This document shows, one piece after another, positions 1 to 64,000 of a stretch of 64,000 nucleotides of DNA; positions within the stretch are counted from its first letter, which is position 1, and each line of letters opens with the position of its first letter. This stretch comes from an uncultured Coriobacteriaceae bacterium (lineage in GTDB: Bacteria; Actinomycetota; Coriobacteriia; Coriobacteriales; Eggerthellaceae): NCBI GenBank assembly GCA_902768975.1, contig CACXMZ010000003.1:54941-118940 (forward strand). Direction: 5' to 3'. The notes below the pieces were generated by a model that saw only the letters and a program-made list of their open reading frames with translations, was not told where the DNA came from and ran no database searches. The position numbers were made by a program, and so were the translations under genes.

Positions 1-561
1 GGCGTCGTTATTGCGCTCGGCCGTATGAGTAAGTTCAAGCCGTTGCAGCTGCTTATGCAATTCTATATTTCCATCATGCGTGGTACGCCGCTTATGCTGC
101 AGATGTTCGCCATCTACTTTGCGCCGTACTACGTCTTCGGCATTAACCTTACACCCGACAGTAAATGGACGGCCACGGTTATTGCCTTCATTCTTAATTA
201 CGCTGCTTACTTCGCAGAAATATATCGCGGTGGCATTCAGTCCATTCCGCGCGGCCAATATGAAGCGGCCGATGTGCTGGGCTATTCCAGCAGTCAGACC
301 TTCATGCGCATTGTCTTGCCGCAGGTTATCAAGCGCATTTTGCCTGCTATGGCCAACGAGGTTATCACGCTCGTGAAGGACACGTCGCTGGCCTTTGCCA
401 TTGGCGTGGCCGAAATGTTTAGCACGGCGAAGGCGCTGGCGGCACGCGAAGGGAGCATGATTCCCTTCCTGCTGGCAGGTGCCTTCTACTGGGTATTCAA
501 TATGGTGGTCGAAGTGATTATGGCTCGCTTTGAAAAACGGCTTGACTACTACCACGACTAG
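1..561 (+). CDS. Amino-acid ABC transporter permease (His/Glu/Gln/Arg family), 5' end outside the window
   Basis: Frame 1 is open from base 1, so the ATG at 25 is probably internal. The translation carries the typical polar amino-acid permease core (RGTPLMLQMF...YFAEIYRGGIQSIPRGQYEAA..LG). An ABC ATPase follows 12 nt downstream. Confidence 0.85.
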   Translation, partial: GVVIALGRMSKFKPLQLLMQFYISIMRGTPLMLQMFAIYFAPYYVFGINLTPDSKWTATVIAFILNYAAYFAEIYRGGIQSIPRGQYEAADVLGYSSSQTFMRIVLPQVIKRILPAMANEVITLVKDTSLAFAIGVAEMFSTAKALAAREGSMIPFLLAGAFYWVFNMVVEVIMARFEKRLDYYHD

Positions 562-573
562 GGGGCGCGCAAG

Positions 574-1350
574 ATGACTGAAGCAAAACAACCCCTGGTA
601 AGGCTTGAAAACGTCCATAAGTCCTATGGTGAAAACCATGTGCTACGCGGGATTTCTTTGGCGGTGAATCCCGGAGAAGTCGTGGCTATTATCGGTGCAA
701 GTGGCGGCGGCAAGTCCACGCTCTTGCGCTGCACTACTTTGCTCGAGCGCTTCGATGCGGGCGGCCTTTCCTATGGCGACTTGGAAGTGGCGCGCGACGA
801 AGGCGGCGTGGCGGTTTATGGGCACAAAAACGTCCTGCAGGAAGCCAAGCAGCGCTTTGGGCTGGTGTTCCAGAACTACAACTTGTTCCCGCACTACACG
901 GTTTTGAAAAACCTTATGGATGCCCCCCTGTGCGTACAAAAGCGCGATGCTGCCGAAGTAGAAGCGGAAGCACGCAGGCTGCTTGAACGCATGGGGCTTG
1001 CGGGTAACGAAAACAAGGTGCCCTGTGAACTGTCTGGTGGCCAGCAGCAGCGCGTGAGTATTGCCCGTGCGCTTTGCATGAACCCCGACGTGCTGTTCTT
1101 TGATGAACCCACAAGCGCCCTTGACCCTGAACTTACCCAAGAAGTGCTCAAGGTAATTCGCGACCTGGCGGCCCAACACATGACCATGGTTATCGTGACG
1201 CACGAAATGGCCTTCGCGCGCGACGTGGCGGACCGCATTATCTTTATCGACAAGGGTGTTATTGTTGAAGAAGGCCCTGCTGAACAGCTTATCAACAACC
1301 CTCAGCACGAACGCACCCGCGCCTTCCTTTCCCGTTACGAAAACGGCTAG
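574..1350 (+). CDS. Amino-acid ABC transporter ATP-binding protein (GlnQ-like)
   Basis: Walker [10 protein letters not shown], signature [15 protein letters not shown], Walker [12 protein letters not shown] and H-loop VTHEM are all present. The gene is adjacent to the permease. Confidence 0.9.
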
Positions 1351-1360
1351 TCGAAGGGCA

Positions 1361-1547
1361 TTCTTCTTTCTATAAAACAACAAACTCGCGTCTTAACGCC
1401 AAGCTAAGTGCGCAAATGAAGCGCGCAATAACTGGGTCCGGTTTCACCTCATCCCTCCACACTCGACCCAGTAATTAGACTAGCGCGCTTCTTAACAGCG
1501 CACTTCCATTGGCTAACGCTCCAATAGTTGTTTTACAGAAAGAAGAA
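1361..1547. repeat. Intergenic palindromic (MITE-like) element A with 21-nt terminal inverted repeats
   Basis: TTCTTCTTTCTATAAAACAAC (1361-1381) matches the reverse complement of GTTGTTTTACAGAAAGAAGAA (1527-1547) at 20/21. An internal core, AATTAGACTAGCGCGCTTCTTAACAGCGC, recurs in the element at 14114-14408. Confidence 0.6.
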
Positions 1548-1590
1548 AACCCTCCGGGGCTTCCTTCCCGAACGGTAGTTGTTTTATAGG

Positions 1591-1621
1591 TAAAAGAAAG
1601 CCCTCCGAGGGGAGGGCTTTC
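1591..1621 (-). terminator. Rho-independent terminator downstream of hpf
   Basis: GC-rich hairpin GAAAGCCCTCC-GAGG-GGAGGGCTTTC (1596-1621). On the minus strand it is followed by a T-run (complement of TAAAA at 1591-1595). Confidence 0.6.
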
Positions 1622-1651
1622 TGAAGTGCGGTGTGTGTTTAACAAGCAGGT

Positions 1652-2215
1652 TTATGCTTGAACGATCTTGCCGTAGTTGCCTTCTTCGCGTCTGTACAGA
1701 ATGCAGATAACGTTGGTGTCGCGGTCCGTGTAGGCAAAGAAGTCGTGGCCGAGCAAGTCCATCTTCACGAGGGCTTCTTCTTCGGTCAGTGGTTCGAATT
1801 CCAGTTCCTTTACGCGCACGACTTCGTCGTTGGCGAGGTCTTCCATGAGGGCGTCGAGGTCCAGTTCAGTACCTTCGGTTTCACGGATGGTTTCACCTTC
1901 GGCGCGGGTCTTGCGGTCCACTACCTTGGTCTTGTATTTGCGCATCTGACGCACCACCTTGGCGGCAGCTACGTCGATGGCAGCATACATGTCGTCTTCA
2001 TGTTCTTCCACGCGGATAATGTGGCCTTTAGTGGAAAGCGTAATCTGGCAGGTAGCGCGACGTGCAATCGCAGGATTCTTTTCGACCTGCAGGACAACGT
2101 CGGCCACGAGCGGATCTATGTCGAAGACCTTCACCGCATTCCCAATCTTTTCTTCTGCATAGGAGCGCAGCGGGTCGGAAACGTTCAAGTTACGTCCAGT
2201 TACTTGGATTTCCAT
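1652..2215 (-). CDS. hpf: Ribosome hibernation-promoting factor, long form
   Basis: N-terminus MEIQVTGRNLNVSDPLRSYAEEKI is typical of the HPF/RaiA S30AE domain. The 187-aa length and C-terminal dimerisation-type domain (VVRVKELEFEPLTEEEA...DFFAY) match long HPF. Confidence 0.9.
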   Translation of the reverse strand: MEIQVTGRNLNVSDPLRSYAEEKIGNAVKVFDIDPLVADVVLQVEKNPAIARRATCQITLSTKGHIIRVEEHEDDMYAAIDVAAAKVVRQMRKYKTKVVDRKTRAEGETIRETEGTELDLDALMEDLANDEVVRVKELEFEPLTEEEALVKMDLLGHDFFAYTDRDTNVICILYRREEGNYGKIVQA

Positions 2216-2471
2216 GGTTTACCTTTCTTCTCGGGGACAAAAAACCAGCCGGAATAGTATATGGTGCGAGGTTGTAGGTACGCGCTCGCCTCCTTTCCCA
2301 AGCTGGTGCTTATAGTATAACGCAAGTTTTAAACTATTTGACGCGAACAGGGCATAGGGAAAAGCCGTGTAGGCACCTTGGTCGAATTATGGAGGGAAAT
2401 AAAACCTTAAAAGCCCTTTTGGTAGAATAAATCGTTGTAATTGAGCGTAATCCGAACGAAAGGGCTTCTCG

Positions 2472-3605
2472 ATGGTGCAACGCGCATATGCACTCAAAGC
2501 GAAGCGGACAGTTTTCGCAGCGTGTATCGCTTTTATAGCTGCTTTGACTTTGGCTTTAACGCCTTCCGCCTGGGCCGACCCTGTTGCTGAAAAACAGGCC
2601 GAAGCACAGGCTGCTCTCCAGTCATTGAATACCATGCTCGCCGAACTCGACGAAGCTAATAATGCCTATGCAGCCGCCGTGGGCGAGCAGGAACAGGCCA
2701 AGAATTTGGTTCGTCAGACGCAAACGCAGATAGACGAACAAACCTCGATTATCGAAGATTTGCAAAATCAGCTGAGCACGCGCGTGCGCAGCATGTACCG
2801 CACGGGTGCTTCGTCTTTCTTGGACGTGCTGTTTGGTTCTACAACCTTTATTAACTTTGCCACCAACTGGGACCTTCTTTCCAATATGAATGCTGAAGAC
2901 GCGGCCCTGGTTTCGCAGACCAAGGTGGAACGCGACAAGCTCGACAAGCTGCGCACTACGCAGTTGCAGCAACAGCAGGCAGCGGCGGAAGCTACCAAGG
3001 AAGCTGAACGCATTCGCGACAAAGCAAATGAAACTGCTAAGCGCATGCAGGAAACCTACGACCAGCTTTCTGCTGAAGCTGAAGAATTGCTTATCCAGCG
3101 TCAGGTGGAAGAAGCCGCGGCTGCTGCAGCGGCGGAAGCTGCCTACTATGCAAACTACGACGCTGGCACCACCGTCGCCATGGAAGACATCACATATTTT
3201 GACGAAGCGACCGGCACGGCAACTCTTGCCGACGGTACGCAGACGCGTGTTGTTGGCTACGACATCAATACGGGTAACGCCATTGTGGACTTGGCGGCCC
3301 AATATGTTGGTGGCAACTATGGTTGGGGCGCGCAGGATCCGAATTCTGCAACCTTCGACTGCTCTGGTTTGGTGCAGTATGTGTATGCCCAGAATGGCAT
3401 TACGGTGGGTGGTCACAACAGCGAAGCTATTCTTAATGCAGGCAATGTCATTAATTCGTCCGACGCTCAGGCGGGCGACATCCTGTGGTGGCAGGGCCAT
3501 GTGGCTATTTATGCGGGTGACGGCATGATGATTTCTGCCGACAACGAGCAATACGGTATTACGTATCGAGAAGTGTCACCCGGCGCCACTTACGTGCGTT
3601 ATTAA
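2472..3605 (+). CDS. Secreted coiled-coil NlpC/P60 (C40) peptidoglycan endopeptidase
   Basis: Signal peptide, then a long Q/E/A-rich coiled coil. The C-terminal NlpC/P60 catalytic core is present (FDCSGLVQYVY...GDILWWQGHVAIY). Confidence 0.85.
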   Translation: MVQRAYALKAKRTVFAACIAFIAALTLALTPSAWADPVAEKQAEAQAALQSLNTMLAELDEANNAYAAAVGEQEQAKNLVRQTQTQIDEQTSIIEDLQNQLSTRVRSMYRTGASSFLDVLFGSTTFINFATNWDLLSNMNAEDAALVSQTKVERDKLDKLRTTQLQQQQAAAEATKEAERIRDKANETAKRMQETYDQLSAEAEELLIQRQVEEAAAAAAAEAAYYANYDAGTTVAMEDITYFDEATGTATLADGTQTRVVGYDINTGNAIVDLAAQYVGGNYGWGAQDPNSATFDCSGLVQYVYAQNGITVGGHNSEAILNAGNVINSSDAQAGDILWWQGHVAIYAGDGMMISADNEQYGITYREVSPGATYVRY

Positions 3606-3749
3606 TATTTGGATATTATTAATAACGCCTGACGCTGCGAAGTAATCTCGTATTTCATCTTGACGCTCCAAGCACTCGTCGCTGCACGAAGGCAGCTTCC
3701 TCGTGCTTTCGCGCCAATCTAAAAGACGAGATTCCTTCTCGCTGTTTTA

Positions 3750-3879
3750 CCATGGGCGACCTGCGACATTTCTCGCTGGCTCTTCAATCACCTATAACTT
3801 TCACCATGGGCGGCCTGCGACATTTCTCACTGGCTCTTCGAGCGCCTGCAACTTTCACCATGGGCGACCTGCGCAATCC
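3750..3879. repeat. 2.4 copies of a 54-bp tandem repeat between the two NlpC/P60 genes
   Basis: Unit CCATGGGCGACCTGCGACATTTCTCGCTGGCTCTTC...AACTTTCA occupies 3750-3803 and 3804-3857, with a partial third copy at 3858-3879. The first 36 nt of each unit are nearly identical. Confidence 0.85.
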
Positions 3880-4121
3880 AAACGCTGCGTCCGGCTTCAC
3901 AAGCTCCTAACAAGGTGTACACAAGTGAGCGACCCCCATATATGGGGGTAGTGGAGAAAGCGCGTTCTAGATATAGCTTTGGCTTGAAAAACCTGTGGTG
4001 AAAAGAGCATAAGTGCTGTTCAATAGCGTACTGGCCCTTCTACACAAGATTTGCCAAGTACCCCATTTTTCCCCTAAACTTTTAGCAGCGCATAAACGTA
4101 GCAAGAAGTTTAGGTGGAACT

Positions 4122-5324
4122 ATGAACACTGAATTGAAACCGTTCCCTAGGCGTTCATTTGTAGCAGGTGCTGCAACCCTGGGTGCCTTGGCAGTTGCCA
4201 ACCCACTGGTTGCCTTTGCAACCCCTACATCGGCTGAAAAGGAAGCGGAAGCAGACGCCGCCGCAGCTGAAGCTGCTGGTATTGAAGCGTCCGCGGCAGA
4301 AAAACAAGCAGAAGTCGACGCTGCTATGGCAGCGCTTGAAAACATGCAGGTGGCTCTTGACGAGGCCTCGCAGAAGTACACTCAGTGCATCCTTGACGAA
4401 GAGGCGGCACGCGCTCGCATGGAAGAATGCCAGCAGCGCATTGAAGAAAAGACCGCCGAAATGCACGAGCTCCAAGATATCCTCTCTTCCCGAGCGCGCA
4501 ATATTTATAGGCAGGGCAACGATTCGTTTATCGACGTGTTGTTGGGTGCGAATTCCTTCGAAGAATTTGCAAGTAATTGGAGTTTGCTGAACTCCATTAC
4601 CAACCAAGACGCCGACTTGGTGGCGCAGTCCCGTGCTGCCCGCGAAGAGTTGCAGGAAGCCCACGTTGAACTGGAAAAGCAAGAAAAGATTGCTCAGGAA
4701 AACGTGGAAGAGGCTGAAAAGGTTCGCATTGAAGCCGAAGCTATGGTGGCTGAAATGCAGACCATCTATGACTCGCTTTCGTCTGAAGCTGCTGAATTGC
4801 TCGAGCAGGCACGTATCGCCCGTGAAACCGAACAGGCTGCGCGTGCTGAAGCCGAAGAACTGGCTCGCCAGGAACAGGCCGCCCGCGAAGAAGCTGCTCG
4901 TGCGGCTGCAGCGGCTGCTGCGGCTGCAACAACCGCTTCCGGCGGTGGCGGTGGCGGCGGTGGTGGCATCGACCCCACGGGCGAAAGTGGCGGCAGTGCT
5001 GTTTACGAAGGCGGCGGCGACATCGTCAGTCGTGCCTACGCTTGCCTGGGTGCTCCCTATGTGTGGGGCGCCGTTGGCCCCTATGGCTACGACTGCTCGG
5101 GCCTGGTGAGCTACTGCTATTTGGGCACGCATGCTCGCCTGGGTACCACCTATACCTTCATGACTTACCCGCAGGTTTCCAACCCGCAGCCAGGCGACAT
5201 TTGCACGCATTCCACGCACTGCGGAATCTATATTGGCAACGGGCAAATGATCCACGCATCCACCTATGGCGTGGGCGTTATCATCGGCCCAGTTCAAAGC
5301 GGTATGATTATCGTAAGGCCGTAA
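4122..5324 (+). CDS. Secreted coiled-coil NlpC/P60 (C40) peptidoglycan endopeptidase, paralogue of 2472-3605
   Basis: Tat-like signal (PRRSFVAGAATLGALA), coiled coil and an Ala/Gly homopolymer linker (AAAAAAAATTASGGGGGGGGG). The NlpC/P60 core YDCSGLVSYCY...GDICTHSTHCGIY is present. Confidence 0.85.
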   Translation: MNTELKPFPRRSFVAGAATLGALAVANPLVAFATPTSAEKEAEADAAAAEAAGIEASAAEKQAEVDAAMAALENMQVALDEASQKYTQCILDEEAARARMEECQQRIEEKTAEMHELQDILSSRARNIYRQGNDSFIDVLLGANSFEEFASNWSLLNSITNQDADLVAQSRAAREELQEAHVELEKQEKIAQENVEEAEKVRIEAEAMVAEMQTIYDSLSSEAAELLEQARIARETEQAARAEAEELARQEQAAREEAARAAAAAAAAATTASGGGGGGGGGIDPTGESGGSAVYEGGGDIVSRAYACLGAPYVWGAVGPYGYDCSGLVSYCYLGTHARLGTTYTFMTYPQVSNPQPGDICTHSTHCGIYIGNGQMIHASTYGVGVIIGPVQSGMIIVRP

Positions 5325-5329
5325 AACAG

Positions 5330-5360
5330 TCGCCGTCCGAAAGGGCGGCGATATTTTTTT
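5330..5360 (+). terminator. Rho-independent terminator after the second NlpC/P60 gene
   Basis: Stem TCGCCGTCC / GGGCGGCGA with a GAAA loop, followed by ATATTTTTTT. Confidence 0.75.
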
Positions 5361-5479
5361 ACCAAGCCACGCTTTACACCCTGCAAATAGGCAGCTTTTT
5401 ATTACTATGACATTTCGGTTAAATTGCTCGAAATGGGGTGTGTTGTGCTAACATATCGTGCGCTGTAAAAAGCGGGAAA

Positions 5480-5556
5480 CGGGATGTGGCTCAGTTTGGT
5501 AGAGCGCTGCGTTCGGGACGCAGAGGTCGCTGGTTCAAATCCAGTCATCCCGACCA
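5480..5556 (+). tRNA. tRNA-Pro (anticodon CGG), CCA encoded
   Basis: A manual cloverleaf fits. The acceptor is CGGGATG/CATCCCG and the D arm is GCTC..GAGC. The anticodon stem CTGCG/CGCAG holds loop TTCGGGA (anticodon CGG). The T arm is GCTGG-TTCAAAT-CCAGT, followed by discriminator A and CCA. Confidence 0.9.
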
Positions 5557-5604
5557 GTTAACGTAACAAGGGCAAATGCCCTTAGAAAGAAAGTTGGAGG
5601 CAGC

Positions 5605-5931
5605 ATGAAAATCTTAGGTTTGGGTGTACCAGAGCTCGTCATTATTCTTGTAGTGGCTTTGCTTATTTTTGGCCCGAAGAACCTTCCCAAGCTGGGGAGC
5701 GCCCTGGGTAAGACCGTGAAGAACCTTCGTGAAGGCATGGGTTCGGCTGAAGAAGCTGCTGAAGAAGGCGCTGAAGAAGTTGAAGCTGAAGTTGAAGAAG
5801 CTGTCGACGAAGCTGCTGAAGCCGAAGCTGAAGTGGTCGAAGAAGCTGAAGAAGCTGAAACACCCTTTAGCGACCCCAACAAGCCGGCTCCTAAAAAGAC
5901 CGCTAAGAAGGTCGTCAAAAAGGCCGAATAA
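5605..5931 (+). CDS. tatA: Twin-arginine translocase subunit TatA/E with acidic C-terminal tail
   Basis: N-terminus MKILGLGVPELVIILVVALLIFGPKNLPKLGSALGKTVKNLREG is the canonical TatA TM plus amphipathic helix. Confidence 0.9.
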   Translation: MKILGLGVPELVIILVVALLIFGPKNLPKLGSALGKTVKNLREGMGSAEEAAEEGAEEVEAEVEEAVDEAAEAEAEVVEEAEEAETPFSDPNKPAPKKTAKKVVKKAE

Positions 5932-5950
5932 AGCCGCATGACACTCCAGG

Positions 5951-5985
5951 CGCGGCATGTGAAAAAGCGTGCCGCGTTTACTTTT
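5951..5985 (+). terminator. Candidate terminator after tatA
   Basis: Hairpin CGCGGCA...TGCCGCG followed by TTTACTTTT. Confidence 0.5.
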
Positions 5986-6020
5986 GTTCAAACTATTCAT
6001 GATTAGTAAAAGGAAAGAAG

Positions 6021-6491
6021 ATGTCTGAAAGCGATTTTATCCTGACCGAAGAAGGTAAGCAGAAGCTCGAAGAAGAACTGTATTACCTGGAAACCGAAAA
6101 GCGCGCCGAAGTGGGCGAGCGCATACGAGTTGCTCGCGAATTCGGAGATATTTCCGAAAACTCTGAGTATGACGATGCGAAGAACGAGCAAGGCCAGATG
6201 GAAGCGCGTATTGCTGAAATAACCCGCATCTTAGGCGACGCTACGGTGGTTGCTGCCCCCAAACGCTCTACGAAGGTAGGCATTGGTTCGGTTGTAACAG
6301 TTAAGATGGGCGACCAGGAGCGCGTGTTTAGTATCGTGGGCGCGGCTGAATCCGACGTGCGCGACGGCAAGATTTCAAACGAGTCGCCCGTGGGCGCGGC
6401 CTTGCTCGGAAAAAAGAAGGGCGACACTGTTTCGGCTCTCGGTCCTTCGGGCAAAGAAATCGAGATGACCATCGTAGATATTTCTAAGTAA
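6021..6491 (+). CDS. greA: Transcription elongation factor GreA
   Basis: Typical GreA motifs are present: REFGDISENSEYDDAK in the coiled coil and a C-terminal ISNESPVGAALLGKKKGD. Confidence 0.95.
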   Translation: MSESDFILTEEGKQKLEEELYYLETEKRAEVGERIRVAREFGDISENSEYDDAKNEQGQMEARIAEITRILGDATVVAAPKRSTKVGIGSVVTVKMGDQERVFSIVGAAESDVRDGKISNESPVGAALLGKKKGDTVSALGPSGKEIEMTIVDISK

Positions 6492-6495
6492 GTTT

Positions 6496-6521
6496 AACGG
6501 CCCGCCTCAGGGCCGTTTTTA
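6496..6521 (+). terminator. Hairpin plus T-run between greA and lysS
   Basis: AACGGCCC-GCCTCA-GGGCCGTT followed by TTTTAT. It lies only 12 nt before the lysS start, so it may act as a partial terminator. Confidence 0.55.
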
Positions 6522-6532
6522 TAGGAGTAGCC

Positions 6533-8065
6533 ATGACTGAAGAACAAGTTGAAGCAACGCAAGCGCAGGAAACAAGCGCGCAGGCGCCAGAAATCGAAGA
6601 CGATCCGCGTGAAGTGCGCTTGGCAAAGCGTGCGGCCCTTATTGAAGCGGGTGAAAACCCCTACGGGCATGCCTTCCAGTATTCGCACCATGTGGCACAG
6701 TTGCAGGAGCTCTACAAGGATGTGCCTGAAGGCGAAATTACCGAAGATGCGGTTGCTATTGCGGGGCGCATTATGGCCATCCGCGACCAGGGCAAAATTT
6801 GCTTTGTAGTGCTGCGCGAATCGGGCGCCGACATTCAGCTGTTCTGCCGCGTGAATAACTTGGGCGACGAAGCCTTTGCGGCCCTGAAGGACCTCGACGT
6901 CGGCGACTGGATTTCTGCTGAAGGCAAGATCATGCGCACGAAGCGTGGGGAACTTTCCGTGATGGTGGAACGCTTCGAGCTGCTTTCGAAGTCACTGCGC
7001 CCCCTGCCTGAAAAGTTCCATGGTCTGGCCGACAAGGAAACGCGTTATCGTCAGCGCTACGTGGACTTGATTGCCAACCCCGAAGTGCGCGACGTCTTCG
7101 AAAAGCGCTTCAAGATTATGCGAGCTATTCGCAGTTACATGGAAGACGAACAGGGCTATTACGAGGTTGAAACACCGTTCTTGCACAACATTATGGGCGG
7201 CGCCAACGCCAAGCCCTTCATTACGCATTTCAATGCCCTCGACAAGGACTTTTACCTGCGTATTGCCACCGAACTGCCCCTGAAGCGCTTGCTCGTGGGT
7301 GGTTTCGAAAAGGTATATGAAATGGGCCGTATCTTCCGCAACGAAGGCATGGACCAAACGCACAACCCTGAATTCACGACCATCGAAGCCTACCAGGCCT
7401 TCGGCGACTTGAATACCATGATGGACCTGACGCGTGGCATGGTGCAGGCGGCAGCTATAGCGGCCTGTGGCACACTGCAGGTGGAATACCAGGGGCAGAC
7501 CATCGACCTTTCGGGCGACTGGGAAGTACGCACCATGTGCGACCTGGCCACCGAAGCGGTGGGCGAACCTATTAACACGGATCGGAGCCTGGAAGACCTG
7601 CGTGCTATTGCACAGCGCTTGGGTATTAAGGTGGAAGAGAAGTGGGGCACGGGCAAGCTCATCTCCGAAATTTTCGAAGAAGCCTGCGAAGAAAAGCTCG
7701 TGCAGCCCATTTTTGTGACGGAGCACCCGCTTGAAGTAAGCCCCTTGGCCAAGAAGTTGCCGGGCAACCCACAGCTGACAGAGCGCTTCGAGCTGTTTAT
7801 CTGTGGGCACGAGTATGCGAATGCATTCAACGAACTGAACGACCCAGTGGACCAGGCCGAGCGCTTCCATGCGCAGGTAGCTGCCAAGGACTACGACGAC
7901 GAAGCCATGGGCTACGACGCCGACTATATCCGCGCGCTTGAGTATGGCATGCCACCCGCCGGTGGTATGGGCTTAGGTATAGACCGCTTGGTCATGCTGC
8001 TTACCGACAGTGCGTCCATCCGCGACGTTCTTCTATATCCAGCTATGAAACCAGAGGCCGAATAG
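6533..8065 (+). CDS. lysS: Lysine--tRNA ligase (class II)
   Basis: The full-length class II LysRS pattern is present (RYRQRYVDLI, FRNEGMDQTHNPEFT, GGMGLGIDRLVMLLT). Confidence 0.95.
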   Translation: MTEEQVEATQAQETSAQAPEIEDDPREVRLAKRAALIEAGENPYGHAFQYSHHVAQLQELYKDVPEGEITEDAVAIAGRIMAIRDQGKICFVVLRESGADIQLFCRVNNLGDEAFAALKDLDVGDWISAEGKIMRTKRGELSVMVERFELLSKSLRPLPEKFHGLADKETRYRQRYVDLIANPEVRDVFEKRFKIMRAIRSYMEDEQGYYEVETPFLHNIMGGANAKPFITHFNALDKDFYLRIATELPLKRLLVGGFEKVYEMGRIFRNEGMDQTHNPEFTTIEAYQAFGDLNTMMDLTRGMVQAAAIAACGTLQVEYQGQTIDLSGDWEVRTMCDLATEAVGEPINTDRSLEDLRAIAQRLGIKVEEKWGTGKLISEIFEEACEEKLVQPIFVTEHPLEVSPLAKKLPGNPQLTERFELFICGHEYANAFNELNDPVDQAERFHAQVAAKDYDDEAMGYDADYIRALEYGMPPAGGMGLGIDRLVMLLTDSASIRDVLLYPAMKPEAE

Positions 8066-8145
8066 CGCGCTTGCCCTGGCGCATAACGCACTTGTTTTGC
8101 GCTGTCACGTAGCGAAGTACGCTCGGCGCAAAGGCGTGCGTACTT

Positions 8146-9483
8146 TTAGAGCGTGCGCCACGTTGCGAGAGATTCCAGCCCGTCTTCCACTTCGGACTCA
8201 GGGGTGTCGGAAAGGGGAAGGGTGCCCAGGCGCAAGCCAGCCTCGTCCTTGACGAGGATAAAGCCACCAATACCGCTCGTAGGCTGGTAGGCGCGTGCCA
8301 TACCGCCGTCGATGCAGATGAGCTTGCCACCGCACTTCACGGGGTCTTCACCGTCCTTCACCTTTACAGGCACGTGGCCACACACCACGCGACTTGTTTC
8401 GGGGTCCATGCCGAAGTCTTCGAAAATAGCTGCCGCGGTTTCGGGGTTTTCCAGCAGCTGATAGAAAGGGTTCTTAATTTCGGTGCGCAGCTTCTTGTCT
8501 TCCAACTGGTAGAGTTCAAAGGTCGCCATCTTGCTCTTGGCAAACAGGGGCGATGCCACGCCCAACCACAGGTACCACAGCATGTCGGCACCCTTCTTTT
8601 GCGCTTCGGGGTCGCTGGCGGTGAAGGCATCGCGTACGGCGGCGTCTACCGCGTCGAAGAGGGCGCGCCCGCCAAGCGGCTTGCCAAAAACACCCGTCTG
8701 CATAATAAGGCCGTCGGCTGTCATGGGCACGCAGGCATGGAAGAGCAGGATGTCGTCAACCTGTTTGTACAGACTGCCGCGCTCAATGAGGACCTTCATA
8801 TGCTGTTGCAGTTTTTCACAGCTGCGGAAGGCCTGCTGCAAGTATTCCAGCACGACGGCTTCGCCACCAGTGAAGGCGTAAGGGTCGGCGGGGTTGATGG
8901 TGGGGAAGACCTTGTCCTTCAGTTCAAAGACCATGTCGTTTAAACGAATGGTGCCGTCTTGGTAATTGATTTTGTCGAGCAGGTCGCGTGCAACGAGGCC
9001 GAAGTTCGGGTTTTCCTGGATAAGAATGTGTTCTGCCTTGAACTGGATATATGCCATGGCTTTCTGGATTTTGATGGTGGCATCCAGGTCTTCGGGGCTT
9101 AAGTCGGGCTTGCCCTTCAAGCCAAAGGCTACACAGGGGTCATCCGCGTAGGTTTCAAGAGCAAAGGCACGCAGGGGCCCAAGGTCTATGCCGTAGGTTT
9201 CTTCCAAAACAGACAGGTTGCCATAGCGCGCACAAATGCGCACCGCATGTGCCACGCTGCCTGGCTGCCCCAGGGCCGCGCCCATCCAAAGCACGTCATG
9301 GTTGCCCCACTGGATGTCCAAGTTGGGCCATGCAGCGAGCGCGTCCATGACCTTGTCGGGTTCAGGCCCGCGGTCGTAGATGTCGCCCACCATATGTACG
9401 TGCGTCCCTTCGGGTGTGTTACGCAGGATGCGCGAAAAGGTCTCGTAATTACCGTGGATGTCGGAAACAAACAGTTCAGTCAT
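8146..9483 (-). CDS. fbp: Fructose-1,6-bisphosphatase class III, compact 445-aa form
   Basis: Metallophosphoesterase motifs SDIHGNYE, VGDIYDRGPEPD and IQWGNHDVLWMGA are present, as is the C-terminal GHVPVK...ICIDGG...Y pattern of Firmicute-type Fbp. Compared with my recollection of B. subtilis Fbp, the N-terminal roughly 60 aa and an internal insertion are absent. Confidence 0.75.
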   Translation of the reverse strand: MTELFVSDIHGNYETFSRILRNTPEGTHVHMVGDIYDRGPEPDKVMDALAAWPNLDIQWGNHDVLWMGAALGQPGSVAHAVRICARYGNLSVLEETYGIDLGPLRAFALETYADDPCVAFGLKGKPDLSPEDLDATIKIQKAMAYIQFKAEHILIQENPNFGLVARDLLDKINYQDGTIRLNDMVFELKDKVFPTINPADPYAFTGGEAVVLEYLQQAFRSCEKLQQHMKVLIERGSLYKQVDDILLFHACVPMTADGLIMQTGVFGKPLGGRALFDAVDAAVRDAFTASDPEAQKKGADMLWYLWLGVASPLFAKSKMATFELYQLEDKKLRTEIKNPFYQLLENPETAAAIFEDFGMDPETSRVVCGHVPVKVKDGEDPVKCGGKLICIDGGMARAYQPTSGIGGFILVKDEAGLRLGTLPLSDTPESEVEDGLESLATWRTL

Positions 9484-9506
9484 GGAAGCCTCCGTGCCAG
9501 TAGTTT

Positions 9507-10256
9507 CTATTCAAATACCGCCCATGCGCGTACGGGAAGGCCTGTCGCACCAGAAATGCGTGGCCAGGCGACAAAGATAACCGCACCCGTTGCGGGCACC
9601 TGGTCCAAGTTGTCCAGCAGTTCAACCTGCACGTGGCCATTATCGAGCACATAGCGTTCGCATGCCAAGTCGTCGTATTCAACGGCAACCTTGGAAGCGT
9701 CGGTATCTATGGATTCATGGCCGTTTGCATAGATGCCGCGTTCTTCGTAGAGGAACTTAATAACTTCCATCGACCACCCAGGAGCATGCTCGCCCCCTTC
9801 GGCATCGAAGTTGTTCAAGGCGTCGTTGTCGGGCCAACGCTTCGACCAGTCGGTACGAAGTGCCACGAACGACCCAGCGGGAATTTCGCCATGCTCTGCT
9901 TCGTGCGCTTGGATGTCTTCCATGGTCACGGCATATTCAGGATCTACAGCAACCTTTTCGCTCACGTCGACCACCACAAGGGGAAGTGCAAGGTCATGCG
10001 GACCCCATTCGTCTGCTGCGGCTGCATTGGGCGTAAAGTGCACAGGAAAGTCGATATGTGTGCCGAACTGCCCCGGGAATTTGAAGGTTTGAATACGGCA
10101 CGAAAGCATTTCTTCTTCGTAGTCGAACACCACTTTACCCAGCTCAACGGCATCTTTGCCAATGCCGCCCCAGAAAGGGCTTTCATTGTCGAGGGAATGA
10201 GTCAGGTCTACCCAGCGGTAGTTCTTCCATTTTTCTAGTTCATTCCAGAGGCTCAT
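9507..10256 (-). CDS. Cyclase-family protein (kynurenine formamidase-like fold)
   Basis: DLTHSL...FPGQFGTHIDFPVHF matches the HxGTHxDxPxH-type motif of the putative cyclase family. The start is set at ATG 10256 (AAAGGA 7 nt upstream); an alternative ATG at 10271 has no RBS. Confidence 0.7.
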   Translation of the reverse strand: MSLWNELEKWKNYRWVDLTHSLDNESPFWGGIGKDAVELGKVVFDYEEEMLSCRIQTFKFPGQFGTHIDFPVHFTPNAAAADEWGPHDLALPLVVVDVSEKVAVDPEYAVTMEDIQAHEAEHGEIPAGSFVALRTDWSKRWPDNDALNNFDAEGGEHAPGWSMEVIKFLYEERGIYANGHESIDTDASKVAVEYDDLACERYVLDNGHVQVELLDNLDQVPATGAVIFVAWPRISGATGLPVRAWAVFE

Positions 10257-10383
10257 GGTGCATCCTTTCATCGAATTTTGTGGGCAATATGGTGTAGAGC
10301 TTTATCGCTTATTTGTTATTATCGCATGGATTACGGCAATTGAATGTTTGTATGCCAGGTGAAACAAAAAAACGGGGCGCCTT

Positions 10384-11253
10384 ATGAACGTGCTGGAAAT
10401 AACGAGCCTCGACGATGAGCGGGTGGCTGCCTTTGCGCATTTGACTGAAGTACAGTTGCGCAACCGGCTTGAGCCCGAACTGGGTCTTTTTATTGCTGAA
10501 AGCCCCAAGGTTATTAAGCGCGCCCTTGATGCGGGCATAGAAGCCATTTCCTTTCTTACCGAATATAACAAGCTTGGCTTGGTGGAGCCCCTGGTGGAAC
10601 AGGCGCAGGCACAACAGCTAGACACGCAAGAAAGGTCCTCTTCAATACCGGTCTATACGGGGGACTCTAAGCTACTTGCGCAGCTAACGGGCTATGAATT
10701 GACCCGCGGGGTGTTGTGCGCCATGCGCAGGCCCGCCCTACCGCAGCTTGAAACCCTGCTTGCAACATGCAGGGGTGGGCAGCCAGCGCGCCGCGTAGCG
10801 GTGTTTGAATCGATAGTTGATCATACGAACGTGGGGGCTATGTTTAGGAGTGCAGCAGCCTTAGGAATTGATGCCGTGCTCGTCACTCCCACGTGCTGCG
10901 ACCCCCTGTATCGGCGCTGCGTGCGCGTGTCTATGGGCACGGTGTTCCAAGTTCCTTGGACACGCATCGGGCAAAGTGCAGCGGATTGGCCAGAGCCAGG
11001 CATGAAGCAGCTCAAGCAGGCGGGCTTTAAAATAGTTGCACTTGCCTTGTCCGATGCGGCACTTCCCATCGATGCACCAGAATTAGCAGCCGAAGAACGC
11101 TTGGCGCTCGTGCTGGGTACTGAAGGCGACGGCCTGGCGGCCCGAACTATTGCCGAGTGCGATTACGTGGCTAAAATACCCATGCGTGAAGGTGTCGATT
11201 CTTTAAACGTTGCTGCAGCAAGCGCCGTAGCATTTTGGCAATTACGAGCATAG
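10384..11253 (+). CDS. TrmH/SpoU-family RNA 2'-O-methyltransferase
   Basis: C-terminal SPOUT motifs LVLGTEGDGL and IPMREGVDSLNVAAASAVAFWQL are present. Confidence 0.85.
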   Translation: MNVLEITSLDDERVAAFAHLTEVQLRNRLEPELGLFIAESPKVIKRALDAGIEAISFLTEYNKLGLVEPLVEQAQAQQLDTQERSSSIPVYTGDSKLLAQLTGYELTRGVLCAMRRPALPQLETLLATCRGGQPARRVAVFESIVDHTNVGAMFRSAAALGIDAVLVTPTCCDPLYRRCVRVSMGTVFQVPWTRIGQSAADWPEPGMKQLKQAGFKIVALALSDAALPIDAPELAAEERLALVLGTEGDGLAARTIAECDYVAKIPMREGVDSLNVAAASAVAFWQLRA

Positions 11254-11261
11254 GAGGACAA

Positions 11262-11366
11262 ATGGGAAAGAAGATTGTTGCGGTCAATGCAGGGCCGTGT
11301 AAAGGCTGGAATACCGACCCTGCCGCCAATGCTGAAGCAGAAAAGGGTAAGGCACTCGTTCAGTAG
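11262..11366 (+). pseudogene. Possible 34-codon N-terminal relic of a flavodoxin-like/NADPH-dependent FMN reductase gene
   Basis: A strong RBS (AGGAGG) sits 4 nt upstream. MGKKIVAVNAGPCKGWNT resembles the N-terminus of iron-sulfur flavoprotein/FMN-reductase families, but the frame stops after 34 aa. Confidence 0.3.
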
Positions 11367-11426
11367 GCAAGCGCCTAGCTTCAAAAAAAGATTCATATTA
11401 CGAAAAGGTGACGGAGATGTGCGCCT

Positions 11427-11453
11427 TTAGCACTCGTGGCTAAAGAGTGCTAA
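11427..11453. promoter_or_regulatory. Perfect CIRCE (HrcA operator) inverted repeat upstream of clpC
   Basis: TTAGCACTC-GTGGCTAAA-GAGTGCTAA matches the consensus TTAGCACTC-N9-GAGTGCTAA at 18/18 positions. It ends 73 nt before the clpC ATG. Confidence 0.8.
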
Positions 11454-11526
11454 CATAGCCTGCAACACATTTTTTGGTACACGCCAGTTTTCTGTGCGTG
11501 CGCCCATGCAAGGAAAGTAGGAAAGC

Positions 11527-14088
11527 ATGTCATTTGATAAGTTTACCGACAAAGCACGAAAAGTCCTGGTCATCGCCCAGGATGAGGCGCGTAATTTGAA
11601 GCAGCCCTATGTGGGAACCGAGCATATTCTGCTTGCACTTATTAAGGAAGGCGACGGTTTGGCTGCACAGGCCTTAGAACGCCTGCAAGTGAATTATGAC
11701 GACGTAGTTAAAACCATTCAGGAAACCGTACAGATCGACCCTGAAGCCGACGTTTCGGGCCACCTTGGCTTTACGCCACGTGTGAAGCGCGTGCTGGAAA
11801 ACAGCCTGCGTGAAGCCATGCAAATGGGGCAGAGCTATATTTCAACCGAGCATCTGCTACTGGGTATTGTCCGCGAAAACGACGGCACGGCTATCGAAGT
11901 TTTGAGCAAGCTAGGTACTTCGGGCGACGCTGTGCGTTCGGCCCTCAACGACCTGGTGGGGCAGTCGCCCGTTATGGCTGGCCAACGTGGTTTTGACGCG
12001 CCCATGCAGGGTACAAATATGCTCGATGAATACGGCACCGAGTTGACCAAGAAGGCCCTCGACGGCAAGCTAGACCCCGTCATTGGGCGTGCCGGTGAAA
12101 TCGAGCGCATGATGCAGGTGCTTTGCCGCCGCCGTAAGAACAATCCGCTCATCATTGGCGAACCGGGTGTGGGCAAGACCGCCGTGGTGGAAGGTCTGGC
12201 GCAGCTTATCGCGTCCAACCAGGTGCCCGACATTTTGCGCGGCCGCCGCATTTTCACACTCGACGTGTCTGGCCTGGTGGCGGGCAGCAAGTACCGCGGT
12301 GAATTCGAAGATCGCTTGAAGAAGTGCATTAAGGAAGTCATCGATGCGGGCGACATCATTCTGTTCATCGACGAACTCCACACCGTTATTGGTGCGGGTT
12401 CGGCCGAAGGTTCTATCGACGCGGCTGCCATTTTGAAGCCGCCGCTGTCCCGTGGTGAAATCCAGATTATTGGTGCTACCACGCTCGATGAATATCGCAA
12501 GCATATCGAAAAGGACGCTGCTCTCGAGCGTCGCTTCCAGCCTATTACCATTGGCGAGCCGAACGAAGAGCAGTCGATTCGCATCATGGAAGGTCTGCGC
12601 GAACGTTACGCCACCCACCACCACGTGGAATTCACCGACGAAGCGCTGGCTGCAGCCGTGCAGCTTTCCGACCGCTACATCCAAGATCGCTTCCTGCCCG
12701 ACAAGGCCATTGACGTGCTTGACGAAGCGGGCGCGCGCATGCGCATTCGCAACATGACACTGCCGCCTGAACTTTCGGGTATCGACGAAAAATTGCGTGA
12801 CGTGCGCATGAAGAAAGAAGCAGCTATTGCCGGCCAGGACTTCGAAGAGGCGGCCAAGCTGCGCGACGAAGAAACCAAGCTGCGTGAAGAACGCGCGGAA
12901 GCTGAAAAGAAGTGGGAAGAAGAATCTTCCAAGGACGTCCATAAAGTAAGTGCCGAAGACATTGCCGACGTTATTTCTATGACCACGGGTGTGCCCGTGT
13001 CTGACCTTACCGAAGCGGAAACGGAAAAGCTCCTGCGTATGGAAAAGGTTCTGCACGACCGCGTCATCGGGCAGGACGAAGCGGTGACGGCCGTTTCCAA
13101 GGCTATCCGTCGCAGCCGCTCCGGACTGAAAGACCCCAAGCGTCCCGCGGGTTCGTTTATTTTCCTGGGCCCTTCGGGCGTGGGTAAAACCGAACTTTCG
13201 AAGGCGCTTGCAGAATTCCTGTTCAACAGCGAAGACGCCCTGCTTTCCTTCGACATGAGCGAATACATGGAAAAGCACACGGTGTCGCGCCTTATTGGTT
13301 CGCCCCCGGGCTATGTGGGTTATGACGAAGGTGGCCAGCTGACCAAGGCCGTGCGCCAGCGCCCCTATTCCGTGGTGCTCTTCGACGAAATCGAAAAGGC
13401 TCACCCCGACGTGTTCAATATCTTGCTCCAGATTTTGGAGGAAGGTCGCCTGACCGACGGCCAGGGTCGCAGCGTGGACTTCCGCAATACGGTCATTATC
13501 ATGACATCCAACGTGGGCGCGCGCGACATTGCCCAGAGTGCCCCCATCGGTTTTGGCACCGACAACGACGGCCTGTCCGACAAGGAAATCAAGAGTCGCG
13601 TGATGAGCGAACTGAAGAAGCTCTTCCGTCCTGAATTCTTGAACCGCGTGGACGAAGTTATCGTGTTCAAGAGCCTGACCAAGGAAGAAATTGGCGAAAT
13701 TGTCCAGCTGATGGTGTCTGACTTGCGCGACCGTCTGATCGCCATGAATATGACGATTAACGTGAGCGAAGCCGCGAGCGAATACATTGCCAGTGAAGGC
13801 ACCGACACCACCTTTGGTGCACGCCCCCTGCGCCGTGCTATTCAGCGCCTGCTGGAAGACCCCATTTCCGAACAGGTCCTGGAAGGCAAGTGGACCAGTG
13901 GTAGCGTAATCGACGTGGACTTCGACGGCGAAGAGCTTACCTTCAAGAAAGGTACCGGCTCAATCCCCGAGCCGCGCAAGCGCGACACTATCGCCCAGGA
14001 GGCCGAATTGCTGTTGAAGGGTTATGACTTCAACAACACGGGTGCTCACCTGGGTGGGCCGGTTCAGTCAGACGGCGCCGCCGACTAA
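11527..14088 (+). CDS. clpC: ATP-dependent Clp protease ATP-binding subunit ClpC
   Basis: Two Clp_N repeats and two AAA+ modules (GEPGVGKTA; GPSGVGKTE) are present. A UVR-like middle domain (AGQDFEEAAKLRDEE) also fits. Confidence 0.95.
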   Translation: MSFDKFTDKARKVLVIAQDEARNLKQPYVGTEHILLALIKEGDGLAAQALERLQVNYDDVVKTIQETVQIDPEADVSGHLGFTPRVKRVLENSLREAMQMGQSYISTEHLLLGIVRENDGTAIEVLSKLGTSGDAVRSALNDLVGQSPVMAGQRGFDAPMQGTNMLDEYGTELTKKALDGKLDPVIGRAGEIERMMQVLCRRRKNNPLIIGEPGVGKTAVVEGLAQLIASNQVPDILRGRRIFTLDVSGLVAGSKYRGEFEDRLKKCIKEVIDAGDIILFIDELHTVIGAGSAEGSIDAAAILKPPLSRGEIQIIGATTLDEYRKHIEKDAALERRFQPITIGEPNEEQSIRIMEGLRERYATHHHVEFTDEALAAAVQLSDRYIQDRFLPDKAIDVLDEAGARMRIRNMTLPPELSGIDEKLRDVRMKKEAAIAGQDFEEAAKLRDEETKLREERAEAEKKWEEESSKDVHKVSAEDIADVISMTTGVPVSDLTEAETEKLLRMEKVLHDRVIGQDEAVTAVSKAIRRSRSGLKDPKRPAGSFIFLGPSGVGKTELSKALAEFLFNSEDALLSFDMSEYMEKHTVSRLIGSPPGYVGYDEGGQLTKAVRQRPYSVVLFDEIEKAHPDVFNILLQILEEGRLTDGQGRSVDFRNTVIIMTSNVGARDIAQSAPIGFGTDNDGLSDKEIKSRVMSELKKLFRPEFLNRVDEVIVFKSLTKEEIGEIVQLMVSDLRDRLIAMNMTINVSEAASEYIASEGTDTTFGARPLRRAIQRLLEDPISEQVLEGKWTSGSVIDVDFDGEELTFKKGTGSIPEPRKRDTIAQEAELLLKGYDFNNTGAHLGGPVQSDGAAD

Positions 14089-14113
14089 TACAAGAGAGCG
14101 TATCTTTAACTAT

Positions 14114-14408
14114 TGAAGAGGCTTCATCCCTCTAAATCGCGACCGCTTCCGCTGTTCGTTTTTGGAAGGCGCCTTATGCCCTTGTGGCTCGCTTCGGTTT
14201 TTTAACGGCGAGCAATTGCGCAATTGAAAAGCTTCGAATGGAGCGACGCATGGTTCACCTAACCTATGCATCGGTAAACTCGCTTAATTAGACTAGTCGC
14301 TTTTCTTAACAGCGCTATTGCTTTCGCCTAAAACCTCGACAAAGAGCCAAGGGCATAAGGCGCCTTCTTTGTTTCCCTTAGAGCTTTTAGAGGGATGAAG
14401 CCTCTTCA
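14114..14408. repeat. 295-bp MITE-like nested palindromic element B
   Basis: A perfect 23-nt terminal inverted repeat, TGAAGAGGCTTCATCCCTCTAAA, lies at 14114-14136 and reverse-complemented at 14386-14408. A nested inverted repeat GAAGGCGCCTTATGCCCTTG(GT)GCTC pairs 14165-14190 with 14344-14367. The central core AATTAGACTAGTCGCTTTTCTTAACAGCGC is shared with element A. Confidence 0.75.
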
Positions 14409-14441
14409 GAAGAGCGAATTCTCGTCTATAATCTTTCTTGT

Positions 14442-16208
14442 ATGAGAAAGGTAAAGATTATGACTGCAATTATTCGAATGAGCGAACTATACGCTCCGAC
14501 TTTGAAGGAAACTCCGTCCGACGCGGCCATCCCCAGCCATCAGTTGCTGCTGCGCGCGGGCTTTATGCGCAAAAGCGCCACGGGTTTGTATAGCTACTTG
14601 CCCCTGGGTTGGCGCGTGATTCACAAGATTGAAAAAATCTGCCGTGAAGAAATGGATGGCATTGGTTCGCAGGAAATCATGCTGCCCATTCTGCAGCCGG
14701 CGGACCTGTGGCATGAAAGCGGCCGTTGGGACGACTACGGCCCCGAACTCATGCGCATGGAAGACAGGCATGGCGTTGGCATGTGCCTAGGCCCCACGCA
14801 TGAAGAAATCATTACCGACCTCGTGCGTAACGAACTGAAAAGTTACAAGCAGCTACCGCTGACCTTGTATCAGATTCAGGCGAAGTTCCGCGACGAACGC
14901 CGCCCGCGCTTTGGCCTTATGCGCAGTCGCGAATTCATCATGAAGGACGCCTACAGCTTCCACACCGACGCGGAAAGCCTGCATAAGACCTACCAGGACA
15001 TGTACGACGCCTATGGGCGCTATTGCGAACGCGTGGGTTTGGAATATCGCCCCGTGGCAGCCGACTCTGGCCAGATCGGCGGCAGCGTAACCGTTGAGTT
15101 CCACGCTCTTGCCGAAAGTGGCGAAGCTGAACTGGTGAGCTGCAAGTGTGGCTGGGCGGCCAATTCCGAAATTGCCCCTGCCACGCCTGCCCCCATCGCT
15201 TACGAAGCTACCGAGCTGAAAAAGGTGGCAACGCCAGGCGTTCACACCATTGCCGAACTGGCAGAATTCCTGGGTTGTCCTGAAGCCGCAACGGCCAAGG
15301 CCATGGTGGGCAAGACGGGCGAAGGCAAGCCAGTGATTTTGTTTATTCCGGGCGACTACGACCTTAATGAACTGAAGGCCGAACGTGCCTTTGGAGGCTT
15401 TGAATTGCTCGAAGACGAAGAGATTGAAAAGCTTGGCTTGCCCAAGGGCTCCATTGGCCCTGTTGGCTTGCCTGAAGGCGTGCTGGTGGGCGCCGACGAA
15501 AGCCTGCGTAATATTGCTCATTGGGTAGTTGGTGCCAACGAAGATGGTTTCCACTATGTGGGCGCAGGTGTGGGCCGCGACTTTGACGTAGATGTGTGGG
15601 CCGACCTGTGCACAGTTAAGGAAGGCAATGCCTGCCCTGAATGTGGTGCACCGTTAACGGTTACGCGCGGCATTGAAGTGGGGCAGGTCTTTGAACTGGG
15701 CACCAAGTATTCCGAAGTTCTGAAGGCCACTTACCTTGACGAAGACGGCAAGGAACACCCCTACGAAATGGGCTGTTATGGCATTGGCATTTCGCGTACG
15801 ATGGCCGCCATTGTTGAACAGTGCAACGACGAATACGGCATTTACTGGCCTGTTTCGGTCGCGCCGGCACATGTGTGCGTACTGCCGCTTACCGTGGGTG
15901 ACGACCTCGTACAGCCTGCTGCTGAAAAACTGGCTGGTGAACTGGCCGAACTGGGCCTTGAAGTGGTCATCGACGACCGCGACGAACGCCCCGGTGTGAA
16001 GTTTGCTGAAGCCGACCTCATGGGCTGGCCGCTCCAGATTGTGGTGGGCAAGCGTGGCCTTGAAGCAGGCGAATATGAAATTAAGGTTCGTCGCACAAAC
16101 GAAAAGCGCACGATGAGCTTTGACGAATACAATGAATGGCATGCCCATGCCAAACGTCATCCCAACGCCGCTGACTCCTTCTTTGAGCAGGCGGGTCTTA
16201 AGGCTTAA
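14442..16208 (+). CDS. proS: Proline--tRNA ligase (bacterial type with editing domain)
   Basis: Class II ProRS motifs are present (FRDERRPRFGLMRSREFIMKDAYSF; GCYGIGISR). The start is uncertain: ATG 14460 has the better RBS (GAAAGG 8 nt upstream). Confidence 0.93.
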   Translation: MRKVKIMTAIIRMSELYAPTLKETPSDAAIPSHQLLLRAGFMRKSATGLYSYLPLGWRVIHKIEKICREEMDGIGSQEIMLPILQPADLWHESGRWDDYGPELMRMEDRHGVGMCLGPTHEEIITDLVRNELKSYKQLPLTLYQIQAKFRDERRPRFGLMRSREFIMKDAYSFHTDAESLHKTYQDMYDAYGRYCERVGLEYRPVAADSGQIGGSVTVEFHALAESGEAELVSCKCGWAANSEIAPATPAPIAYEATELKKVATPGVHTIAELAEFLGCPEAATAKAMVGKTGEGKPVILFIPGDYDLNELKAERAFGGFELLEDEEIEKLGLPKGSIGPVGLPEGVLVGADESLRNIAHWVVGANEDGFHYVGAGVGRDFDVDVWADLCTVKEGNACPECGAPLTVTRGIEVGQVFELGTKYSEVLKATYLDEDGKEHPYEMGCYGIGISRTMAAIVEQCNDEYGIYWPVSVAPAHVCVLPLTVGDDLVQPAAEKLAGELAELGLEVVIDDRDERPGVKFAEADLMGWPLQIVVGKRGLEAGEYEIKVRRTNEKRTMSFDEYNEWHAHAKRHPNAADSFFEQAGLKA

Positions 16209-17500
16209 TGGCGCCCGAAGCTAGGAAAAACATGGAGCTCCTGGCGCCCGCGGGCGGCTGGGAGCAACTCCAGTTTGCTATCCGTTTTGGTGCGGATGCG
16301 GTCTACCTTGCCACCGACAAATTTGGCATGCGGGCACGCGCCGACAACTTCCAGTTGGAAGAAATGCCCAAAGTGGTGGCTTATGCGCACGACCGCGGCG
16401 TGAAGGTGCATGTAACCGTTAACACCCAAATGTACGAACATGACTTGGAAGACTTGGCCAAAACCATGGAAGCCCATGGCCAGGCGGGCGTTGACGCTTT
16501 CATCCTGGGTGACTTGGGCGCCCTCGCGCTTGCCAAAGAACATGCGCCGCAGGTGGACATTCACGTCTCTACGCAGGCGAGCATTTCCAACACGCAGGCG
16601 GCGCTCACCTGGTATAACTTGGGAGCCAAGCGCATTGTGTGCGCGCGCGAAATGTCCCTCGCCGACATTGCCGCTATGCGTGCCGCCCTGCCTGCTGACT
16701 TGGAAATTGAAGCCTTTGCTCATGGGTCCATGTGCATGGCGGTTTCTGGCCGCTGCCTCATTAGCGACTACATGACCGGCCGAAGTGGGGTAGCGGGTAA
16801 TTGTGCCCAGCCGTGCCGTTGGAAGTATGCCCTGGTTGAAGAAACGCGCCCGGGCCAATTCTTCCCCGTGGACGAAGACGAGCGCGGTTCTTACATTATG
16901 AACGCCAAAGACTTGTGCATGTTGGAGCATTTGGACGAACTGCGGGAAGCAGGCATCGACTCTATCAAGATCGAAGGGCGCAACAAGAAGGCCTTCTATG
17001 TGGCCACAGTGGTGAATGCGTATCGACAGGTGCTCGACGGGGCAGACCCAGCTGCCTTCATGGACGAACTTGACACGGTTTCGCACCGCCCCTATGGCAC
17101 AGGCTTTTACTTTGGGCCCGCGCACCAGACGCCCGAAGACGACCGCTACACGCGCAACTATCAGTGGGTATTTGAGCCATTGAATTCCGTCGTCTTGACA
17201 GACGACGGAACTGCCGATGTTGCGGTTTCGGGCGAATCTTCCTATGTTGTTACAGGGCTTTGTCGCAACAAGTTTGAAGAGGGCGACACGCTCGAAGTTT
17301 TGTCGCCCCGTCAGCCCGTACGCACCGTTACCGTCCAGAACCTGCGCTATGTGGGCGTCGACCCAGACCACCCGGGTTTCCCCCCAGCGGCCGATGTTTT
17401 CCCTGGCCCCGTGGCAGCCGCCAACCGCACCATGGAGCTGTATTCTTTCACCATCCCGTTCGAAGCAAGTGAGCACGACATTTTCCGCCTCAAGAAATAA
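16208..17500 (+). CDS. Peptidase U32 family protein
   Basis: MELLAPAGGWEQLQFAIRFGADAVYL...HVSTQ...E.FAHG..C...SGRC are U32 family hallmarks. TAATG overlaps the proS stop. Confidence 0.85.
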   Translation: MAPEARKNMELLAPAGGWEQLQFAIRFGADAVYLATDKFGMRARADNFQLEEMPKVVAYAHDRGVKVHVTVNTQMYEHDLEDLAKTMEAHGQAGVDAFILGDLGALALAKEHAPQVDIHVSTQASISNTQAALTWYNLGAKRIVCAREMSLADIAAMRAALPADLEIEAFAHGSMCMAVSGRCLISDYMTGRSGVAGNCAQPCRWKYALVEETRPGQFFPVDEDERGSYIMNAKDLCMLEHLDELREAGIDSIKIEGRNKKAFYVATVVNAYRQVLDGADPAAFMDELDTVSHRPYGTGFYFGPAHQTPEDDRYTRNYQWVFEPLNSVVLTDDGTADVAVSGESSYVVTGLCRNKFEEGDTLEVLSPRQPVRTVTVQNLRYVGVDPDHPGFPPAADVFPGPVAAANRTMELYSFTIPFEASEHDIFRLKK

Positions 17501-17598
17501 AAAATCGTGCAAAAACTCGCACAATCCTCGTCCAAAAATACGCGGTTTCCTGATATGATGAAAATATCTATTACTCCGGTTTTGGAAAGGCGGTTGCT

Positions 17599-17901
17599 AT
17601 GGGTATTAAAGCGGAAGAAGCCTTAGAACTAGACTTTGACGGACTGTACGACTACCTGCGTCGTGAGCATTCGTGCTACATGGTTCACGACGGCAAGTTG
17701 TACTACCTGACCGACGTTAACTCCCATGCCTGGCGCGCACAGGACACCGACGTTCTGAACGACAAAGGCCATTACACCGACTGCAGCGAACTGGTGAGCA
17801 CCCTTGGGGAATTTTTGGGGCTTCCGTTTGCAGACGGCAAGACGGTCAAGGACGTGTTTGCAGACGCCACATTCTATGCTTCGGTAAAGCCAGAAGCGTA
17901 A
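17599..17901 (+). CDS. Hypothetical 100-aa protein
   Basis: It has a good RBS (GGAAAGG) and host-like codon bias. I recognise no family. Confidence 0.5.
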   Translation: MGIKAEEALELDFDGLYDYLRREHSCYMVHDGKLYYLTDVNSHAWRAQDTDVLNDKGHYTDCSELVSTLGEFLGLPFADGKTVKDVFADATFYASVKPEA

Positions 17902-17979
17902 CAATTGAACAACTAAATTAATGGCAATGCGGGAATCGGGTAACATGGTTCCCGCATTGTTGTATTTGGAAGGAAACGC

Positions 17980-19299
17980 ATGGACTTCGATCCGGTTGCA
18001 TATATAAACGACCCTACGTGGCACAGCCCCGTGTATGGTCTGGATCGCACGCGCGAAATGATGAAGCGCCTGGGCAACCCGCAGGACAAGTTGAAGTTTG
18101 TTCACGTGGCGGGCACCAACGGCAAGGGCAGCGTGTGCGCTTACTTGGACTCGGCGCTGCGCCAGGCGGGTTACAAGGTGGGCCTATTCACGAGCCCCTA
18201 TATTGAAACCTTCGAAGAGCGCATTCGGGTCAATGGCGAAAACATCCCCCTAGACGCACTTACGCAGGTTACGCTACAGGTGCGCGACGTGGCCGAAGCC
18301 ATGGCGGCTGAAGGTCCTGAACACCATCCGACCGAATTTGAAATGATGACGGCGGTCATGCTCGTTTATTTTGCCCAGTGCGAATGCGACATTTGCGTGG
18401 TGGAGGTTGGCCTGGGTGGTCGCCTGGATTCCACCAATATCATCGCAGCGCCTGAATGCTGCGTAATCGTGCGCATTGGCCTAGACCACACCGACCTTCT
18501 GGGCGAAACCACGGCCGAGATTGCCGCTGAAAAAGCAGCGATTATCAAGCCAGGTACGAGCGTGGTTTCTTGGCCCCAGGACAAAGACGCCTTAGCTGAA
18601 ATCGAGGCGGCGTGTAGTGCCGCGGCGGCGCCCTTGGTGGTGGCAGACCTGGGCAAGTTAGAGCAGGAAGCGGTACGTATTGATTTGAGCGAAGATGCTT
18701 CAACAGCGCTTCCTACCAGGTCTTTTACCTATAAGGGCGAAGCCTTTGAAACTCAGCTGCTGGCAAGTTATCAGCCGGCAAATGCAACCCTTGCCATCGA
18801 AGCCCTGCGTGCGCTTCGGCAGCGTGGTTGGAACATAAGCGAAGACGCGCTTGCCAGCGGCATCCGTCTGGCTCAGTGGCCGGGGCGTTTTGAAGTTATG
18901 CAGCGAAAGCCCCTCGTTATTGTGGATGGCGGGCATAACCCCCAGGGTGCGGCCGTGCTCGCAGAAACCCTGCGTGACGTGCTACCCGAAAGCAAGCCAG
19001 TGTTCATTGCAGGCATCCTTGCCGACAAGGACTTTGGTGGAATGCTGGAAGCTGTAGTTGACTTGGGGGCCGCCTTCGTGTGCGTAACGCCGCCGAACCC
19101 GCGTGCCCTGGCTGCCGAAGAACTGGCGGCTGCCATCTTGGCGCTTGATGGGGACGCGCGTGTGCAAGTGGCAAGCAGCTTTGAAGAGGCCGTTGCCCAG
19201 GCATTCGACCTTGCAGGCGAAGACGGGGTGGTGTGCGCCTTTGGAAGCCTGTATTCTATTCACGATTTAAAGCAGGCCTTGCGTGCAAGGGAGGCATAA
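17980..19299 (+). CDS. folC: Folylpolyglutamate synthase / dihydrofolate synthase
   Basis: The Mur-ligase P-loop VAGTNGKGS, EVGLGGRLDSTN and the C-terminal domain DGGHNPQG are present. Confidence 0.9.
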   Translation: MDFDPVAYINDPTWHSPVYGLDRTREMMKRLGNPQDKLKFVHVAGTNGKGSVCAYLDSALRQAGYKVGLFTSPYIETFEERIRVNGENIPLDALTQVTLQVRDVAEAMAAEGPEHHPTEFEMMTAVMLVYFAQCECDICVVEVGLGGRLDSTNIIAAPECCVIVRIGLDHTDLLGETTAEIAAEKAAIIKPGTSVVSWPQDKDALAEIEAACSAAAAPLVVADLGKLEQEAVRIDLSEDASTALPTRSFTYKGEAFETQLLASYQPANATLAIEALRALRQRGWNISEDALASGIRLAQWPGRFEVMQRKPLVIVDGGHNPQGAAVLAETLRDVLPESKPVFIAGILADKDFGGMLEAVVDLGAAFVCVTPPNPRALAAEELAAAILALDGDARVQVASSFEEAVAQAFDLAGEDGVVCAFGSLYSIHDLKQALRAREA

Positions 19300-19300
19300 C

Positions 19301-19732
19301 ATGTATCAACTGAAAACCGAAAGCAGCTTCGACAGCGCTCATTTTCTCACCGACTACGACGGCAAGTGTGAAAACCTACACGGGCACCGCTGGCGCGTGG
19401 TGGTCTATATTGCGGCCGACCAGTTGCAAATGGAAGGCCAAAACAAGGACATGGTTATCGACTTCGCCGACTTTAAGCGCGCGGTCCGTGCCCTCACTGA
19501 AGAAATGGACCACATGTTTATTGTGGAAGAGGGAAGCCTCGCGCCCGAAACGCTCGCATGCCTTGAACAGGAAACCTTCCGTCTGTATACCGTGCCTTTC
19601 CGCACTACGTCGGAAAATTTCGCGCGCTATTTCGCCGAGCGCCTTGCCGAACAAGGCTTCCGAGTGTCCAAGGTAGAGGTCTACGAAACCCCCATGAACT
19701 GCGCCATCTATATACCAGAAAGCGAAAACTAA
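19301..19732 (+). CDS. queD: 6-carboxy-5,6,7,8-tetrahydropterin synthase (QueD / PTPS family)
   Basis: FDSAHFL....CENLHGHRW is the PTPS zinc-binding and catalytic motif. The start at ATG 19301 is preceded by AAGGGAGG. Confidence 0.85.
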   Translation: MYQLKTESSFDSAHFLTDYDGKCENLHGHRWRVVVYIAADQLQMEGQNKDMVIDFADFKRAVRALTEEMDHMFIVEEGSLAPETLACLEQETFRLYTVPFRTTSENFARYFAERLAEQGFRVSKVEVYETPMNCAIYIPESEN

Positions 19733-19958
19733 GGCGACCATCTTTCTGCAACCGCTTCTACCAATATGGGCACCTTTCACGCCACGGGCGTGCGTGTTGA
19801 ACGCTAGGTTTTAGGCCTTTCGAATCATCAAAAGTTCACCGATTCCGCACACTATTTCACGCGCTTCGCTGGTATAGTGGAGTGCGTACAACAAACCATG
19901 CTCAAACGCCCCAAAACCACAGCATGCAGAGCATATGCATTACGGAAAGGCACATCAT

Positions 19959-22900
19959 ATGGCATTCGTTCATTTACACAATCACACCGAATATTCCCTG
20001 CTCGACGGCGCAACGCGCATCGACGAAATGGTGGCACGTGCCGCCGAATTAGGCATGCCTGCCGTAGCCATTACGGACCATGGCGTTATGAGTGGCATTC
20101 CCGAATTGGAAGACGCCTGCAAGGCGCTCGAAGCCAAAACAGGGCAGGTGGTAAAGCCCATCTTTGGTTGCGAAATCTACTTCACGACCGACGAAGAACT
20201 CAAGCGTGAAGGCAAGCAGCGCCTGTACCACATGATCCTGCTCGCCAAGACCAACGAAGGCTACCACAATCTGGTCAAGCTGGTTTCGCAAAGCCACGTG
20301 GACAACTTCTATTACAAACCTCGCACCACCTTTTCCATGCTTGAAAAATACAGTAAGGGGCTCATTGGTACGAGCGCCTGTATGCTGGGGCTTATTCCGC
20401 GCTTGCTGGACAATCGCCAGTTTGAAGACGCCGTGGAATGGGGCAAAAAATTTGCGAGCTTGTTCGAACCGGGTGACTTTTATATTGAACTGCAAAACCA
20501 AGGTTTAACGACCGACGGCGGCTTTACCCAGGCAGAGCTTAACCGCCAGCTGGTGCAGGTGGCTCAGGCCATTGGTTGCAAGACTGTTGCCACGAACGAC
20601 TTCCACTATCTGCGCCAGGAAGACGCTCCTGCGCAGGATATTATGATGTGCATTGGTATGGGCAAAACGCTCGACGACGAAAACCGCATGCGTTTTTCCA
20701 ACGACCAGTTCTACATGAAGAGCGAAGAAGAAATGCGTACGGCACTTAGCGAATGGCCCGAAGCCTGCGACAACACGGTCGAAATTGCCGAAAAGTGCAA
20801 CGTGGCCTTGGAGCGCGAAACCATCCTGCCGCGTTTCCCCTTGCCACCAGGCGAAACCGACGAAAGCTATTTCCGTAAGCAGATTGAAGCTGGCTTGGAA
20901 AAGCGTTATGGGGCCGACTGGCGCAACGTGGAAATTGCGGGCATCAACGTGGCGGAGCGCTATGAATACGAGGCAAGCATTATTATTCAGCAGGGCTTCC
21001 CAGCCTACTTCCTCATTGTGCAGGAATATATTCAATGGGCGAAGGACCACGACATTGGAGTCGGACCTGGCCGTGGGTCGGCTGCAGGCGCTATCGTAGC
21101 CTACGCCTTGGGCATTACCGACTTGTGCCCGCTCGCCAATGGCTTGCTGTTTGAACGCTTTCTTTCAGTTGAACGCGTGGAAATGCCTGATATCGACGTC
21201 GACTTCGACGACCAACGCCGCGACGAAGTAATCGACCATGTCCGTGAAGTTTATGGCGAAGACCATATTTCGGGCGTCATTACCTTTGGCACGCTGAAGG
21301 CGAAAAACGCCGTGCGCGACGCCGCGCGCGTGCTGGACAAGCCCTATGCCTTGGGCGACAAGCTGTGCAAGACCATCGGCGACGAACTGGGCCTTACCAT
21401 TCCGCAGGCGCTCGGCCTGAAGAAGAACAAGAAGGGCGAAGACAAAACCAACCCCGACCTGGTCGAACTTTACGAAACCGACGAAGAGTCGCGCCAGGTG
21501 CTCGACGCTGCCATGTCCATTGAAGGTGGCGTGCGCGGGGAAGGCGTTCACGCCTGCGCGACCATCATTTGCCGCGACCCGCTTTCCGACCATATCCCCG
21601 TGAAGCGTGACACCAAGGGCGGCGGCATTATCACTCAATTCGACGGCCACTACACGCCCGAACTCGGCTTGCTCAAGATGGACTTCCTGGGCTTGCGCAA
21701 CTTAAGCGTTATCAACCGTGCCTGCAAAAATATTGAAGAGCGTCACGGTGTGAAGATCAACCCGACCGACATTCCGCTCGACGACGAAGCGGCCTTTGAA
21801 CTCATGTGCAACGGCAACATGGACGGCCTGTTCCAGGTGGAAAGCGCCCTCTACGTTACCTTGTTTGCGCGCATGAAGCCTTCGCGCTTTGAACATATTG
21901 TGGCATCCATCGCCCTTAATCGCCCCGGCCCCTTGCAGTCGGGCTTCGTGGACGACTACGTGAAGCGCATGACGGGCGTGCAGCAGGTGGCCTACTACGA
22001 CGAACGCCTGCGCCCCATTCTGGAAGAAACCTACGGCACCATTGTGTACCAGGAACAGATCATGCAGATCTCTATGGCCATGTGCGGCTTTAGCGCCGGT
22101 AAGGCAGACAAGCTTCGTAAGGCCATGGGCAAGAAGCAGCTCGACGTAATGATGGCCCTTAAGGACGACTGGAACAATGGTGCGGTCGAAAACGGCTATT
22201 CGCTTGAAGTGGCAAAACGCATTTGGGACGACGCGGAAAACTTCGCTGAGTACGCCTTTAACAAGAGCCACTCTGCTGCCTATGCCGTAATTGTTATGCG
22301 CACGGCGTACCTGAAGGCGCATTACCCCAAGGAGTTTATGGCAGCTGTGCTGTCGAGCTTTATGGACAAAAATGAACGCCTCATTCTGTACGTGGCCAGC
22401 TGCAATGCCACGGGTTTGAAGGTGCTTCCGCCCGACATTAACTCGTCGAACCTGGAATTTACGGCAGTGGACGAAGGCATTCGCTTTGGTCTAGCAGGCG
22501 TGCGCGGAGTGGGCGAAAAAGTTGTGGCATCCATCGTGGCCGAACGCGAAGCAAACGGCCCTTATACCAGCCTACATGACTTTGTGGCACGCCTCGACTC
22601 CAAGTGCTACAACAAGAAGACGCTTGAAGCCCTCATTAAGGCAGGCGCCTTCGATTCGACGGGCTACACGCGCAGGCAGCTCATGTATTTCGTTGAAGAA
22701 ACTCCGCTTTTGGAAGACGCTGCCAAGCGCCAGAAGGACAAGGACATGGGGCAGGTAACCATGTTTGACCTGTTCGCCGACGACGAAGATTCAGGCTTTG
22801 CTATGGAAGTGCCGCCGCCCGACGGCATTGAATGGGACAAGCGCTTCCTGCTGGCGGAAGAAAAATCCATTTTGAACATCTATGTTTCAGACCATCCCTT

Positions 22901-23507
22901 GTCGCCCTATGCCGCCAAGCTGCGTGAACTTACTAAGTTCAGACTTGGCGAACTGGCCGACCGTGAAGACGACACGCCTATCGCCACCTTTGTGGGCATG
23001 ATTTCGGGCGTAAACACGCGCCTGTATGGTCAGCAGAATAAGCGCATGGCCACCTTTAGGCTTGAAGACATGACGGGCGGGGTGGACTGCATTTGCTTCG
23101 ACATCGACTCCGACCGCAAGGACAAGGAGTCGGGGCGCCTGTTGGTGGACCGCGACGCCATTGAAGAAGACTGCATCGTGAGTATTCGCGGTAAGTTCGA
23201 AAAGAACGAGCGGGGCGACCAGCTGATGGTGCGCGAAATTCGCCGCCTGGACCTGGGCGATGCGGACGGCATGCGCAAGCCGCGGACCCTTGAGATTTCG
23301 GTCATGCAAGCCGACATGAGTTCAGCCACCATGCAGTTCCTCGACCAGATCTTGCATCGCTACCCAGGAACCGACGGAACGGTCCTGTTTGTGCGCCAGG
23401 CAGACGGGCGAAAGTTCCGCGCGGAACTGCCTACCACGGTGGACGCCTATAACGACGCCCTGTATTCAGACTTACGCGCCCTCTTTGGAAGAGAAGTATG
23501 GCGGTAG
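19959..23507 (+). CDS. dnaE: DNA polymerase III alpha subunit
   Basis: The PHP domain MAFVHLHNHTEYSLLDGA, the palm/fingers (PDIDVDF, FNKSHSAAYA) and an OB-fold tail are present. The start at 19959 is preceded by GGAAAGG. Confidence 0.95.
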   Translation: MAFVHLHNHTEYSLLDGATRIDEMVARAAELGMPAVAITDHGVMSGIPELEDACKALEAKTGQVVKPIFGCEIYFTTDEELKREGKQRLYHMILLAKTNEGYHNLVKLVSQSHVDNFYYKPRTTFSMLEKYSKGLIGTSACMLGLIPRLLDNRQFEDAVEWGKKFASLFEPGDFYIELQNQGLTTDGGFTQAELNRQLVQVAQAIGCKTVATNDFHYLRQEDAPAQDIMMCIGMGKTLDDENRMRFSNDQFYMKSEEEMRTALSEWPEACDNTVEIAEKCNVALERETILPRFPLPPGETDESYFRKQIEAGLEKRYGADWRNVEIAGINVAERYEYEASIIIQQGFPAYFLIVQEYIQWAKDHDIGVGPGRGSAAGAIVAYALGITDLCPLANGLLFERFLSVERVEMPDIDVDFDDQRRDEVIDHVREVYGEDHISGVITFGTLKAKNAVRDAARVLDKPYALGDKLCKTIGDELGLTIPQALGLKKNKKGEDKTNPDLVELYETDEESRQVLDAAMSIEGGVRGEGVHACATIICRDPLSDHIPVKRDTKGGGIITQFDGHYTPELGLLKMDFLGLRNLSVINRACKNIEERHGVKINPTDIPLDDEAAFELMCNGNMDGLFQVESALYVTLFARMKPSRFEHIVASIALNRPGPLQSGFVDDYVKRMTGVQQVAYYDERLRPILEETYGTIVYQEQIMQISMAMCGFSAGKADKLRKAMGKKQLDVMMALKDDWNNGAVENGYSLEVAKRIWDDAENFAEYAFNKSHSAAYAVIVMRTAYLKAHYPKEFMAAVLSSFMDKNERLILYVASCNATGLKVLPPDINSSNLEFTAVDEGIRFGLAGVRGVGEKVVASIVAEREANGPYTSLHDFVARLDSKCYNKKTLEALIKAGAFDSTGYTRRQLMYFVEETPLLEDAAKRQKDKDMGQVTMFDLFADDEDSGFAMEVPPPDGIEWDKRFLLAEEKSILNIYVSDHPLSPYAAKLRELTKFRLGELADREDDTPIATFVGMISGVNTRLYGQQNKRMATFRLEDMTGGVDCICFDIDSDRKDKESGRLLVDRDAIEEDCIVSIRGKFEKNERGDQLMVREIRRLDLGDADGMRKPRTLEISVMQADMSSATMQFLDQILHRYPGTDGTVLFVRQADGRKFRAELPTTVDAYNDALYSDLRALFGREVWR

Positions 23508-24259
23508 TATCACTCACAGTTTCGTATAACGGGGCGCCGTTTGCGGGTTTCGCGCGGCAGCCCGACCAGCTGACCGTTCAGGGCGAACTGGAACGCGCGC
23601 TCGAGCTGCTGTATAAGCGCGAAGTGGAAACCACCTGCGCGGGTCGTACCGACGCAGGCGTGCATGCTTTGGGCCAGGTGGTTAGCTTCGAGCTCGCCCC
23701 TGAAGAATGGGCAGGGCGGGAACCGCATGCCTTGCTTCGTTCGCTCAATGCCATAACGCACGAAGCCATTTCCATTCACGAAGTGCAGGAACGCAGCGAC
23801 GACTTTTCGGCACGCTTTTCCGCCAAGTCGCGTGAATACCACTATTTCATTTCGACAGCAGCTGCTCCGCCCCTGGTCATGCACGATTTTTGCTGGCACA
23901 AGGCGGGCGACTTGGACGTGGCTGCCATGAACGAAGCGGCACAGTACCTCATTGGTGAACACGACTTTAAGAGCTTTTGCTTGGCGGCTTCCGCTGAAGG
24001 TAAGCCCACGTGCCGCAACCTAATGGAATGCAAGGTCGAGCCCGTTGAAGTAATGGGGGAGCCGCTCCTGCGCGTGCGCGTGGTAGGCAGCAGCTTCTTG
24101 CATTCCATGGTACGCACCATCGTGGGAACGCTTGTGGCAGTGGGGGCCGGCCTGCGCGAACCGGCCTGGGTAGCTGAAGTGCTTGCCGCCTGCGACCGTT
24201 CTGCCGCAGGTGAAAAGGCGCCCGCATGCGGTCTTATCTTCGAAAAAGTTGAATATTAA
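23498..24259 (+). CDS. truA: tRNA pseudouridine(38-40) synthase
   Basis: GFARQP...AGRTDAGVHALGQV carries the catalytic Asp motif. The gene overlaps the dnaE stop by 10 nt. Confidence 0.9.
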   Translation: MAVVSLTVSYNGAPFAGFARQPDQLTVQGELERALELLYKREVETTCAGRTDAGVHALGQVVSFELAPEEWAGREPHALLRSLNAITHEAISIHEVQERSDDFSARFSAKSREYHYFISTAAAPPLVMHDFCWHKAGDLDVAAMNEAAQYLIGEHDFKSFCLAASAEGKPTCRNLMECKVEPVEVMGEPLLRVRVVGSSFLHSMVRTIVGTLVAVGAGLREPAWVAEVLAACDRSAAGEKAPACGLIFEKVEY

Positions 24260-24312
24260 GCCTATTGGTTGTAATCTTATGTATTCGCAGGTAAGCATAT
24301 GGAGTAATACGT

Positions 24313-24813
24313 ATGAGCGAAGTCGACAACAGATTACAGACATTTGATGAAAGCGAATTACCCGACTGGGCTATTCACGAAGACGACCAGGAAGGCCTCA
24401 ACGCTTTCTTCAATGAACCCGCCGACCGTGGGGAGGCTGAAACCGCCTTTGCTATCCCTCGAGGGGAAGCTGGTGCACCCGTGCCCGAGCCCAGCCCCGA
24501 GCCCGAAGCAGCTACTGCGCCCAGCCCTGAACCGGAGCCCGCTGCGGTGGCCGAACCTACGCCCGAGGCTACCCCCGTGCCTGCCCCCGAGCCCGAACCT
24601 GAGCCTGAACCCGAAGCTATGCCTGAACAGGAACCAGCTTCGGAGCCCGCGGACCCCGATGAAGAACCCGAAGCTGCGCACAATGCCGCCGCGCCGCGCC
24701 GCGCTGACTTCGCCAAATTCCGTTGTATCTATGAATCGCAAGACGGCCAGCTGGCGCTCTATGAAGACGAAGACGGCCACCTGACCGCCGTCAATACCAA
24801 CCGCTTTGTATAG
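24313..24813 (+). CDS. Hypothetical acidic protein with Pro/Glu-rich low-complexity core
   Basis: The ORF has an RBS, and its central region consists of (P-E/A)n repeats ([11 protein letters not shown]). I recognise no family. Confidence 0.5.
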
Positions 24814-25027
24814 TTGTTTCGACGTTCTAACGAACATCGAACTTGCCGACGCCGCAATTCAACAACGCTTCATGTTTCACCCTTATTTTGCACGTCGTGT
24901 GTATACCCACTCTGCGGCCAATGCTGCTTCATTCTACAAAGAATCCTTAACCATTTAACCTTATTGCGCACTTCGTCGGTCGATTTTCGCGTATACTCTT
25001 ATGCTTCATGCATAAATGGAGGTATAT

Positions 25028-26479
25028 ATGGAAACCAATAACGCACATGCAATGCAGGCTACCGAAGTAGCACCCGATGTCATTGATCCCGCCATGCCGG
25101 ACTTTGCCGTGCATCCAGGGCGTTCGTCCTGGTCGGGCAAGTGGATGTTTATCCTGTCCGCTGCGGCTTCTGCGGTGGGCCTGGGTAATATGTGGCGCTT
25201 CCCGTACTTGGCTGCTAAGTACGGTGGCGGCACCTTTATCTTTACCTACCTGGTTTTGGTGTTCACCTTTGGCATTTCCTTGCTTCTGCTTGAAACTTCG
25301 CTTGGCCGCAAGACGGGGCAGTCGGTTATTGGCGCCTATAGTAGCTTCGGCAAGAAGTACAAGTTTATTGGCGTGCTTTCTGCTGCCATTCCCTTCATCA
25401 TCACCCCGTACTACTGCATTATTGGTGGCTGGGTTGCCAAGTATTGCGTGTCGTATATAACCAATGCCCCGGCCGACATGGCCGACGGTGGCGACTTCTT
25501 CGTGAGTTTCATTACGTCAAACCAGGCGAGTTTTATTTTCATGTTGCTCTTTATGCTTGCGGCATTTTTGATTGTGTCGCTGGGCGTGAAGGGTGGCATC
25601 GAAAAAGCCAACCTGGTCATGATGCCGCTTTTGCTGGTTTCCGCCATTGGCATTGCCATCTATGTGAGTACCTTCCCGGGTGCTGCTGCGGGCATTGCCT
25701 ATTACCTGACGCCCGACTTCAGCAAGTTTTCGCCTGAACTGGTCATTGGTGCGCTGGGCCAGATGTTCTACAGCCTTTCGCTTGCCATGGCCATCATGGT
25801 TACCTACGGTTCGTACCTCAGTAAGAAGGAAAACCTGCCGAAGAGCGTGGCCTGGATTGGTGGCGCCGACCTGCTGGTTTCGACCATTGCGGGCCTCATG
25901 ATTGTGCCTGCCGCCTTTATTGTGATGGGTTCCGCCGAAGCGGTGGCCGCCAAGTCTGGTCCTTCGCTTATGTTTATTACGCTGCCTACCGTCTTCCAGG
26001 AAATGGGCGGCGTCGCTCCCATTATTGGTTTTATCTTCTTCCTGCTCGTGCTGTTCGCAGCGCTTACCAGCGCCATTTCGCTTATTGAAGCCTGCGTTTC
26101 TATTATTGCCGACGGCGCTGGTGTTTCACGCCGCCGTGCCCTCACCATTTCGGTCGTCATCATTGTGATTGCGGGTGTTTTCATCAACCTGGGTTACAAC
26201 GGGCTGTCCTTCATTCAGCCGCTTGGCGAAGGTTCGTCGTTGCTCGACCTGGCCGACTTTATCAGCAATTCGGTGCTCATGCCTATCGTGGCGCTGCTGA
26301 CGGTTATCTTCGTAGGCTGGATTCTTAAGCCGCAGGCTCTTATCGACGAAATCAAGATTAGCTCGCCCTTTGCAGCCGAAAAAGCTTGGGTCATCATGAT
26401 CAAGTATATTGCGCCTGTGCTGCTGGTGGTTATCTTGGTTGCCTACGTGGCCATGCAGTTCGGAGCTTTCTCGGTCTAG
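25028..26479 (+). CDS. Sodium-dependent transporter, neurotransmitter:sodium symporter (SNF) family
   Basis: SAVGLGNMWRFPYLAAKYGGGTF is the NSS signature, and there are about 11-12 TM segments. The start at 25028 follows GGAGG; an alternative start is at 25016. Confidence 0.9.
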   Translation: METNNAHAMQATEVAPDVIDPAMPDFAVHPGRSSWSGKWMFILSAAASAVGLGNMWRFPYLAAKYGGGTFIFTYLVLVFTFGISLLLLETSLGRKTGQSVIGAYSSFGKKYKFIGVLSAAIPFIITPYYCIIGGWVAKYCVSYITNAPADMADGGDFFVSFITSNQASFIFMLLFMLAAFLIVSLGVKGGIEKANLVMMPLLLVSAIGIAIYVSTFPGAAAGIAYYLTPDFSKFSPELVIGALGQMFYSLSLAMAIMVTYGSYLSKKENLPKSVAWIGGADLLVSTIAGLMIVPAAFIVMGSAEAVAAKSGPSLMFITLPTVFQEMGGVAPIIGFIFFLLVLFAALTSAISLIEACVSIIADGAGVSRRRALTISVVIIVIAGVFINLGYNGLSFIQPLGEGSSLLDLADFISNSVLMPIVALLTVIFVGWILKPQALIDEIKISSPFAAEKAWVIMIKYIAPVLLVVILVAYVAMQFGAFSV

Positions 26480-26659
26480 CAGTTGCAGGCTGACGCGCCT
26501 CGGCTGCCACTCTCGCTGTTCGTGAAAACAGCGCATTAAGTGCTGTTTTCACTCATGCGCTTCGTTGCGCTGAACTTAGCTTTTAAAGCATGAATCGCGC
26601 TCACGCGATTCATGATATTTGACGTTCAGAGCCAGCCAGGCACGTCAAACTGCAACTGC
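26479..26659. repeat. Cluster of nested hairpins in the intergenic region before ychF
   Basis: The outer inverted repeat GCAGTTGCAGGCTGACG / CGTCAAACTGCAACTGC matches at 15/17. It encloses two perfect 11-bp stem-loops. One is GTGAAAACAGC-N9-GCTGTTTTCAC at 26522-26552. The other is CATGAATCGCG-CTCA-CGCGATTCATG at 26589-26614. Confidence 0.7.
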
Positions 26660-26688
26660 TATACTCTTCTAGACCAAAGGAGTTAACT

Positions 26689-27753
26689 ATGTCGCTTTCG
26701 ATAGGTATTGTCGGGCTGCCCAATGTGGGGAAGTCAACGCTGTTTACGGCGCTCACCAACAAGGGTGGGCTGGCTGCGAATTATCCTTTTGCCACCATTG
26801 AGCCTAACGTGGGTGTGGTGCCTGTACCCGACGCTCGCATGGACCGCCTGGCGGAAATCGACCACCCCGCGCGCGTGGTACCGGCTACGGTGGAGTTTGT
26901 GGATATTGCCGGCCTGGTGGCGGGTGCTTCGCAGGGTGAAGGCTTGGGCAACCAGTTCCTCGCCAATATCCGTGAAACCGATGCCATCGCCGAAGTGGTG
27001 CGTTACTTTACCGACGAAGACGTGGTACACGTGGAAGGCCGCGTGGACCCCGCAAGCGACGTGGACACCATCAAGACCGAACTGGTCCTGGCAGACATTG
27101 CCACCATAGAAAAAGCCCTGCCTCGCCTGGAGAAAGACGCGAAGCGCGATAAAGCTTTGGCACTGAAATTTGAAACGGCCAAGAAGGTGCTTGATGGCCT
27201 GAACGAAGGCCATCGCGCTCGCACGCTCGACCTGTCCGAAGACGAAACGGCAGCGCTTTACGATCTGCACCTGCTTACCATGAAGCCCATGCTCTATATT
27301 GCCAATGTAGACGAAGACGCGGTGGGCGCTTCGCTGGACGAAATCGACGGCTGCGTACCCGTACCCATTTGCGCCAAAGTGGAAGCAGACCTGGCTGAAC
27401 TCGACCCCGCGGAAGCCAAGGAATACTTGGCGGCCATGGGCCTCGAAGAGTCTGGCTTGGTGCGCCTAATTCACGAAGCTTACCGCTTGCTCGGCCTGCA
27501 AAGCTTCTTCACCACGGGCGCCGACGAAACACGCGCCTGGACCATTCCTATTGGGGCGAAGGCACCGCAGGCAGCGGGCACTATCCATACCGACTTCGAA
27601 CGTGGCTTCATCAAGGCGGAAACCGCCAGCTTCGAAGACTACGACCAGTACAACGGTGAAGCGGGCTGCCGCGAACACGGCCGCTTGCGCCAAGAAGGCA
27701 AGGACTACGTCGTCCAAGACGGCGACATCATGCACTTCAAGTTCAACGTATAA
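26689..27753 (+). CDS. ychF: Redox-regulated ATPase YchF (Obg-family)
   Basis: [31 protein letters not shown] and the C-terminal TGS-like domain ([11 protein letters not shown]) are present. Confidence 0.95.
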
Positions 27754-27911
27754 GGTGTCATAAAAAGCATCTCGGCTCATTTACGCAGGGTAGAAGAGCC
27801 GAGATGTGCGCTGATCCAATACTTGTGACACATAGACGCCCTTTCCATTTGCTATCATTACGAAAGAAGAATCGCACTGAAGGAACGTATTTGCTTTTGA
27901 GGGGGTAACCC

Positions 27912-29540
27912 GTGCTGGACGCAATCAGGAAACATGCAACCGTTAAGAGCATTCTTGGCATCGTGTTGATGCTGCTTTTGTTTTCGGCCATCGTTTTGGT
28001 CATTGGCTTTCGGGGTTTTACTGAACAAAATCTGTCCCAATATTCGGAAGGCGCCTTCCTTACGGCCGACACAGCAGCAGAAATTGTCGACGCAGACCGC
28101 ATAGAGGCTTATGCGCAAAGCGGGGGCAAGGGTGAAGAATATGAAGCGGTTTGGAACCAACTCGATTATTTGTGCAACGTAACAGGCTCGACTTTTGTCT
28201 ACGTCATTATTCCCGACCGTTCAGACTATGCTCATATCACGTTTATCTTTTCTACCATTAATCATAAGAGCGACTTTTCGGTCTATGACTTTGGCTATGT
28301 GCGCGATACCACCAACGATGAATATAAGCAAAAGTATGCTGCTATTTATGACTTGAAAAGTGAACGTGAACTGGTCATACGTGACCGTGGCTACATAGAA
28401 ACCGATCCTCATATTACCGCCATGATAGGCCTTAAGGGTTCGGACGGGCAGGTTAAAGCCATACTGTGCGTTCAGCGCCAGATGGACGTACTCGCCCAGG
28501 CGCGTCAACGTTATATCAACAGCGTTTTAATTACGCTCGTGGTATTGGCCCTGCTGTTCATTTCCTTGCAGGTATTTTTCCTGAACAAGATGCTCTTGAA
28601 CCCTTTGAAGCAGATTTCCAATGAAGCAGCCCGCTTTGCAAAGGAAAATGTGCCTGCCACCACAAAGTTGGCCGATACGGTTACAAACACCGACGAGATA
28701 GGGCAGCTTGCCGCAGATATCGACCTTATGGAAGAACAAATTCACGACTACGTCAACGACTTAATGTCGGTAACAGCGGAAAAGGAACGTATTTCTACGG
28801 AGCTCGACCTTGCAAACCGCATCCAAACGAGCATGTTGCCCAGTATCTTCCCGGCCTTCCCCGACCACGATGAATTCGATATCCATGCGTCTATGGACCC
28901 GGCGAAAGAAGTAGGCGGCGACTTCTACGACTTCTTCTTTGTTGACGACAAGCGCCTTTGTATGGTCATAGCCGACGTGAGCGGTAAAGGCGTGCCTGCT
29001 GCCTTATTTATGATGGGGTCTAAAATCCTTCTGCAGAATCTTGCTCTTGTGAAGCGCGGTCCAGCGGAAGTCCTTGATGCGGCAAACAATCAGATTTGCC
29101 GGAACGAACATGAAGATATGTTCGTCACCGTTTGGATTGGCATTCTCGACGTTACGACGGGCAAGCTGACCGCAGCGAATGCGGGGCATGAATATCCGGC
29201 TCTTAAGCACGGGGACGGTAGCTTCGAATTAGTAAAAGACAAGCATGGTTTGGTAGTGGGAGTCATGGAGGGTGTGCCCTACACGGAATACGAAATTCAG
29301 CTCGAACCAGGTGACAAGCTGTTCGTGTATACCGACGGCGTTCCTGAAGCCACGAATGCAGAAGAAGAGCTGTTTGGTACCGACAGAATGATTGATGCGC
29401 TCTCTACGGCCAACGATGAAACGCCCCAGAAGGTACTTGAAACCGTGAAGAGTGCTGTTGATGAATTTGTTGGCGAAGCCGACCAGTTTGACGACATTAC
29501 TATGCTTTGCTTGCAGTACAAGGGTGCCCCCACGGCATAA
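27912..29540 (+). CDS. Membrane sensor protein phosphatase (extracytoplasmic domain, HAMP, PP2C/SpoIIE)
   Basis: Two TM segments flank a roughly 180-aa extracytoplasmic region, followed by a HAMP-like linker. The SpoIIE/PP2C core is present (GGDFYDFF...ADVSGKGVPAALFM...YTDGV.EA). It has a GTG start with a GAGGGGG RBS. Confidence 0.8.
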   Translation: MLDAIRKHATVKSILGIVLMLLLFSAIVLVIGFRGFTEQNLSQYSEGAFLTADTAAEIVDADRIEAYAQSGGKGEEYEAVWNQLDYLCNVTGSTFVYVIIPDRSDYAHITFIFSTINHKSDFSVYDFGYVRDTTNDEYKQKYAAIYDLKSERELVIRDRGYIETDPHITAMIGLKGSDGQVKAILCVQRQMDVLAQARQRYINSVLITLVVLALLFISLQVFFLNKMLLNPLKQISNEAARFAKENVPATTKLADTVTNTDEIGQLAADIDLMEEQIHDYVNDLMSVTAEKERISTELDLANRIQTSMLPSIFPAFPDHDEFDIHASMDPAKEVGGDFYDFFFVDDKRLCMVIADVSGKGVPAALFMMGSKILLQNLALVKRGPAEVLDAANNQICRNEHEDMFVTVWIGILDVTTGKLTAANAGHEYPALKHGDGSFELVKDKHGLVVGVMEGVPYTEYEIQLEPGDKLFVYTDGVPEATNAEEELFGTDRMIDALSTANDETPQKVLETVKSAVDEFVGEADQFDDITMLCLQYKGAPTA

Positions 29541-29561
29541 TTTTTCCATTTCCCCAAAGGG

Positions 29562-30353
29562 TTACAGGAGGGCGAGGATGGCGGACTTGGCTTCCAGGAA
29601 TTCGGGAGTCAGGGAGTAGTCGTGGACTGGTATGCCGTTGGATCTTGTGTAGTCTTCGGAAGTAGTTTCGCTTGGATGCTGGGGTATTATTTCGCCCGCA
29701 ATCCTGCTGTAGACGCCGTGCACTTCGCTTTTCCCGAGCACATAAATGCGGTCGGCAAGAAGGGTGGCTTCGTCGGGGTCGTGCGTAATCATAAGCGTTG
29801 AAAGCCCCAGTTCAGCAACCATTCTTTTGAACCAGGTACGGAGGCTCGTGCGGGTGATAGCGTCAAGTGCGCTGAAGGGTTCGTCGAGCAGCACCACGCT
29901 ATTACCCTGCAGGTAGGTGCGCGCGAAGGCCACGCGCTGGCGCATGCCGCCCGAAAGCTGCGCAGGCCACGCATCGGCAACCGAAGCAAGGCCCAAGTGA
30001 TCGAGCAAGGCAAGCGCTTGGTCGCGCGCTTCACTCTTTGCGGTACCGGCGAGCACAAGGGGAAGGGCGGCGTTGTCGACTACCCGCAAGTTGGGAAGAA
30101 GCAGGTCCTTCTGAAGCATATAGCTAATGTGACCAGGCTTACCCGTTATGTCTGCACCGCGCAGAAGCACCTGGCCTGCCCGGGGGGCTAGCAAGCCAGC
30201 AAGGGCATGTAAAATCGTAGTTTTGCCCATGCCGCTTTTGCCCACCAGGCAGACCAGTTCGCCTTCGCGCACTTCAAGGCTAAGCCCGTCGACAATAAAG
30301 TCGTCTTCGTGCCATGCAAGCGTAAGGTTTTGTGCTTCCAGAATGACAGACAT
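29562..30353 (-). CDS. ABC transporter ATP-binding protein (NitT/TauT family; ThiZ-like)
   Basis: Walker A GKSGMGKTT, signature LSGGMRQRVAFAR and Walker B LLDEPFSALD are present. The start at 30353 lies 1 nt after the stop of the upstream gene. The longer ORF to 30446 overlaps that gene and is unlikely. Confidence 0.85.
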   Translation of the reverse strand: MSVILEAQNLTLAWHEDDFIVDGLSLEVREGELVCLVGKSGMGKTTILHALAGLLAPRAGQVLLRGADITGKPGHISYMLQKDLLLPNLRVVDNAALPLVLAGTAKSEARDQALALLDHLGLASVADAWPAQLSGGMRQRVAFARTYLQGNSVVLLDEPFSALDAITRTSLRTWFKRMVAELGLSTLMITHDPDEATLLADRIYVLGKSEVHGVYSRIAGEIIPQHPSETTSEDYTRSNGIPVHDYSLTPEFLEAKSAILALL

Positions 30354-30354
30354 C

Positions 30355-32142
30355 TTAGTGTTCCAGGTACTCCATAGTGAAGCCAGCCTTGGGGTCGAAA
30401 GGCTTTTCAGATAGCTGGTAGTCGTTAATCCACTGATAGAAGCCACTCCAGCGCTCTTCGTCGATTACGCCCCAGCTGCTGGCATCGGCAATATATTGCG
30501 GGCTGATAATGGCCTGGGCTTCCTGAATCAAAGCAGGGTCCAGTTCGGGCACAGCCTTGCACAGCAGATCGCCCGCTTCCTTGGGGTATTCAGCGGCATA
30601 TTCGTAGCCGCGCTTTGCTGCACGCAGGAAGGCCTTCACGAGTTCGGGGTTTTCGGCGGCCCAGGTGTCGTTAACCGCAATGACGGGAGTGTAGAAGTCA
30701 AATACGGGGCTCATGTCGCCAAAGGCAAAATAATTCACGGGGTAGTTCTGCAAATTGGCATTGGCAACCGCCCACCATTCATACACCCAAACGCAGTCGT
30801 AAAGGTCGGCCTGCAGGCCCATAACGTCGTCGTCCACTTCGTAGGGTACGAGTTCAACGTCGTCAAAAGATGCGCCGTCGTCTTCCACCAGATGCTTGAT
30901 AGTAGCCTGCTCAACAGGAAGATTCCAGGTAGCATAACGCTTGCCAGCCATTTTGCCCGGGCTGGTAATGCCGTCTTCAGCGCGGCTCATGATGCCACTC
31001 GTGTTGTGCTGCACCACGGCAGCCACCGCAGTGTAGGGCATGGGTTCGGCGGCGCCAAGGCTGTTGGCGATGTAGTCCTGGTAGGTCATGCCCATGTTGG
31101 CACCACCAGAACCTATTAAAGCGTCGCTGCCGTCGGCGGGGCAGGGCACCAGTTCAACTTCGATGCCCTCTTCCAAAAACCAGCCGTTTTCAATGGCGGC
31201 ATAGATGCCGGTATGGTTTACGTTGGGGGAATAGTCAAGCACGAAGCTCACCTTGGCGGGTGCTTCATTCACCATGCCTGGTTTGTCGGTTGGTTGGCAG
31301 GCGCTTAAGCCCAGCACGCCCGACAAAGCCAAAACGGCCGCAGTCATAAGAGCAATTCCGTTGTTGCGTTTCTTCTTCATGTTTTTCCTTTCCGCAGCCT
31401 TCCACGGCATGCTTATTTTTTCGAGCACTCCCACGAGCCACATAAGGGCAAGCGAAAGCAAGCTAATAACCACAATCGACGCGAACATTTTGTCGTAGCT
31501 AAAGGACTTGCGTACACGCGTCATGTACACACCCAGGCCCGAAAACCCGCCAAGCCATTCAGCAATGACGGCCGCCACAATGGCATAAGTCGCGCTAATT
31601 TTGAGCCCCGCGAAGAATTGGTCACCCGCTGCTGGCAGTTTCACATAGCGGAAGATCTGCCAGTCGTTGGCACCCATGGTATGCATGAGGTCAATCTCGT
31701 CGGGGTCGACGCTGCGGAAGCCCGAAATAAGCGAAACGGCAATGGGGAAGAAGGTTGTAAGTACGATAAGCACGACCTTCGGAAGAATGCCGTAACCAAA
31801 CCACAGGACGAGCAGTGGTGCGATGGCAATGGTGGGTACCGTTTGCGAAACGGTCAGCAGTGGCTGGAAGGCAAGGTAGAGTATTTCGATGCGGTCCATG
31901 GCCACCGCGATGGCAAAACCAAGTATTACGCCAACGCTCAGACCAATGGCAGCTTCCAAAAGCGTCGTGCCAGAATGCTTGGCAAGCAATGCTGCGTCGC
32001 CCACGAGTGCGGCAATCACCTGGGTGGGGGCGGGCAGCATGTAGGAAGGCACGAGCCCCGTGCGGCATACCACTTCCCAGGTGCATAGCAATATAAGCAC
32101 CGCAGCGCTTGGCACCAACCATGTTTTCGTAGATGAGTTCAT
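30355..32142 (-). CDS. Fused ABC permease (ThiX-like, aa 1-250) and NMT1/THI5-like substrate-binding lipoprotein (ThiY-like, aa 255-595)
   Basis: The N-terminal half is a NitT/TauT-type permease. At codon 255 there is an in-frame MKKKRNNGIALMTAAVLALSGVLGLSAC, a complete lipoprotein signal with lipobox, preceded by GGAAAGGAAAA. The C-terminal half resembles NMT1/THI5-type binding proteins. A TPP riboswitch lies upstream. Confidence 0.8.
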   Translation of the reverse strand: MNSSTKTWLVPSAAVLILLCTWEVVCRTGLVPSYMLPAPTQVIAALVGDAALLAKHSGTTLLEAAIGLSVGVILGFAIAVAMDRIEILYLAFQPLLTVSQTVPTIAIAPLLVLWFGYGILPKVVLIVLTTFFPIAVSLISGFRSVDPDEIDLMHTMGANDWQIFRYVKLPAAGDQFFAGLKISATYAIVAAVIAEWLGGFSGLGVYMTRVRKSFSYDKMFASIVVISLLSLALMWLVGVLEKISMPWKAAERKNMKKKRNNGIALMTAAVLALSGVLGLSACQPTDKPGMVNEAPAKVSFVLDYSPNVNHTGIYAAIENGWFLEEGIEVELVPCPADGSDALIGSGGANMGMTYQDYIANSLGAAEPMPYTAVAAVVQHNTSGIMSRAEDGITSPGKMAGKRYATWNLPVEQATIKHLVEDDGASFDDVELVPYEVDDDVMGLQADLYDCVWVYEWWAVANANLQNYPVNYFAFGDMSPVFDFYTPVIAVNDTWAAENPELVKAFLRAAKRGYEYAAEYPKEAGDLLCKAVPELDPALIQEAQAIISPQYIADASSWGVIDEERWSGFYQWINDYQLSEKPFDPKAGFTMEYLEH

Positions 32143-32147
32143 ACGTA

Positions 32148-32246
32148 CTTCCTACGCCGGCATTATCCGGATCAGGTTCTTCGGGTCGTGGCATTTGCGG
32201 TGCCACCTCTCAGCCAGGCCAATTCCTAGCTCCCCCTGGGGTAGAC
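32148..32246 (-). promoter_or_regulatory. TPP (THI-box) riboswitch
   Basis: The minus strand reads ...GGGGAGCTAGGAATTGGCCTGGCTGAGAGGTGGCACCGCAAATGCCACGACCCGAAGAACCTGATCCGGATAATGCCGGCGTAGGAAG. This contains the conserved CUGAGA, ACCC and GAACCUGAUCCGGAUAAUGCCGGCGUAGGAA blocks. It lies immediately 5' of the ThiX/Y-like gene. Confidence 0.85.
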
Positions 32247-32409
32247 AGAGTATAGCACATGCCTTATTGCGTACATGCGGTGTATCGACAAAGGGCGAGG
32301 GCTTCGTTGAAGCGTTTATTCTTTGCCAGACATAATGCGAAGCAAGTTTTGTTCAAAATGTGGAGATATAGATAATATATTAGCCAAAACTATTGCAAAG
32401 GGCGCAAAT

Positions 32410-32736
32410 ATGGGTACTATATACCTCATGAATGCGCCTCTCTTATCGCAAGAAACGCCGCATAAACACACTCACGCGATAGCTCAGAGGATGCGCGCTC
32501 GGAGAAAAGAGGCGCATTTATCACAAGCGCAGTTGAGCCAGTTGTCCGGCGTTAGTTTGGGGTCTCTAAAGAGATTCGAACAAACGGGGGAAATTTCCCT
32601 CTCATCTCTCGTTGCGCTTTCTTCCGCCCTTGAATGCGAAAATGAACTCACCACGCTCTTTGCCCCAGAAGGCTTGGGTGACGTGCGCGCGGCCTTGAAG
32701 GTTATCGAAGAATACGTCGAATCCCGCGCCAGCTAA
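32410..32736 (+). CDS. XRE-family helix-turn-helix transcriptional regulator
   Basis: IAQRMRARRKEAHLSQAQLSQLSGVSLGSLKRFEQTGEISL is a Cro/C1-type HTH. The start is uncertain (ATG 32410 or 32428; the ORF is open from 32323). Confidence 0.7.
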   Translation: MGTIYLMNAPLLSQETPHKHTHAIAQRMRARRKEAHLSQAQLSQLSGVSLGSLKRFEQTGEISLSSLVALSSALECENELTTLFAPEGLGDVRAALKVIEEYVESRAS

Positions 32737-32796
32737 TTCTGTGTGCAATCTTGTTAAGCCGTTACAATTAGTGAGAACATTTTTGAGGAGGCTGGC

Positions 32797-33561
32797 ATGG
32801 ATAAAGCGCGTGCAAAAGAACTCTTGGAAGCAGTGGCGGCGGGCAATCTGAAGGTCGACGAGGCACTGCTTCAATTTCAAACAGCAGATGTAACGGATAT
32901 TGGTTATGCGCAGGTGGACCATTCACGTGCCATGCGCCAAGGTGTGGGAGAAGTGGTCTACGGCGAAGGCAAGACGGCCGACCAGATTTGGGGCATTTGC
33001 AAAACCATGCTTGAGGCAGGGCAGGAGCGCATCCTTATTACGCGCCTCGATGCCGCCAAGGCCCAAGAACTTGCCGGCGTGTTTGACCTGGACTACCACG
33101 AAGCTGCACGTATTGGCATTATTGGTGGGCTACCCCAGCCAAACGGTAATGGCACTATTGTTGTAGCCTGCGCGGGCACAAGCGACTTGCCGGTGGCTGA
33201 AGAAGCGGCGCTCACGGCTGAAGTGCTCGGCAATGAAATAGTGCGCCTGTTCGACGTGGGCGTAGCGGGCATTCATCGCCTGCTTTCTCATACCGAAGAC
33301 ATAGCCCGCGCTAACGTAATTATTGCGGTGGCGGGCATGGAAGGTGCGCTGCCTTCGGTGGTAGGGGGCTTGGCGTCCTGCCCGGTCATCGCCGTGCCAA
33401 CGAGTGTGGGCTACGGCGCGTCCTTCGACGGGCTCGCGGCCTTGCTTGCCATGCTCAATAGCTGTGCGAGCGGCATTTCGGTCGTTAATATAGACAACGG
33501 CTTTGGCGCTGGCTACCAGGCTTCCATGATTAATCACGTTAAAACAGGGCGGGGGGAATAA
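32797..33561 (+). CDS. larB: Nickel-pincer cofactor biosynthesis protein LarB (PurE-like NaAD carboxylase/hydrolase)
   Basis: The N-terminal helical region, DHSRAMRQGVGEVVYGEGKT and a PurE-like C-terminal half (VACAGTSDLPVAEEA...AVAGMEGALPSVVGGL) match LarB architecture. Confidence 0.8.
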   Translation: MDKARAKELLEAVAAGNLKVDEALLQFQTADVTDIGYAQVDHSRAMRQGVGEVVYGEGKTADQIWGICKTMLEAGQERILITRLDAAKAQELAGVFDLDYHEAARIGIIGGLPQPNGNGTIVVACAGTSDLPVAEEAALTAEVLGNEIVRLFDVGVAGIHRLLSHTEDIARANVIIAVAGMEGALPSVVGGLASCPVIAVPTSVGYGASFDGLAALLAMLNSCASGISVVNIDNGFGAGYQASMINHVKTGRGE

Positions 33562-33563
33562 GT

Positions 33564-34115
33564 ATGCCAACTATGCACTGGGACCTTACGCAGTGGGCCA
33601 CGCGCGCCTACCTCTTCGACGAAGTTTGCGCAGGCGAAGATGGGCTGGCGGAAAGCATTCGTGCGCAGGCTGCAGAAGCCGGTGTGCCGCAGGAACACCA
33701 TCATCACCTGTCTGACATTTTGAATACTATCGACAACTTACAGGGCGTGCCCGAACAGGTTCAGGACGACATGCGTGCCATTTACCAGGTGCTCGCCGAA
33801 GCAGAAGCGCAGGTGCACGGCAGCGAAGTGGATCATATGCATTTCCATGAAGTGGGCGAGGGAAGCCATATTCAAAGCGTACTGGAGATTTGCCTTGCCA
33901 TTCGCTCCCTGCAGCCGCAGCGTATCACGTCAACGCACGTGCAGGTAGGAAGTGGCCAAGTGCAATGCGCCCATGGTCTTATGGACATTCCTGCACCAGC
34001 CACGGCAGCTATCCTTGCGCGTGGTGTTCCTATTTTCGAGCCGCGCCTTGAAGGGGAGCGTTGCACGCCCACGAGTGCTGCGGTCATCTTTCACTTTGTG
34101 GATGAATTCATCTAG
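33564..34115 (+). CDS. larC: LarC N-terminal-domain-like protein, truncated and diverged (no LarC2/CTP-binding domain)
   Basis: A His tract (EHHHH) and VDHMHFHEVGEG...VGSGQVQCAHGLMDIPAPATAAIL...GERCTPTSAAV parallel the LarC N-terminal domain. The usual N-terminal FSGISGDM motif is degraded (VCAGEDGL), and the ORF stops at 183 aa with a convergent gene next. Confidence 0.6.
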   Translation: MPTMHWDLTQWATRAYLFDEVCAGEDGLAESIRAQAAEAGVPQEHHHHLSDILNTIDNLQGVPEQVQDDMRAIYQVLAEAEAQVHGSEVDHMHFHEVGEGSHIQSVLEICLAIRSLQPQRITSTHVQVGSGQVQCAHGLMDIPAPATAAILARGVPIFEPRLEGERCTPTSAAVIFHFVDEFI

Positions 34116-34187
34116 GCAGTGTACCCAATCAAGCAGCTTGCTGCATTGCGTATGTATGACGGGGTTGTTTGGGTAGTTCCGTAGCGC

Positions 34188-36746
34188 CTAGGCAAACGCT
34201 GCGCCCGAATCTTGCTTCTGGCGGCGGAAGAACACCAAACGCTCTACCATGCCACAGGCAACCAAGGCGACGGTAAGCGGTAGCACGAAGGGCGCAAAGG
34301 GGTTGTCCGCGAGGACTTCCTTTATCTCTTCCTGTTGCGGAATAACAGAAAGCTTGCGCCAGCGCTGACCAAGTTGGCCAGTCGTTTTCTCTTCTTGAGC
34401 AGCCACTTCTTCATTGATCTTTTCGGTAACTTCTGGGTCAACCTGGATATTGAGCCCAGGTGCTTCAGGGGCAGGCGTCGCTTCGTCTGCCTTGGTAATG
34501 CTGTCGATGGGAACCAGCTGGCTTGGCTGAGTGGGCGTGTTCTGCGGTGCCGGCGTCGGGCTTGAGGGCGGCTGCTGGCTGGGGGGCTGGGTGTTTTCTT
34601 GCGAAGGGGCAGCACCAGATTCTGAACTGGAAGAATCGCCTGCTTCTGAACTGCCACCTTGTTCACTTGGGCCTGGTTCGCCAGAGCCGCTTGAACTTGA
34701 ATCGCCAGAACTGCTCGAGCTTGAGTCACCAGAACCTTCGCCGCCTGGTACGCCCGAACTAGAGCTTCCTTCGCTGGGTTCAAATTCAGACGGGTCCGCG
34801 TCGGAAAGCGCTACCAGCATTTGAATATTAGTGCACGCGACATTCGGGTCACAATCGCATTCGTCACCATCACAGGTATTCGAAGAACCTGCACCGTTTG
34901 TGCGCACCTTTACGCGATACCAGTTGCCCATGGTGCTTTCATCCGTGGGAACCTTGTAAGAGCTGTCGTGTGCGTCGGCAATGGTTGTCCAGGTCCTACC
35001 GTAGTCGGGGGAAACATACCATTCGTAAGTCACGGCCGACTCCTGCTTATTGAGCAGCTGGACCGTGAACATGGTGTCGGTACCTTCCCAGGTCGGTTCA
35101 TATTCAAGCACGGCGAGGAATTCGTCTTCGCCTGCTGCTCGAATAGTGACAGGCTCTGAAGTAAAGGTGTCAACTATGTTGCCGTCGTCGTCTTTAAAAC
35201 TGCTATCCAGAATACGGACGTTTACGCGGTACTGCCATCCGATGGTCTTTTCAGTTGTAGGAACTTGCATGACCTGGATGTTTTCGTTTGGCGTATATTC
35301 CCAGCTAGCGCCCCCGTCAGTCGAAACTTCCCATTCGTAGTAGAAGGTGATATGCCCCACATCGGCAAGGATGGGGGTAAGGAATGCATTGAGAGGTGGA
35401 TCTTTTAAGGGCGCGGGGATGTAGCTGATTCGCACAAGGCCTGAACCCGTGTCGTCGGAGCTGGGCTCCACCCATTGGGCATACAGAGTAAGACTCAAAG
35501 GCCCTGTGGCCGCTTCGCTTGAAGATGCTTCACCAGCGTGGGAGGAAGCTTCTCCAGGACTGCTGGATTCTGCAGAACTTGGAGCCATGCTTTCGGTCGG
35601 ATTGGTTCCTTCGCCGTCGTTTTCGCTACCTTCACCTTCGCTTGGCGTTTCGTCGCCAGTAGACTCTGCTGCCGCGGCGGCTGCAGCTTGAACGTCTGCA
35701 ATCGTTGCAGCATTCACACTTGCACCTGGCGCAAAGGAACTCCCTTTGCCGTCGGCTTGGGTGTTCCAGCCCCCAAAGGTTTTGCCTTCAGGCGCCTCAA
35801 CTCCTTCAGGAATATTTGCGACAACCGCGTTGCCGTTTTCGTCGCTATTGGTAGGTGCAAGACTTCCTTCCACCCCGTTAAGATCATAGGTGATGATGAC
35901 TGCTGCTACGGGAGCCGCTGGGTCCGAAGAACTTGAACTAGAACTTGAATCTTCCGATTCGGAGTCTGTTGAAACCACGTCAATCTTGTTAGAAACATGA
36001 GCGGAGCCATAGACACCCTTGTCGGAGTAGGCACTCACGTGGATGCTGAGCCCTGCCTTAATGGTAAGTACACCCGTTTTTTCATCGATATGTGCCTGCT
36101 CCTTGGGGACGGCATGTTCTTCAGTGCTGCCTTCAGTAGTGGTGTAGATCTTCCACTTAATATCTTCGTCGGAAAGTTTGCCTTCCGTAAGCGTGCTCAA
36201 GTTCGTTTTTGGCGTAAGGGTTACTTCCTTTGTTTCAGCCGAATTTGAGTCGGGCACATAGACAATGCGAAGTCTAAATTCATACTTCGCTTCTTTGTCC
36301 TTGTCGTTCTTTATTGTGAGAACTTCGTTGTTGCCGAAGGTTTCTTTTTCGTTCTTATCAGGGTCCCAGGTACCTTCAGCCTTGAGGATTTCAATGCTTT
36401 TGATATAGGCATAAGATGCCGGCGGTGTGTCGGGAACGTCTTCGCTGCTGCTGGGGTCAGGGTTTGGATTGGGGTTTTCGCCAGGGTTGTCGCCCGGGTC
36501 GGGGTCTGTACCTGGGCCAGGGTCGTCTGGGGCAGGGTCGCCTGGAGCGGGGTCATCGGGAGGTGGGGTGTCGCTCGAAGATGCCGCGCCCCCTTCGCCT
36601 TCTGGCGGGGTGCCCGTGTCGCCCGCTGCATTTTCATCTGTGGGTTCAGCACCGTAGGCAAAACTGTATTCCAGATGCCAGGTGAACATAAAGGTCAGCG
36701 AAAAGACCAGCAGAATTCGGAGTATTTTCGAAGCAACCCTGCTCAT
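34188..36746 (-). CDS. Large secreted, membrane-anchored multi-domain surface protein (852 aa)
   Basis: The protein starts with a signal peptide and a Pro/Asp-rich spacer, then an Ig-like segment (IDEKTGVLTIKAGLSIHVSA). A Listeria-Bacteroides-type repeat follows (VIITYDLNG...GKTFGGWNT...LTLYAQW) and is interrupted by low complexity. Two paralogous modules carry Asp-box motifs (STDGGASW, SPDYGRTW). After Ser/Gly- and Pro/Gln-rich tracts comes a C-terminal TM plus basic tail (FFRRQKQ). No LPXTG is present. Confidence 0.8.
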   Translation of the reverse strand: MSRVASKILRILLVFSLTFMFTWHLEYSFAYGAEPTDENAAGDTGTPPEGEGGAASSSDTPPPDDPAPGDPAPDDPGPGTDPDPGDNPGENPNPNPDPSSSEDVPDTPPASYAYIKSIEILKAEGTWDPDKNEKETFGNNEVLTIKNDKDKEAKYEFRLRIVYVPDSNSAETKEVTLTPKTNLSTLTEGKLSDEDIKWKIYTTTEGSTEEHAVPKEQAHIDEKTGVLTIKAGLSIHVSAYSDKGVYGSAHVSNKIDVVSTDSESEDSSSSSSSSDPAAPVAAVIITYDLNGVEGSLAPTNSDENGNAVVANIPEGVEAPEGKTFGGWNTQADGKGSSFAPGASVNAATIADVQAAAAAAAESTGDETPSEGEGSENDGEGTNPTESMAPSSAESSSPGEASSHAGEASSSEAATGPLSLTLYAQWVEPSSDDTGSGLVRISYIPAPLKDPPLNAFLTPILADVGHITFYYEWEVSTDGGASWEYTPNENIQVMQVPTTEKTIGWQYRVNVRILDSSFKDDDGNIVDTFTSEPVTIRAAGEDEFLAVLEYEPTWEGTDTMFTVQLLNKQESAVTYEWYVSPDYGRTWTTIADAHDSSYKVPTDESTMGNWYRVKVRTNGAGSSNTCDGDECDCDPNVACTNIQMLVALSDADPSEFEPSEGSSSSGVPGGEGSGDSSSSSSGDSSSSGSGEPGPSEQGGSSEAGDSSSSESGAAPSQENTQPPSQQPPSSPTPAPQNTPTQPSQLVPIDSITKADEATPAPEAPGLNIQVDPEVTEKINEEVAAQEEKTTGQLGQRWRKLSVIPQQEEIKEVLADNPFAPFVLPLTVALVACGMVERLVFFRRQKQDSGAAFA

Positions 36747-36764
36747 AAAACTTGCGTGCGTTTC

Positions 36765-37067
36765 CTATTCTTCAACCAGGTAGTATTGCCCAGTTTCGGG
36801 ATCCATATAAACGCGACCCATTTCAACATAGTTCGAGTCGCTTGCACCTTCTGTCTGGGCGCTTTCTTCGAGGCTTTCAATTTCTTCGCCCAGCTCAACC
36901 TGCGAAAAAGCGCCAAGGTCAACGCTCCAGGCAACAATAAGAGCTGTCATAAGACCGCAGGCAAACACGAGCATAACGTCGCCGATGCCGCTCATGGACG
37001 TCATGGGGTCAACATCTTCTACGGCCGTGTTTCCTCGGAAGGATGAACGTGAATCGTAGTAGCTCAT
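36765..37067 (-). CDS. Small single-pass membrane protein with ExbD/TolR-like TM signature (possibly the family often annotated DUF2149)
   Basis: In the 100-aa protein, ...MSGIGDVMLVFACGLMTALIV reproduces the (I/V)DVMLVLL motif, with its conserved Asp, found in ExbD/TolR TM helices. The start lies 9 nt after the stop of the MotA/ExbB-like gene, with a GGGGGAA RBS. Confidence 0.6.
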   Translation of the reverse strand: MSYYDSRSSFRGNTAVEDVDPMTSMSGIGDVMLVFACGLMTALIVAWSVDLGAFSQVELGEEIESLEESAQTEGASDSNYVEMGRVYMDPETGQYYLVEE

Positions 37068-37076
37068 AGTTCCCCC

Positions 37077-38201
37077 TTACTGGCCCTGGTTGGCAGGAGG
37101 CTTAGCCCCTGGACTAGCTGGTGCGTTTGTGGTGGCCGCCCCTGGTGTTGTAGCTGGTGAAGCTGAAGGGGCGGCAGGTGAAGCCGTCGAAGGTGCGCTT
37201 GCAGGACTTTGGCCTGGAGTAGCGGTGCCTGCTTGTGTACCCGTTGGGGTCAGGCGCATGTAGCCTGGCGTGGGCGCACCAACGCGTACATCGCTCGAAG
37301 AAGCAACGCGGGGCGTTGGTGAAGTGGTTGGTTGCGCCGCTGGTTGGGCAACCGGCGGCGTTGCCGGCTGTGCCCCTGGGCGTGTTGCCTGCTGAACTAC
37401 TGGCTGCACTGTTAGCCGTGCGGCTGCAGAAGTTTCTTGCTGCGCTGCCGCGCCTGTTGCAGCTTCGGTATGGGCAGGTTCACTCTTGCCCTTCTTCAGC
37501 CCCTGTTCAAACATGAAGGTGTAGTTAGAAGGCTCTTTGGCCACAATACTACCCGCAGCGCGCATGTCTTCAATCTTCTGCAAAAGGGTAGCCATGCCAC
37601 TGTCAAGCGCAGAAAGATAGTCGTTATACCAAACACTGCGAATCTTACCCACCGCCAAGCAAACCGCGGCAACGGCCAGGCCGGCAACGGTGGTGTCGAA
37701 GGCGATAAGCAGTGAACTCGAAAGAATGGTGGGGTCTGCCTGACCAAGTGCCGCAACGCCTGGGCCGAGTGGAATAAGGGTACCCATCAGGCCGAGCATG
37801 GGGCTAATTTTTGCTGCCATGTTGTTGCGGCCCGTAATGCGGTTGTAGTGCGTTTCTTCGGTGTTGACCGTGCGGCGGATAAGCGCGAGCAAGGCGTCGC
37901 CTGGCAAAGTGCGATAGTCATACACGGTTAGCAGAGCGCTCTTTTGGCGATTGAGCAGCTGCGACGACCGAATAACTTCAGGAATGGTATTTTCTTCAGC
38001 TGCCATAAGGGCTGCCAGGAATTCTGGCATGGCCACTTTGAAGTTACGCCGTTCAGTAAAGTATTCCATAAGCACACTGCCAATACAGAACAGGGCATAG
38101 CCTGCGAACAGTAGCAACAGAATAATGTCGGGCACAAGTAAGGCCTGCGCCAGTGCATGAAGTACGTCTGTTAAGGAAGAAAAAGTTGAAAGAAAGTCCA
38201 T
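37077..38201 (-). CDS. MotA/TolQ/ExbB proton-channel family protein with about 150-aa Pro/Ala/Thr-rich C-terminal tail
   Basis: There are three TM segments. The channel signature ISPMLGLMGTLIPLG...LLIAFDTTVAGLAVAAVCLAVGKIR resembles ExbB/TolQ (LGLLGTV...AL.TTA.GL.VAIP). The tail is low complexity (AQPATPPVAQPAAQPTTSPTP...). Confidence 0.75.
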   Translation of the reverse strand: MDFLSTFSSLTDVLHALAQALLVPDIILLLLFAGYALFCIGSVLMEYFTERRNFKVAMPEFLAALMAAEENTIPEVIRSSQLLNRQKSALLTVYDYRTLPGDALLALIRRTVNTEETHYNRITGRNNMAAKISPMLGLMGTLIPLGPGVAALGQADPTILSSSLLIAFDTTVAGLAVAAVCLAVGKIRSVWYNDYLSALDSGMATLLQKIEDMRAAGSIVAKEPSNYTFMFEQGLKKGKSEPAHTEAATGAAAQQETSAAARLTVQPVVQQATRPGAQPATPPVAQPAAQPTTSPTPRVASSSDVRVGAPTPGYMRLTPTGTQAGTATPGQSPASAPSTASPAAPSASPATTPGAATTNAPASPGAKPPANQGQ

Positions 38202-38448
38202 TACGTTCCCCTCGGTTATTTACATTTCCTTTATTGTACCGCTCGGGGCTTATAAGTGTCTTATTTGTGGCGTAGTCTTCACGTTCTTGTACCAGCTTGT
38301 TACTTTTTGTTTTCGCAGTAAACGAAAAGTCACTACATGTCGAACAAAAAATCATTACAAAATGAAAAAAGCCTTGTTAAATGTGACATTGTTGCATTCT
38401 TTGGGGCGTGCGACGTGCGATAATAAGCACAAAGAGAAAGGAAGAACC

Positions 38449-38691
38449 ATGACTTTTGACAACATGTATCTGTATGTACTGCCCGGCTGCCCGTTTTGCG
38501 CTAAGGTCGACCGCTTTATGAACAATGTCGGCATTGAAATGGAGCATCGCGACGCGAGCGACCAAGCCATTGCCGACGAACTGGTGGCCTTGGGCGGCAA
38601 GCTGCAGTGCCCATGCCTCGTGGTGGACGACAAACCCATGTATGAATCCATGGATATTATCAATTACCTGAACGAACAGATTAAGAAATAG
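38449..38691 (+). CDS. Glutaredoxin-like small redox protein
   Basis: The 80-aa protein has a CPFC active site (YVLPGCPFCAKV) and the downstream thioredoxin-fold motif (CPCLVVDDKP). An AGAGAAAGGAAG RBS is present. The upstream part of the ORF from 38287 is rejected. Confidence 0.8.
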   Translation: MTFDNMYLYVLPGCPFCAKVDRFMNNVGIEMEHRDASDQAIADELVALGGKLQCPCLVVDDKPMYESMDIINYLNEQIKK

Positions 38692-38725
38692 CACCCTAGG
38701 GAAACCCTATTGCTGAAACGACGAG

Positions 38726-38752
38726 GCCCCGCTCATGCAGCGGGGCTTTTTT
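38726..38752 (+). terminator. Rho-independent terminator after the glutaredoxin-like gene
   Basis: GCCCCGCT-CATGC-AGCGGGGC followed by TTTTTT. Confidence 0.85.
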
Positions 38753-38822
38753 GTGGGAAAGAAGCAGGGCGGGGTTCAATCTAGTATTATGAGCAGGTAT
38801 TTTTTTCGCAAAGGAAAACCAT

Positions 38823-39131
38823 ATGAGTGAACATGTAACTGAACAGGACGTGCGGCGCATTGCTGAATATGCGCGCATTGGTTTAACGGACGACGAACTG
38901 CCGCAAATGACGGCGGATCTGAATTCCATTATCGACAGCCTGAAGCCCATTACTGAATACGACCTCGAAGGCGTGGAGCCAACCTTTCATCCCATTGGCG
39001 ACTTGTCAAACGTCATGCGCGAAGACGTGGAAGGCACAAGCTTTACGCAGGCTGAAGCGCTTTCCAACGCGCCAGCTAAGGAGAATGGTAGCTTTCTTAT
39101 TCCGTCCATTCTGGGCGGGGGTGATGCCTAA
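38823..39131 (+). CDS. gatC: Glutamyl/aspartyl-tRNA amidotransferase subunit C
   Basis: It has the typical GatC size and motifs (VRRIAEYARIGLTDDEL...DL..I). Confidence 0.9.
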   Translation: MSEHVTEQDVRRIAEYARIGLTDDELPQMTADLNSIIDSLKPITEYDLEGVEPTFHPIGDLSNVMREDVEGTSFTQAEALSNAPAKENGSFLIPSILGGGDA

Positions 39132-40627
39132 TGGCTTCCTTCGACTATTCCGCACTTACGGTTGATGGCATTCGTGCCGGCCTCGCCGCAGGCGACTTTA
39201 GCGCGCGCGAAATTGCCGAAGCAGCTCTTGCGCGCATTGAAGCGGCAGATGCCAAGGTGAATGCCTTTTTGCAGCTTATTCCCGACGCTGCCCTTGCGGC
39301 GGCAGATGCAGTGGACGCAGCCGTGGCAGCGGGTAAGTTGAATGAGCTCGGCCCCTTGGCGGGCGTGCCCGTTGGTTTCAAGGACAACATGAACCTGCTG
39401 GGTACGCGCACCACCTGCGGTTCCCACATGCTAGAAAACTATGAAAGCATGTATACGGCAACCTGCGTGCAGCGCTTGCTGGATGCGGGTGGTTTGCCCA
39501 TGGGCAAGTTGAATATGGATGAATTTGCTTTCGGTTCTTCAACGGAAACAAGTGCCTTTGGTACAACGAAAAACCCTTGGGACTTGGAGCGTGTTCCCGG
39601 TGGGTCTTCGGGCGGCAGTGCTGCCGCGGTGGCCGCTGGCATGCTGCCTATAACACTCGGCTCCGACACGGGTGGCTCCATTCGCCAGCCAGCAAGCTTC
39701 TGCGGTGTCGTGGGCGTGAAGCCAACGTATGGCCTGGTCAGCCGCTATGGCGTGGTGGCCTTTGGTTCTTCCTTGGACCAGGTAGGCCCCTTTGCGCGCA
39801 CGGTGCGTGACGCTGCTCTTGCTATGAACGCTCTGGTGGGGCACGACCCACTCGACTGCACGAGCCAGCCTTGCACAACCGACTTTACGGCCAATCTGGA
39901 GCAGGGCGTGGAAGGCATGCGCATTGGCGTAGTCCCTGAATTTATGACCGCCCAGGGCCTGGAACCCGAAGTGGGTGAAGCGGTCCTGGACGCTATTCAG
40001 AAATTGGCGTCTGCCGGTGCCGAAATCGTAGAAGTGGACCTGCCGAATGCAGCTGCGGCCATGAGCGCCTATTACGTCATTGGTCCGAGCGAAGCCTTCA
40101 GCAATTTGAGCCGTTTCGACAGCGTACGCTATGGTTTGTGCGACCCCGGCCATGCCGACTTGGGTAGTCAATATGAAGCGAGCCGCAGCAGAGGTTTTGG
40201 GCCTGAAGCGCGCCGCCGCATTATGCTGGGTAGCTACCTGCTTTCGGCGGGCGTCTATGACACCTATTACTATCCCGCCCAGCAGGTGCGCACCCTCATT
40301 ACCGACGACTACCGCATGGCCTTTGGCGAATGCGACTGCATCCTGGCGCCGGCCAGCCCGCGTACCGCCTTTAAGTTTGGCGAAATCACGGACCCCACAA
40401 CCATGCACCTGTCCGACATTTTCACCATCAGCATTAACATTGCGGGTAATGGTGGCATGAGCGTGCCGCTTGGCTTGGGCAAGGACTCGAAGCTGCCCGT
40501 AAGTGCCCAGCTCATTTGCCCTTGGTTCCAGGACGAAAACATGCTGCGCGTGGCTGCCGCCCTTGAACGCGAATATGGGGCAGCAGAACTTCCCCCTGCC
40601 TTCGCCAGCGGAAGGGCAGGTGAATAG
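39131..40627 (+). CDS. gatA: Glutamyl/aspartyl-tRNA amidotransferase subunit A
   Basis: The amidase signature GGSSGGSAAAVAAG...GSDTGGSIRQPA is present. TAATG overlaps gatC. Confidence 0.95.
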   Translation: MASFDYSALTVDGIRAGLAAGDFSAREIAEAALARIEAADAKVNAFLQLIPDAALAAADAVDAAVAAGKLNELGPLAGVPVGFKDNMNLLGTRTTCGSHMLENYESMYTATCVQRLLDAGGLPMGKLNMDEFAFGSSTETSAFGTTKNPWDLERVPGGSSGGSAAAVAAGMLPITLGSDTGGSIRQPASFCGVVGVKPTYGLVSRYGVVAFGSSLDQVGPFARTVRDAALAMNALVGHDPLDCTSQPCTTDFTANLEQGVEGMRIGVVPEFMTAQGLEPEVGEAVLDAIQKLASAGAEIVEVDLPNAAAAMSAYYVIGPSEAFSNLSRFDSVRYGLCDPGHADLGSQYEASRSRGFGPEARRRIMLGSYLLSAGVYDTYYYPAQQVRTLITDDYRMAFGECDCILAPASPRTAFKFGEITDPTTMHLSDIFTISINIAGNGGMSVPLGLGKDSKLPVSAQLICPWFQDENMLRVAAALEREYGAAELPPAFASGRAGE

Positions 40628-40628
40628 C

Positions 40629-42206
40629 ATGAAAACTATGGAACAAGTTTTGCAGGACTGGGAAGCGGTCATCGGTTTGGAAATCCATTGCGAACTGACC
40701 GAGCTTGAAACCAAGATGTTCTGTGGCTGCAAATTGGAATTTGGCGCCGAGCCCAACACCCATACTTGCCCGGTATGCCTTGGCCTACCGGGGGCTTTGC
40801 CTGTGCCCAACAAGGCGGCTATCGAAAGCATTGTGCTTGCGGGTTTGGCAACTAATTGCGAAATCGAAAAGCATACGATGTTTTACCGCAAGGGCTATAT
40901 GTACCCCGACATGGCCAAGAATTTCCAGACCACGCAGGGCCCCAAAGCTTTCGCCATGCGTGGCTGGCTGGACCTCGACGTAGACGGCAAGGGCGCTGAA
41001 GAGCGCTTGGACATGCGCGACCTGGCTGTGGGCGAAACGCATGAGTCTGCCACGCGTACCGAAACGGGTTACACCACCCACATTGGCATTACGCGCATTC
41101 ATATGGAAGAAGACGCCGGCAAGATGATCCACGTGGGCGGCGGGGAAGGCCGCATCGACGGTGCCACCCACAGCCTGGTGGACTACAACCGTGCGGGCAC
41201 GCCGCTTATGGAATTGGTCACCGAACCCGACCTGCGTACCCCCGAAGAAGCCCGCCTCTTCATGCAAAAGCTGCGCCAGGTGTACTTGAGCTTGGGTATT
41301 TCGGACTGCAGTCTTGAAGAAGGCTCCATGCGTGCCGACGGCAATATTAGTTTGCGCCGCCGGGGCGAAACGGAATTCGGCACGCGCACCGAAATGAAGA
41401 ACATCAATAGCTTCAAGGCGCTTCACGATGCCTTGGCTTACGAAATTTGCCGCCAGGCTGAAGTCCTGGAAAAGGGCGGCACGGTGGTGCAGGAAACCCG
41501 CCACTGGGACCCAGCTGCCAAGCACACCATTTCCATGCGCGTGAAGGAAACGGCGGACGACTATCGCATGTTCCCCGACCCTGACTTGGCGCCCTACGAC
41601 CTAAGCGACGAATTCATTGAAGGCGTGCGGGCGAAGCTCCCCGAATTGCCCGACCAAAAGGTGGCGCGCTTCCAGCGTTCCTGGGGGCTTTCGGCCTACG
41701 ATGCCCGCCACGTAATCGAACATCGGGAAACCAGCCAGTTCTTTGAAACGGCTATGGCGCAAGCCGGCAGTGAAGCTGAAAAACTTGCAAAACCCCTGGC
41801 TAACCTGGTCATTAACGACTTGACTGCACGCATGAATGCCGACGAAAGCTTCGACCTGGCAAGCTGCGCCTTAACGCCTGCGCGTGCCGTTGAACTGGTG
41901 GCCCTGCAGGCGGCGGACACTATTTCGTCCAAGCAGGCCAAGGAAGTACTTGAAGTGGTGTTTGGAGAAGACAAAGACCCTGCCGCCATCGTGGAAGAAC
42001 GCGGCATGAAGCAAGTGTCCGACACGGGCGCCATCGAAGCGGTGGTCGACGCGGTCCTGGCAGCCAATCCCGAAAAGGTAGCGGAATACCAGGGCGGCAA
42101 GACAGGCCTGCTCGGCTTCTTCGTGGGCCAGTGCATGAAAGAAATGAAAGGGCAGGGCAACCCCAAGCTTATCAATCAGCTTCTGGAAGAAAAGCTATCG
42201 AGTTAA
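40629..42206 (+). CDS. gatB: Glutamyl/aspartyl-tRNA amidotransferase subunit B
   Basis: WEAVIGLEIHCEL...KMFCGC and DYNRAGTPLMELVTEPD are present, with a C-terminal GatB/YqeY domain. The start is set at ATG 40629, 1 nt after the gatA stop. Confidence 0.95.
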   Translation: MKTMEQVLQDWEAVIGLEIHCELTELETKMFCGCKLEFGAEPNTHTCPVCLGLPGALPVPNKAAIESIVLAGLATNCEIEKHTMFYRKGYMYPDMAKNFQTTQGPKAFAMRGWLDLDVDGKGAEERLDMRDLAVGETHESATRTETGYTTHIGITRIHMEEDAGKMIHVGGGEGRIDGATHSLVDYNRAGTPLMELVTEPDLRTPEEARLFMQKLRQVYLSLGISDCSLEEGSMRADGNISLRRRGETEFGTRTEMKNINSFKALHDALAYEICRQAEVLEKGGTVVQETRHWDPAAKHTISMRVKETADDYRMFPDPDLAPYDLSDEFIEGVRAKLPELPDQKVARFQRSWGLSAYDARHVIEHRETSQFFETAMAQAGSEAEKLAKPLANLVINDLTARMNADESFDLASCALTPARAVELVALQAADTISSKQAKEVLEVVFGEDKDPAAIVEERGMKQVSDTGAIEAVVDAVLAANPEKVAEYQGGKTGLLGFFVGQCMKEMKGQGNPKLINQLLEEKLSS

Positions 42207-42232
42207 TATGGCAAAATGGATACAATACCAGC

Positions 42233-42766
42233 ATGAATATGGACTACGAAAAAACTATGCCTGAAGACCTGCGCGCATATTTACACGCCGCCCGTGGGGC
42301 AAGGCGCATTACTTCCCTGGTGGGGCTTGTGGCTCTTGCGCTAATCGTGCTTGCTTTACTTCTTACTGGTTGCGGGGGTGGCGGCGCTGCTTCGGGCAAT
42401 GAACGCGGAATAAGCTACGACGGTGAACTCAAGGTTGAATTGGTTGAAAACGAGCTCGACGGTGTGACCGTGCGCTTTACCAACACCGACGAAAAAATGA
42501 GCAACATCTTTATTGTGCGCCGCGTTGAATTCGACGGTTATGCGGCACTCGTGGAAGACGACCGCGTTACATCAACTGTCAACAGCAATAAAGACGGCGA
42601 AGACGGTTTCTTCTTTGATCTTGCGCCTGGCGAAAGTGTGGACGCCACCTACTATCTGGACAAGCAGACCTGCGTTTCACTTGTGCTTTTGTGTAGCGAA
42701 ACGCTCTACGTTGAAGGCGGCACGCCCTACCAATACGACGACCTGCGCCTGGAAGCCCACGCCTAA
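42233..42766 (+). CDS. Hypothetical lipoprotein
   Basis: The signal and lipobox LLLTGCGGGG are present, but I recognise no family. The start is set at ATG 42233, because the ORF upstream of it overlaps gatB. Confidence 0.55.
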   Translation: MNMDYEKTMPEDLRAYLHAARGARRITSLVGLVALALIVLALLLTGCGGGGAASGNERGISYDGELKVELVENELDGVTVRFTNTDEKMSNIFIVRRVEFDGYAALVEDDRVTSTVNSNKDGEDGFFFDLAPGESVDATYYLDKQTCVSLVLLCSETLYVEGGTPYQYDDLRLEAHA

Positions 42767-42807
42767 TTTAACAACTAAGATTCCTGTCGCTCTTCGCCGA
42801 CGAGGTC

Positions 42808-45564
42808 TTATTCGTCATTCAGCTTTCTGCGTCGTGCAGCTACGAGCGCGCAGACCAAGGCTACCATGGCTAAGCCTGCAAGGGCTCCCATTTCTTGCGG
42901 GCCGATGGCATCCGCCGTCCCAGCAGTCGTCTTGCTTGGCGTTGCTTTCTTAATCTTGGGAATGGGCCGCGTTTCCTTATGGCTGGGGTCGTGTTCGCAC
43001 ACGCGGGTTTCTTCACCTTCGGCCGTCGTGGTCGGCTCCTTCGTTACCTTCCAGGGGCCCCACTTGTGGCCATGTGCCTTAATGACCGTGTCGCCGAGGT
43101 CGATTTCCTGGGCCGCCTTTTCGTCGGCGAAGTATATACCGCATATGCTGCACTGCCAGTATTCGGTATGGCCGTCTTCGGTGCAAGTTTCCGGAACAGC
43201 TTCCGTGTGCACAAGCTGGTGCAGATGCGCGGGGTAGGCACTGTCTTTGGCCAGCATCCAAGCCAGGTAGTCTTCGTTGTAGTGGGCCGAAGAAACCTTG
43301 TTTGCCTGCGCAATGAGGGTGGACGCCGTGCGCATGTTGTTTTCCGTGCTGAAGGGCGCGCCTTCGGTGTAGAGGACGAGGTACATGAGCAAGCGCCTCA
43401 GCTGGGTCACATGGTCGCGCATGGTGGTGAAGTGGTTCTGAATGTCCTGGTAGTAGGGGCTTCCGGCGTCATAGCGCCCTGAATTCAGAATGGTCGTTTC
43501 AGCTTGGTTGAGGACCGCTGTCATCCCTAAATCAGCTGCATCATTGATGTCTGTAGCTCCTTCGGGTGCCAAAAGCGTAGTGAGAACACCAATTATTTCG
43601 CTGGCAGCATGCGTTCCGCCATCGGCCAAAGCGTCAACGATAGGCTTATATTTTTTGTCGGAAAGAAGAGAGCCAATTAAACCATAGATGGTCACGCGCA
43701 TCTCATGGGCTTTTTCGGGTGTTCCAGGTTGTTCTTTGTCGCCATCACCATAGATACAGGGTTTTAGTAGTTGGTACAGAGCCACGCGTGCCGTCTTAAG
43801 GCCTTCTTCAGTTGAAGGATCTATGCCACCGCCAGAAAGATTGGCGAGCGCTTTGGCAAGAGCATCGTAGACCATGCCCACTGCTTTTGAGCTAAAGGAA
43901 ACATCGACCGGAGAAGTGCCGTCGTACACCGGATTGCTGCCGTTACCAAGCCACTTCAATGCCAGGTAGATTGCGTCGTCCACCGTGGGTTTGGCTGGTG
44001 CTTTTTCTCCCGTGATGTATTCGAGGGCGTCTATCAGTGCTGCAGCAGCGGCCTCGTTTTCGTCAGTGATGCCCCGTTCTTCTGCCAGGCGTTCCGCCGC
44101 GTAGGCCAGGTAGCTAAACACTACAGCCTTAATGGTGTTGGCACGAGCACCTTCGGGTTGTTCGGGCGCCCAGACATCAAGCGTGGCTAACAACTTTTCA
44201 TTCATGCCAAAGACACCCGCAAGTGCTGTGAGCGTGTCTTGCCAGCCCCCATTGGCGTATTCCGTGTGCGTAGGGGCATGGTAAATGAGTGCTTTAACGC
44301 GCTGCGCAAAAAACTGCGCCTGTGTGATGCCGCTTGCGGGGGGATTGGGGTCGTCAATAAACGAAAGGCTTTGAATGTCGAAGGTCTTGTAGCCAAAGAT
44401 GGTTTCATCGCCTGGCTTTATAGGAGGGTCGCTACTTTCGTTGCCCACATAAGCGATATAGGCAAAGGGGTCCAGGTCCGCGAGCGCTGCCAGGTAAGCT
44501 TCGCGGCTGCCATCGGTGAGTTCGAAGTAATTGCCAAAATGGGTAAAGCCCCAGCTCGATGGGGGGAGAAGCGTAATAAGGTCGAAATCGGGGACGGTGT
44601 TATGAATGCCGGCAAAGGGGCCTTCATGAGGGCTGATGCCTTCACCTGCGTCAGCACCCGTGTATGGCGCGGCGTCGCCCGGCGTGTCATTTTCGTAGCG
44701 CGCGTCTTGGCTGGTGCGGGGGCCGCCTTCCACGGAAAGCAGATCAGCCTTGGTGGCGCCAGATTCCAGCACGTTGGTCGGGGTGGCAAAGGTGTAAGCG
44801 TAGACGTTTTCGGGTGCCACGGTAACGCCGTTCAGGTAATGGCTGGCTCCACCGGCTGCGAAGAAGGCACCAACAAGGTTTGCCAGCGCGCCGCCGCGGC
44901 TGTGCCCGCAGGTCCATACCTTTATGTCGCCAGCAATTCCATGCTCAGACACATACTGCTTCACAAAACGCAGGATTTCGTCGCGGCCAGCCTTGAAACC
45001 TTGGTGGATGCTGCCACTGCCTACGGTGAAGTTGCCATCCCATTCCTGCTTGTAGCCAGCACTGCGCGGAACAATAGCGAGCACGGTGTATTCTTCACCA
45101 GTTTTGGGGTCCTTGATAGTCTTGTGCCCCACCGCCACGCCAGTTGTGTTGGGCATATTTTCCAGGTTATATTCGGCGTTTACGGCCACGTCTTCAAAAG
45201 CAAGCGCTTCGAGGAAGGGAATAACATTCTTGCTGTTGTTGGTATTGTCGCGTTCGTCGGCTGCGGGGTAATAGCTGGTAGACGTTTCGCACGCGATGGC
45301 CGAAAGCGTAGCAAGATGCTGGTTGAAGGTGCTTGCCGGACCCATGAACCATTCGTCGTTATAGGCGAAGGTGTGGGTACGTTCAACGGAAGGCCCGCCA
45401 GGGGTAAAGCCTTCGTTGGAAACAAAGGTGTATTCACCTACGATGGTGGAGCAGTTGGTTTGCGGATTGGCTTCATGGGTCGCAAATGCTGCCGCCGGGA
45501 AAAGGCCAACAACGAGTACGAAAGCAATAAAAAGGTGCAGGCTGCGTTTAATAGTGTGTTTCAT
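42808..45564 (-). CDS. Large secreted class-3-lipase-domain (alpha/beta hydrolase) protein with Cys-rich module and C-terminal membrane anchor
   Basis: After the signal peptide comes the nucleophile elbow VWTCGHSRGGALANLVG (GHSxG). The C-terminal Cys/His-rich segment is CTEDGHTEYWQCSICG...GHKWG...RVCEHD. A TM plus RRRK tail ends the protein. Confidence 0.7.
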   Translation of the reverse strand: MKHTIKRSLHLFIAFVLVVGLFPAAAFATHEANPQTNCSTIVGEYTFVSNEGFTPGGPSVERTHTFAYNDEWFMGPASTFNQHLATLSAIACETSTSYYPAADERDNTNNSKNVIPFLEALAFEDVAVNAEYNLENMPNTTGVAVGHKTIKDPKTGEEYTVLAIVPRSAGYKQEWDGNFTVGSGSIHQGFKAGRDEILRFVKQYVSEHGIAGDIKVWTCGHSRGGALANLVGAFFAAGGASHYLNGVTVAPENVYAYTFATPTNVLESGATKADLLSVEGGPRTSQDARYENDTPGDAAPYTGADAGEGISPHEGPFAGIHNTVPDFDLITLLPPSSWGFTHFGNYFELTDGSREAYLAALADLDPFAYIAYVGNESSDPPIKPGDETIFGYKTFDIQSLSFIDDPNPPASGITQAQFFAQRVKALIYHAPTHTEYANGGWQDTLTALAGVFGMNEKLLATLDVWAPEQPEGARANTIKAVVFSYLAYAAERLAEERGITDENEAAAAALIDALEYITGEKAPAKPTVDDAIYLALKWLGNGSNPVYDGTSPVDVSFSSKAVGMVYDALAKALANLSGGGIDPSTEEGLKTARVALYQLLKPCIYGDGDKEQPGTPEKAHEMRVTIYGLIGSLLSDKKYKPIVDALADGGTHAASEIIGVLTTLLAPEGATDINDAADLGMTAVLNQAETTILNSGRYDAGSPYYQDIQNHFTTMRDHVTQLRRLLMYLVLYTEGAPFSTENNMRTASTLIAQANKVSSAHYNEDYLAWMLAKDSAYPAHLHQLVHTEAVPETCTEDGHTEYWQCSICGIYFADEKAAQEIDLGDTVIKAHGHKWGPWKVTKEPTTTAEGEETRVCEHDPSHKETRPIPKIKKATPSKTTAGTADAIGPQEMGALAGLAMVALVCALVAARRRKLNDE

Positions 45565-45653
45565 TTAAGCCCCTTTATAAAATTTGTTGCAGATATTATA
45601 CGTGAAAGCCTGCGAAAAAGCCTGTTTCGCTTCAATAAGAGAATGCCACCAGC

Positions 45654-45776
45654 AAAACAGGCGGGAGCCGCATCAAAGGCAGGGAATATTGTCCTATAAC
45701 CCTATTGTTCAAAAGAGAAGAGTCCTGTTTCAAAGACGGGGGAATCCTGAAGACAGGGGGTCCCAAAGGCAGGGGA
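45654..45776. repeat. Five dispersed or tandem copies of a purine-rich motif AAARRCAGG(C)GGGA in the divergent region upstream of the his operon
   Basis: AAAACAGGCGGGAG is at 45654, AAAGGCAGGGA at 45675, AAAGACGGGGGA at 45732, GAAGACAGGGGG at 45749 and AAAGGCAGGGGA at 45765. The last three are spaced 16-17 nt apart. Confidence 0.55.
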
Positions 45777-45805
45777 GCGTTGTCTTAAGTGAAGAGTTTG
45801 TGACT

Positions 45806-45841
45806 GCTATACTTTAGCACTCTACTGTGCTAAAGTATAGC
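45806..45841. promoter_or_regulatory. Perfect 15-bp inverted repeat (candidate operator) 47 nt upstream of hisZG
   Basis: GCTATACTTTAGCAC-TCTACT-GTGCTAAAGTATAGC has no flanking T-run on either strand. Its half-site TTAGCAC resembles CIRCE but with N6 spacing. Confidence 0.55.
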
Positions 45842-45888
45842 GCGTTATCCATTGGTACAATAGGCAGGTTGAAAAGGAACGAAACGAA

Positions 45889-47589
45889 ATGACTATGGAC
45901 TTTGTAACACCTATAGGCTTCCGCGACATTTTGCCCGATGAAGCCTTGCAACGCGAACAAATTTCCCAGCGCGTTATGGCGCGCTTTTCTGAAGCGGGCT
46001 ACGTGCCCATTGAAACACCCACCCTTGAACGCATGGACGCCATGGATGCGGCAGGCCGCATTCCTGGCAAAACCTTCAAGTTGTTTGACGCAACGGGCGA
46101 ACTGCTGGCCCTGCGCCCCGACGTAACCATGCAGGTGGCACGCATTGCTGCAACGCGCCTGCGCGGCCAGGGTGGTGTGGCGCGTTACCGTTACATGCAG
46201 CGCGTGTTCCGCGACGTGGACCTTCAGTTTGAAGCGCGCGAAATGACACAGATGGGCATTGAATGCATTGGTGAAGGCGGTGCCGCGGCCGACGCTGAAG
46301 TGGTGGGCCTCTTTGCCCAGGCCTTGCAGCTGGCAGGGCTGGAACGTTTTACCATTGCGCTTGGTACGGTGGGCGTGCTGCGCGCCTTGCTTGAAGCTTG
46401 TGAAGCGGAAGGCGCCTGGAAAAATGCTGTGTTGGCGGCTTACCACGCTTCGAACTTTGTGGAACTCGATGAACTATGCACCCAGGAGGGCGTGCCTGTT
46501 GAATATGCCCAGGCCATCGACGCTTTGCCGCGTATCCGTGGTGGGCGTGAAGCCATAGACGAAGTACGTGCCCTGGTTGAACCGCTTGGTTGCGTGGACG
46601 GCTTGGATGCCTTTGCGCAGGCTTTTGATGCCCTGGCAGAAGCGGGCTTGGCAGACGCCCTGTTGGTGGACTTTAGCATCATGAGTAGCTTCGACTACTA
46701 CACGGGCATTGTGTTTGAAGCCTACGCGCCCGGCATGGGCGAACTGCTGGGGTCGGGCGGGCGTTACGACACCATGCTCGAAAGCCTGGGTGCCGACGCG
46801 CGCCCCGCAGCTGGCTTTTCCTTCTACCTAGAACAAGTCATGGAAGCGCGCGAGCAAGGAGTGGAACAGGGGACGGGTTTTTGTTCCACTTCTGCTACTG
46901 CGTCCATCGCGCTTGAAAAAGAAAAAGTGGAACAAAAACCTGTCCCCTGTTCCACAAACCGTCCTCTGCGGATTGCAGTGCCGAAGGGTTCGCTCAACGA
47001 AGGGGCAATCGCTGCCCTTACCGCAGCAGGTTTGGACACGACGGGGTTGGACAATCCCGGCCGCCAGCTGATTATTTCCAACCCAGGCGTGGACTATATT
47101 ATCGTGCGCCCCACCGACGCCCCGGCCTTTGTGGCGCTCGGTGCGGCCGACTGCGGCATTTGCGGCGAAGACAGCCTGGTCGAAACGGGCGCCGACGTGG
47201 TCGAACTGGTCGACTTGGGCTTTGGCGCCTGTCGCTTTATTGTGGCCCAACCCGCCGGTACGACCGAAGCGGTGCAAGAGCGTTACCGCAAGTTGGGTTC
47301 CATGCGCATTGCCACCAAGTACCCCAATATCACGCGCCGCTTTTTTGGGCGCCAGGGCACGCAGGTGGAAATCGTGGAACTGCGCGGCAACATTGAACTG
47401 GCACCCATGGTGGGCATGGCCGAACGCATCGTGGACATTACCGCCACGGGTACCACGCTGCGTGAAAACAATCTTGAAATCGTAGACGAAGTGCTTGAAT
47501 GTACGGCGCGCTTCTTCGCTAACACGGCGGCCTTCCGTATGGACGAACGCGTAGTGGAATTGGCGCGCGCATTAAAGGAGAACGCATGA
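45889..47589 (+). CDS. hisZG: Fused ATP phosphoribosyltransferase regulatory subunit (HisZ) and short-form catalytic subunit (HisG)
   Basis: Roughly aa 1-322 are HisRS-like HisZ (GFRDILPDEA...RYRYMQRVFR). Roughly aa 356-566 are short HisG (LRIAVPKGSLNEGA...RPTDAPAFVALGAADCGICGED...ATGTTLRENNL). A 32-aa linker joins them and is encoded by a palindromic element. There is no stop or start codon between the halves. Confidence 0.85.
   Translation: MTMDFVTPIGFRDILPDEALQREQISQRVMARFSEAGYVPIETPTLERMDAMDAAGRIPGKTFKLFDATGELLALRPDVTMQVARIAATRLRGQGGVARYRYMQRVFRDVDLQFEAREMTQMGIECIGEGGAAADAEVVGLFAQALQLAGLERFTIALGTVGVLRALLEACEAEGAWKNAVLAAYHASNFVELDELCTQEGVPVEYAQAIDALPRIRGGREAIDEVRALVEPLGCVDGLDAFAQAFDALAEAGLADALLVDFSIMSSFDYYTGIVFEAYAPGMGELLGSGGRYDTMLESLGADARPAAGFSFYLEQVMEAREQGVEQGTGFCSTSATASIALEKEKVEQKPVPCSTNRPLRIAVPKGSLNEGAIAALTAAGLDTTGLDNPGRQLIISNPGVDYIIVRPTDAPAFVALGAADCGICGEDSLVETGADVVELVDLGFGACRFIVAQPAGTTEAVQERYRKLGSMRIATKYPNITRRFFGRQGTQVEIVELRGNIELAPMVGMAERIVDITATGTTLRENNLEIVDEVLECTARFFANTAAFRMDERVVELARALKENA
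46861..46955. repeat. 95-nt palindromic element in frame at the hisZ/hisG junction
   Basis: The arms GTGGAACAGGGGACGGGTTTTTGTTCCAC (46861-46889) and GTGGAACAAAAACCTGTCCCCTGTTCCAC (46927-46955) are reverse complements at 28/29. Each arm is itself a small hairpin (GTGGAACA...TGTTCCAC). Confidence 0.85.
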
Positions 47590-48878
47590 GAAGAATAGTC
47601 TTACCAGCGGGGGAGCGTTTTGACGAAACGCTGCTTAATCGCACGGGTGCTTTTAACGCAGAAGCCCTGGTCATAGCCACCAATATTGTTGACGACGTAC
47701 GCACTCGTGGCGACGCAGCCTTGCGCGAGCTTACTGCTAAGCTCGATGGCGTGGACCTTGATGATTTCCGCGTAAGCCAGCAGGCCATCGATGAAGCCCT
47801 TGCGGCCATCGAACCAGCCTTGGCCGAAGCGCTCGAACATGCTGCGGCCCAGATTCGTGAATACCACGAACGCCAGCTTGAAAAGGGCTGGACGTACACC
47901 CGCGAAAACGGAGCACTGGTAGGCTGCAAGGTGGAGCCCATTCAGGCGGTCGGTATTTATGCGCCCGGCGGTCGTGCCTTGTATCCGTCGAGCGTGCTTA
48001 TGAATGCCATCCCGGCTTCCGTGGCGGGGGTCGAACGCATTGTGTGCACCACGCCGCCTACTAAGGACGGCACGCTGGACCCTTCGCTTGTGAAGGCGTG
48101 CCAGATTGCGGGCGTGAGCGAAATTTATTCCGTGGGTGGGGCGCAAGCTATTGCGGCGCTGGCCTATGGTACGGAATCCATTGCGCCCGTTTCAAAGATT
48201 ACGGGCCCAGGTAACGCCTTCGTGGCTGCAGCCAAAAAGATTGTTTCGGGCGACGTGGGCATCGACATGATCGCTGGCCCTTCTGAAGTGTGTGTCTTGG
48301 CGGACGAAACCGCCGACCCCGCGCTTGTTGCCATAGACCTGATGGCCCAGGCCGAACACGACCCGCTCGCGAGCAGCTATTTGGTGTGTTTCGACGAAAC
48401 CTATGCCGACGCCGTGGAAGCTGCCATTGCTCAGCACCTGCAGCAGTCTGAACGCGCCGAAATTACCCAGGCGTCTTTGGACAATCAGGGTCTTGTCGTG
48501 ATTGTGCCTAACCGCGACGCTGCCCTGGACGTTATCAACACTATTGCGCCCGAGCACTTGGAACTGCACGTGGGTTTCGCCGAAAGTTTGCTCGACGGCA
48601 TTCGCAATGCGGGCGCCATCTTCATGGGCGAGTGGACGCCCGAAGCGGTAGGTGATTACGTGGCGGGGCCAAACCACACGCTTCCTACGGGTGGGACGGC
48701 GCGTTTTTCGAGCCCGCTTTCGGTGGACCAGTTCACCAAGAAGAGCAGCATTATTCGCTATACGGAAGAAGCCTTGCGTGACGACGCTGAAGCCATCATG
48801 ACCATCGCGAAGCGCGAAGGATTGTGGGCTCACGGTAAGAGCGTCGAACTGCGCCTGTCTCAGGCGGGGACGGAGTAA
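47586..48878 (+). CDS. hisD: Histidinol dehydrogenase
   Basis: [26 protein letters not shown] and AQAEHD are present. ATGA overlaps the hisZG stop. Confidence 0.95.
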
Positions 48879-48880
48879 CA

Positions 48881-50053
48881 ATGGGACAAAACCTGCGTCC
48901 AACTAACAAGAATCTTGACGGCGTCGTGCCCTACGACCCGAAGTACTTGCCTGCGCGCCTCATGCTTTCGGCCAATGAAAACCCCGGCGGTCTGCCAACG
49001 GCGGTAGCGGGCGAAGTAATTGTAGCTTTGTCAAAAGTCCAGATGAACCGCTACCCGGACCCCTTGGCTAATGACCTGCGCGACCTTATTGCCCAGCAGT
49101 ATGGTCTCGTGCGCGAAAACGTTATGGTAGGCAACGGTGGCGACGAACTGCTGTTTAACATTGCTTTTGCTTGGGGTGGTGCAGGGCGCACCATGCTCGA
49201 CTGCCCGCCGACCTTTTCGGTCTATGCCGCCAACGCACGCCTTTGCGGCACTACGGTCGTAAACATCGACCGCAAAATTGAACAGGTGACGGGTTTTTGT
49301 TCAAATGACAGAGTGGCAAGTATTGCGCTCGGTTCGGCTCTTGGAGCATTCCCGGTTAATGAAGAAGCTGTCCTCGAACGCGTAGCCCAGGGCGACATCG
49401 ACTACCTCACCATTTGCACTCCCAACAACCCCACGGGCGACCTTTCGAGCGTGGACTTTATCGAGCGCTTGCTCGACGCGACTGATGCTCTTGTTGTGGT
49501 CGATGAAGCCTACGGCGAATTTGCGCCCGAAGGTTCGAGCGTCGTGCCCTTGCTTGCCAAGCACAAAAACCTGGCAGTTCTTCGCACACTTTCCAAGGCC
49601 TATAGCATGGCGGGCGTGCGCTTGGGTTACTTGCTGGCCAACCCTGAAGTCATTACGGAATTGCAAAAGGTGCGCCAGCCTTATTCGGTCGATTCGCTTT
49701 CGCAAACGGTGGCGAAAGAAGTGTTTAAGTTCCTGGACTTGTTCGAAGCTCGTACTGCCTTGCTCGCTTCGGAGTGCGACCGCGTGTTCGAAGCGCTCAA
49801 TGCCATGGACGGCGTGGTGGCCTATCCGAGCGCCGCGAACTATATTCTGTTTAAGCTCGAAGAGGCCGACGCGGGCGTGGTGTGGCAGAAGCTCTACGAC
49901 GCAGGTGTGCTGGTACGCGACTTTTCGGCAAGCCCGTATACGCCTAACAGCCTGCGCGTGAGCATGGGCATCCCTGAACAAAACGACGCGTTCCTGGCAA
50001 CACTTGCGTCAATATTGGAAGAAGAAAAAAGCAACTCAGAGCTCCAGGGCTAA
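48881..50053 (+). CDS. hisC: Histidinol-phosphate aminotransferase (carries an apparent ~24-aa in-frame insertion)
   Basis: LSANENPGG, CTPNNPTG, VVVDEAYGEF and the PLP-lysine motif LRTLSKAYSMAGVRLGY are present. The insertion IEQVTGFCSNDRVASIALGSALGA lies near aa 134-157. Confidence 0.93.
   Translation: MGQNLRPTNKNLDGVVPYDPKYLPARLMLSANENPGGLPTAVAGEVIVALSKVQMNRYPDPLANDLRDLIAQQYGLVRENVMVGNGGDELLFNIAFAWGGAGRTMLDCPPTFSVYAANARLCGTTVVNIDRKIEQVTGFCSNDRVASIALGSALGAFPVNEEAVLERVAQGDIDYLTICTPNNPTGDLSSVDFIERLLDATDALVVVDEAYGEFAPEGSSVVPLLAKHKNLAVLRTLSKAYSMAGVRLGYLLANPEVITELQKVRQPYSVDSLSQTVAKEVFKFLDLFEARTALLASECDRVFEALNAMDGVVAYPSAANYILFKLEEADAGVVWQKLYDAGVLVRDFSASPYTPNSLRVSMGIPEQNDAFLATLASILEEEKSNSELQG
49278..49304. 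repeat. Half-copy of the hisZG junction palindromic element inside hisC
   Basis: TTGAACAGGTGACGGGTTTTTGTTCAA shares a 23-nt core (22/23) with the 46861 arm. The downstream similarity continues (..ATTGCGCTCG versus ..ATCGCGCTTG). Both copies are read in the same frame, giving the shared peptide EQxTGFCS....ASIAL. Confidence 0.8.
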
Positions 50054-50101
50054 TATGTTTCCAAGGGCGAAGAATCGAAGCAAAAACTAAGAAGGGAAAG
50101 C

Positions 50102-50794
50102 ATGAAGGGTTCAACTATAAAAGACTTTGAAAACCTACCCGACCAAGTGCGCGAAGAGGTAGTGGACGCTGCCGAAAGCCCTGCTTCCCGCACTGCACCT
50201 GAAAGCCCGCGCACGGCAGAGGTGGTGCGCACGACCAAAGAAACCGACATCAAGTTGGCCCTGAATTTGGACGGAACGGGTCAGGCCAAGGTCGCAACGG
50301 GCGTGCCTTTCTTCGACCATATGCTGGAAGCCTTTACGCGCCATGGTCTGTTTGACCTGGACGTTCAAGCCACGGGCGACATCGACGTGGATGCCCACCA
50401 CACAGTTGAAGACGTGGGCATCGTGCTGGGGCAGGCCTTTGCGCAGGCACTTTCCGACAAGCGCGGCATCGTGCGTTTTGGTAATAGCTTCTTGGCTATG
50501 GACGAAGCCCTCGTGTTGGCTGCTGTAGATATTTCAGGGCGCGGGCAGCTGCACTATGCGGTGGACCTGCCTATTGAAATGGTGGGCTCCTTCGACACGA
50601 CGCTTGCCAAGGAATTCTTTATTGCCCTTGCCGCCAACGCGGGAGTGACCTTGCATATTCGCAGCTTCAGTGGTGAAAACTCGCACCACATTTTGGAAGC
50701 AGCCTTTAAGGCAGCTGGTCGTGCCCTGTGCGACGCCACACGAGTCAATCCACGTATCGCCGAAGAACTACCTACCACCAAAGGAGCATTGTGA
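50102..50794 (+). CDS. hisB: Imidazoleglycerol-phosphate dehydratase
   Basis: RTTKETDIKLALNLDG, FFDHML..F..H and HH..E are present. The roughly 35-aa N-terminal extension may be real, or the true start may be a GTG near 50221. Confidence 0.9.
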   Translation: MKGSTIKDFENLPDQVREEVVDAAESPASRTAPESPRTAEVVRTTKETDIKLALNLDGTGQAKVATGVPFFDHMLEAFTRHGLFDLDVQATGDIDVDAHHTVEDVGIVLGQAFAQALSDKRGIVRFGNSFLAMDEALVLAAVDISGRGQLHYAVDLPIEMVGSFDTTLAKEFFIALAANAGVTLHIRSFSGENSHHILEAAFKAAGRALCDATRVNPRIAEELPTTKGAL

Positions 50795-51441
50795 TTGTAG
50801 TAGTCGACTATGCGAAAGGGAATTTGCAGTCCGTTGAAAAGGGGCTGGAAGCAGCGGGTGCGCGCGATGTGCGTATCGTTACCACGCCCGAAGAAATTGC
50901 AGCGGCTGAAGCAGTGGTGCTTCCCGGCGTGGGTGCCTTCGCCGACGCATCCCGCTCTATGATCGAAACAGGCCAGATGGATGCCGTGCGCGAAGCCATT
51001 CAAGCAGGAAAGCCTTTCTTGGGAATTTGTCTGGGTCTGCACCTGTTGTTTGAAGCAGGAACTGAACATGCCACAGAAGGTGAGCTCCTGCCACAAGGTT
51101 TGGGCATCATTCCTGGCGTGTGCGACATTATGCCCAAGATTGATACTGTGGGGAATGCCTATAAAGTACCCCAAATGGGCTGGAATTCCGTAGATTTCGC
51201 GGATGGCTGCAACACAAAGCTGCTTGACGGCATTCGCGAAGGGGAGTTCTTCTACTTCACGCACAGCTACATTGCTCCGCCTTCGGAATACACGCAGGCA
51301 ACAACCACGCACAGCATTACTTTCCCATGTTTTGTGGATGTGGGTGGTACCTGCTTTGGCGTCCAGTTCCATCCTGAAAAAAGCTCCGATGCGGGCATCC
51401 ATGTCCTGCGCAATTTTGTTAAGGTAGTTGAAGGTCGCTGA
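50791..51441 (+). CDS. hisH: Imidazole glycerol phosphate synthase, glutamine amidotransferase subunit
   Basis: VVVDYAKGNLQSV, LPGVGAF, GICLGLHLL and VQFHPEKS are present. The GTG start overlaps the hisB stop (GTGA), with AAGGAG upstream. Confidence 0.9.
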   Translation: MIVVVDYAKGNLQSVEKGLEAAGARDVRIVTTPEEIAAAEAVVLPGVGAFADASRSMIETGQMDAVREAIQAGKPFLGICLGLHLLFEAGTEHATEGELLPQGLGIIPGVCDIMPKIDTVGNAYKVPQMGWNSVDFADGCNTKLLDGIREGEFFYFTHSYIAPPSEYTQATTTHSITFPCFVDVGGTCFGVQFHPEKSSDAGIHVLRNFVKVVEGR

Positions 51442-51507
51442 AAGGTGGCGACACGATAACAGAACGCCAATCGAGAGATGCTAGAGCGATAGTTGAAAGG
51501 TAGTCCC

Positions 51508-52233
51508 ATGTATCTGCTTCCCGCAATTGACTTGTTAGATGGCATGGTTGTGCGCTTGAAAAAGGGCGACTACGACCTCATGACCGTATATAGTTACGAC
51601 CCTACTGACCAGGCGAAACAGTTTGAAGCGGCGGGCGCGGAATGGATCCACGTGGTGGATTTGAATGGCGCTCGTGACGGCGAACAAGGCAACCTCGACC
51701 TTATTGAAGACATCGCCAAAAACACGAACTTGAAAATTGAAACTGGTGGTGGTGTGCGCGATTTCGACGCCATCGACCGCCTGCGTAATGCGGGCGTTTC
51801 GCGCGTGGTGCTGGGTACTTCGCTTGTTACTCAGGTCAACTTTGCCGCCGAGGCATTGCAGATGTATGGCGACTTGCTGTGCGCTGGCGTGGATGCGCGC
51901 GCTGGTAAAGCAGCTATTGAAGGTTGGCACAAGGAAGGTATGGATGCCGACGAACTGGTGGGCGAAATGGGCACCATGGGTTTCAGACACTTGGTTTACA
52001 CCGACATTTCGCGTGACGGCATGCAGACTGGCATCGACGTGGCAACCTATGAACACGTGGCCAAGTTGTTTGGCGGTCCTGTTATTGCGAGCGGTGGCGT
52101 GACCAATATGGACGACCTCCGCAACCTCGCCACGGCAGCAGATTCCATCGAAGGCATTATCACCGGGCGCGCCATTTACGAGGGCACTTTGCCCCTGGAA
52201 GAAGCTCTTGCCTTCTGCAAAGGCCTTGCTTAG
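51508..52233 (+). CDS. hisA: 1-(5-phosphoribosyl)-5-[(5-phosphoribosylamino)methylideneamino]imidazole-4-carboxamide isomerase
   Basis: MYLLPAIDLLDGMVVRL..G, VDLNGA, GGGVR and ASGGV are present. Confidence 0.93.
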   Translation: MYLLPAIDLLDGMVVRLKKGDYDLMTVYSYDPTDQAKQFEAAGAEWIHVVDLNGARDGEQGNLDLIEDIAKNTNLKIETGGGVRDFDAIDRLRNAGVSRVVLGTSLVTQVNFAAEALQMYGDLLCAGVDARAGKAAIEGWHKEGMDADELVGEMGTMGFRHLVYTDISRDGMQTGIDVATYEHVAKLFGGPVIASGGVTNMDDLRNLATAADSIEGIITGRAIYEGTLPLEEALAFCKGLA

Positions 52234-52256
52234 TAGGGGACTGCCGAAAAGGTCTA

Positions 52257-53192
52257 TTGGCGCTAATTACTATGCAAACACCCAAGGAAGCAATGAGCAA
52301 TAACACAAACGACAGTCCTTCTGCGGCAAAGCTAGGTGCCCTGCTGGTGTTTTTGGCGGGGGCTACCTGGGGTTGCGTTGGCCTGTTTATTCGCCCTCTT
52401 GCCAGCATGGGCTATAGTAATTTTCAGCTTGCCTGGGTGCGTGCCCTTATCACTGCAATTATCTTTTTTATCTATATCATGGTGCGCAAACCAGACGCCC
52501 TGTACGTAAAGCCGCGCGACATCTGGTGCTTTTTGGGCACAGGCCTTGTGAGCGTGGTCTTCTTCTGTATTTGCTACTACACCACCATTTCGTTCACGTC
52601 GCTTTCGGTGGCGGCAGTGTTCATGTACACGTCTCCTGCCTTCGTGCTCATTCTTTCGCACTTCTTCTTTGGCGACAGCGTGACGCCGCTCAAAATAGGG
52701 GCGGTCGCCCTGGTTATTGTGGGTTGTACATTTGTAAGTGGTCTTGCGGTAGGTGTGCCACAGCTGCCCCTGATTGGGGTACTTACAGGTCTGGGTTCAG
52801 GCATAGGTTATGCGTCCTATTCCGTTTTTTCGCGCTTTGCCATCCAGCGCGGCTACGAGTCCATAACCATAACCTTTTGGACCTTCTTTATTGCTGCCAT
52901 AGGGGCATCTTTTATTAGTAGCCCTGGTGCTGCGCTTGCGCACATGTTTTCAGCGCCGGAAAGCATTCCATGGCTCGTGGGTCTGGCGGTTTGTAATGCC
53001 GTTATTCCCTACGCGCTGTTCACGGCGGGACTTAAGTATGTCGAAAACAGCCGTGCCGCCATTATTGTGTCCGTTGAAGTAGTGGTGGCTTCACTCGTGG
53101 GCACCTTCGTGTTCGGCGAACCCTTCATGTGGTTTAACGGGGTGGGCATGGCACTCGTTCTGTTTGCCGTGGCCCTCCTTGCCCGCGAGTAA
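52257..53192 (+). CDS. EamA/DMT-superfamily transporter
   Basis: There are ten predicted TM helices in two EamA-like halves. The start is uncertain: the track uses TTG 52257, with ATG alternatives at 52272 and 52293. Confidence 0.75.
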   Translation: MALITMQTPKEAMSNNTNDSPSAAKLGALLVFLAGATWGCVGLFIRPLASMGYSNFQLAWVRALITAIIFFIYIMVRKPDALYVKPRDIWCFLGTGLVSVVFFCICYYTTISFTSLSVAAVFMYTSPAFVLILSHFFFGDSVTPLKIGAVALVIVGCTFVSGLAVGVPQLPLIGVLTGLGSGIGYASYSVFSRFAIQRGYESITITFWTFFIAAIGASFISSPGAALAHMFSAPESIPWLVGLAVCNAVIPYALFTAGLKYVENSRAAIIVSVEVVVASLVGTFVFGEPFMWFNGVGMALVLFAVALLARE

Positions 53193-53231
53193 TAGACTAA
53201 AGAACAGTATTAATCATACGAAAGGATTGCA

Positions 53232-53714
53232 ATGTTTCGGGAAATGCGCAGAAAGAAGCAGGAGCTAAGCCGCGAAGAAAGCGAGCGCATTTTGCACGAG
53301 AGCAGCTGGGGTACCTTGGCCGTGTTGGGCGACGATGGCTACCCCTATGCGGTACCGCTTAATCATGTGTTCTACAACGGGGCAATCTACTTCCACTGTG
53401 CGCAAGCGGGGCACAAGTTAGACGCACTACGCGCGTGCGAAAAAGTAAGCTACTCGGTGGTCGAGCGCGATACGGTGGTGCCACAGGAATATACGACTTA
53501 CTACAAGAGTGTGGTGGCGTTTGGCCGTGCCCACGTGGTGGAAGACGAAGCCGAATTGATAGAGTCCTTGCGCGCTATCGGTATGAAGCACCACCCCGAC
53601 AAGGAACGCACCGATGAAGAAATTGCCAAGTCGGGCGCGCATTTGTACATGGTACGCATCGAAATTGACCACCTCAGTGGTAAACAGGCAAAAGAATTAG
53701 TCGGGAAGGACTAG
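53232..53714 (+). CDS. Pyridoxamine 5'-phosphate oxidase-family (Nim-like) flavoprotein
   Basis: MRRKKQELSREESERIL....WGTLAV.GDDGYPYAVPLN......IYFHCA..GHKLDAL is the typical N-terminal pattern of the Nim/PNPOx split-barrel family. Confidence 0.75.
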   Translation: MFREMRRKKQELSREESERILHESSWGTLAVLGDDGYPYAVPLNHVFYNGAIYFHCAQAGHKLDALRACEKVSYSVVERDTVVPQEYTTYYKSVVAFGRAHVVEDEAELIESLRAIGMKHHPDKERTDEEIAKSGAHLYMVRIEIDHLSGKQAKELVGKD

Positions 53715-53838
53715 CTATTCAGCTTGGTGCAGGGTAGCAATACTGGAGCAGGCTAATCGTTTATTTGAAGCTACGGTAGAAACAAGAATTGTTGCCCGTA
53801 TGGCACGCTGGCCCTATACACAAATAACCGCCCTGTTA

Positions 53839-53867
53839 TTTACAGATATCTCTAGATATCTTATAAT
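53839..53867 (+). promoter_or_regulatory. Sigma-70-type promoter TTTACA-N17-TATAAT with two AGATATCT palindromes in the spacer (candidate VapB operator)
   Basis: The -35 TTTACA is at 53839-53844 and the -10 TATAAT at 53862-53867. AGATATCT-CT-AGATATCT occupies 53844-53861. The promoter sits 24 nt upstream of the vapB-like start. Confidence 0.6.
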
Positions 53868-53890
53868 TACCTTGTCTCAAGGAGCAAACT

Positions 53891-54205
53891 ATGCCTGTTT
53901 TAGAAAAACCGCAAATATATACCGAATTCGACACCAAACTGTGCGAATGGGGCACTTCGCAAGCTGTGCGTATTCCTAAAGTGGCTTCGCGGGCTACTCG
54001 CAATGTTTGTATAGGCACCAGCTTCCACGCTGAAGTAGGAAACGACGCTGAAGGCGACTATATTTTGCTTCGCCCCCAGGTTCAAACAGGTGGCAAGTTA
54101 AAGTTAGGACTTGCTTTGGAAATGGGCCTTGTGCGCCCTTGGGACGAAGATGCCTTTGAGGCATTAGATGCCGAAATTGAATCCATGTTTGAGGATGTAG
54201 ACTAG
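53891..54205 (+). CDS. AbrB/MazE/SpoVT-fold antitoxin (VapB-like)
   Basis: LCEWGTSQAVRIPKV is the SpoVT-AbrB swapped-hairpin motif, and the C-terminus is acidic. The gene abuts the PIN toxin gene with no gap. Confidence 0.75.
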   Translation: MPVLEKPQIYTEFDTKLCEWGTSQAVRIPKVASRATRNVCIGTSFHAEVGNDAEGDYILLRPQVQTGGKLKLGLALEMGLVRPWDEDAFEALDAEIESMFEDVD

Positions 54206-54610
54206 GTGCGATACCTCCTAGACACACATATACTCTTTTGGCTTCTTGCGAAACCTGACGCATTGCCAAAGCGGGCTCAGGATATTATTGAAAATCCAAG
54301 TTCGTTTTTTTCGTTTAGCCAGATTAGTATCTGGGAGGCCGAAATTAAAGAAATGGCTAAACCCAGCTCTATTCCCATAGCTCCTACGGATATTCCGTCT
54401 GTATCAAAAGCCGTTGGTCTAGAGGAGCTTATTCTTAAAAACAGTCATATTTTTTCTCTTCCGAAGCTAGGTTTACCAGGTGAGGTGCGCGGCCACAAAG
54501 ACCCTTTCGATCGCATGCTTTTGGCGCAAGCCCTTTCGGAAGACATGGTATTTTTAACGCATGATGCCAACTTGTCGTACTATCGAAACGTTAAAGTCGA
54601 ATTGGTGTAG
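54206..54610 (+). CDS. vapC: PIN-domain toxin (VapC family)
   Basis: YLLDTHILFWLL, ISIWEAEIK, HKDPFDRMLLAQA and LTHD carry the acidic PIN residues. It has a GTG start directly after the antitoxin stop. Confidence 0.8.
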   Translation: MRYLLDTHILFWLLAKPDALPKRAQDIIENPSSFFSFSQISIWEAEIKEMAKPSSIPIAPTDIPSVSKAVGLEELILKNSHIFSLPKLGLPGEVRGHKDPFDRMLLAQALSEDMVFLTHDANLSYYRNVKVELV

Positions 54611-54625
54611 AGGGCGGAGGTTGCC

Positions 54626-55390
54626 GTGCTAACAAAGCGAGTAATCCCTTGTATGGACGTTAAAGATGGCAGGGTTGTGAAGGGCGTCAACTTCGTGAAC
54701 CTGCGCGATGCGGGCGACCCAATTGAGCTGGCCCAGCGCTACGACGAGCAGAAGGCCGACGAAGTCATCTTTCTGGACATCACCGCCACCCATGAAGGCC
54801 GCGAAACTACGGTGGCACTAGCGAGCCGTGCGGCCGAAGAACTACACCTGCCCTATTGTGTGGGCGGCGGTTTTCGCAGCGTGGCCGACATTCGCACTAT
54901 GATTGCTGCCGGCGCCGACAAGGTTTCCGTAAACAGTGCGGCGGTAAAAGATCCCTCAATCCTTACGGAAGCGGCTGAAGCTTTTGGTAGCCAGGCCATC
55001 GTGTGCGCCATCGACGCCAAGCAAATTCAAACTGGCTTGGACAAATGGGAAGTTTACGTGCGCGGTGGTCGTGAAGCTACCGGTATAGACGCCGTGGAAT
55101 GGGCACGCGAAGTGGTTAAGCGTGGCGCGGGCGAAATTCTGCTTACCAGCATGGACCGCGACGGTAGCCAGGACGGCTTCGATTGCGCGCTTACGCGGGC
55201 GGTGGCACGGGCGGTGGATGTTCCCGTTATCGCCAGCGGTGGCGTGGGTAAGCTCGAACATTTCGCTGAAGGTATTTTGGAAGGTGAAGCCGACGCAGTA
55301 CTTGCCGCGAGCGTTTTCCATTTTGGGACCTATACTATTCGTGAGGTAAAAGAATACATGGCAGCGCAGGGCATCCCCGTGCGTTTGTAG
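54626..55390 (+). CDS. hisF: Imidazole glycerol phosphate synthase cyclase subunit
   Basis: [34 protein letters not shown] and ASGG are present. It has a GTG start with a GGAGG RBS. Confidence 0.95.
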
Positions 55391-55400
55391 GAGAGCCGCT

Positions 55401-56261
55401 ATGACTGAAGAACAGCAAAATGATGCTATTCGGGAACGCCATAAGCAAGCCGTTAACGAACTGAAGGTGTCCGACACGTCGTATAAGCCCCAGTTGGTTA
55501 TGGGCCTGGCCCTCGTTGCCCTTCTGGCAATAGTTGTAGGTGTGGGCAGCATGATGGGCGGCGTGTCTTCGTCGTCTTCTGCGAATGAGCAAAGTGCAGC
55601 CACGACGCAAGCCGTTCAAACGGCAAGCGCAGAACCGGGTGCCGTTCAAGACAAGGCTGCGGGTGCTTCGAGCAGTGAAGCTTTCCAGCTTTTGCCCGAC
55701 CTGCCACCATTCCCCTTTGAAATCATGGGCGAAAGCACCATTTCGCCAGACACCATGGCAGCCCTCTACAACAAGCGCGGCGTGGAGTATCCAGCCGAAG
55801 AATTTGCTGAAGACGGGGCGGCAACTATCGAAGAGTATTGCCAGCTGTGTGCCGAAGAAGCTGCCGCCGAAGGCGTGCGCGCCGAAGTCTTGTTTGCGCA
55901 GGCCATGCACGAAACAGCGTGGTTGCAATTTGGGAACCAAGTTTCGGCCGACCAAAATAATTTCGGTGGTTTGGGCGCTGTAAATTCTGGCGGCGAAGGG
56001 GAACGCTTCCCCGATGTGCGCACAGGTTTGCGTGCGCAGGTGCAGCACCTGAAGGCCTATGCAAGCACCGAAGATTTGAAATACGAAATTGTGGACACAC
56101 GCTTTGAATTGGTCGAGCGTGGTTGCGCCCCCACGGTGCATGACCTGGGCGGCCGCTGGGCCTACCCGGGCGACGGTTATGGCGAATCCCTCGTTGTTAT
56201 CATGGCCGACCTGTATGAAATTGAATATGGGCAGCGCCCCGAAATACCAGCCATTGACTAA
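55401..56261 (+). CDS. Membrane-anchored glucosaminidase-domain (LytD/FlgJ-type) peptidoglycan hydrolase
   Basis: An N-terminal TM is followed by LFAQAMHETAWLQFGNQVSADQNNFGGLGA, which matches the mannosyl-glycoprotein endo-beta-N-acetylglucosaminidase motif. Confidence 0.7.
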   Translation: MTEEQQNDAIRERHKQAVNELKVSDTSYKPQLVMGLALVALLAIVVGVGSMMGGVSSSSSANEQSAATTQAVQTASAEPGAVQDKAAGASSSEAFQLLPDLPPFPFEIMGESTISPDTMAALYNKRGVEYPAEEFAEDGAATIEEYCQLCAEEAAAEGVRAEVLFAQAMHETAWLQFGNQVSADQNNFGGLGAVNSGGEGERFPDVRTGLRAQVQHLKAYASTEDLKYEIVDTRFELVERGCAPTVHDLGGRWAYPGDGYGESLVVIMADLYEIEYGQRPEIPAID

Positions 56262-56306
56262 CGGTTCGCTTACTTTAAGCGCTTCATGCACAGAAAGGCG
56301 AAGGCT

Positions 56307-56642
56307 ATGTCGCTCGAAACTGAAAACCTGAAACCTGAAGAGTTGAAGTTCAACGAAGCGGGGCTTATCCCTTGCATTGCGCAAGACGCGCAAACACGCG
56401 AAGTGCTCATGATGGCCTGGATGAATGAAGAAGCGCTTGGGCTCACCCTTGAACAGAGCAGCATGTGGTTTTGGTCACGCAGCCGCAAAGAACTGTGGCA
56501 TAAGGGCGCTACGAGCGGCAACACCCAAGAGCTGGTGGAGCTGCGCTACGACTGCGATGCCGACTGCCTGCTTGCACTCGTGAACGCGGCAGGGCCAGCG
56601 TGCCATACGGGCAACAATTCTTGTTTCTACCGTAGCCTGTAA
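56307..56642 (+). CDS. hisI: Phosphoribosyl-AMP cyclohydrolase (monofunctional HisI)
   Basis: [26 protein letters not shown]...W.WSRSR..LW.KG.TSGN...DCD.D and CHTG..SCF are present. The start at 56307 is preceded by GAAAGG. Confidence 0.9.
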
Positions 56643-56739
56643 AGAGGTGTGTACACAATACAATCATGGAGCAGGTGTGGAAGACCATCTGCGGTTTCTT
56701 TGTTGCGCTATACTTCCCACTTGCAACTTAATAATAAAA

Positions 56740-57000
56740 GCTATGACGAAGACAGTGCTTGGCACGGTGGCTGGACTTAAGAGAAGAGCGCAGAAGTTGT
56801 AAAGCTCGGAAGGCTCGCCAGGCAATTCACTTCACCAGCTGCGCGGCTGAACGGAACTGCAAAGAACCCAGTAGGTGGCGTCGGGGGCTCCCGTTACAGA
56901 GCAACAAGAGTGGGCAGCACGTGCAGGCGCAGGGCTGCCAACCAGGGTGGTACCGCGAGAGGCTCTCTCGTCCTTGGATGGACGCGAGGGCTTTTTTGAT
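56740..57000 (+). promoter_or_regulatory. T-box leader (Phe specifier) with terminator upstream of pheST
   Basis: The conserved T-box sequence AACCAGGGTGGTACCGCGAGAG includes AGGGTGGTACCGCG at 56944-56957. An AGAGA element lies near 56779. Candidate UUC-A specifiers occur in GGCAATTCACTTCACC. The terminator hairpin ends in GGGCTTTTTT at 56988-56996. Confidence 0.8.
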
Positions 57001-57014
57001 GAAAGGAATGAAAG

Positions 57015-58076
57015 ATGGCGATTGTTGACGAAGTTCGCCAGGTTGGCGCCGAAGCGCTGGCCCAGATTGAAGCAGCGGGCGACACAGCGGCACTCGATGC
57101 TGTGCGCGTGGCCGTGGTGGGCAAGTCGGGCACGCTTACGGGTTACCTGCGTTCGATGGGCCAGGTGCCCGCAGAAGAGCGCGCCGAAGTGGGCAAGACC
57201 GTGAATGCCGTGCGCGAAGAAGTGGAAGCGGCACTTGAAGCGCGCAAAGCTACCTTGGCGGGTGCCGAATTAGCGGCCAAGATCGAAGCGGATGCGCTCG
57301 ACATTACGCTGCCGGGCCGCGCCCAGCAGGTGGGTACGCGCCACCTTATTTCGCGCATCACCGACGAAATCGCTGAAATCTTTTTGGGTATTGGCTACAC
57401 CGTGGTTTCTGGTACCGAAATTGAAACCGACTACTACAACTTCGAAGCGCTGAACACGCCTGCCGACCATCCGGCCCGCGGCTTGCAAGACACCTTCTAC
57501 GTGGTGGACCGCAGTGGCGACGTGGCTGCGGTGAAAGGCGAATCCGACGTGCTCCTGCGCACCCAGACTTCTGGCGTGCAGGCCCATGTCATGGAAGAAC
57601 AAAAGCCGCCCATCTACATTATTGCGCCGGGCAAGGTGTACCGCCGCGACGTGGCTGACCCGAGCCATCTGCCTCAGTTTAACCAGGTGGAAGGCCTGGT
57701 GGTGGACAAGGGTATTACCTTTGGCGACCTGAAGGGTACGCTGGAATATTTCGTTAAGCAAATGTTTGGCGAAGACCGCAAGACGCGCCTGCGCCCGCAT
57801 TTCTTCCCGTTTACTGAACCTTCTGCTGAAGCCGACATTAGCTGCGGCATTTGCGGCGGTGAAGGCTGCCGCTTCTGCAAGGGTACCGGCTGGGTGGAAG
57901 TGCTTGGCTGCGGCATGGTAGACCCCAATGTGTTCGCTTACGCGGGCATCGACCCCGAAGTGTATTCGGGCTTTGCCTTTGGCATGGGTGTGGAACGCAT
58001 CGCCTGCCTGAAGTACAACGTCCCCGACTTGCGCATGCTGCTTGAAGGTGACATGCGGTTCTTGAAACAGTTCTAG
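57015..58076 (+). CDS. pheS: Phenylalanine--tRNA ligase alpha subunit
   Basis: HPARGLQDTFY, LLRTQTS, FRPHFFPFTEPS and GFAFGMGVERI are present. Confidence 0.95.
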   Translation: MAIVDEVRQVGAEALAQIEAAGDTAALDAVRVAVVGKSGTLTGYLRSMGQVPAEERAEVGKTVNAVREEVEAALEARKATLAGAELAAKIEADALDITLPGRAQQVGTRHLISRITDEIAEIFLGIGYTVVSGTEIETDYYNFEALNTPADHPARGLQDTFYVVDRSGDVAAVKGESDVLLRTQTSGVQAHVMEEQKPPIYIIAPGKVYRRDVADPSHLPQFNQVEGLVVDKGITFGDLKGTLEYFVKQMFGEDRKTRLRPHFFPFTEPSAEADISCGICGGEGCRFCKGTGWVEVLGCGMVDPNVFAYAGIDPEVYSGFAFGMGVERIACLKYNVPDLRMLLEGDMRFLKQF

Positions 58077-58124
58077 GTAAGCACTTCGTTAGCTTAGCTT
58101 GACCTACGATTTGGAGAAATAAAA

Positions 58125-60581
58125 ATGAAACTAAGCTTGAAATGGTTAAACGAATATGTAGATGTACCGGCCGACACGAAGGCGCTTTGCGACAAGTTCG
58201 ACCTGACGGGTACGGGTGTCGAAGGCGTGGAAGTTGGCGGCGCTGGTTTTAGTGGTGTCTACACCGGCCAGATTGTTGAAAAAACAGCCCACCCAGACTC
58301 CGACCACCTGTGGGTGACACAGGTAAATGTGGGCGAGCAGCACTTGGGCGAAGATGGCCAGCCTGAACCGCTGCAGATTGTGTGCGGCGCTCAGAATTTT
58401 GAAGCGGGCGACAAGGTGGCCGTGGCCTTGGTGGGGGCGGTCTTGCCGGGCGACTTTGAAATTAAGAAGTCTAAGCTGCGCGGCCAAACCAGTAATGGCA
58501 TGAATTGTTCTTCGCGCGAATTGGGCTTGGGCGACGACCATGAGGGCATCATGATCCTGCCTGAAGACACGCCACTCGGAGTGGACTTCGCCCAATACCT
58601 CGGTCTTTCCGACCGCGTGCTCGACTTGGAAATTACACCCAATCGTCCTGACTGCCTTTCCATTGAAGGCATGGCGCGCGAATTGGGTGCCATGTACAAG
58701 CTGCCCGTGAAAGACGTCTGCGAAGGCAGCGAACTGAAGGATACGGGCGCGCCTACGGCCGAAGCCGTAACGGTTGAAATTGCCGACCCTGAACTGTGCC
58801 CGCGCTATACCGCGCGCCTTATCCGCGGCGTGAAGGTAGGCCCAAGCCCCGACTGGTTGGCCGAACGCGTGCAGGCAAGTGGCACCCGTTCTATCAATAA
58901 CGTGGTCGACATTACGAACTACGTCCTGTACCTGCTGGGCCAGCCCCTGCATGCCTTTGACTTCGACAAGCTGGCGGGCGCAGACGGCAAGGCCCACATT
59001 ATTGTGCGCGCCGCCGAAGAAGGCGAAAAGCTCACAACGCTCGACGAACAAGAGCGCGCGCTCACGCCCGACATGGCCGTTATTGCTACGCCCGAACATG
59101 CGGTGGCCCTAGCTGGTGTTATGGGCGGGCTGGACACCGAAGTAACTGAAGGCACCACGAACATCTTGCTTGAAGCTGCCACCTTTAGCCCAGGTCACAC
59201 GAGCCGCACGAGCCGCAACTTAGGCCTGTTCAGCGAGTCGTCCATGCGTTACGAGCGCAAGGTGGACGCTGTACCCATTGCACGCAATGCCGACTTCGCC
59301 GCGGCACTCATTGCCGAAATCTGCGGCGGGGAAGTGGCAGAAGGCATTGTGGACGAATGGCCCGTAAAGGAAGAAGCCGTACAGCTGCAGCTGCGCGTGA
59401 AGCGTTGTCAGGACATGCTGGGCGAAGTAATTCCTGTTGAAGAAATACAAGACATACTCCGTCGTTTAGGTTGCAAGGTTTCGCCGGCAGAAGAAGGCGT
59501 GCTGTATGTGGTGGTGCCCAGTTTCCGCCCCGACCTGGAGCGCGAAATCGACCTCTACGAAGAAATCCTGCGCCTCTATGGTATGGAGAATATTCCGTCC
59601 ACTCTGCCGGGCGGGCGTGAACGCGTGGGCGTGCGCAGCTGGCACGAACAAGTGCTCGCGCGCCTGCATGGCACCCTACGTGCTTCGGGTTTAAGTGAAA
59701 CGCAAACCTATGCCTTCGCCAGCCCCGAAGACCTCAAAAATTTGCGTATGGACGCAGTGGCTGAAGGTGAAGCGGTTGAGCTTATCAACCCGCTTAACGC
59801 TGAACAGTCTGTCATGCGCCAAACCCTCATTCCCAACCTACTGCGTAGCGTGGCCTACAATCAAAACCATGGCGTGGCCAACATCGCCCTGTACGAAGTG
59901 GGCGACGTGTTCAACACGGCCGAAGGGCGCAAGCAGCCCAAGGAACGCGCAAAGTTGGCGGGTGTTTTGGCAGGCGCAACGGATGCCAGCTGGAACCGTG
60001 CGTCGCAGGCCTACGACTTCTTTGACGGCAAGGGCGTGGTCGAAAATATCGTACGTGAACTAGCCATTCCTAAGCTGCGCTTTAAGGCGCTCGAAGCCGA
60101 AGAAGCGCCGCAGCTCCAGCCTGGCCGCGGTGCCCAGGTGTTAAGCGGTGGCAGCGTCCTTGGTTGGGTGGGTGAAATCCATCCGCTGGCTGCGGCTGCC
60201 TTCGACGCACAAGCCCCCGTGGTGGCATTTGAACTCGACATGAACGCGCTCGAAAAGGCTGCGACGGTTGAACGTGAAACCCAGGAAGTCAGCCAGTTCC
60301 CGCCCGTTACCATGGACGTGGCCTTCGTGGTGGATGAAGCGGTCACCCACGAAAAGCTCCTGCAGACCATGTGCAGTGCAGGCGGCAACCTGCTCGACAG
60401 CGTCCAGCTTTTCGACGTGTACCGCGACGAAGAACGCCTGGGTGTAGGCAAGAAGTCCATGGCGTATGCGCTGGAATATCGTGCGCCTGACCGTACGCTC
60501 GAAGGCGAAGAAGCGGAAAGCGCTCATGCGCGCCTCGTGAAAAAAGTCTGCGGGGCAACGGGGGCTGAAGTTCGCGCCTAA
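58125..60581 (+). CDS. pheT: Phenylalanine--tRNA ligase beta subunit
   Basis: MKLSLKWLNEYV, the tRNA-binding OB domain (QIVCGAQN), B3/4 and B5 domains and the C-terminal FDX-ACB domain are present. Confidence 0.95.
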   Translation: MKLSLKWLNEYVDVPADTKALCDKFDLTGTGVEGVEVGGAGFSGVYTGQIVEKTAHPDSDHLWVTQVNVGEQHLGEDGQPEPLQIVCGAQNFEAGDKVAVALVGAVLPGDFEIKKSKLRGQTSNGMNCSSRELGLGDDHEGIMILPEDTPLGVDFAQYLGLSDRVLDLEITPNRPDCLSIEGMARELGAMYKLPVKDVCEGSELKDTGAPTAEAVTVEIADPELCPRYTARLIRGVKVGPSPDWLAERVQASGTRSINNVVDITNYVLYLLGQPLHAFDFDKLAGADGKAHIIVRAAEEGEKLTTLDEQERALTPDMAVIATPEHAVALAGVMGGLDTEVTEGTTNILLEAATFSPGHTSRTSRNLGLFSESSMRYERKVDAVPIARNADFAAALIAEICGGEVAEGIVDEWPVKEEAVQLQLRVKRCQDMLGEVIPVEEIQDILRRLGCKVSPAEEGVLYVVVPSFRPDLEREIDLYEEILRLYGMENIPSTLPGGRERVGVRSWHEQVLARLHGTLRASGLSETQTYAFASPEDLKNLRMDAVAEGEAVELINPLNAEQSVMRQTLIPNLLRSVAYNQNHGVANIALYEVGDVFNTAEGRKQPKERAKLAGVLAGATDASWNRASQAYDFFDGKGVVENIVRELAIPKLRFKALEAEEAPQLQPGRGAQVLSGGSVLGWVGEIHPLAAAAFDAQAPVVAFELDMNALEKAATVERETQEVSQFPPVTMDVAFVVDEAVTHEKLLQTMCSAGGNLLDSVQLFDVYRDEERLGVGKKSMAYALEYRAPDRTLEGEEAESAHARLVKKVCGATGAEVRA

Positions 60582-60602
60582 AGCAAGCAACCAATACATT
60601 AC

Positions 60603-60664
60603 GAAAGAGGCCCGTATTCCCACCCCAGCTGCCACGCCTGGGGCGGGAACACGGGCCCTCTTTC
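60603..60664. terminator. Long GC-rich hairpin copy 1 (bidirectional terminator-like repeat)
   Basis: GAAAGAGGCCCGTATTCCCACCCC-AGCTGCCACGCCT-GGGGCGGGAACACGGGCCCTCTTTC forms a stem of about 21 bp directly after pheT. Confidence 0.7.
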
Positions 60665-60797
60665 TAAACCCATACGTCACGGAAGAGGCCCGCATTCCCG
60701 CCCTAGCTGCCACGCTTGGGGCGGGAACACGGGCCCTCTTCAAGCTAGAACAAGGTTGGCTCGTAGCGTTCAAGTGCGTCCACAAGGGCAGGGTATT
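60664..60797. repeat. Direct repeat DR-L (hairpin copy 2 plus the 3' end of the XRE-like gene)
   Basis: CTAAACCCATACGTCACGGAAGAGGCCCGCATTCCCGCCC...GGGCCCTCTTCAAGCTAGAACAAGGTTGGCTCGTAGCGTTCAAGTGCGTCCACAAGGGCAGGGTATT aligns by eye at about 90% with 63481-63615. Confidence 0.8.
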
Positions 60798-61893
60798 CAA
60801 TTAGGATACTTACGGCAGGCGGGTTGGTCTTTCGTATGAGCACATAGTGCCCCGGCAGGGAAATAATGTGCAAGTTTTCGAACTGACCTTCGCCCACCAT
60901 AATGGTATTGGTCCCAAACTTGCGGCGGAGCCCTTCAAGGACTTTCTCTTCTTTTGCCTGGTCTTCTTCGTGAAAAACGCGCAACAAGGGCTTGGCCATG
61001 TTCAAAAGCTGCTGGGCGCGAACGCGCGCATACTTCACGTCGGCCGAAGCCTTTGAAACAATATAGCGGCCACTTCCTTGGTCGCCCACAACCGCTTCGC
61101 CCAGGCACGCAACGCCCCCTGCAGAACGCACGAAGTGCAGAAAAGCCATATTGGTCGGCATAGGCAGGTAGTAGGATTCCATAAGCCCGGTCATATATAC
61201 CGGTATCCAGCCTTCAAGCCCGATGTAGAGTTCTTGAATGGGGCGATGTATGTCGTGAATGCTTTTCAGGCGCACCCCTTTGCGCACGAGCAGGGCAATA
61301 CCCATCATAATCTTGCGTGCGAATTCCTTGTCTTCGGCCATTTCTTCAAGGGGCATGTCGCTATACATAATTACGTCTTCGGTTGAACGCCCAAGCACCG
61401 CCGCTTTAAGGAAGTCGAGTTCCGCCTGCTTCATTTCTTCGATGCCCGTATAGGTTTTCGTGGTAGGCAGGCTGAAAGGCATGCTGGGTACGTTCAGGGA
61501 ATTGAAGTTGATTTCTTCCTTAAATGCATTCAGGTCGAATTCATCGAGCGAGCGAAGGAACTGAGTAAGTGGCTTAAAGCTCGCTGGTTTCTGTACTGCA
61601 GTTTCGGAAGACCCGAGGTAGGTTTTAATAGCGGCCTCGCATTTTTCGGGAACGGCTACATCTTTAACACTGGAGCCCGTGATCGCCGCTATGAGTTCAA
61701 GCTGTTCGTAGTTGGTGAAATGGCCTGCTATGTAGCGTGCTACGCCGTCCATAAACTGCGCTTCGTCGCCTGGGGTCCTTTCGCCCGTGCGAATGCGTGA
61801 AATATAAGAAGGGTCGAAGTCTAGAGCACGCGCAAGCTTATTGGCATTAACACCAAGCCCTACTATGAGGGTATTAAGTTTGTCTGCATTCAT
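60745..61893 (-). CDS. XRE-type HTH regulator with large uncharacterised C-terminal domain
   Basis: The N-terminal region LGVNANKLARALDFDPSYISRIRTGERTP is a Cro/C1-like HTH, and about 320 further residues have no family I recognise. The start at ATG 61893 is preceded by AGGAAGG; the ORF is open to 61917. Confidence 0.7.
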   Translation of the reverse strand: MNADKLNTLIVGLGVNANKLARALDFDPSYISRIRTGERTPGDEAQFMDGVARYIAGHFTNYEQLELIAAITGSSVKDVAVPEKCEAAIKTYLGSSETAVQKPASFKPLTQFLRSLDEFDLNAFKEEINFNSLNVPSMPFSLPTTKTYTGIEEMKQAELDFLKAAVLGRSTEDVIMYSDMPLEEMAEDKEFARKIMMGIALLVRKGVRLKSIHDIHRPIQELYIGLEGWIPVYMTGLMESYYLPMPTNMAFLHFVRSAGGVACLGEAVVGDQGSGRYIVSKASADVKYARVRAQQLLNMAKPLLRVFHEEDQAKEEKVLEGLRRKFGTNTIMVGEGQFENLHIISLPGHYVLIRKTNPPAVSILIEYPALVDALERYEPTLF

Positions 61894-62080
61894 ATGGCCG
61901 CCTTCCTGCTTTTGCATTCAATTATGTTCATTTACGATCAAAGTTGCCCCGATTTGTCAATGACAAAACAAAGACGTTGCTTTTTTGAATGCTATGGTAC
62001 CTGTAACTATAAGTATGAAAGGGGCTGTTTGTTGAAAAGCAGACAGTCCTTTGATGTAGGGTTGTGTTTAAGGAGCAAAA

Positions 62081-63484
62081 ATGGCGTTAAGAACAACAAG
62101 GTTCATGAATGTGGTGCTGGGCGTTGTACTCGCGGGGGTCCTGGCTTTCCTGTTCGGGCTTGCTCCGCAGCAAGGCTACGCAGACGACCCTGCATTTCTT
62201 ACCAATAACCCCAGTGGCAACAACCCGCCTGCTGGCCTCCAGGAAGACATTAACGTGACCTTCACTTTTGAAGGTACCACGGGCGAAGTTGTTATTAACA
62301 ACAAGCGCGTCCAAGACGGCGAAGCTGCGTCTGGTTCTGGCGTGGTGCAGGGTACTACCGATTCCACAGGAACCAATACCTTAAGCATTGCATCTTCTTT
62401 TGGCGAACCGAAAATGGTAAAGGTCGTGGTCAATGGCACCGAATACCCCGTGGACCCTGAAAGCGACCAATTCAGCACGGAAATACCCGGCGCCAGCTCC
62501 TACACAATTACTATTACCGCGTCTGGCAGTGGCAAGGTTGACCGCACAATTATCTGGGCAAATGTTGATGCTGATCACAGCGCCGACAACTTCGACCCCG
62601 ACATGCTTCTTGAACATGGGAAGGGCGCAATCATAGGAATATACGGCCCCGACGGAACTAAAAAGCAAGGTGAAATCGACGTAGATGAAAATGGCATGGG
62701 CTGGGCTACGGCCGACCCAGGCGACCGGATAGTTTTTCAATTTGTGCCTGACTATGGTTACCAGCTTACGCAGGTGCTAGCAAACGGCCAGCCCCTTGAA
62801 CCGCAGGAAGCTACCAACCAATACACTTTCATCATGCCCGATGCCAACGTGCATTTTGCCGCGCAGTTTTCCGCTGTTAAAGACAGCCTGAAGACGGCCG
62901 CAAGCGCAGTGGAAGCTGGCACGGTGGACCTTGGCTCCAATGTTTTGGCAGGCGGTTCGGGCCAGCTGAGCGTCGAAAACATCGAGCTGTCTGAAGCCAA
63001 GATTGAAGGTTTTGAAAATGCCGCAGGTGCCTATTCGATCGACCATTACCTCAACATTAATTTCTACAACGTTTTTTACAAGGGCAAGAACGACGCCGAC
63101 GATGTTTGGTCAGAAAAAATTGAAGAGCTGGACAATGAAGCAATCATTACTATTCAGCTTGCTGAAGGCGTCAACGGTAACGAAGTAGTCATTGTGCACA
63201 ATGTGCACGACGGGGAAAGCTACGAAATCATTCCTATTGAATCGTACGACCCCGCTACGAATACCATCACGTTTAAAACGAAGAGCTTCTCGGGCTACGC
63301 CATTGCGTCGAAGACAACAAAGGCTGCGCCATCAAGTGCTCAGAAGACGCAAGATAAGACGACACCCACAAAGTCAGCGACCGCAAAAACGGCCGACACT
63401 AACCCAGGTGCCCCGATTGGCGCAGTTGCCCTGCTTGCGTTGTTGGCAGCTGGCTTCGCGGCAAAAGCTAGCAGAAAAGCCTAA
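62081..63484 (+). CDS. Secreted surface protein with InlB-B/Listeria-Bacteroides-like repeat and C-terminal membrane anchor
   Basis: A signal peptide is followed by a beta-rich body including FQFVPDYGYQLTQVLANGQPL...YTFIMPDANVHFAAQF. A Thr/Lys-rich stalk, a TM and the basic tail KASRKA follow. No canonical LPXTG is present. Confidence 0.75.
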   Translation: MALRTTRFMNVVLGVVLAGVLAFLFGLAPQQGYADDPAFLTNNPSGNNPPAGLQEDINVTFTFEGTTGEVVINNKRVQDGEAASGSGVVQGTTDSTGTNTLSIASSFGEPKMVKVVVNGTEYPVDPESDQFSTEIPGASSYTITITASGSGKVDRTIIWANVDADHSADNFDPDMLLEHGKGAIIGIYGPDGTKKQGEIDVDENGMGWATADPGDRIVFQFVPDYGYQLTQVLANGQPLEPQEATNQYTFIMPDANVHFAAQFSAVKDSLKTAASAVEAGTVDLGSNVLAGGSGQLSVENIELSEAKIEGFENAAGAYSIDHYLNINFYNVFYKGKNDADDVWSEKIEELDNEAIITIQLAEGVNGNEVVIVHNVHDGESYEIIPIESYDPATNTITFKTKSFSGYAIASKTTKAAPSSAQKTQDKTTPTKSATAKTADTNPGAPIGAVALLALLAAGFAAKASRKA

Positions 63485-63615
63485 ACCTATACGCTACGAA
63501 AGAGGCCCGTATTCTCACCCCAGCTGCCACGCTTGGGGCGGGAACACGGGCCCTCTTTTGCATGCTAGATCAAGGTTGGCTCGTAGCGCTCAAATGCGTC
63601 CACGAGGGCAGGGTA
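63481..63615. repeat. Direct repeat DR-R (hairpin copy 3 plus a 16-codon relic of the XRE-like gene's 3' end)
   Basis: CTAAACCTATACGCTACGAAAGAGGCCCGTATTCTCACCCC...CTAGATCAAGGTTGGCTCGTAGCGCTCAAATGCGTCCACGAGGGCAGGGTATT forms the repeat. On the minus strand the relic encodes YPALVDAFERYEPTLI*, compared with YPALVDALERYEPTLF* in the intact gene. Confidence 0.8.
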
Positions 63616-64000
63616 TTATTCGGCATCTTCGACTTCCATGAGGGAGATTTCGAAGTTCAGGTCCTTGCCTGCCATTTCGTGGTTCATGTCCAGCGTTACC
63701 ACGCCATCGACAATTTCCACAACCTTAACCGGCAAAGGCTGGCCAGCGGGCGTTTGCATGAATACGGTTTGGCCTACAGGTAAGTGCTCGCCGTTGGGGA
63801 TTTGGTCAACCGGAATGCGCTGCACCAGTTCTTCTTCGTAAGGACCATAGGCGTCTTCAGCAGGAATGCGCACATACTTTTTCTGCCCCACGACCATGTC
63901 TTCCACGGCCTTGTCGAAACCAGGGATCATCATGCCGGCCATGCACACGAATTCAATGGGCTCCCCGCGTTTTATGGAAGAGTCGAATTCGGTGCCGTCG
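63616..64000 (-). CDS. slyD: FKBP-type peptidyl-prolyl cis-trans isomerase (SlyD-like), N-terminus outside the window
   Basis: DGTEFDSS...EFVCMAGMMIPGFDKAV..M..G and the IF-domain pattern are followed by DMNHEMAGKDLNFEI. The frame stays open to the window edge. Confidence 0.85.
   Translation of the reverse strand, partial: DGTEFDSSIKRGEPIEFVCMAGMMIPGFDKAVEDMVVGQKKYVRIPAEDAYGPYEEELVQRIPVDQIPNGEHLPVGQTVFMQTPAGQPLPVKVVEIVDGVVTLDMNHEMAGKDLNFEISLMEVEDAE

Follow-up and report, generated by a model that had tools for sequence, protein, structure and literature searches.

Proton-channel motors with ExbB/TolQ-like subunits drive uptake across the outer membrane in Gram-negative bacteria. What would such a channel protein do in a cell that has no outer membrane, and why would it be encoded directly beside a large surface protein? 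The question is raised by a 64,000-nucleotide stretch of DNA (the window) from a Gram-positive, monoderm gut member of the Eggerthellaceae (Actinomycetota), in which three genes follow one another on the minus strand. Gene A (37077-38201) encodes a 374-aa ExbB/TolQ-like channel protein, gene B (36765-37067) a 100-aa single-pass protein of the DUF2149 type, and gene C (34188-36746) an 852-aa secreted protein with Ig/FN3-like modules and a C-terminal membrane anchor. The original prediction read the trio as a proton-driven machine acting on a wall-spanning surface protein. Family matches and a conserved linkage lend that reading partial support, while two of its details, a TonB-like tail on A and an ExbD-like B, did not hold. 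The trio recurs in two phyla that lack an outer membrane, and this recurrence suggests a surface machine, driven by energy, of a kind not yet described; no description of the trio was found in the searchable literature.

The gene trio and its proteins

The three reading frames lie where they were predicted, with gaps of 9 and 18 nt, an operon-like spacing, and ribosome-binding sites precede gene A (GAGGGG) and gene B (GGGGGA). All three proteins have identical copies in public assemblies and many homologs, indicating that these are real genes. A weak sigma-70-like sequence (AAGACA-18-TACAAT; 38233..38262, minus strand) lies ~30 nt upstream of gene A and is a candidate promoter only, since promoter and terminator scans of the region returned site numbers not above chance. 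In the window, the trio is flanked by gatCAB and LarBC genes, and no transporter genes are found near the operon. Of the Gram-positive hallmarks claimed earlier, gatCAB and a perfect CIRCE element (11427-11453) are present, but no T-box was detected at the Rfam gathering level. As also claimed, flagellar, TonB-dependent receptor and Tol-Pal genes are absent among the annotated reading frames of the window.

The core of protein A (aa 1-225; 37527..38201, minus strand) is a three-TM channel subunit, in agreement with its initial assignment to the MotA/TolQ/ExbB class. It matches Pfam MotA_ExbB with 35.2 bits (curated cut-off 22.9) and no other Pfam family at E<=1, and a profile of its family matches the solved structures of MotA (7.8e-6), ExbB (2.5e-4) and PomA. 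The AF2 model (pLDDT 84.6) has ExbB and TolQ as its best Foldseek matches, over the full length and with TM scores of 0.59-0.69. Across 56 sequences, the invariant residues are E46 at the cytoplasmic end of TM1 (~aa 26-45), P134, G137-G148 and T141 in TM2, and A167, F168, T170 and T171 in TM3; the TM2 and TM3 motifs align with MotA.

The remaining 149 residues of protein A (aa 226-374; 37080..37526, minus strand) form a low-complexity tail of 21% Ala, 16% Pro and 14% Thr, as first described. Its proposed likeness to the TonB spacer is not borne out, as the tail is predicted to be cytoplasmic, judging from the ExbB alignment and topology and from the positive-inside rule, and is not conserved. 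It begins with a short conserved motif, EP(S/T)(N/D)YAF(M/L)(F/Y)E, beyond which length and composition vary freely in close homologs (Ala/Glu-, Ser/Arg- or Asp/Glu-rich). The tail is long in Eggerthellaceae and some Clostridia and absent from most Clostridial homologs.

Protein B falls just under the DUF2149 cut-off (24.7 bits, E 3e-5, against 27.1), which its homologs exceed (36.2 bits). Its TM helix carries GDVMLV, in which Asp30 (codon 36978-36980, minus strand) is invariant in 53 sequences along with P21, M32, V34, A42, G84, D89 and G93. The ectodomain is 53 aa long and acidic (14 D/E versus 1 K/R), and terminates in a conserved G-x-V-Y-x-D-P-x-T-G-x-Y-Y. These features agree with the prediction of a small single-pass protein with a membrane Asp and an acidic ectodomain, but a relationship to ExbD, TolR or MotB is not supported. 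Although hhalign places Asp30 on ExbD Asp25, the probability of 6.8% is not significant; searches of the PDB gave no match, and no folded periplasmic or peptidoglycan-binding domain was found. At the level of sequence, the likeness is confined to the Asp-bearing helix, and ExbD/TolR/MotB-like behavior is therefore not to be assumed.

Protein C starts with a signal-peptide-like segment (aa 1-32, ending ...FAYG/AEP; 36651..36746, minus strand) that is unusually conserved in full-length homologs, with K7, R10, V14, F15, L17, F19, T22, W23, H24, Y27, A30, Y31 and G32 invariant in six sequences. The ectodomain modules (34887..36416, minus strand) comprise a beta-sandwich (aa 111-262), an InlB-B/Flg_new-like repeat (aa 280-350) and two related beta-sandwich repeats (aa 417-620), each with an Asp-box-like S-x-D-x-G-x-x-W motif (residues 475 and 579), joined by acidic or Ser-rich linkers. 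Sequence features in line with the predicted export, C-terminal anchoring, Ig-like modules and Asp-box modules are all found, but Flg_new (20.6 bits) and BNR match only below their Pfam cut-offs. AF2 domains (pLDDT 60-87) match generic Ig/FN3 tandems in Foldseek, and neither domain nor structure searches gave a functional clue to the ectodomain, whose modules are only adhesin-like. Residues 640-780 (34407..34829, minus strand) form a low-complexity spacer rich in Ser (27%), Pro (15%), Gly (12%) and Gln, with pLDDT <50 and a similar region in homologs, that is a candidate wall-spanning segment.

A conserved partnership and its anchor

Does the link between the channel pair and a surface protein extend beyond this window? 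Of 80 related loci that we compared in Coriobacteriia and Clostridia, ~72 have enough flanking sequence, and in 68 of these a single tail-anchored surface protein adjoins the A-B pair. In a jackhmmer search with the anchor, 57 of the 80 loci yielded one protein and no more, always on the strand of A, and eleven further partners were recognized by inspection; L017, L022, L035 and L069 have sufficient flank and no recognizable partner. The partner gene lies 3' of B in Eggerthellaceae; in Bacillota (Clostridia) and Gordonibacter it precedes A by 1-122 bp. The flanks change as well, with GlnA-III and LeuA genes bordering the trio in other loci. Conversely, A-B lies directly upstream of all five informative anchor-bearing proteins. 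The linkage is therefore conserved across two phyla, in either gene order and through changing flanks.

The anchor module is the sole part common to all partners of A-B pairs. In protein C, it spans aa 781-852 (34191..34406, minus strand), is supported by phmmer, jackhmmer and position statistics, and consists of a juxtamembrane strand (G-x-R-W-R-K-L-S-V), NPFAPF, a TM helix and G832-x3-R836-x3-F840-R841. Across partners, the signature is a TM helix with G-x3-[RK]-x3-[FY]-[RK]; among 69 partners, G at -4 and F/Y at +4 each occur in 47, and G832 is the single invariant column in 55 partners. A strict regular expression matches 29 of 57 partners versus 4 of 848 other reading frames, and protein C alone in the window. 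In a set of 1.84e9 proteins, the anchor accounts for 58 representative clusters, and in almost every one it sits at the very C-terminal end. Two anchor subtypes are bridged by L032 and L051; homology between the Eggerthellaceae and Mogibacterium anchors rests on transitive hits in a small local database, as the module is short and partly hydrophobic. The ectodomains vary (Big_2, Flg_new, Oxidored_molyb-like, PASTA, Cna_B) while the anchor is retained. If the surface protein were physically coupled to a membrane motor, its anchor is the element that one would expect to be conserved, as is observed.

A putative membrane machine and its alternatives

We lean towards a reading in which the trio forms one membrane machine, with an ion-driven, most likely proton-driven, A/B motor docked to the anchor of its dedicated partner C. 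Proteins A and B, the latter with its buried Asp, would assemble as a motor of the 5:2 MotA/ExbB type. The C-terminal TM helix of C, with its G-x3-R-x3-F-R end, would dock on this motor, possibly against TM1 of A, where Glu46 is placed at the same membrane depth as Arg836 of C. The Ser/Pro-rich spacer may then cross the thick wall and expose the Ig/FN3-like modules at the surface, such that ion flow through A/B could do mechanical work on C, as ExbBD does on TonB and TolQR on TolA.

The trio is most likely a monoderm counterpart of TonB/TolA coupling. As in the Ton (TonB-ExbB-ExbD) and TolA-TolQ-TolR systems, A shares fold and topology with ExbB/TolQ, B is a small single-pass partner with a buried Asp, and a third, elongated and probably envelope-spanning protein, which may likewise dock through one TM helix, is encoded alongside. 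Unlike these systems, the trio occurs with no outer membrane, TonB-dependent receptor or Pal/TolB, and B belongs to DUF2149 rather than ExbD/TolR and has an ectodomain of only 53 aa. C lacks a TonB_C domain and, once exported by Sec, is predicted to be anchored at its C-terminal end, its helix oriented opposite to that of TonB or TolA. MotA_ExbB followed by DUF2149 is also the Pfam makeup of HmuU-HmuV in the Bacteroidota hmuYRSTUV heme operon and of the methanogen COG4744 (DUF2149)-TolQ pair, for both of which roles have been proposed only; the methanogen cells also lack an outer membrane. The hmu operon differs in encoding HmuR (a TonB-dependent receptor), HmuY (a hemophore) and HmuS (a CobN-like dechelatase), equivalents of which are absent from the window annotation and the common neighbor clusters, and no tail-anchored partner is described for either pair. 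In GldLM of Bacteroidota gliding and type 9 secretion, an ion-driven 5:2 motor acts through a long protein that spans the envelope. The trio would share this concept, but no GldL chain is among the 50 best structural matches of A, and the spanning protein of GldLM is the B-type subunit, whereas here a third protein appears to span.

The anchor might instead be a sorting signal comparable to LPXTG, PEP-CTERM or PGF-CTERM, with A/B inserting, releasing or positioning tail-anchored proteins rather than acting as a motor on the mature protein. The NPFAPF, TM helix and Arg-rich tail (RRQ) of protein C follow one another in the same three-part order as in established C-terminal sorting signals, each locus has one target adjoining its putative processing genes, and C has no LPXTG motif and so needs another anchoring route. 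We nonetheless consider this unlikely, as A and B belong to an ion-channel motor family and have no protease or transpeptidase features. Moreover, the anchor subtypes have no extracellular motif in common; what they conserve is the cytoplasmic end of the helix, a pattern more in keeping with docking than with cleavage.

Still less probable is a signaling role, in which C would sense wall damage, a ligand or phage and gate A/B, and the tail of A would relay the signal inward, as proposed for Zorya ZorAB. ZorAB likewise includes a protein of the MotA family that is extended far into the cytoplasm at its C-terminus, and in some Clostridial loci with a long-tailed A, the partner too has a longer cytoplasmic extension. 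However, where ZorAB has a long coiled coil, A has a disordered tail that is not conserved, and most Clostridial homologs do without it. A PADLOC defense search gave no matches, no ZorC/D-like or other effector genes occur among the neighbors, and the conserved partner of A-B is a surface protein, with importer genes (see below) pointing to uptake.

Comparably improbable is a chance association, in which A/B would be a stand-alone ion channel or a Ton relic and C an ordinary adhesin co-transcribed with it by accident. A 2025 survey judged the Ton components of monoderms probably non-functional (PMC12204202), and C is fast-evolving, with only five full-length homologs in 5.8e9 proteins. Against this stand the invariance of key residues in A and B, which argues for selection, and the persistence of the linkage and of a common anchor signature across phyla and gene orders.

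A flagellar or gliding stator is very improbable indeed: A shows weak NCBIfam and PDB likeness to PomA and MotA, shares their superfamily and is paired, as in MotAB/PomAB, with an Asp-bearing helix, but its fold lies nearer ExbB/TolQ, B has no OmpA-like or other peptidoglycan-binding domain, and no flagellar genes occur among the annotated reading frames of the window.

A possible link to nutrient uptake

On the output of the favored reading, a motor acting on an anchored surface protein, the loci of relatives offer a lead. Many of them, including some in Coriobacteriia, carry genes for metal-chelate-type ABC importers, with Peripla_BP_2 in 27 loci, FecCD in 23 and an ABC ATPase in 25. Moco riboswitches stand at the start of three Clostridial operons with importer genes. 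Together, these associations point to the energized capture of nutrients and away from motility or secretion, and they add a further parallel to Ton/Tol, a link to chelate-type nutrient uptake. They suggest that, in relatives, the machine may energize the capture of a nutrient, or its release, on behalf of an ABC importer, a role that in some Clostridia would be related to the molybdenum/tungsten cofactor. Neither the importer context nor the riboswitches had been foreseen in the original prediction.

Linkage of the channel pair to a tail-anchored surface protein

Genes A, B and C lie on the minus strand at 37077-38201, 36765-37067 and 34188-36746, and encode an ExbB/TolQ-like channel protein (374 aa), a DUF2149-type protein with a membrane aspartate (100 aa) and a secreted surface protein with a C-terminal membrane anchor (852 aa). 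The coordinates, strand and spacing of the original prediction (9 nt for A-B, 18 nt for B-C) were all reproduced, and each of the three is present, identical, in public assemblies. A and B are each preceded by a purine-rich ribosome-binding site, and the trio is flanked by a divergent glutaredoxin-gatCAB block on one side and a convergent LarB/LarC-like pair on the other. Promoter and terminator pattern scans of the window gave no excess over chance; the case for co-transcription is thus made by spacing and conservation.

Comparative genomics provides the decisive evidence for linkage between A-B and the surface protein. A scan of species-representative genomes yielded 80 loci with A homologues from Coriobacteriia and Clostridia (Mogibacterium, Anaerovoracaceae, Lentihominibacter, Acutalibacteraceae and others), chiefly rumen and gut MAGs; the named A homologues come from Eggerthellaceae MAGs. 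A is directly followed by B in at least 57 of these loci. Eggerthellaceae keep a large C-like protein after B even with other flanks, and in several genomes the trio is flanked by GlnA-III upstream and LeuA downstream. Only the final ~60 residues of C are conserved in all partners, as we term the tail-anchored surface proteins beside A-B. Searches by jackhmmer with C-terminal tails placed this anchor module in exactly one protein per locus at 57/80 loci, always on the strand of A, and inspection added 11 partners missed by the ORF picker or the threshold. A recognisable partner therefore exists in 68 of the ~72 loci with enough flank, across two phyla; none was seen at L017, L022, L035 and L069 despite enough flank. 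The partner gene follows B in Eggerthellaceae; in Clostridia and Gordonibacter it precedes A, with its end 1-122 bp ahead of that gene. The two anchor subtypes are linked by L032 and L051, two relatives' loci retrieved from both.

The anchor itself is a C-terminal transmembrane (TM) helix ending in the signature G-x3-[RK]-x3-[FY]-[RK]. With positions counted relative to the first basic residue beyond the helix, Gly at -4 and Phe/Tyr at +4 each occur in 47/69 partners, and Arg/Lys at +5 in 38/69. The strict pattern is found in 29/57 partners versus 4/848 other ORFs, and within the window in C alone, which carries G832, R836, F840 and R841. As a reverse test, the last 100 residues of C were searched exhaustively in 1.84 billion representatives, returning 58 clusters, nearly all matched at the extreme C-terminus of 600-1500-aa proteins. 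Six of these anchor proteins were looked up, and A-B lies immediately upstream in 5/5 informative cases; P0285/L088, a candidate anchor protein lacking A-B, is uninformative because its contig begins inside the partner gene. A word-index search with the 72-aa anchor had no matches. The window trio has the layout of the proposed unit, namely a same-strand partner with the anchor signature adjoining A-B. The view that these genes are merely coincidental neighbours is less well supported than a functional linkage of channel pair and surface protein. That linkage, the core of the earlier interpretation, is strengthened considerably. The initial observation is confirmed and its interpretation partly supported.

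Two or three A-B-partner systems can occur in a single MAG. Same-genome sets in Eggerthellaceae comprise L009, L020 and L030 (CAMOUE01), L019 and L024 (CAMOTA01), and L011 and L025 (JAFUCC01); some paralogous systems are accompanied by FecCD/ABC/PBP genes and others are not, recalling the multiple TonB/ExbBD sets of diderms. At least one named strain, Gordonibacter sp. 28C, carries the system (locus L031, with the partner at 5815-7986, A at 7983-8807 and B at 8811-9245), and experiments may therefore be feasible.

The extracellular portions of the partners are diverse, with Big_2 domains in 37, Flg_new in 8, and also Oxidored_molyb-like, PASTA and Cna_B domains. C begins with a signal-peptide-like segment, followed by linkers rich in Pro/Asp or in Ser, a beta-sandwich at aa 111-262, an InlB-B/Flg_new-like repeat at aa 280-350 and two related beta-sandwich repeats with one Asp-box-like motif in each (aa 417-620). 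It ends in a ~140-aa Ser/Pro/Gly/Gln spacer, the C-terminal TM helix and RRQ. The LPXTG-like motif of sortase-anchored surface proteins ([LIV]P.[TSA]G) is present nowhere in C. Structure gave no lead on the function of C, as overall model quality is low (pLDDT 52.7) and the fold search yields generic Ig/FN3 tandems only. Just five full-length homologues were found in 5.8 billion clusters, indicating that the ectodomain evolves fast. Residues 1-32 (36651-36746, minus strand) are unusually conserved for a protein whose homologues are 30-70% identical overall, with F15, L17, F19, T22, W23, H24, Y27, A30, Y31 and G32 invariant, and the motif ALVFLxxFW is common to more distant partners (loci L008 and L019). 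The N-terminus of C may not simply be a signal peptide that is cleaved off; it could, for instance, be a second membrane segment.

Protein A and protein B as a putative motor pair

The assignment of A to the MotA/TolQ/ExbB group, as originally predicted, is borne out by several lines of evidence. Firstly, A matches Pfam MotA_ExbB (PF01618) at 35.2 bits against a curated cut-off of 22.9, and the precomputed PF01618 label is carried by 119/120 A homologues among the matches listed. Secondly, a profile built from 56 members of the family hits solved structures of MotA (7.8e-6), ExbB (2.5e-4) and PomA, aligning A residues 18-180 with ExbB 26-197. Finally, an AF2 model of residues 1-225 (pLDDT 84.6) has the elements of an ExbB-type fold (an N-terminal TM helix, a cytoplasmic helical domain and a TM2-TM3 hairpin). 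Each of its best 50 PDB matches is ExbB, TolQ, PomA or MotA; ExbB and TolQ score TM 0.59-0.69 across ~215 residues, the full length of the model, and PomA and MotA score lower. Invariant residues of the family cluster in TM2 (P134, G137, G140, T141, P144, G146-G148) and TM3 (A167, F168, T170, T171); a further one, Glu46, sits at the cytoplasmic end of TM1.

The 149-aa tail of A, rich in Ala, Pro and Thr, had been likened to a TonB spacer. It comes after the last cytoplasmic helix in the ExbB alignment and is thus predicted to lie inside the cell; its length and composition vary freely among close homologues, and Clostridial A homologues are mostly tailless (209-245 aa). Location and variability together argue against a TonB-like spacer, and that reading is rejected. 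Inward signalling through the tail is less well supported than an output at the surface protein. Between the last helix and this hypervariable low-complexity tail sits the motif EP(S/T)(N/D)YAF(M/L)(F/Y)E (aa 222-232; 37506-37538, minus strand), which is conserved in Eggerthellaceae homologues.

B likely belongs to DUF2149 (PF09919/COG4744) by sequence homology. Its own match (E 3e-5) spans profile positions 1-87 of 92 and, at 24.7 bits, falls short of the 27.1-bit cut-off, whereas a homologue at locus L048 (phmmer E 9.7e-17 to B) passes it at 36.2 bits, and DUF2149 is annotated on several neighbours. The single TM helix of B is N-terminal and bears a conserved protonatable Asp. This residue, Asp30, does not vary across 53 sequences from the two phyla, and neither do P21, M32, V34 and A42. 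The 53 residues after the helix are acidic and variable except for the conserved C-terminal motif G-x-V-Y-x-D-P-x-T-G-x-Y-Y.

The original prediction had also called B ExbD/TolR/MotB-like, which holds for the Asp-bearing helix and fails for family membership. Pfam ExbD (PF02472) and MotB gave no match to B at E<=1, and the profile of 53 B sequences found nothing below E 0.1 in the PDB. Alignment by hhalign to E. coli ExbD, whose sequence was checked against PDB 6TYI, covers 19 TM columns only at a probability of 6.8%, placing Asp30 on ExbD Asp25. No domain match was obtained for a folded periplasmic domain, whether the ExbD/TolR alpha-beta or the MotB OmpA-like peptidoglycan-binding type; with just 53 acidic extramembrane residues, B has neither. 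On paper, B resembles the ExbD/MotB helix, yet it is not a demonstrable member of either family, and ExbD/TolR membership is rejected at the sequence level. The terminal motif, GxVYxDPxTGxYY(L/V)xE (36768-36815, minus strand), bears a faint, non-significant likeness to beta-hairpin segments of two proteins, the foldon of T4 fibritin and a phage protein (E 0.1-0.8); the foldon match, at E 0.84, was discarded. The motif could form a small hairpin for oligomerisation or strand pairing.

The same Pfam pair, MotA_ExbB with DUF2149, occurs as HmuU-HmuV in the Bacteroidota haem operon, where its roles are proposed only, and a link between DUF2149 (COG4744) and TolQ has been noted in methanogens. The Hmu system also includes HmuY, HmuR and the CobN-like HmuS, whereas the window has the pair only: CobN, HmuY and TonB-dependent receptors are absent within 10 kb and from the Pfam-annotated neighbour clusters. 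A Ton system comprises a TonB transducer (N-terminal anchor, Pro-rich spacer, TonB_C) and an outer-membrane receptor, and neither TonB_C nor a TonB-dependent receptor was found among the annotated window ORFs. A defence system, in particular one of the Zorya type (ZorA/ZorB with ZorC/D or other effectors), was rejected: PADLOC found no ZorA or ZorB, and its sole match is a spurious low-complexity one (E 0.04). No NCBIfam or PADLOC curated model covers the trio, no curated NCBIfam name exists for A, B, C or the Clostridial Y and Z proteins, and neither the trio nor the anchor was found described in the searchable literature. A 2025 survey considers Ton components in monoderms probably non-functional (PMC12204202). 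A 2025 phylogeny of MotAB homologues places non-flagellar members, some of unclear role, in a 'generic ion transporter' clade and does not mention DUF2149.

Clostridial importer operons and a possible energy-coupling role

Clustering of neighbouring genes revealed a recurrent importer context in relatives, with Peripla_BP_2 in 27 loci, an ABC ATPase in 25 and a FecCD permease in 23. Other recurrent neighbours are a ~165-aa lipoprotein with an Oxidored_molyb domain (24 loci), a ~1200-aa surface protein combining Reg_prop, Oxidored_molyb and fn3 domains (17 loci) and genes for the tungsten enzyme AFOR (13 loci); importer genes also lie beside some Coriobacteriia paralogues (L020, L024, L027). 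A Moco/Tuco riboswitch (RF01055) directly precedes the first cluster gene in 3/14 Clostridial loci scanned, at positions 595-750 of L054, 2806-2921 of L039 and 1803-1934 of L043; in most of the others the first gene extends past the fetched sequence. L039 has a second copy (10577-10691) before a large Oxidored_molyb protein. These matches score 45-70 bits (gathering score 36). The riboswitch-bearing operons encode Oxidored_molyb-like surface proteins, a FecCD/ABC/Peripla_BP_2 importer, the partner, A, B and the Oxidored_molyb lipoprotein. Known sites of this riboswitch class lie ahead of genes for molybdate transporters, Moco biosynthesis and Moco-dependent enzymes (PMC2408646). The arrangement suggests that the Clostridial operons represent an unrecognised uptake system for Mo/W or a pterin cofactor. 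Ten Coriobacteriia loci searched had no riboswitch. For the window subtype, the Rfam scan detected no RNA element at the A-B-C operon, cobalamin riboswitches included, and no importer genes adjoin it, so that a specific function is not transferable to it from the Clostridial relatives.

Current explanations for motors of the MotA/ExbB family are flagella, gliding, phage defence and the energising of an outer membrane. Eggerthellaceae belong to the class Coriobacteriia, a Gram-positive and monoderm lineage of the Actinomycetota, and a conserved trio in bacteria without an outer membrane fits none of those explanations. It spans gut and rumen anaerobes of the Actinomycetota and Bacillota, and its partner, a tail-anchored protein predicted to span the wall, is of a new kind. 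The trio is best read as an ExbB-like/DUF2149 motor driven by protons or other ions, with the partner as its output element, which would dock via its C-terminal helix. A candidate contact would pair the conserved partner Arg at the cytoplasmic end of that helix with the invariant Glu46 of A. From the analogy with ExbBD-TonB and TolQR-TolA we infer an A5B2 stoichiometry, ion flow, docking and the transduction of force. A sorting or biogenesis system is a less well supported alternative to such a motor, and so is motility.

Taken further, the motor would be the monoderms' own Ton-like energy-coupling system, including the Clostridial importer-operon version; we offer this whole reading tentatively, as possible rather than probable. 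By pulling or turning the anchor helix of surface proteins that cross the wall, the motor would put membrane potential to work in capturing or releasing ligands, or in altering adhesin conformation, beyond the thick wall. In Clostridia, the machine would act within Moco-riboswitch-controlled ABC importer operons, alongside surface proteins with molybdopterin-binding-type domains. If true, Clostridia would have an energised means of acquiring molybdenum, tungsten or the pterin cofactor itself, and the same logic might account for the Bacteroidota HmuUV and methanogen COG4744-TolQ pairs. The purpose of many orphan MotA/ExbB-DUF2149 pairs, including HmuUV of abundant gut Bacteroidota and the methanogen pair, becomes a directly testable question. 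The association with chelate-type ABC importers and Moco riboswitches hints that gut bacteria acquire trace metals or cofactors by a route so far unrecognised.

Other features of the window

The remaining large ORFs are housekeeping genes (ClpC-like, DnaE, PheT, ProS, LysS, FolC-like, Firmicute-type FBPase, SpoIIE-type phosphatase). Among the Gram-positive hallmarks named in the original prediction, the CIRCE operator was recovered as a perfect copy at 11427-11453 on the plus strand (TTAGCACTC-N9-GAGTGCTAA, 0 mismatches, chance expectation 0.02), with a ClpC-type AAA+ gene (11527-14088) starting 74 nt downstream. Another, a T-box, was not detected: the whole-window Rfam scan at gathering level contains one tRNA and one TPP riboswitch only. 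A second large secreted protein of 918 aa (42808-45564, minus strand) has a weak Lipase_3 match and a Cys-rich region followed by a C-terminal TM anchor; it lacks the G-x3-R-x3-[FY]-R signature and is thus not an A-B partner. The LarC-like (Ni_insertion) ORF beside LarB (AIRC), at 33564-34115 on the plus strand, has just 183 aa, which looks short to us for a complete LarC, and larC may thus be split or truncated. Downstream of the TPP riboswitch (32131-32246, minus strand, 59.9 bits) come an ORF that fuses a permease with a substrate-binding part (30355-32142) and one for an ABC ATPase (29562-30446), and these ORFs (29562-32142) look like a thiamine-precursor importer.

Follow-up and report, generated by a model that had tools for sequence, protein, structure and literature searches.

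We analysed a window of 64,000 nt (the whole stretch of DNA presented above) and conclude that the palindrome between the HisZ-like and HisG-like parts of its hisZG gene is very probably a head-to-head doublet of a dispersed, REP/REPIN-like family of 27-nt repeats, carried as an in-frame passenger in the linker of a gene fusion that existed before it. A profile scan using nhmmer located three units of this family in the window, all of them intragenic and none in an intergenic region (Table 1). Judging by their sequences, the units in the window and elsewhere belong to one repeat family, which appears to be REP-like and for which we found no published description.

Table 1. Coordinates of the hisZG and hisC features, numbered from the first nucleotide of the window
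Feature	Position	Strand	Sequence, description or basis
hisZG, 566-aa HisZ-HisG(short) fusion	45889..47589	+	Uninterrupted ORF, Pfam, homologue architecture
Head-to-head doublet, two REP-like units and spacer (REPIN-like, 95 nt)	46861..46955	.	Residues 325-356
Arm 1	46861-46889		GTGGAACAGGGGACGGGTTTTTGTTCCAC; direct sequence reading
Direct repeat GTGGAACA, copy 1	46861..46868	+	Comparison of window and L001 linkers
Unit 1	46862..46888	+	TGGAACAGGGGACGGGTTTTTGTTCCA; G-loop-first on sense strand; nhmmer 35.1 bits
Spacer, 37 nt	46890..46926	.	CTTCTGCT...GAAAAAG; codes for part of STSATASIALEKEK
Arm 2	46927-46955		GTGGAACAAAAACCTGTCCCCTGTTCCAC; direct sequence reading
Direct repeat GTGGAACA, copy 2	46927..46934	+	Right endpoint of the 66-nt deletion in L001
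Unit 2	46928..46954	-	1 difference from consensus (G to A, own strand); nhmmer 32.4 bits
hisC, histidinol-phosphate aminotransferase, 390 aa	48881..50053	+	PF00155; hosts the third unit
hisC in-frame insertion, ~22-24 codons	49277..49348	+	IEQVTGFCSNDRVASIALGSALGA; HisC alignments
Unit 3	49278..49304	+	TTGAACAGGTGACGGGTTTTTGTTCAA; TGAACA subfamily; nhmmer 25.5 bits

Pfam places a tRNA-synt_His domain of the HisZ type (PF13393) at residues 10-317 of the HisZG protein and a HisG domain (PF01634) at residues 407-563. This is in agreement with the preliminary description of the region, which reported a single 566-aa HisZ-HisG ORF without a stop or start codon between its halves and put the palindrome at the boundary of the two similarities; the doublet indeed lies exactly between both parts. 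HisZ chains in PDB match residues 5-332 and HisG chains match residues 356-564, whereas no HisZ or HisG chain in PDB aligns to residues 333-355, and the AlphaFold model has a pLDDT <50 at residues 327-356. The protein has the architecture of a HisZ-HisG(short) ATP phosphoribosyltransferase (ATP-PRT), namely, a HisRS-like regulatory module followed by a short HisG that has no C-terminal regulatory domain and ends at residue 566. To our knowledge, HisZ and HisG are always separate chains in the solved ATP-PRT structures, and we found no description of a HisZ-HisG fusion in the literature on HisZ and HisG. Both modules of the hetero-octameric ATP-PRT (PDB 1z7m, 1usy, 5m8h and 8oy0) are present in the host protein, but in Eggerthellaceae they are combined in a single polypeptide with a variable linker.

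The preliminary description also proposed that the palindrome had apparently fused the two genes; on this reading, it would have landed between hisZ and hisG while they were still separate and eliminated the intervening stop and start codons. The position of the element right at the boundary of the HisZ-like and HisG-like parts, with no stop or start codon there, speaks for this idea. However, PF13393 and PF01634 occur together in one protein of 528-655 aa in all of the best 120 homologues, which come from across the Eggerthellaceae (Eggerthella, Gordonibacter, Raoultibacter and many MAGs), and element-free fusions are universal among these best matches (120/120). The linkers of the homologues are hypervariable in both length and sequence, with low-complexity or repeated stretches; those of outgroups at 69-81% identity (including L019 and L020) are short and bear no trace of a unit, and the fused gene of a near-identical relative has an element-free linker as well. 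Since fusions without the element occur in homologues, in outgroups and in the relatives L025-L027, the doublet is not the cause of the hisZ-hisG fusion, and orthologous fusions in palindrome-free lineages make the proposed origin hardly credible. By these comparisons, the fusion was already present in the ancestor of the Eggerthellaceae.

We re-read the two 29-nt arms directly from the sequence and recovered, as had been described, reverse complementarity at 28 of 29 positions across a 37-nt gap; an inverted-repeat search extends the arms to 36 nt with 92% complementarity, and in the sense RNA the lone mismatch is a G.U pair. A transcript of positions 46841-46975 is predicted to fold into one long stem of -73.6 kcal/mol, compared with a mean of -37.4 +/- 3.5 for shuffled sequences (z = -10.3), and none of 200 shuffles folded as well. 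What the preliminary description missed is that a single arm is a hairpin by itself (GTGGAACA-N13-TGTTCCAC). Each arm of the doublet is one copy of the family unit, a 27-nt palindrome T(G/T)GAACAGGGGACGGGTTTTTGTTC(C/A)A, whose 23-nt core has a chance expectation of 0.00 in the window, and unit 1 is identical to the family consensus. The doublet is read as the peptide VEQGTGFCSTSATASIALEKEKVEQKPVPCST (residues 325-356). On the minus strand, unit 2 is followed by TTTTTCTTTT and was flagged as terminator-like on that strand. We rejected an intrinsic terminator on the sense strand, as no T-run follows the hairpin there and TTTTTCTTTT comes only after the antisense unit 2, and also a CRISPR repeat, as regular direct arrays are absent. 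An internal promoter in the doublet region was not supported by the sequence scan, and Rfam returned only sub-threshold matches to generic long hairpins (miRNA precursors), so that no known RNA family fits the doublet.

Among 185,579 species genomes, the exact pattern was matched at 15 loci, 11 of which are contigs of one Eggerthellaceae MAG, while the remaining genome loci come from deer and sheep gut MAGs assigned to Eggerthellaceae, Atopobiaceae and Coriobacteriaceae. We set aside one match in an 'Opitutaceae' MAG (L017), which has two differences from the consensus core, is embedded in a frame of 747 codons and lacks palindromic flanks; we take it as a chance match because 21 specified bases should turn up ~0.3 times at random in 2 x 596 Gb. 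The 23-nt core, for which the preliminary description had suggested a search, is thus dispersed over 14 genuine genome loci and 4 metagenome contigs, which contain ~50 units altogether; the loci covered by a scan at <=4 mismatches contain 40 units. An alignment of 32 non-his units indicates that the 27-mer is sharply bounded and that its flanks are unconserved. The units are arranged as singles, head-to-head doublets and tandems, and doublets like that of the window occur at L004, L010, L013, L015, L021 and L024, with spacers of ~7 to 37 nt that are unrelated in sequence between loci; the spacer of the window is not common to any of these six.

Most copies are located 0-10 nt past stop codons in one orientation: among the units just after the stop of a frame >=100 codons long, 16 are G-first and 1 is in the opposite orientation. 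The stem of a unit has 7 Watson-Crick bp and reaches 11 bp with G.U pairs on one strand, which makes the predicted fold of a single unit strand-asymmetric (-9.2 kcal/mol for the 11-bp stem vs -6.2 kcal/mol for the 7-bp stem). The consensus contains no stop codon in any of the six frames, and no fewer than three genes (hisZG, hisC and leuS) read through units in frame. The leuS doublet in L015, a relative, is an in-frame insertion of ~28 aa relative to 1h3n, and its unit 1 is read in a different frame from the units of hisZG and hisC. Ten ORFs flanked by units encode RlaP, PIN, Metallophos, GNAT, ApbE, aldo/keto reductase or M15 domains, or have no domain; none of the ten is a transposase or carries Y1_Tnp, within the ~150 kb of repeat-bearing genomes. 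As only these ~150 kb were examined, we infer the mobility of the family from its distribution alone. Viral contigs contained no match to the unit pattern, therefore there is no sign of phage association for the family, and no protein in a set of 5.8 billion shares three 5-residue words with the element-encoded 40-mer. We also considered an operator for a dimeric repressor, which is unlikely, the 13-nt interior of the unit being conserved but asymmetric and its placement after stops strand-biased.

The third unit of the window, in hisC, escaped the preliminary description. Its 23-nt core (49280-49302) is in the same reading frame as that in hisZG, and the unit has 1 difference from the consensus and reads (I)EQVTGFCS. 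It stands at the 5' end of an insertion that is absent from outgroup HisC proteins; we also sought a second, decayed arm in this insertion, where the similarity was too weak to call. Residues 137-150 are the only segment of the HisC AlphaFold model with a pLDDT <50. By alignment with the outgroups, the insertions in hisZG and hisC are both in frame, and by the AlphaFold models both are predicted to lie within low-confidence loops.

These observations can be accommodated by the following scheme. The family is dispersed in Coriobacteriia of the ruminant gut (in Eggerthellaceae, and as variants in MAGs of Atopobiaceae and Coriobacteriaceae), presumably through a hairpin-recognising mechanism, RAYT/IS200-like or similar, and its copies are usually found in intergenic DNA, typically 0-10 nt past a stop codon, in the orientation that lets the transcript form the 11-bp stem with G.U pairs. 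Because the unit is free of stops in all six frames, single copies and doublets that keep to multiples of 3 nt can survive in a gene at a structurally permissive place. In this way the 95-nt doublet, together with unit-flanking bases, has given 32 extra codons to the disordered, hypervariable HisZ-HisG linker, and a single unit has come to lie in a surface loop of HisC. The doublet would be translated as a passenger peptide, and the insert is presumably neutral.

Comparison with relatives shows that the linker alleles are polymorphic among near-conspecifics. The linker of L003 is identical to that of the window. L001, whose aligned columns are 98% identical in aa and which has 94% nt identity, carries one unit in its linker and exactly 66 nt fewer; the missing stretch is unit 1 plus the spacer, bounded exactly by the GTGGAACA direct repeats, and the frame is kept, so loss of one arm through slippage between these repeats seems probable. 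L025-L027, with 94-100% nt identity over ~9.4 kb, carry the fused gene with a different, unit-free linker, and a recombination tract of ~1 kb surrounds the linker. L002 (89% aa identity) has a collinear but decayed doublet. The linker of L025 also includes CTGTTC...GAACAG, together with a stretch matching unit 2 at 15 of 27 positions, which is no more than suggestive of a decayed unit. Since L001 lacks unit 1 and the spacer with its frame intact, and near-conspecifics carry a doublet, a single unit or none, the long hairpin is dispensable in nature.

On the other hand, the units in the window are strikingly well preserved. Taken together, the three differ from the consensus at only 2 of 81 nt, despite a difference of ~52% (p = 0.51-0.55) at fourfold sites between the window and L002, sites that are saturated at this depth and hence limit the dating. 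In this relative, which is 86-89% identical, the orthologous units have decayed by ~30%, with indels, at a roughly neutral rate, and the non-unit parts of the same insertions are heavily diverged between the two. If the insertions predate the split between the window and L002, the expected per-lineage difference is ~0.33, giving a binomial P of ~4e-12 for 2/81; against the closer L001 split, P is ~0.024 for <=2 differences in 81 nt. However, simple dating is undermined because of the ~1-kb recombination tract around the linker. Barring recent re-insertion or gene conversion, such near-perfect units do not seem to be explained by a purely passive passenger. These figures, along with a hisC unit that is identical in four further metagenome assemblies and the extreme stability of the stem (z = -10.3), favor a functional cis-element, whose units or hairpin would be kept by selection as an RNA structure that stalls ribosomes between the HisZ and HisG modules, as an RNase III or decay-control site of the his operon mRNA, or as a target for a protein specific for the 27-mer. 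Nevertheless, unit 1 and the spacer are missing from L001, the linkers of L025-L027 are unit-free yet the sequences are 94-100% identical otherwise, the same units are also found in other, unrelated settings (intergenic DNA and leuS), and the copies in L002 have decayed freely. Moreover, the sense hairpin has no T-run and hence is no intrinsic terminator, the recombination tract weakens the dating, and the preservation may also be due to a recent re-insertion or to short-patch conversion by copies elsewhere. We therefore regard a functional cis-element as unlikely. It is also quite unlikely that the hisZG and hisC units are actively maintained, by selection or by unit-specific re-templating or conversion, as cis-acting sites of the his operon and thus as a domesticated REP-like element; if this were true, an RNA hairpin or protein-binding site would tune translation or decay between the HisZ and HisG modules.

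Selection might instead act on the peptide, with EQxTGFCS...ASIAL serving as a docking or modification motif in two enzymes of the histidine pathway. HisZG and HisC do read the unit in the same frame and both have ASIAL four residues past it, encoded by stretches that are identical at only 8 of 15 nt, with the Ser codon TCC in one and AGT in the other. However, the motif is lost in L002 (LEQGTALPSSSAQQAAE in HisC, EQGTDSTLSARLAHQ in HisZG), P0121 carries ASIEP instead of ASIAL, disorder is predicted for both segments, the leuS doublet has its unit 1 in another frame, and the conservation is at the nucleotide level, synonymous positions included; such a module is thus very unlikely. The hypervariable linkers, with their low-complexity and repeated stretches, might suggest that the palindrome arose in situ, by inverted duplication or template switching in a fast-evolving linker and with no mobile or dispersed kin, but dozens of unrelated loci from several genera carry identical 23-27-nt units, as does hisC of the window itself, so that a local origin is highly improbable. 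As to an assembly or sequencing artefact, chimeric reads can yield long perfect palindromes; yet the identical sequence is found in L003, an independent Logan assembly from another run (ERR3220191), the related alleles L001 and L002 come from other samples, and the frame is intact, which leaves this explanation next to no probability. A doublet of a dispersed REP-like family, carried in frame by an older fusion, is thus the reading that we prefer.

An in-frame palindromic insertion is a known kind of event, here RPE-like in outcome and derived from a REP-like family. The Rickettsia palindromic elements (RPEs) of Ogata et al. (2000) are reportedly palindromic repeats lying in frame in protein-coding genes. 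The resemblance to them that the preliminary description had claimed is apt as an analogy, for the window holds a genuine palindromic insertion that is translated in frame. As with RPEs, translation occurs in housekeeping genes at permissive positions (the hisZG linker, the hisC loop and leuS), the frames are open in several phases, and orthologous copies have decayed in some lineages. However, there is no sequence relationship: RPEs, which are mentioned in PMC3733652 and PMC1458961, terminate in CGTC (PMC3733652), a tag absent from the 27-nt family. Furthermore, the units are 27 nt long (95 nt for the doublet) rather than ~100-150 nt, the family is mostly intergenic, and its hosts are free-living gut Actinomycetota, not obligate intracellular Alphaproteobacteria.

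REPs, known from Proteobacteria and other phyla, are palindromic stem-loop units of 20-40 bp that are mobilised by RAYT transposases; their superfamilies carry an unpaired GTAG or CGTC tetranucleotide at one end and are associated with RAYT, a Y1 transposase whose gene is flanked by the repeats (PMC3733652), and a REPIN is an inverted pair of REPs with a short spacer, which replicates as a whole, spacer included (PMC3116915). The family resembles these in being 27-nt imperfect palindromes dispersed in many copies, for the most part outside genes and just past coding regions, occasionally intragenic, arranged in head-to-head dimers, tandems and clusters without target-site duplication, and very different in copy number between related genomes. 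It also shares G.T pairing in the stem, which would therefore give a strand-specific RNA hairpin, and the inverted pair in the window is predicted to fold as one long hairpin, as in REPINs. On the other hand, it has no GTAG/CGTC tag at either end (GTGG is present in a minority of copies, overlapping the stem), no RAYT was found in the available ~150 kb of repeat-bearing genomes, and its hosts, Actinomycetota of the class Coriobacteriia, are outside the phyla listed for GTAG/CGTC REPs in PMC3733652. Since the doublet spacers vary between loci both in length (7-37 nt) and in sequence, the doublet is also unlike a replicating unit. MITEs are known to make in-frame insertions or extensions, as do the Coxiella QMITEs (PMC5896051) and the small mobile sequences of enterobacteria (PMC3184786), and the doublet is likewise a small, non-autonomous repeat with inverted termini that is sometimes found in ORFs and adds amino acids. 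Nonetheless, no target-site duplication flanks the doublets of the window, L010, L013 or L015, no parent IS is known for the family, and the arms, though readable as TIRs, are self-palindromic, independent units that are also found singly.

These results document a short palindromic family in gut Coriobacteriia (Actinomycetota), outside the GTAG/CGTC-tagged REP superfamilies. Its repeats can be read in frame in essential genes (hisZG, hisC and leuS) when they land in disordered loops, the phenomenon that drew attention to the RPEs of Rickettsia, in this case among anaerobes living freely in the gut. In genome annotation, repeats of this type can lead gene callers astray and exaggerate the diversity of linkers. 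The tempting inference that the element made a gene fusion is corrected, and a single-chain HisZ-HisG ATP-PRT appears to be the rule in Eggerthellaceae. Finally, the doublet, the single unit and the unit-free linker constitute a natural allelic series in near-identical genomes, which may be used to test what a stem of ~30 bp within a coding region does to translation, mRNA decay and genome stability.

The inverted repeat lies inside hisZG as originally reported, its two arms being reverse-complementary at 28 of 29 positions with a gap of 37 nt; a repeat search stretches them to 36 nt at 92% complementarity, and the chance expectation of the 23-nt core in the window is 0.00. The RNA of 46841-46975 folds into a single long stem of -73.6 kcal/mol, compared with -37.4 +/- 3.5 kcal/mol for shuffled sequences (z = -10.3; 0/200 shuffles as stable). 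The 566-aa product of the uninterrupted ORF (45889..47589) has Pfam domains of HisZ-type tRNA-synt_His (10-317) and HisG (407-563), and the element is translated as VEQGTGFCSTSATASIALEKEKVEQKPVPCST (residues 325-356), in agreement with the preliminary description of a single ORF containing an in-frame palindromic repeat that resembles the Rickettsia palindromic elements (RPEs). An assembly artefact is excluded, since an independently assembled locus (L003) carries the identical sequence. Each arm is also a small hairpin by itself, GTGGAACA-N13-TGTTCCAC, which had been overlooked. The suggested search for the core did reveal dispersed copies, including one in hisC; none of them is intergenic in the window, where we found no further unit copies, either intact or decayed.

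Positions of the repeat units and of other inverted repeats in the window
Feature	Position	Sequence or location	Remark
Arm 1	46861-46889	GTGGAACAGGGGACGGGTTTTTGTTCCAC	
Arm 2	46927-46955	GTGGAACAAAAACCTGTCCCCTGTTCCAC	
Third core copy	49280-49302	inside hisC	same frame as the hisZG copy, reads IEQVTGFCS; missed in the preliminary description
Inverted repeat unrelated to the unit family	1352-1556		30-nt arms, 87% complementarity, 145 nt apart
Inverted repeat unrelated to the unit family	26474-26664		27-nt arms, 85% complementarity, 137 nt apart

Scanning one genome per species (185,579 species) with the pattern GAACAGGNGACNGGTTTTTGTTC, we identified 15 loci, comprising 11 contigs of the MAG 'uncultured Eggerthellaceae bacterium Red_deer_4_mag_2', two further Eggerthellaceae MAGs (RGIG4361 and RGIG5804), one Atopobiaceae MAG, one Coriobacteriaceae MAG and one match (L017) that is probably due to chance; every genuine genome match comes from a ruminant or deer gut. 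A metagenome collection yielded four contigs, all from one sample, while the viral contigs searched with the pattern yielded none, and Rfam holds no family matching the unit. Allowing mismatches, we found 40 units in the loci collected at that stage. Aligned with the his-gene copies left out, 32 units define a 27-mer with sharp boundaries, T(G/T)GAACAGGGGACGGGTTTTTGTTC(C/A)A, whose flanks are unconserved and which falls into two subfamilies (TGGAACA...TGTTCCA and TTGAACA...TGTTCAA). Units occur as singles, tandems or head-to-head doublets, the spacers of the latter (about 7-37 nt) varying in length and sequence by locus, and truncated heads (GGAACAGGG) are sometimes stacked ahead of a unit. 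At L016 5914-5990 and L004 1030-1080 and 7470-7560, complete units are immediately preceded by tandem heads GGAACAGGG and GGAACAGGGT (e.g., GGAACAGGGTGGAACAGGGTGGAACAGGGGACGGG...), a pattern suggestive of slippage or of copying aborted on the unit's 5' side. Among units no more than 45 nt away from where a frame of 100 codons or longer ends, 16 are 'G-loop-first' and 1 is opposite, usually 0-10 nt past the stop codon. The RNA of the G-loop-first strand forms an 11-bp stem (7 Watson-Crick and 4 G.U pairs) with a 5-nt loop (-9.2 kcal/mol), and that of the complement only a 7-bp stem (-6.2 kcal/mol). In two repeat-bearing contigs (L023 19-41 and L024 4444-4528), a long upstream frame appears to use the first bases (TGA) of a TGAACA-subfamily unit as its stop codon, the stop-to-unit distance in this census being -4.

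REP elements are mostly located downstream of genes, use G.T pairing, are predominantly arranged as head-to-head dimers and are occasionally intragenic (PMC3733652), and the unit family resembles them in all four respects. A hairpin-forming head-to-head doublet, such as that of the window, counts formally as a REPIN (PMC3116915). However, the unit lacks the GTAG/CGTC tag of catalogued REP superfamilies (PMC3733652), the doublet spacers are not conserved as they are in REPINs, and, unlike in a MITE, there is no target-site duplication. The likeness to RPEs is one of working, with no relationship in sequence or host. Ten ORFs flanked by units, from about 150 kb inspected, included no transposase. 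Small repeats inserted in frame have already been documented (PMC3733652, PMC5896051, PMC3184786). For this 27-nt family, and for palindromic repeats in Eggerthellaceae, our literature searches returned no description.

All six frames of the unit consensus are stop-free, reading WNRGRVFVP, GTGDGFLF and EQGTGFCS on one strand, and WNKNPSPVP, GTKTRPLF and EQKPVPCS on the other. There are three in-frame cases: the hisZG linker doublet, the hisC unit, and a doublet in leuS of L015, from the same MAG as the relative L002. In hisC, about 22-24 codons are inserted that outgroup HisC proteins lack (346-356 aa, versus 390 aa in the window), and the unit lies at the 5' end of this insertion. The leuS doublet encodes ...VVPLNRGRVSVQSDNELQAVEAIEQKPVPCSTTEY..., adding about 28 aa compared with T. 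thermophilus LeuRS 1h3n. It is near-perfect and head-to-head (L015 4907-4987; MAG RGIG4361, JAFUCE010000130.1) and directly precedes the TTRPDT motif leading into the editing domain; its second arm again reads IEQKPVPCST. In AlphaFold models built with homologue alignments, pLDDT falls below 50 at 327-356 of HisZG (mean 76.6; pTM 0.71) and, in HisC (mean 91.1), solely at 137-150. Both window insertions are thus predicted to lie in unstructured, low-confidence segments, and hence in structurally permissive sites. The peptide ASIAL is encoded at equal offset after the unit in the hisZG spacer (46899-46913) and the hisC insertion (49319-49333), with 8 of 15 nt identical and different Ser codons (TCC and AGT). 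It is not conserved in L002, and one homologous protein (P0121) has ASIEP; the match could be coincidental, could be left over from a longer element common to both, or could reflect a constraint on the peptide.

The proposal that the element fused hisZ and hisG is not borne out. Both Pfam domains occur in one chain of 528-655 aa in 120/120 best homologues, including named Eggerthella, Gordonibacter and Raoultibacter proteins. In the aligned homologues both domains are highly conserved, whereas the linker from ...FYLEQVM.A to RPLRIAVPKG is hypervariable in both length and sequence; only the linkers of P0001, P0002 and the window protein are related to the element. Those of the next clade (P0003-P0010, 75-79% identity) are short, e.g., AFAAAENGSSSQ, and no unit is present in the outgroup DNA of L019 and L020. 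Every solved structure in the PDB has HisZ and HisG-short as separate chains, which align with residues 5-332 and 356-564 of the window protein, respectively; no chain aligns with residues 333-355. Fusion of the two genes by the element is therefore refuted: it entered an already existing linker. A single-chain HisZ-HisG(short) ATP phosphoribosyltransferase, often with a low-complexity linker, is the rule across Eggerthellaceae (120/120 best homologues); the literature we found on HisZ, HisG, fusion and his-gene evolution does not mention it.

Three linker alleles occur among near-conspecific genomes: doublet, single unit and none. In L001, whose hisZG is 98% identical in aa counting aligned columns (94% nt), the linker is exactly 66 nt (22 codons) shorter and keeps one unit, GTGAAACAAAAACCCGTCCCCTGTTCCAC. 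The absent segment is bounded by direct repeats of GTGGAACA at 46861 and 46927, which exist because each arm is self-palindromic, and the simplest reading is that it would have been lost by slippage or hairpin-stimulated deletion. Three more metagenomes (L025-L027) show 94-100% nt identity to the window over 40.9-50.3 kb and an identical hisC unit, but have a wholly different, unit-free linker, EASSSAVLPNSEQVAAAASCRS, with identity falling to 89-93% at about 46.3-47.3 kb. In L025, identity is 89-93% over window 46300-47300 (linker 76%) and 96-100% elsewhere. This pattern suggests that the alternative linker allele is carried on a recombination tract about 1 kb long. The hisZG of L025 (5076-6709), a relative otherwise 94-100% identical, is called as two overlapping genes (249 and 313 aa), which hints at a frameshift in its HisZ part, whether genuine or due to misassembly. 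L025 also differs at window 43500-44100 (48-68% identity over about 600 nt; flanks 94-100%), within a 918-aa minus-strand ORF (42808-45564) with a weak Lipase_3 match and a membrane-anchor-like C-terminal tail; this is a hypervariable segment of a large putative surface protein. Elsewhere, a module of about 115 nt at window 14118-14410 (minus strand) is 90% identical to L014 4565-4853, the genomes being otherwise about 70% identical. Its RBS-like AGGTGAA is accompanied by a small ORF, 25 aa long in the window, that begins MRRSIRSFSI. Long inverted repeats flank the module in the window, and two inverted REP-like units do so in L014; it matches no tRNA and no Rfam family, and may be a locus for a small toxin, a leader peptide or an sRNA.

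L002 (89% aa identity) retains a collinear decayed doublet, AATGAACAGGGGACTGA--TTCCAC ... GAGCAAAACCTTGCCCCCTCTTCAC, and a decayed hisC unit, TTGAGCAAGGGACGGCTTTACCTTCGT, 8/27 off consensus. At fourfold-degenerate sites the window and L002 differ by a saturating 0.51-0.55 (Jukes-Cantor distance about 0.89), so that a difference of about 0.33 is expected in each lineage; the L002 units have decayed about as much, and the non-unit parts of the insertions are heavily diverged too. The three window units are only 2/81 nt off the family consensus (binomial P about 4e-12 for insertions as old as the common ancestor, and about 0.024 even against the shallow window/L001 split). They may have been kept by nucleotide-level selection or by short-patch conversion from other copies, or may represent re-insertion at old sites. 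Strict dating is weakened because the window, L002 and L029 form a near-trichotomy and because of the recombination tract, and we do not take this preservation as evidence of function. Since near-conspecifics carry a doublet, a single unit or none, the long hairpin is dispensable. Maintenance of the intragenic units in a functional role, as cis-elements of the his operon, is in our view quite unlikely.

Of the preliminary description, then, the RPE-like in-frame palindromic repeat stands, but not its role in the fusion. The element is probably a REP/REPIN-like repeat, whose units would spread by a hairpin-recognising mechanism, a step that we infer, and would be tolerated in frame within disordered loops.
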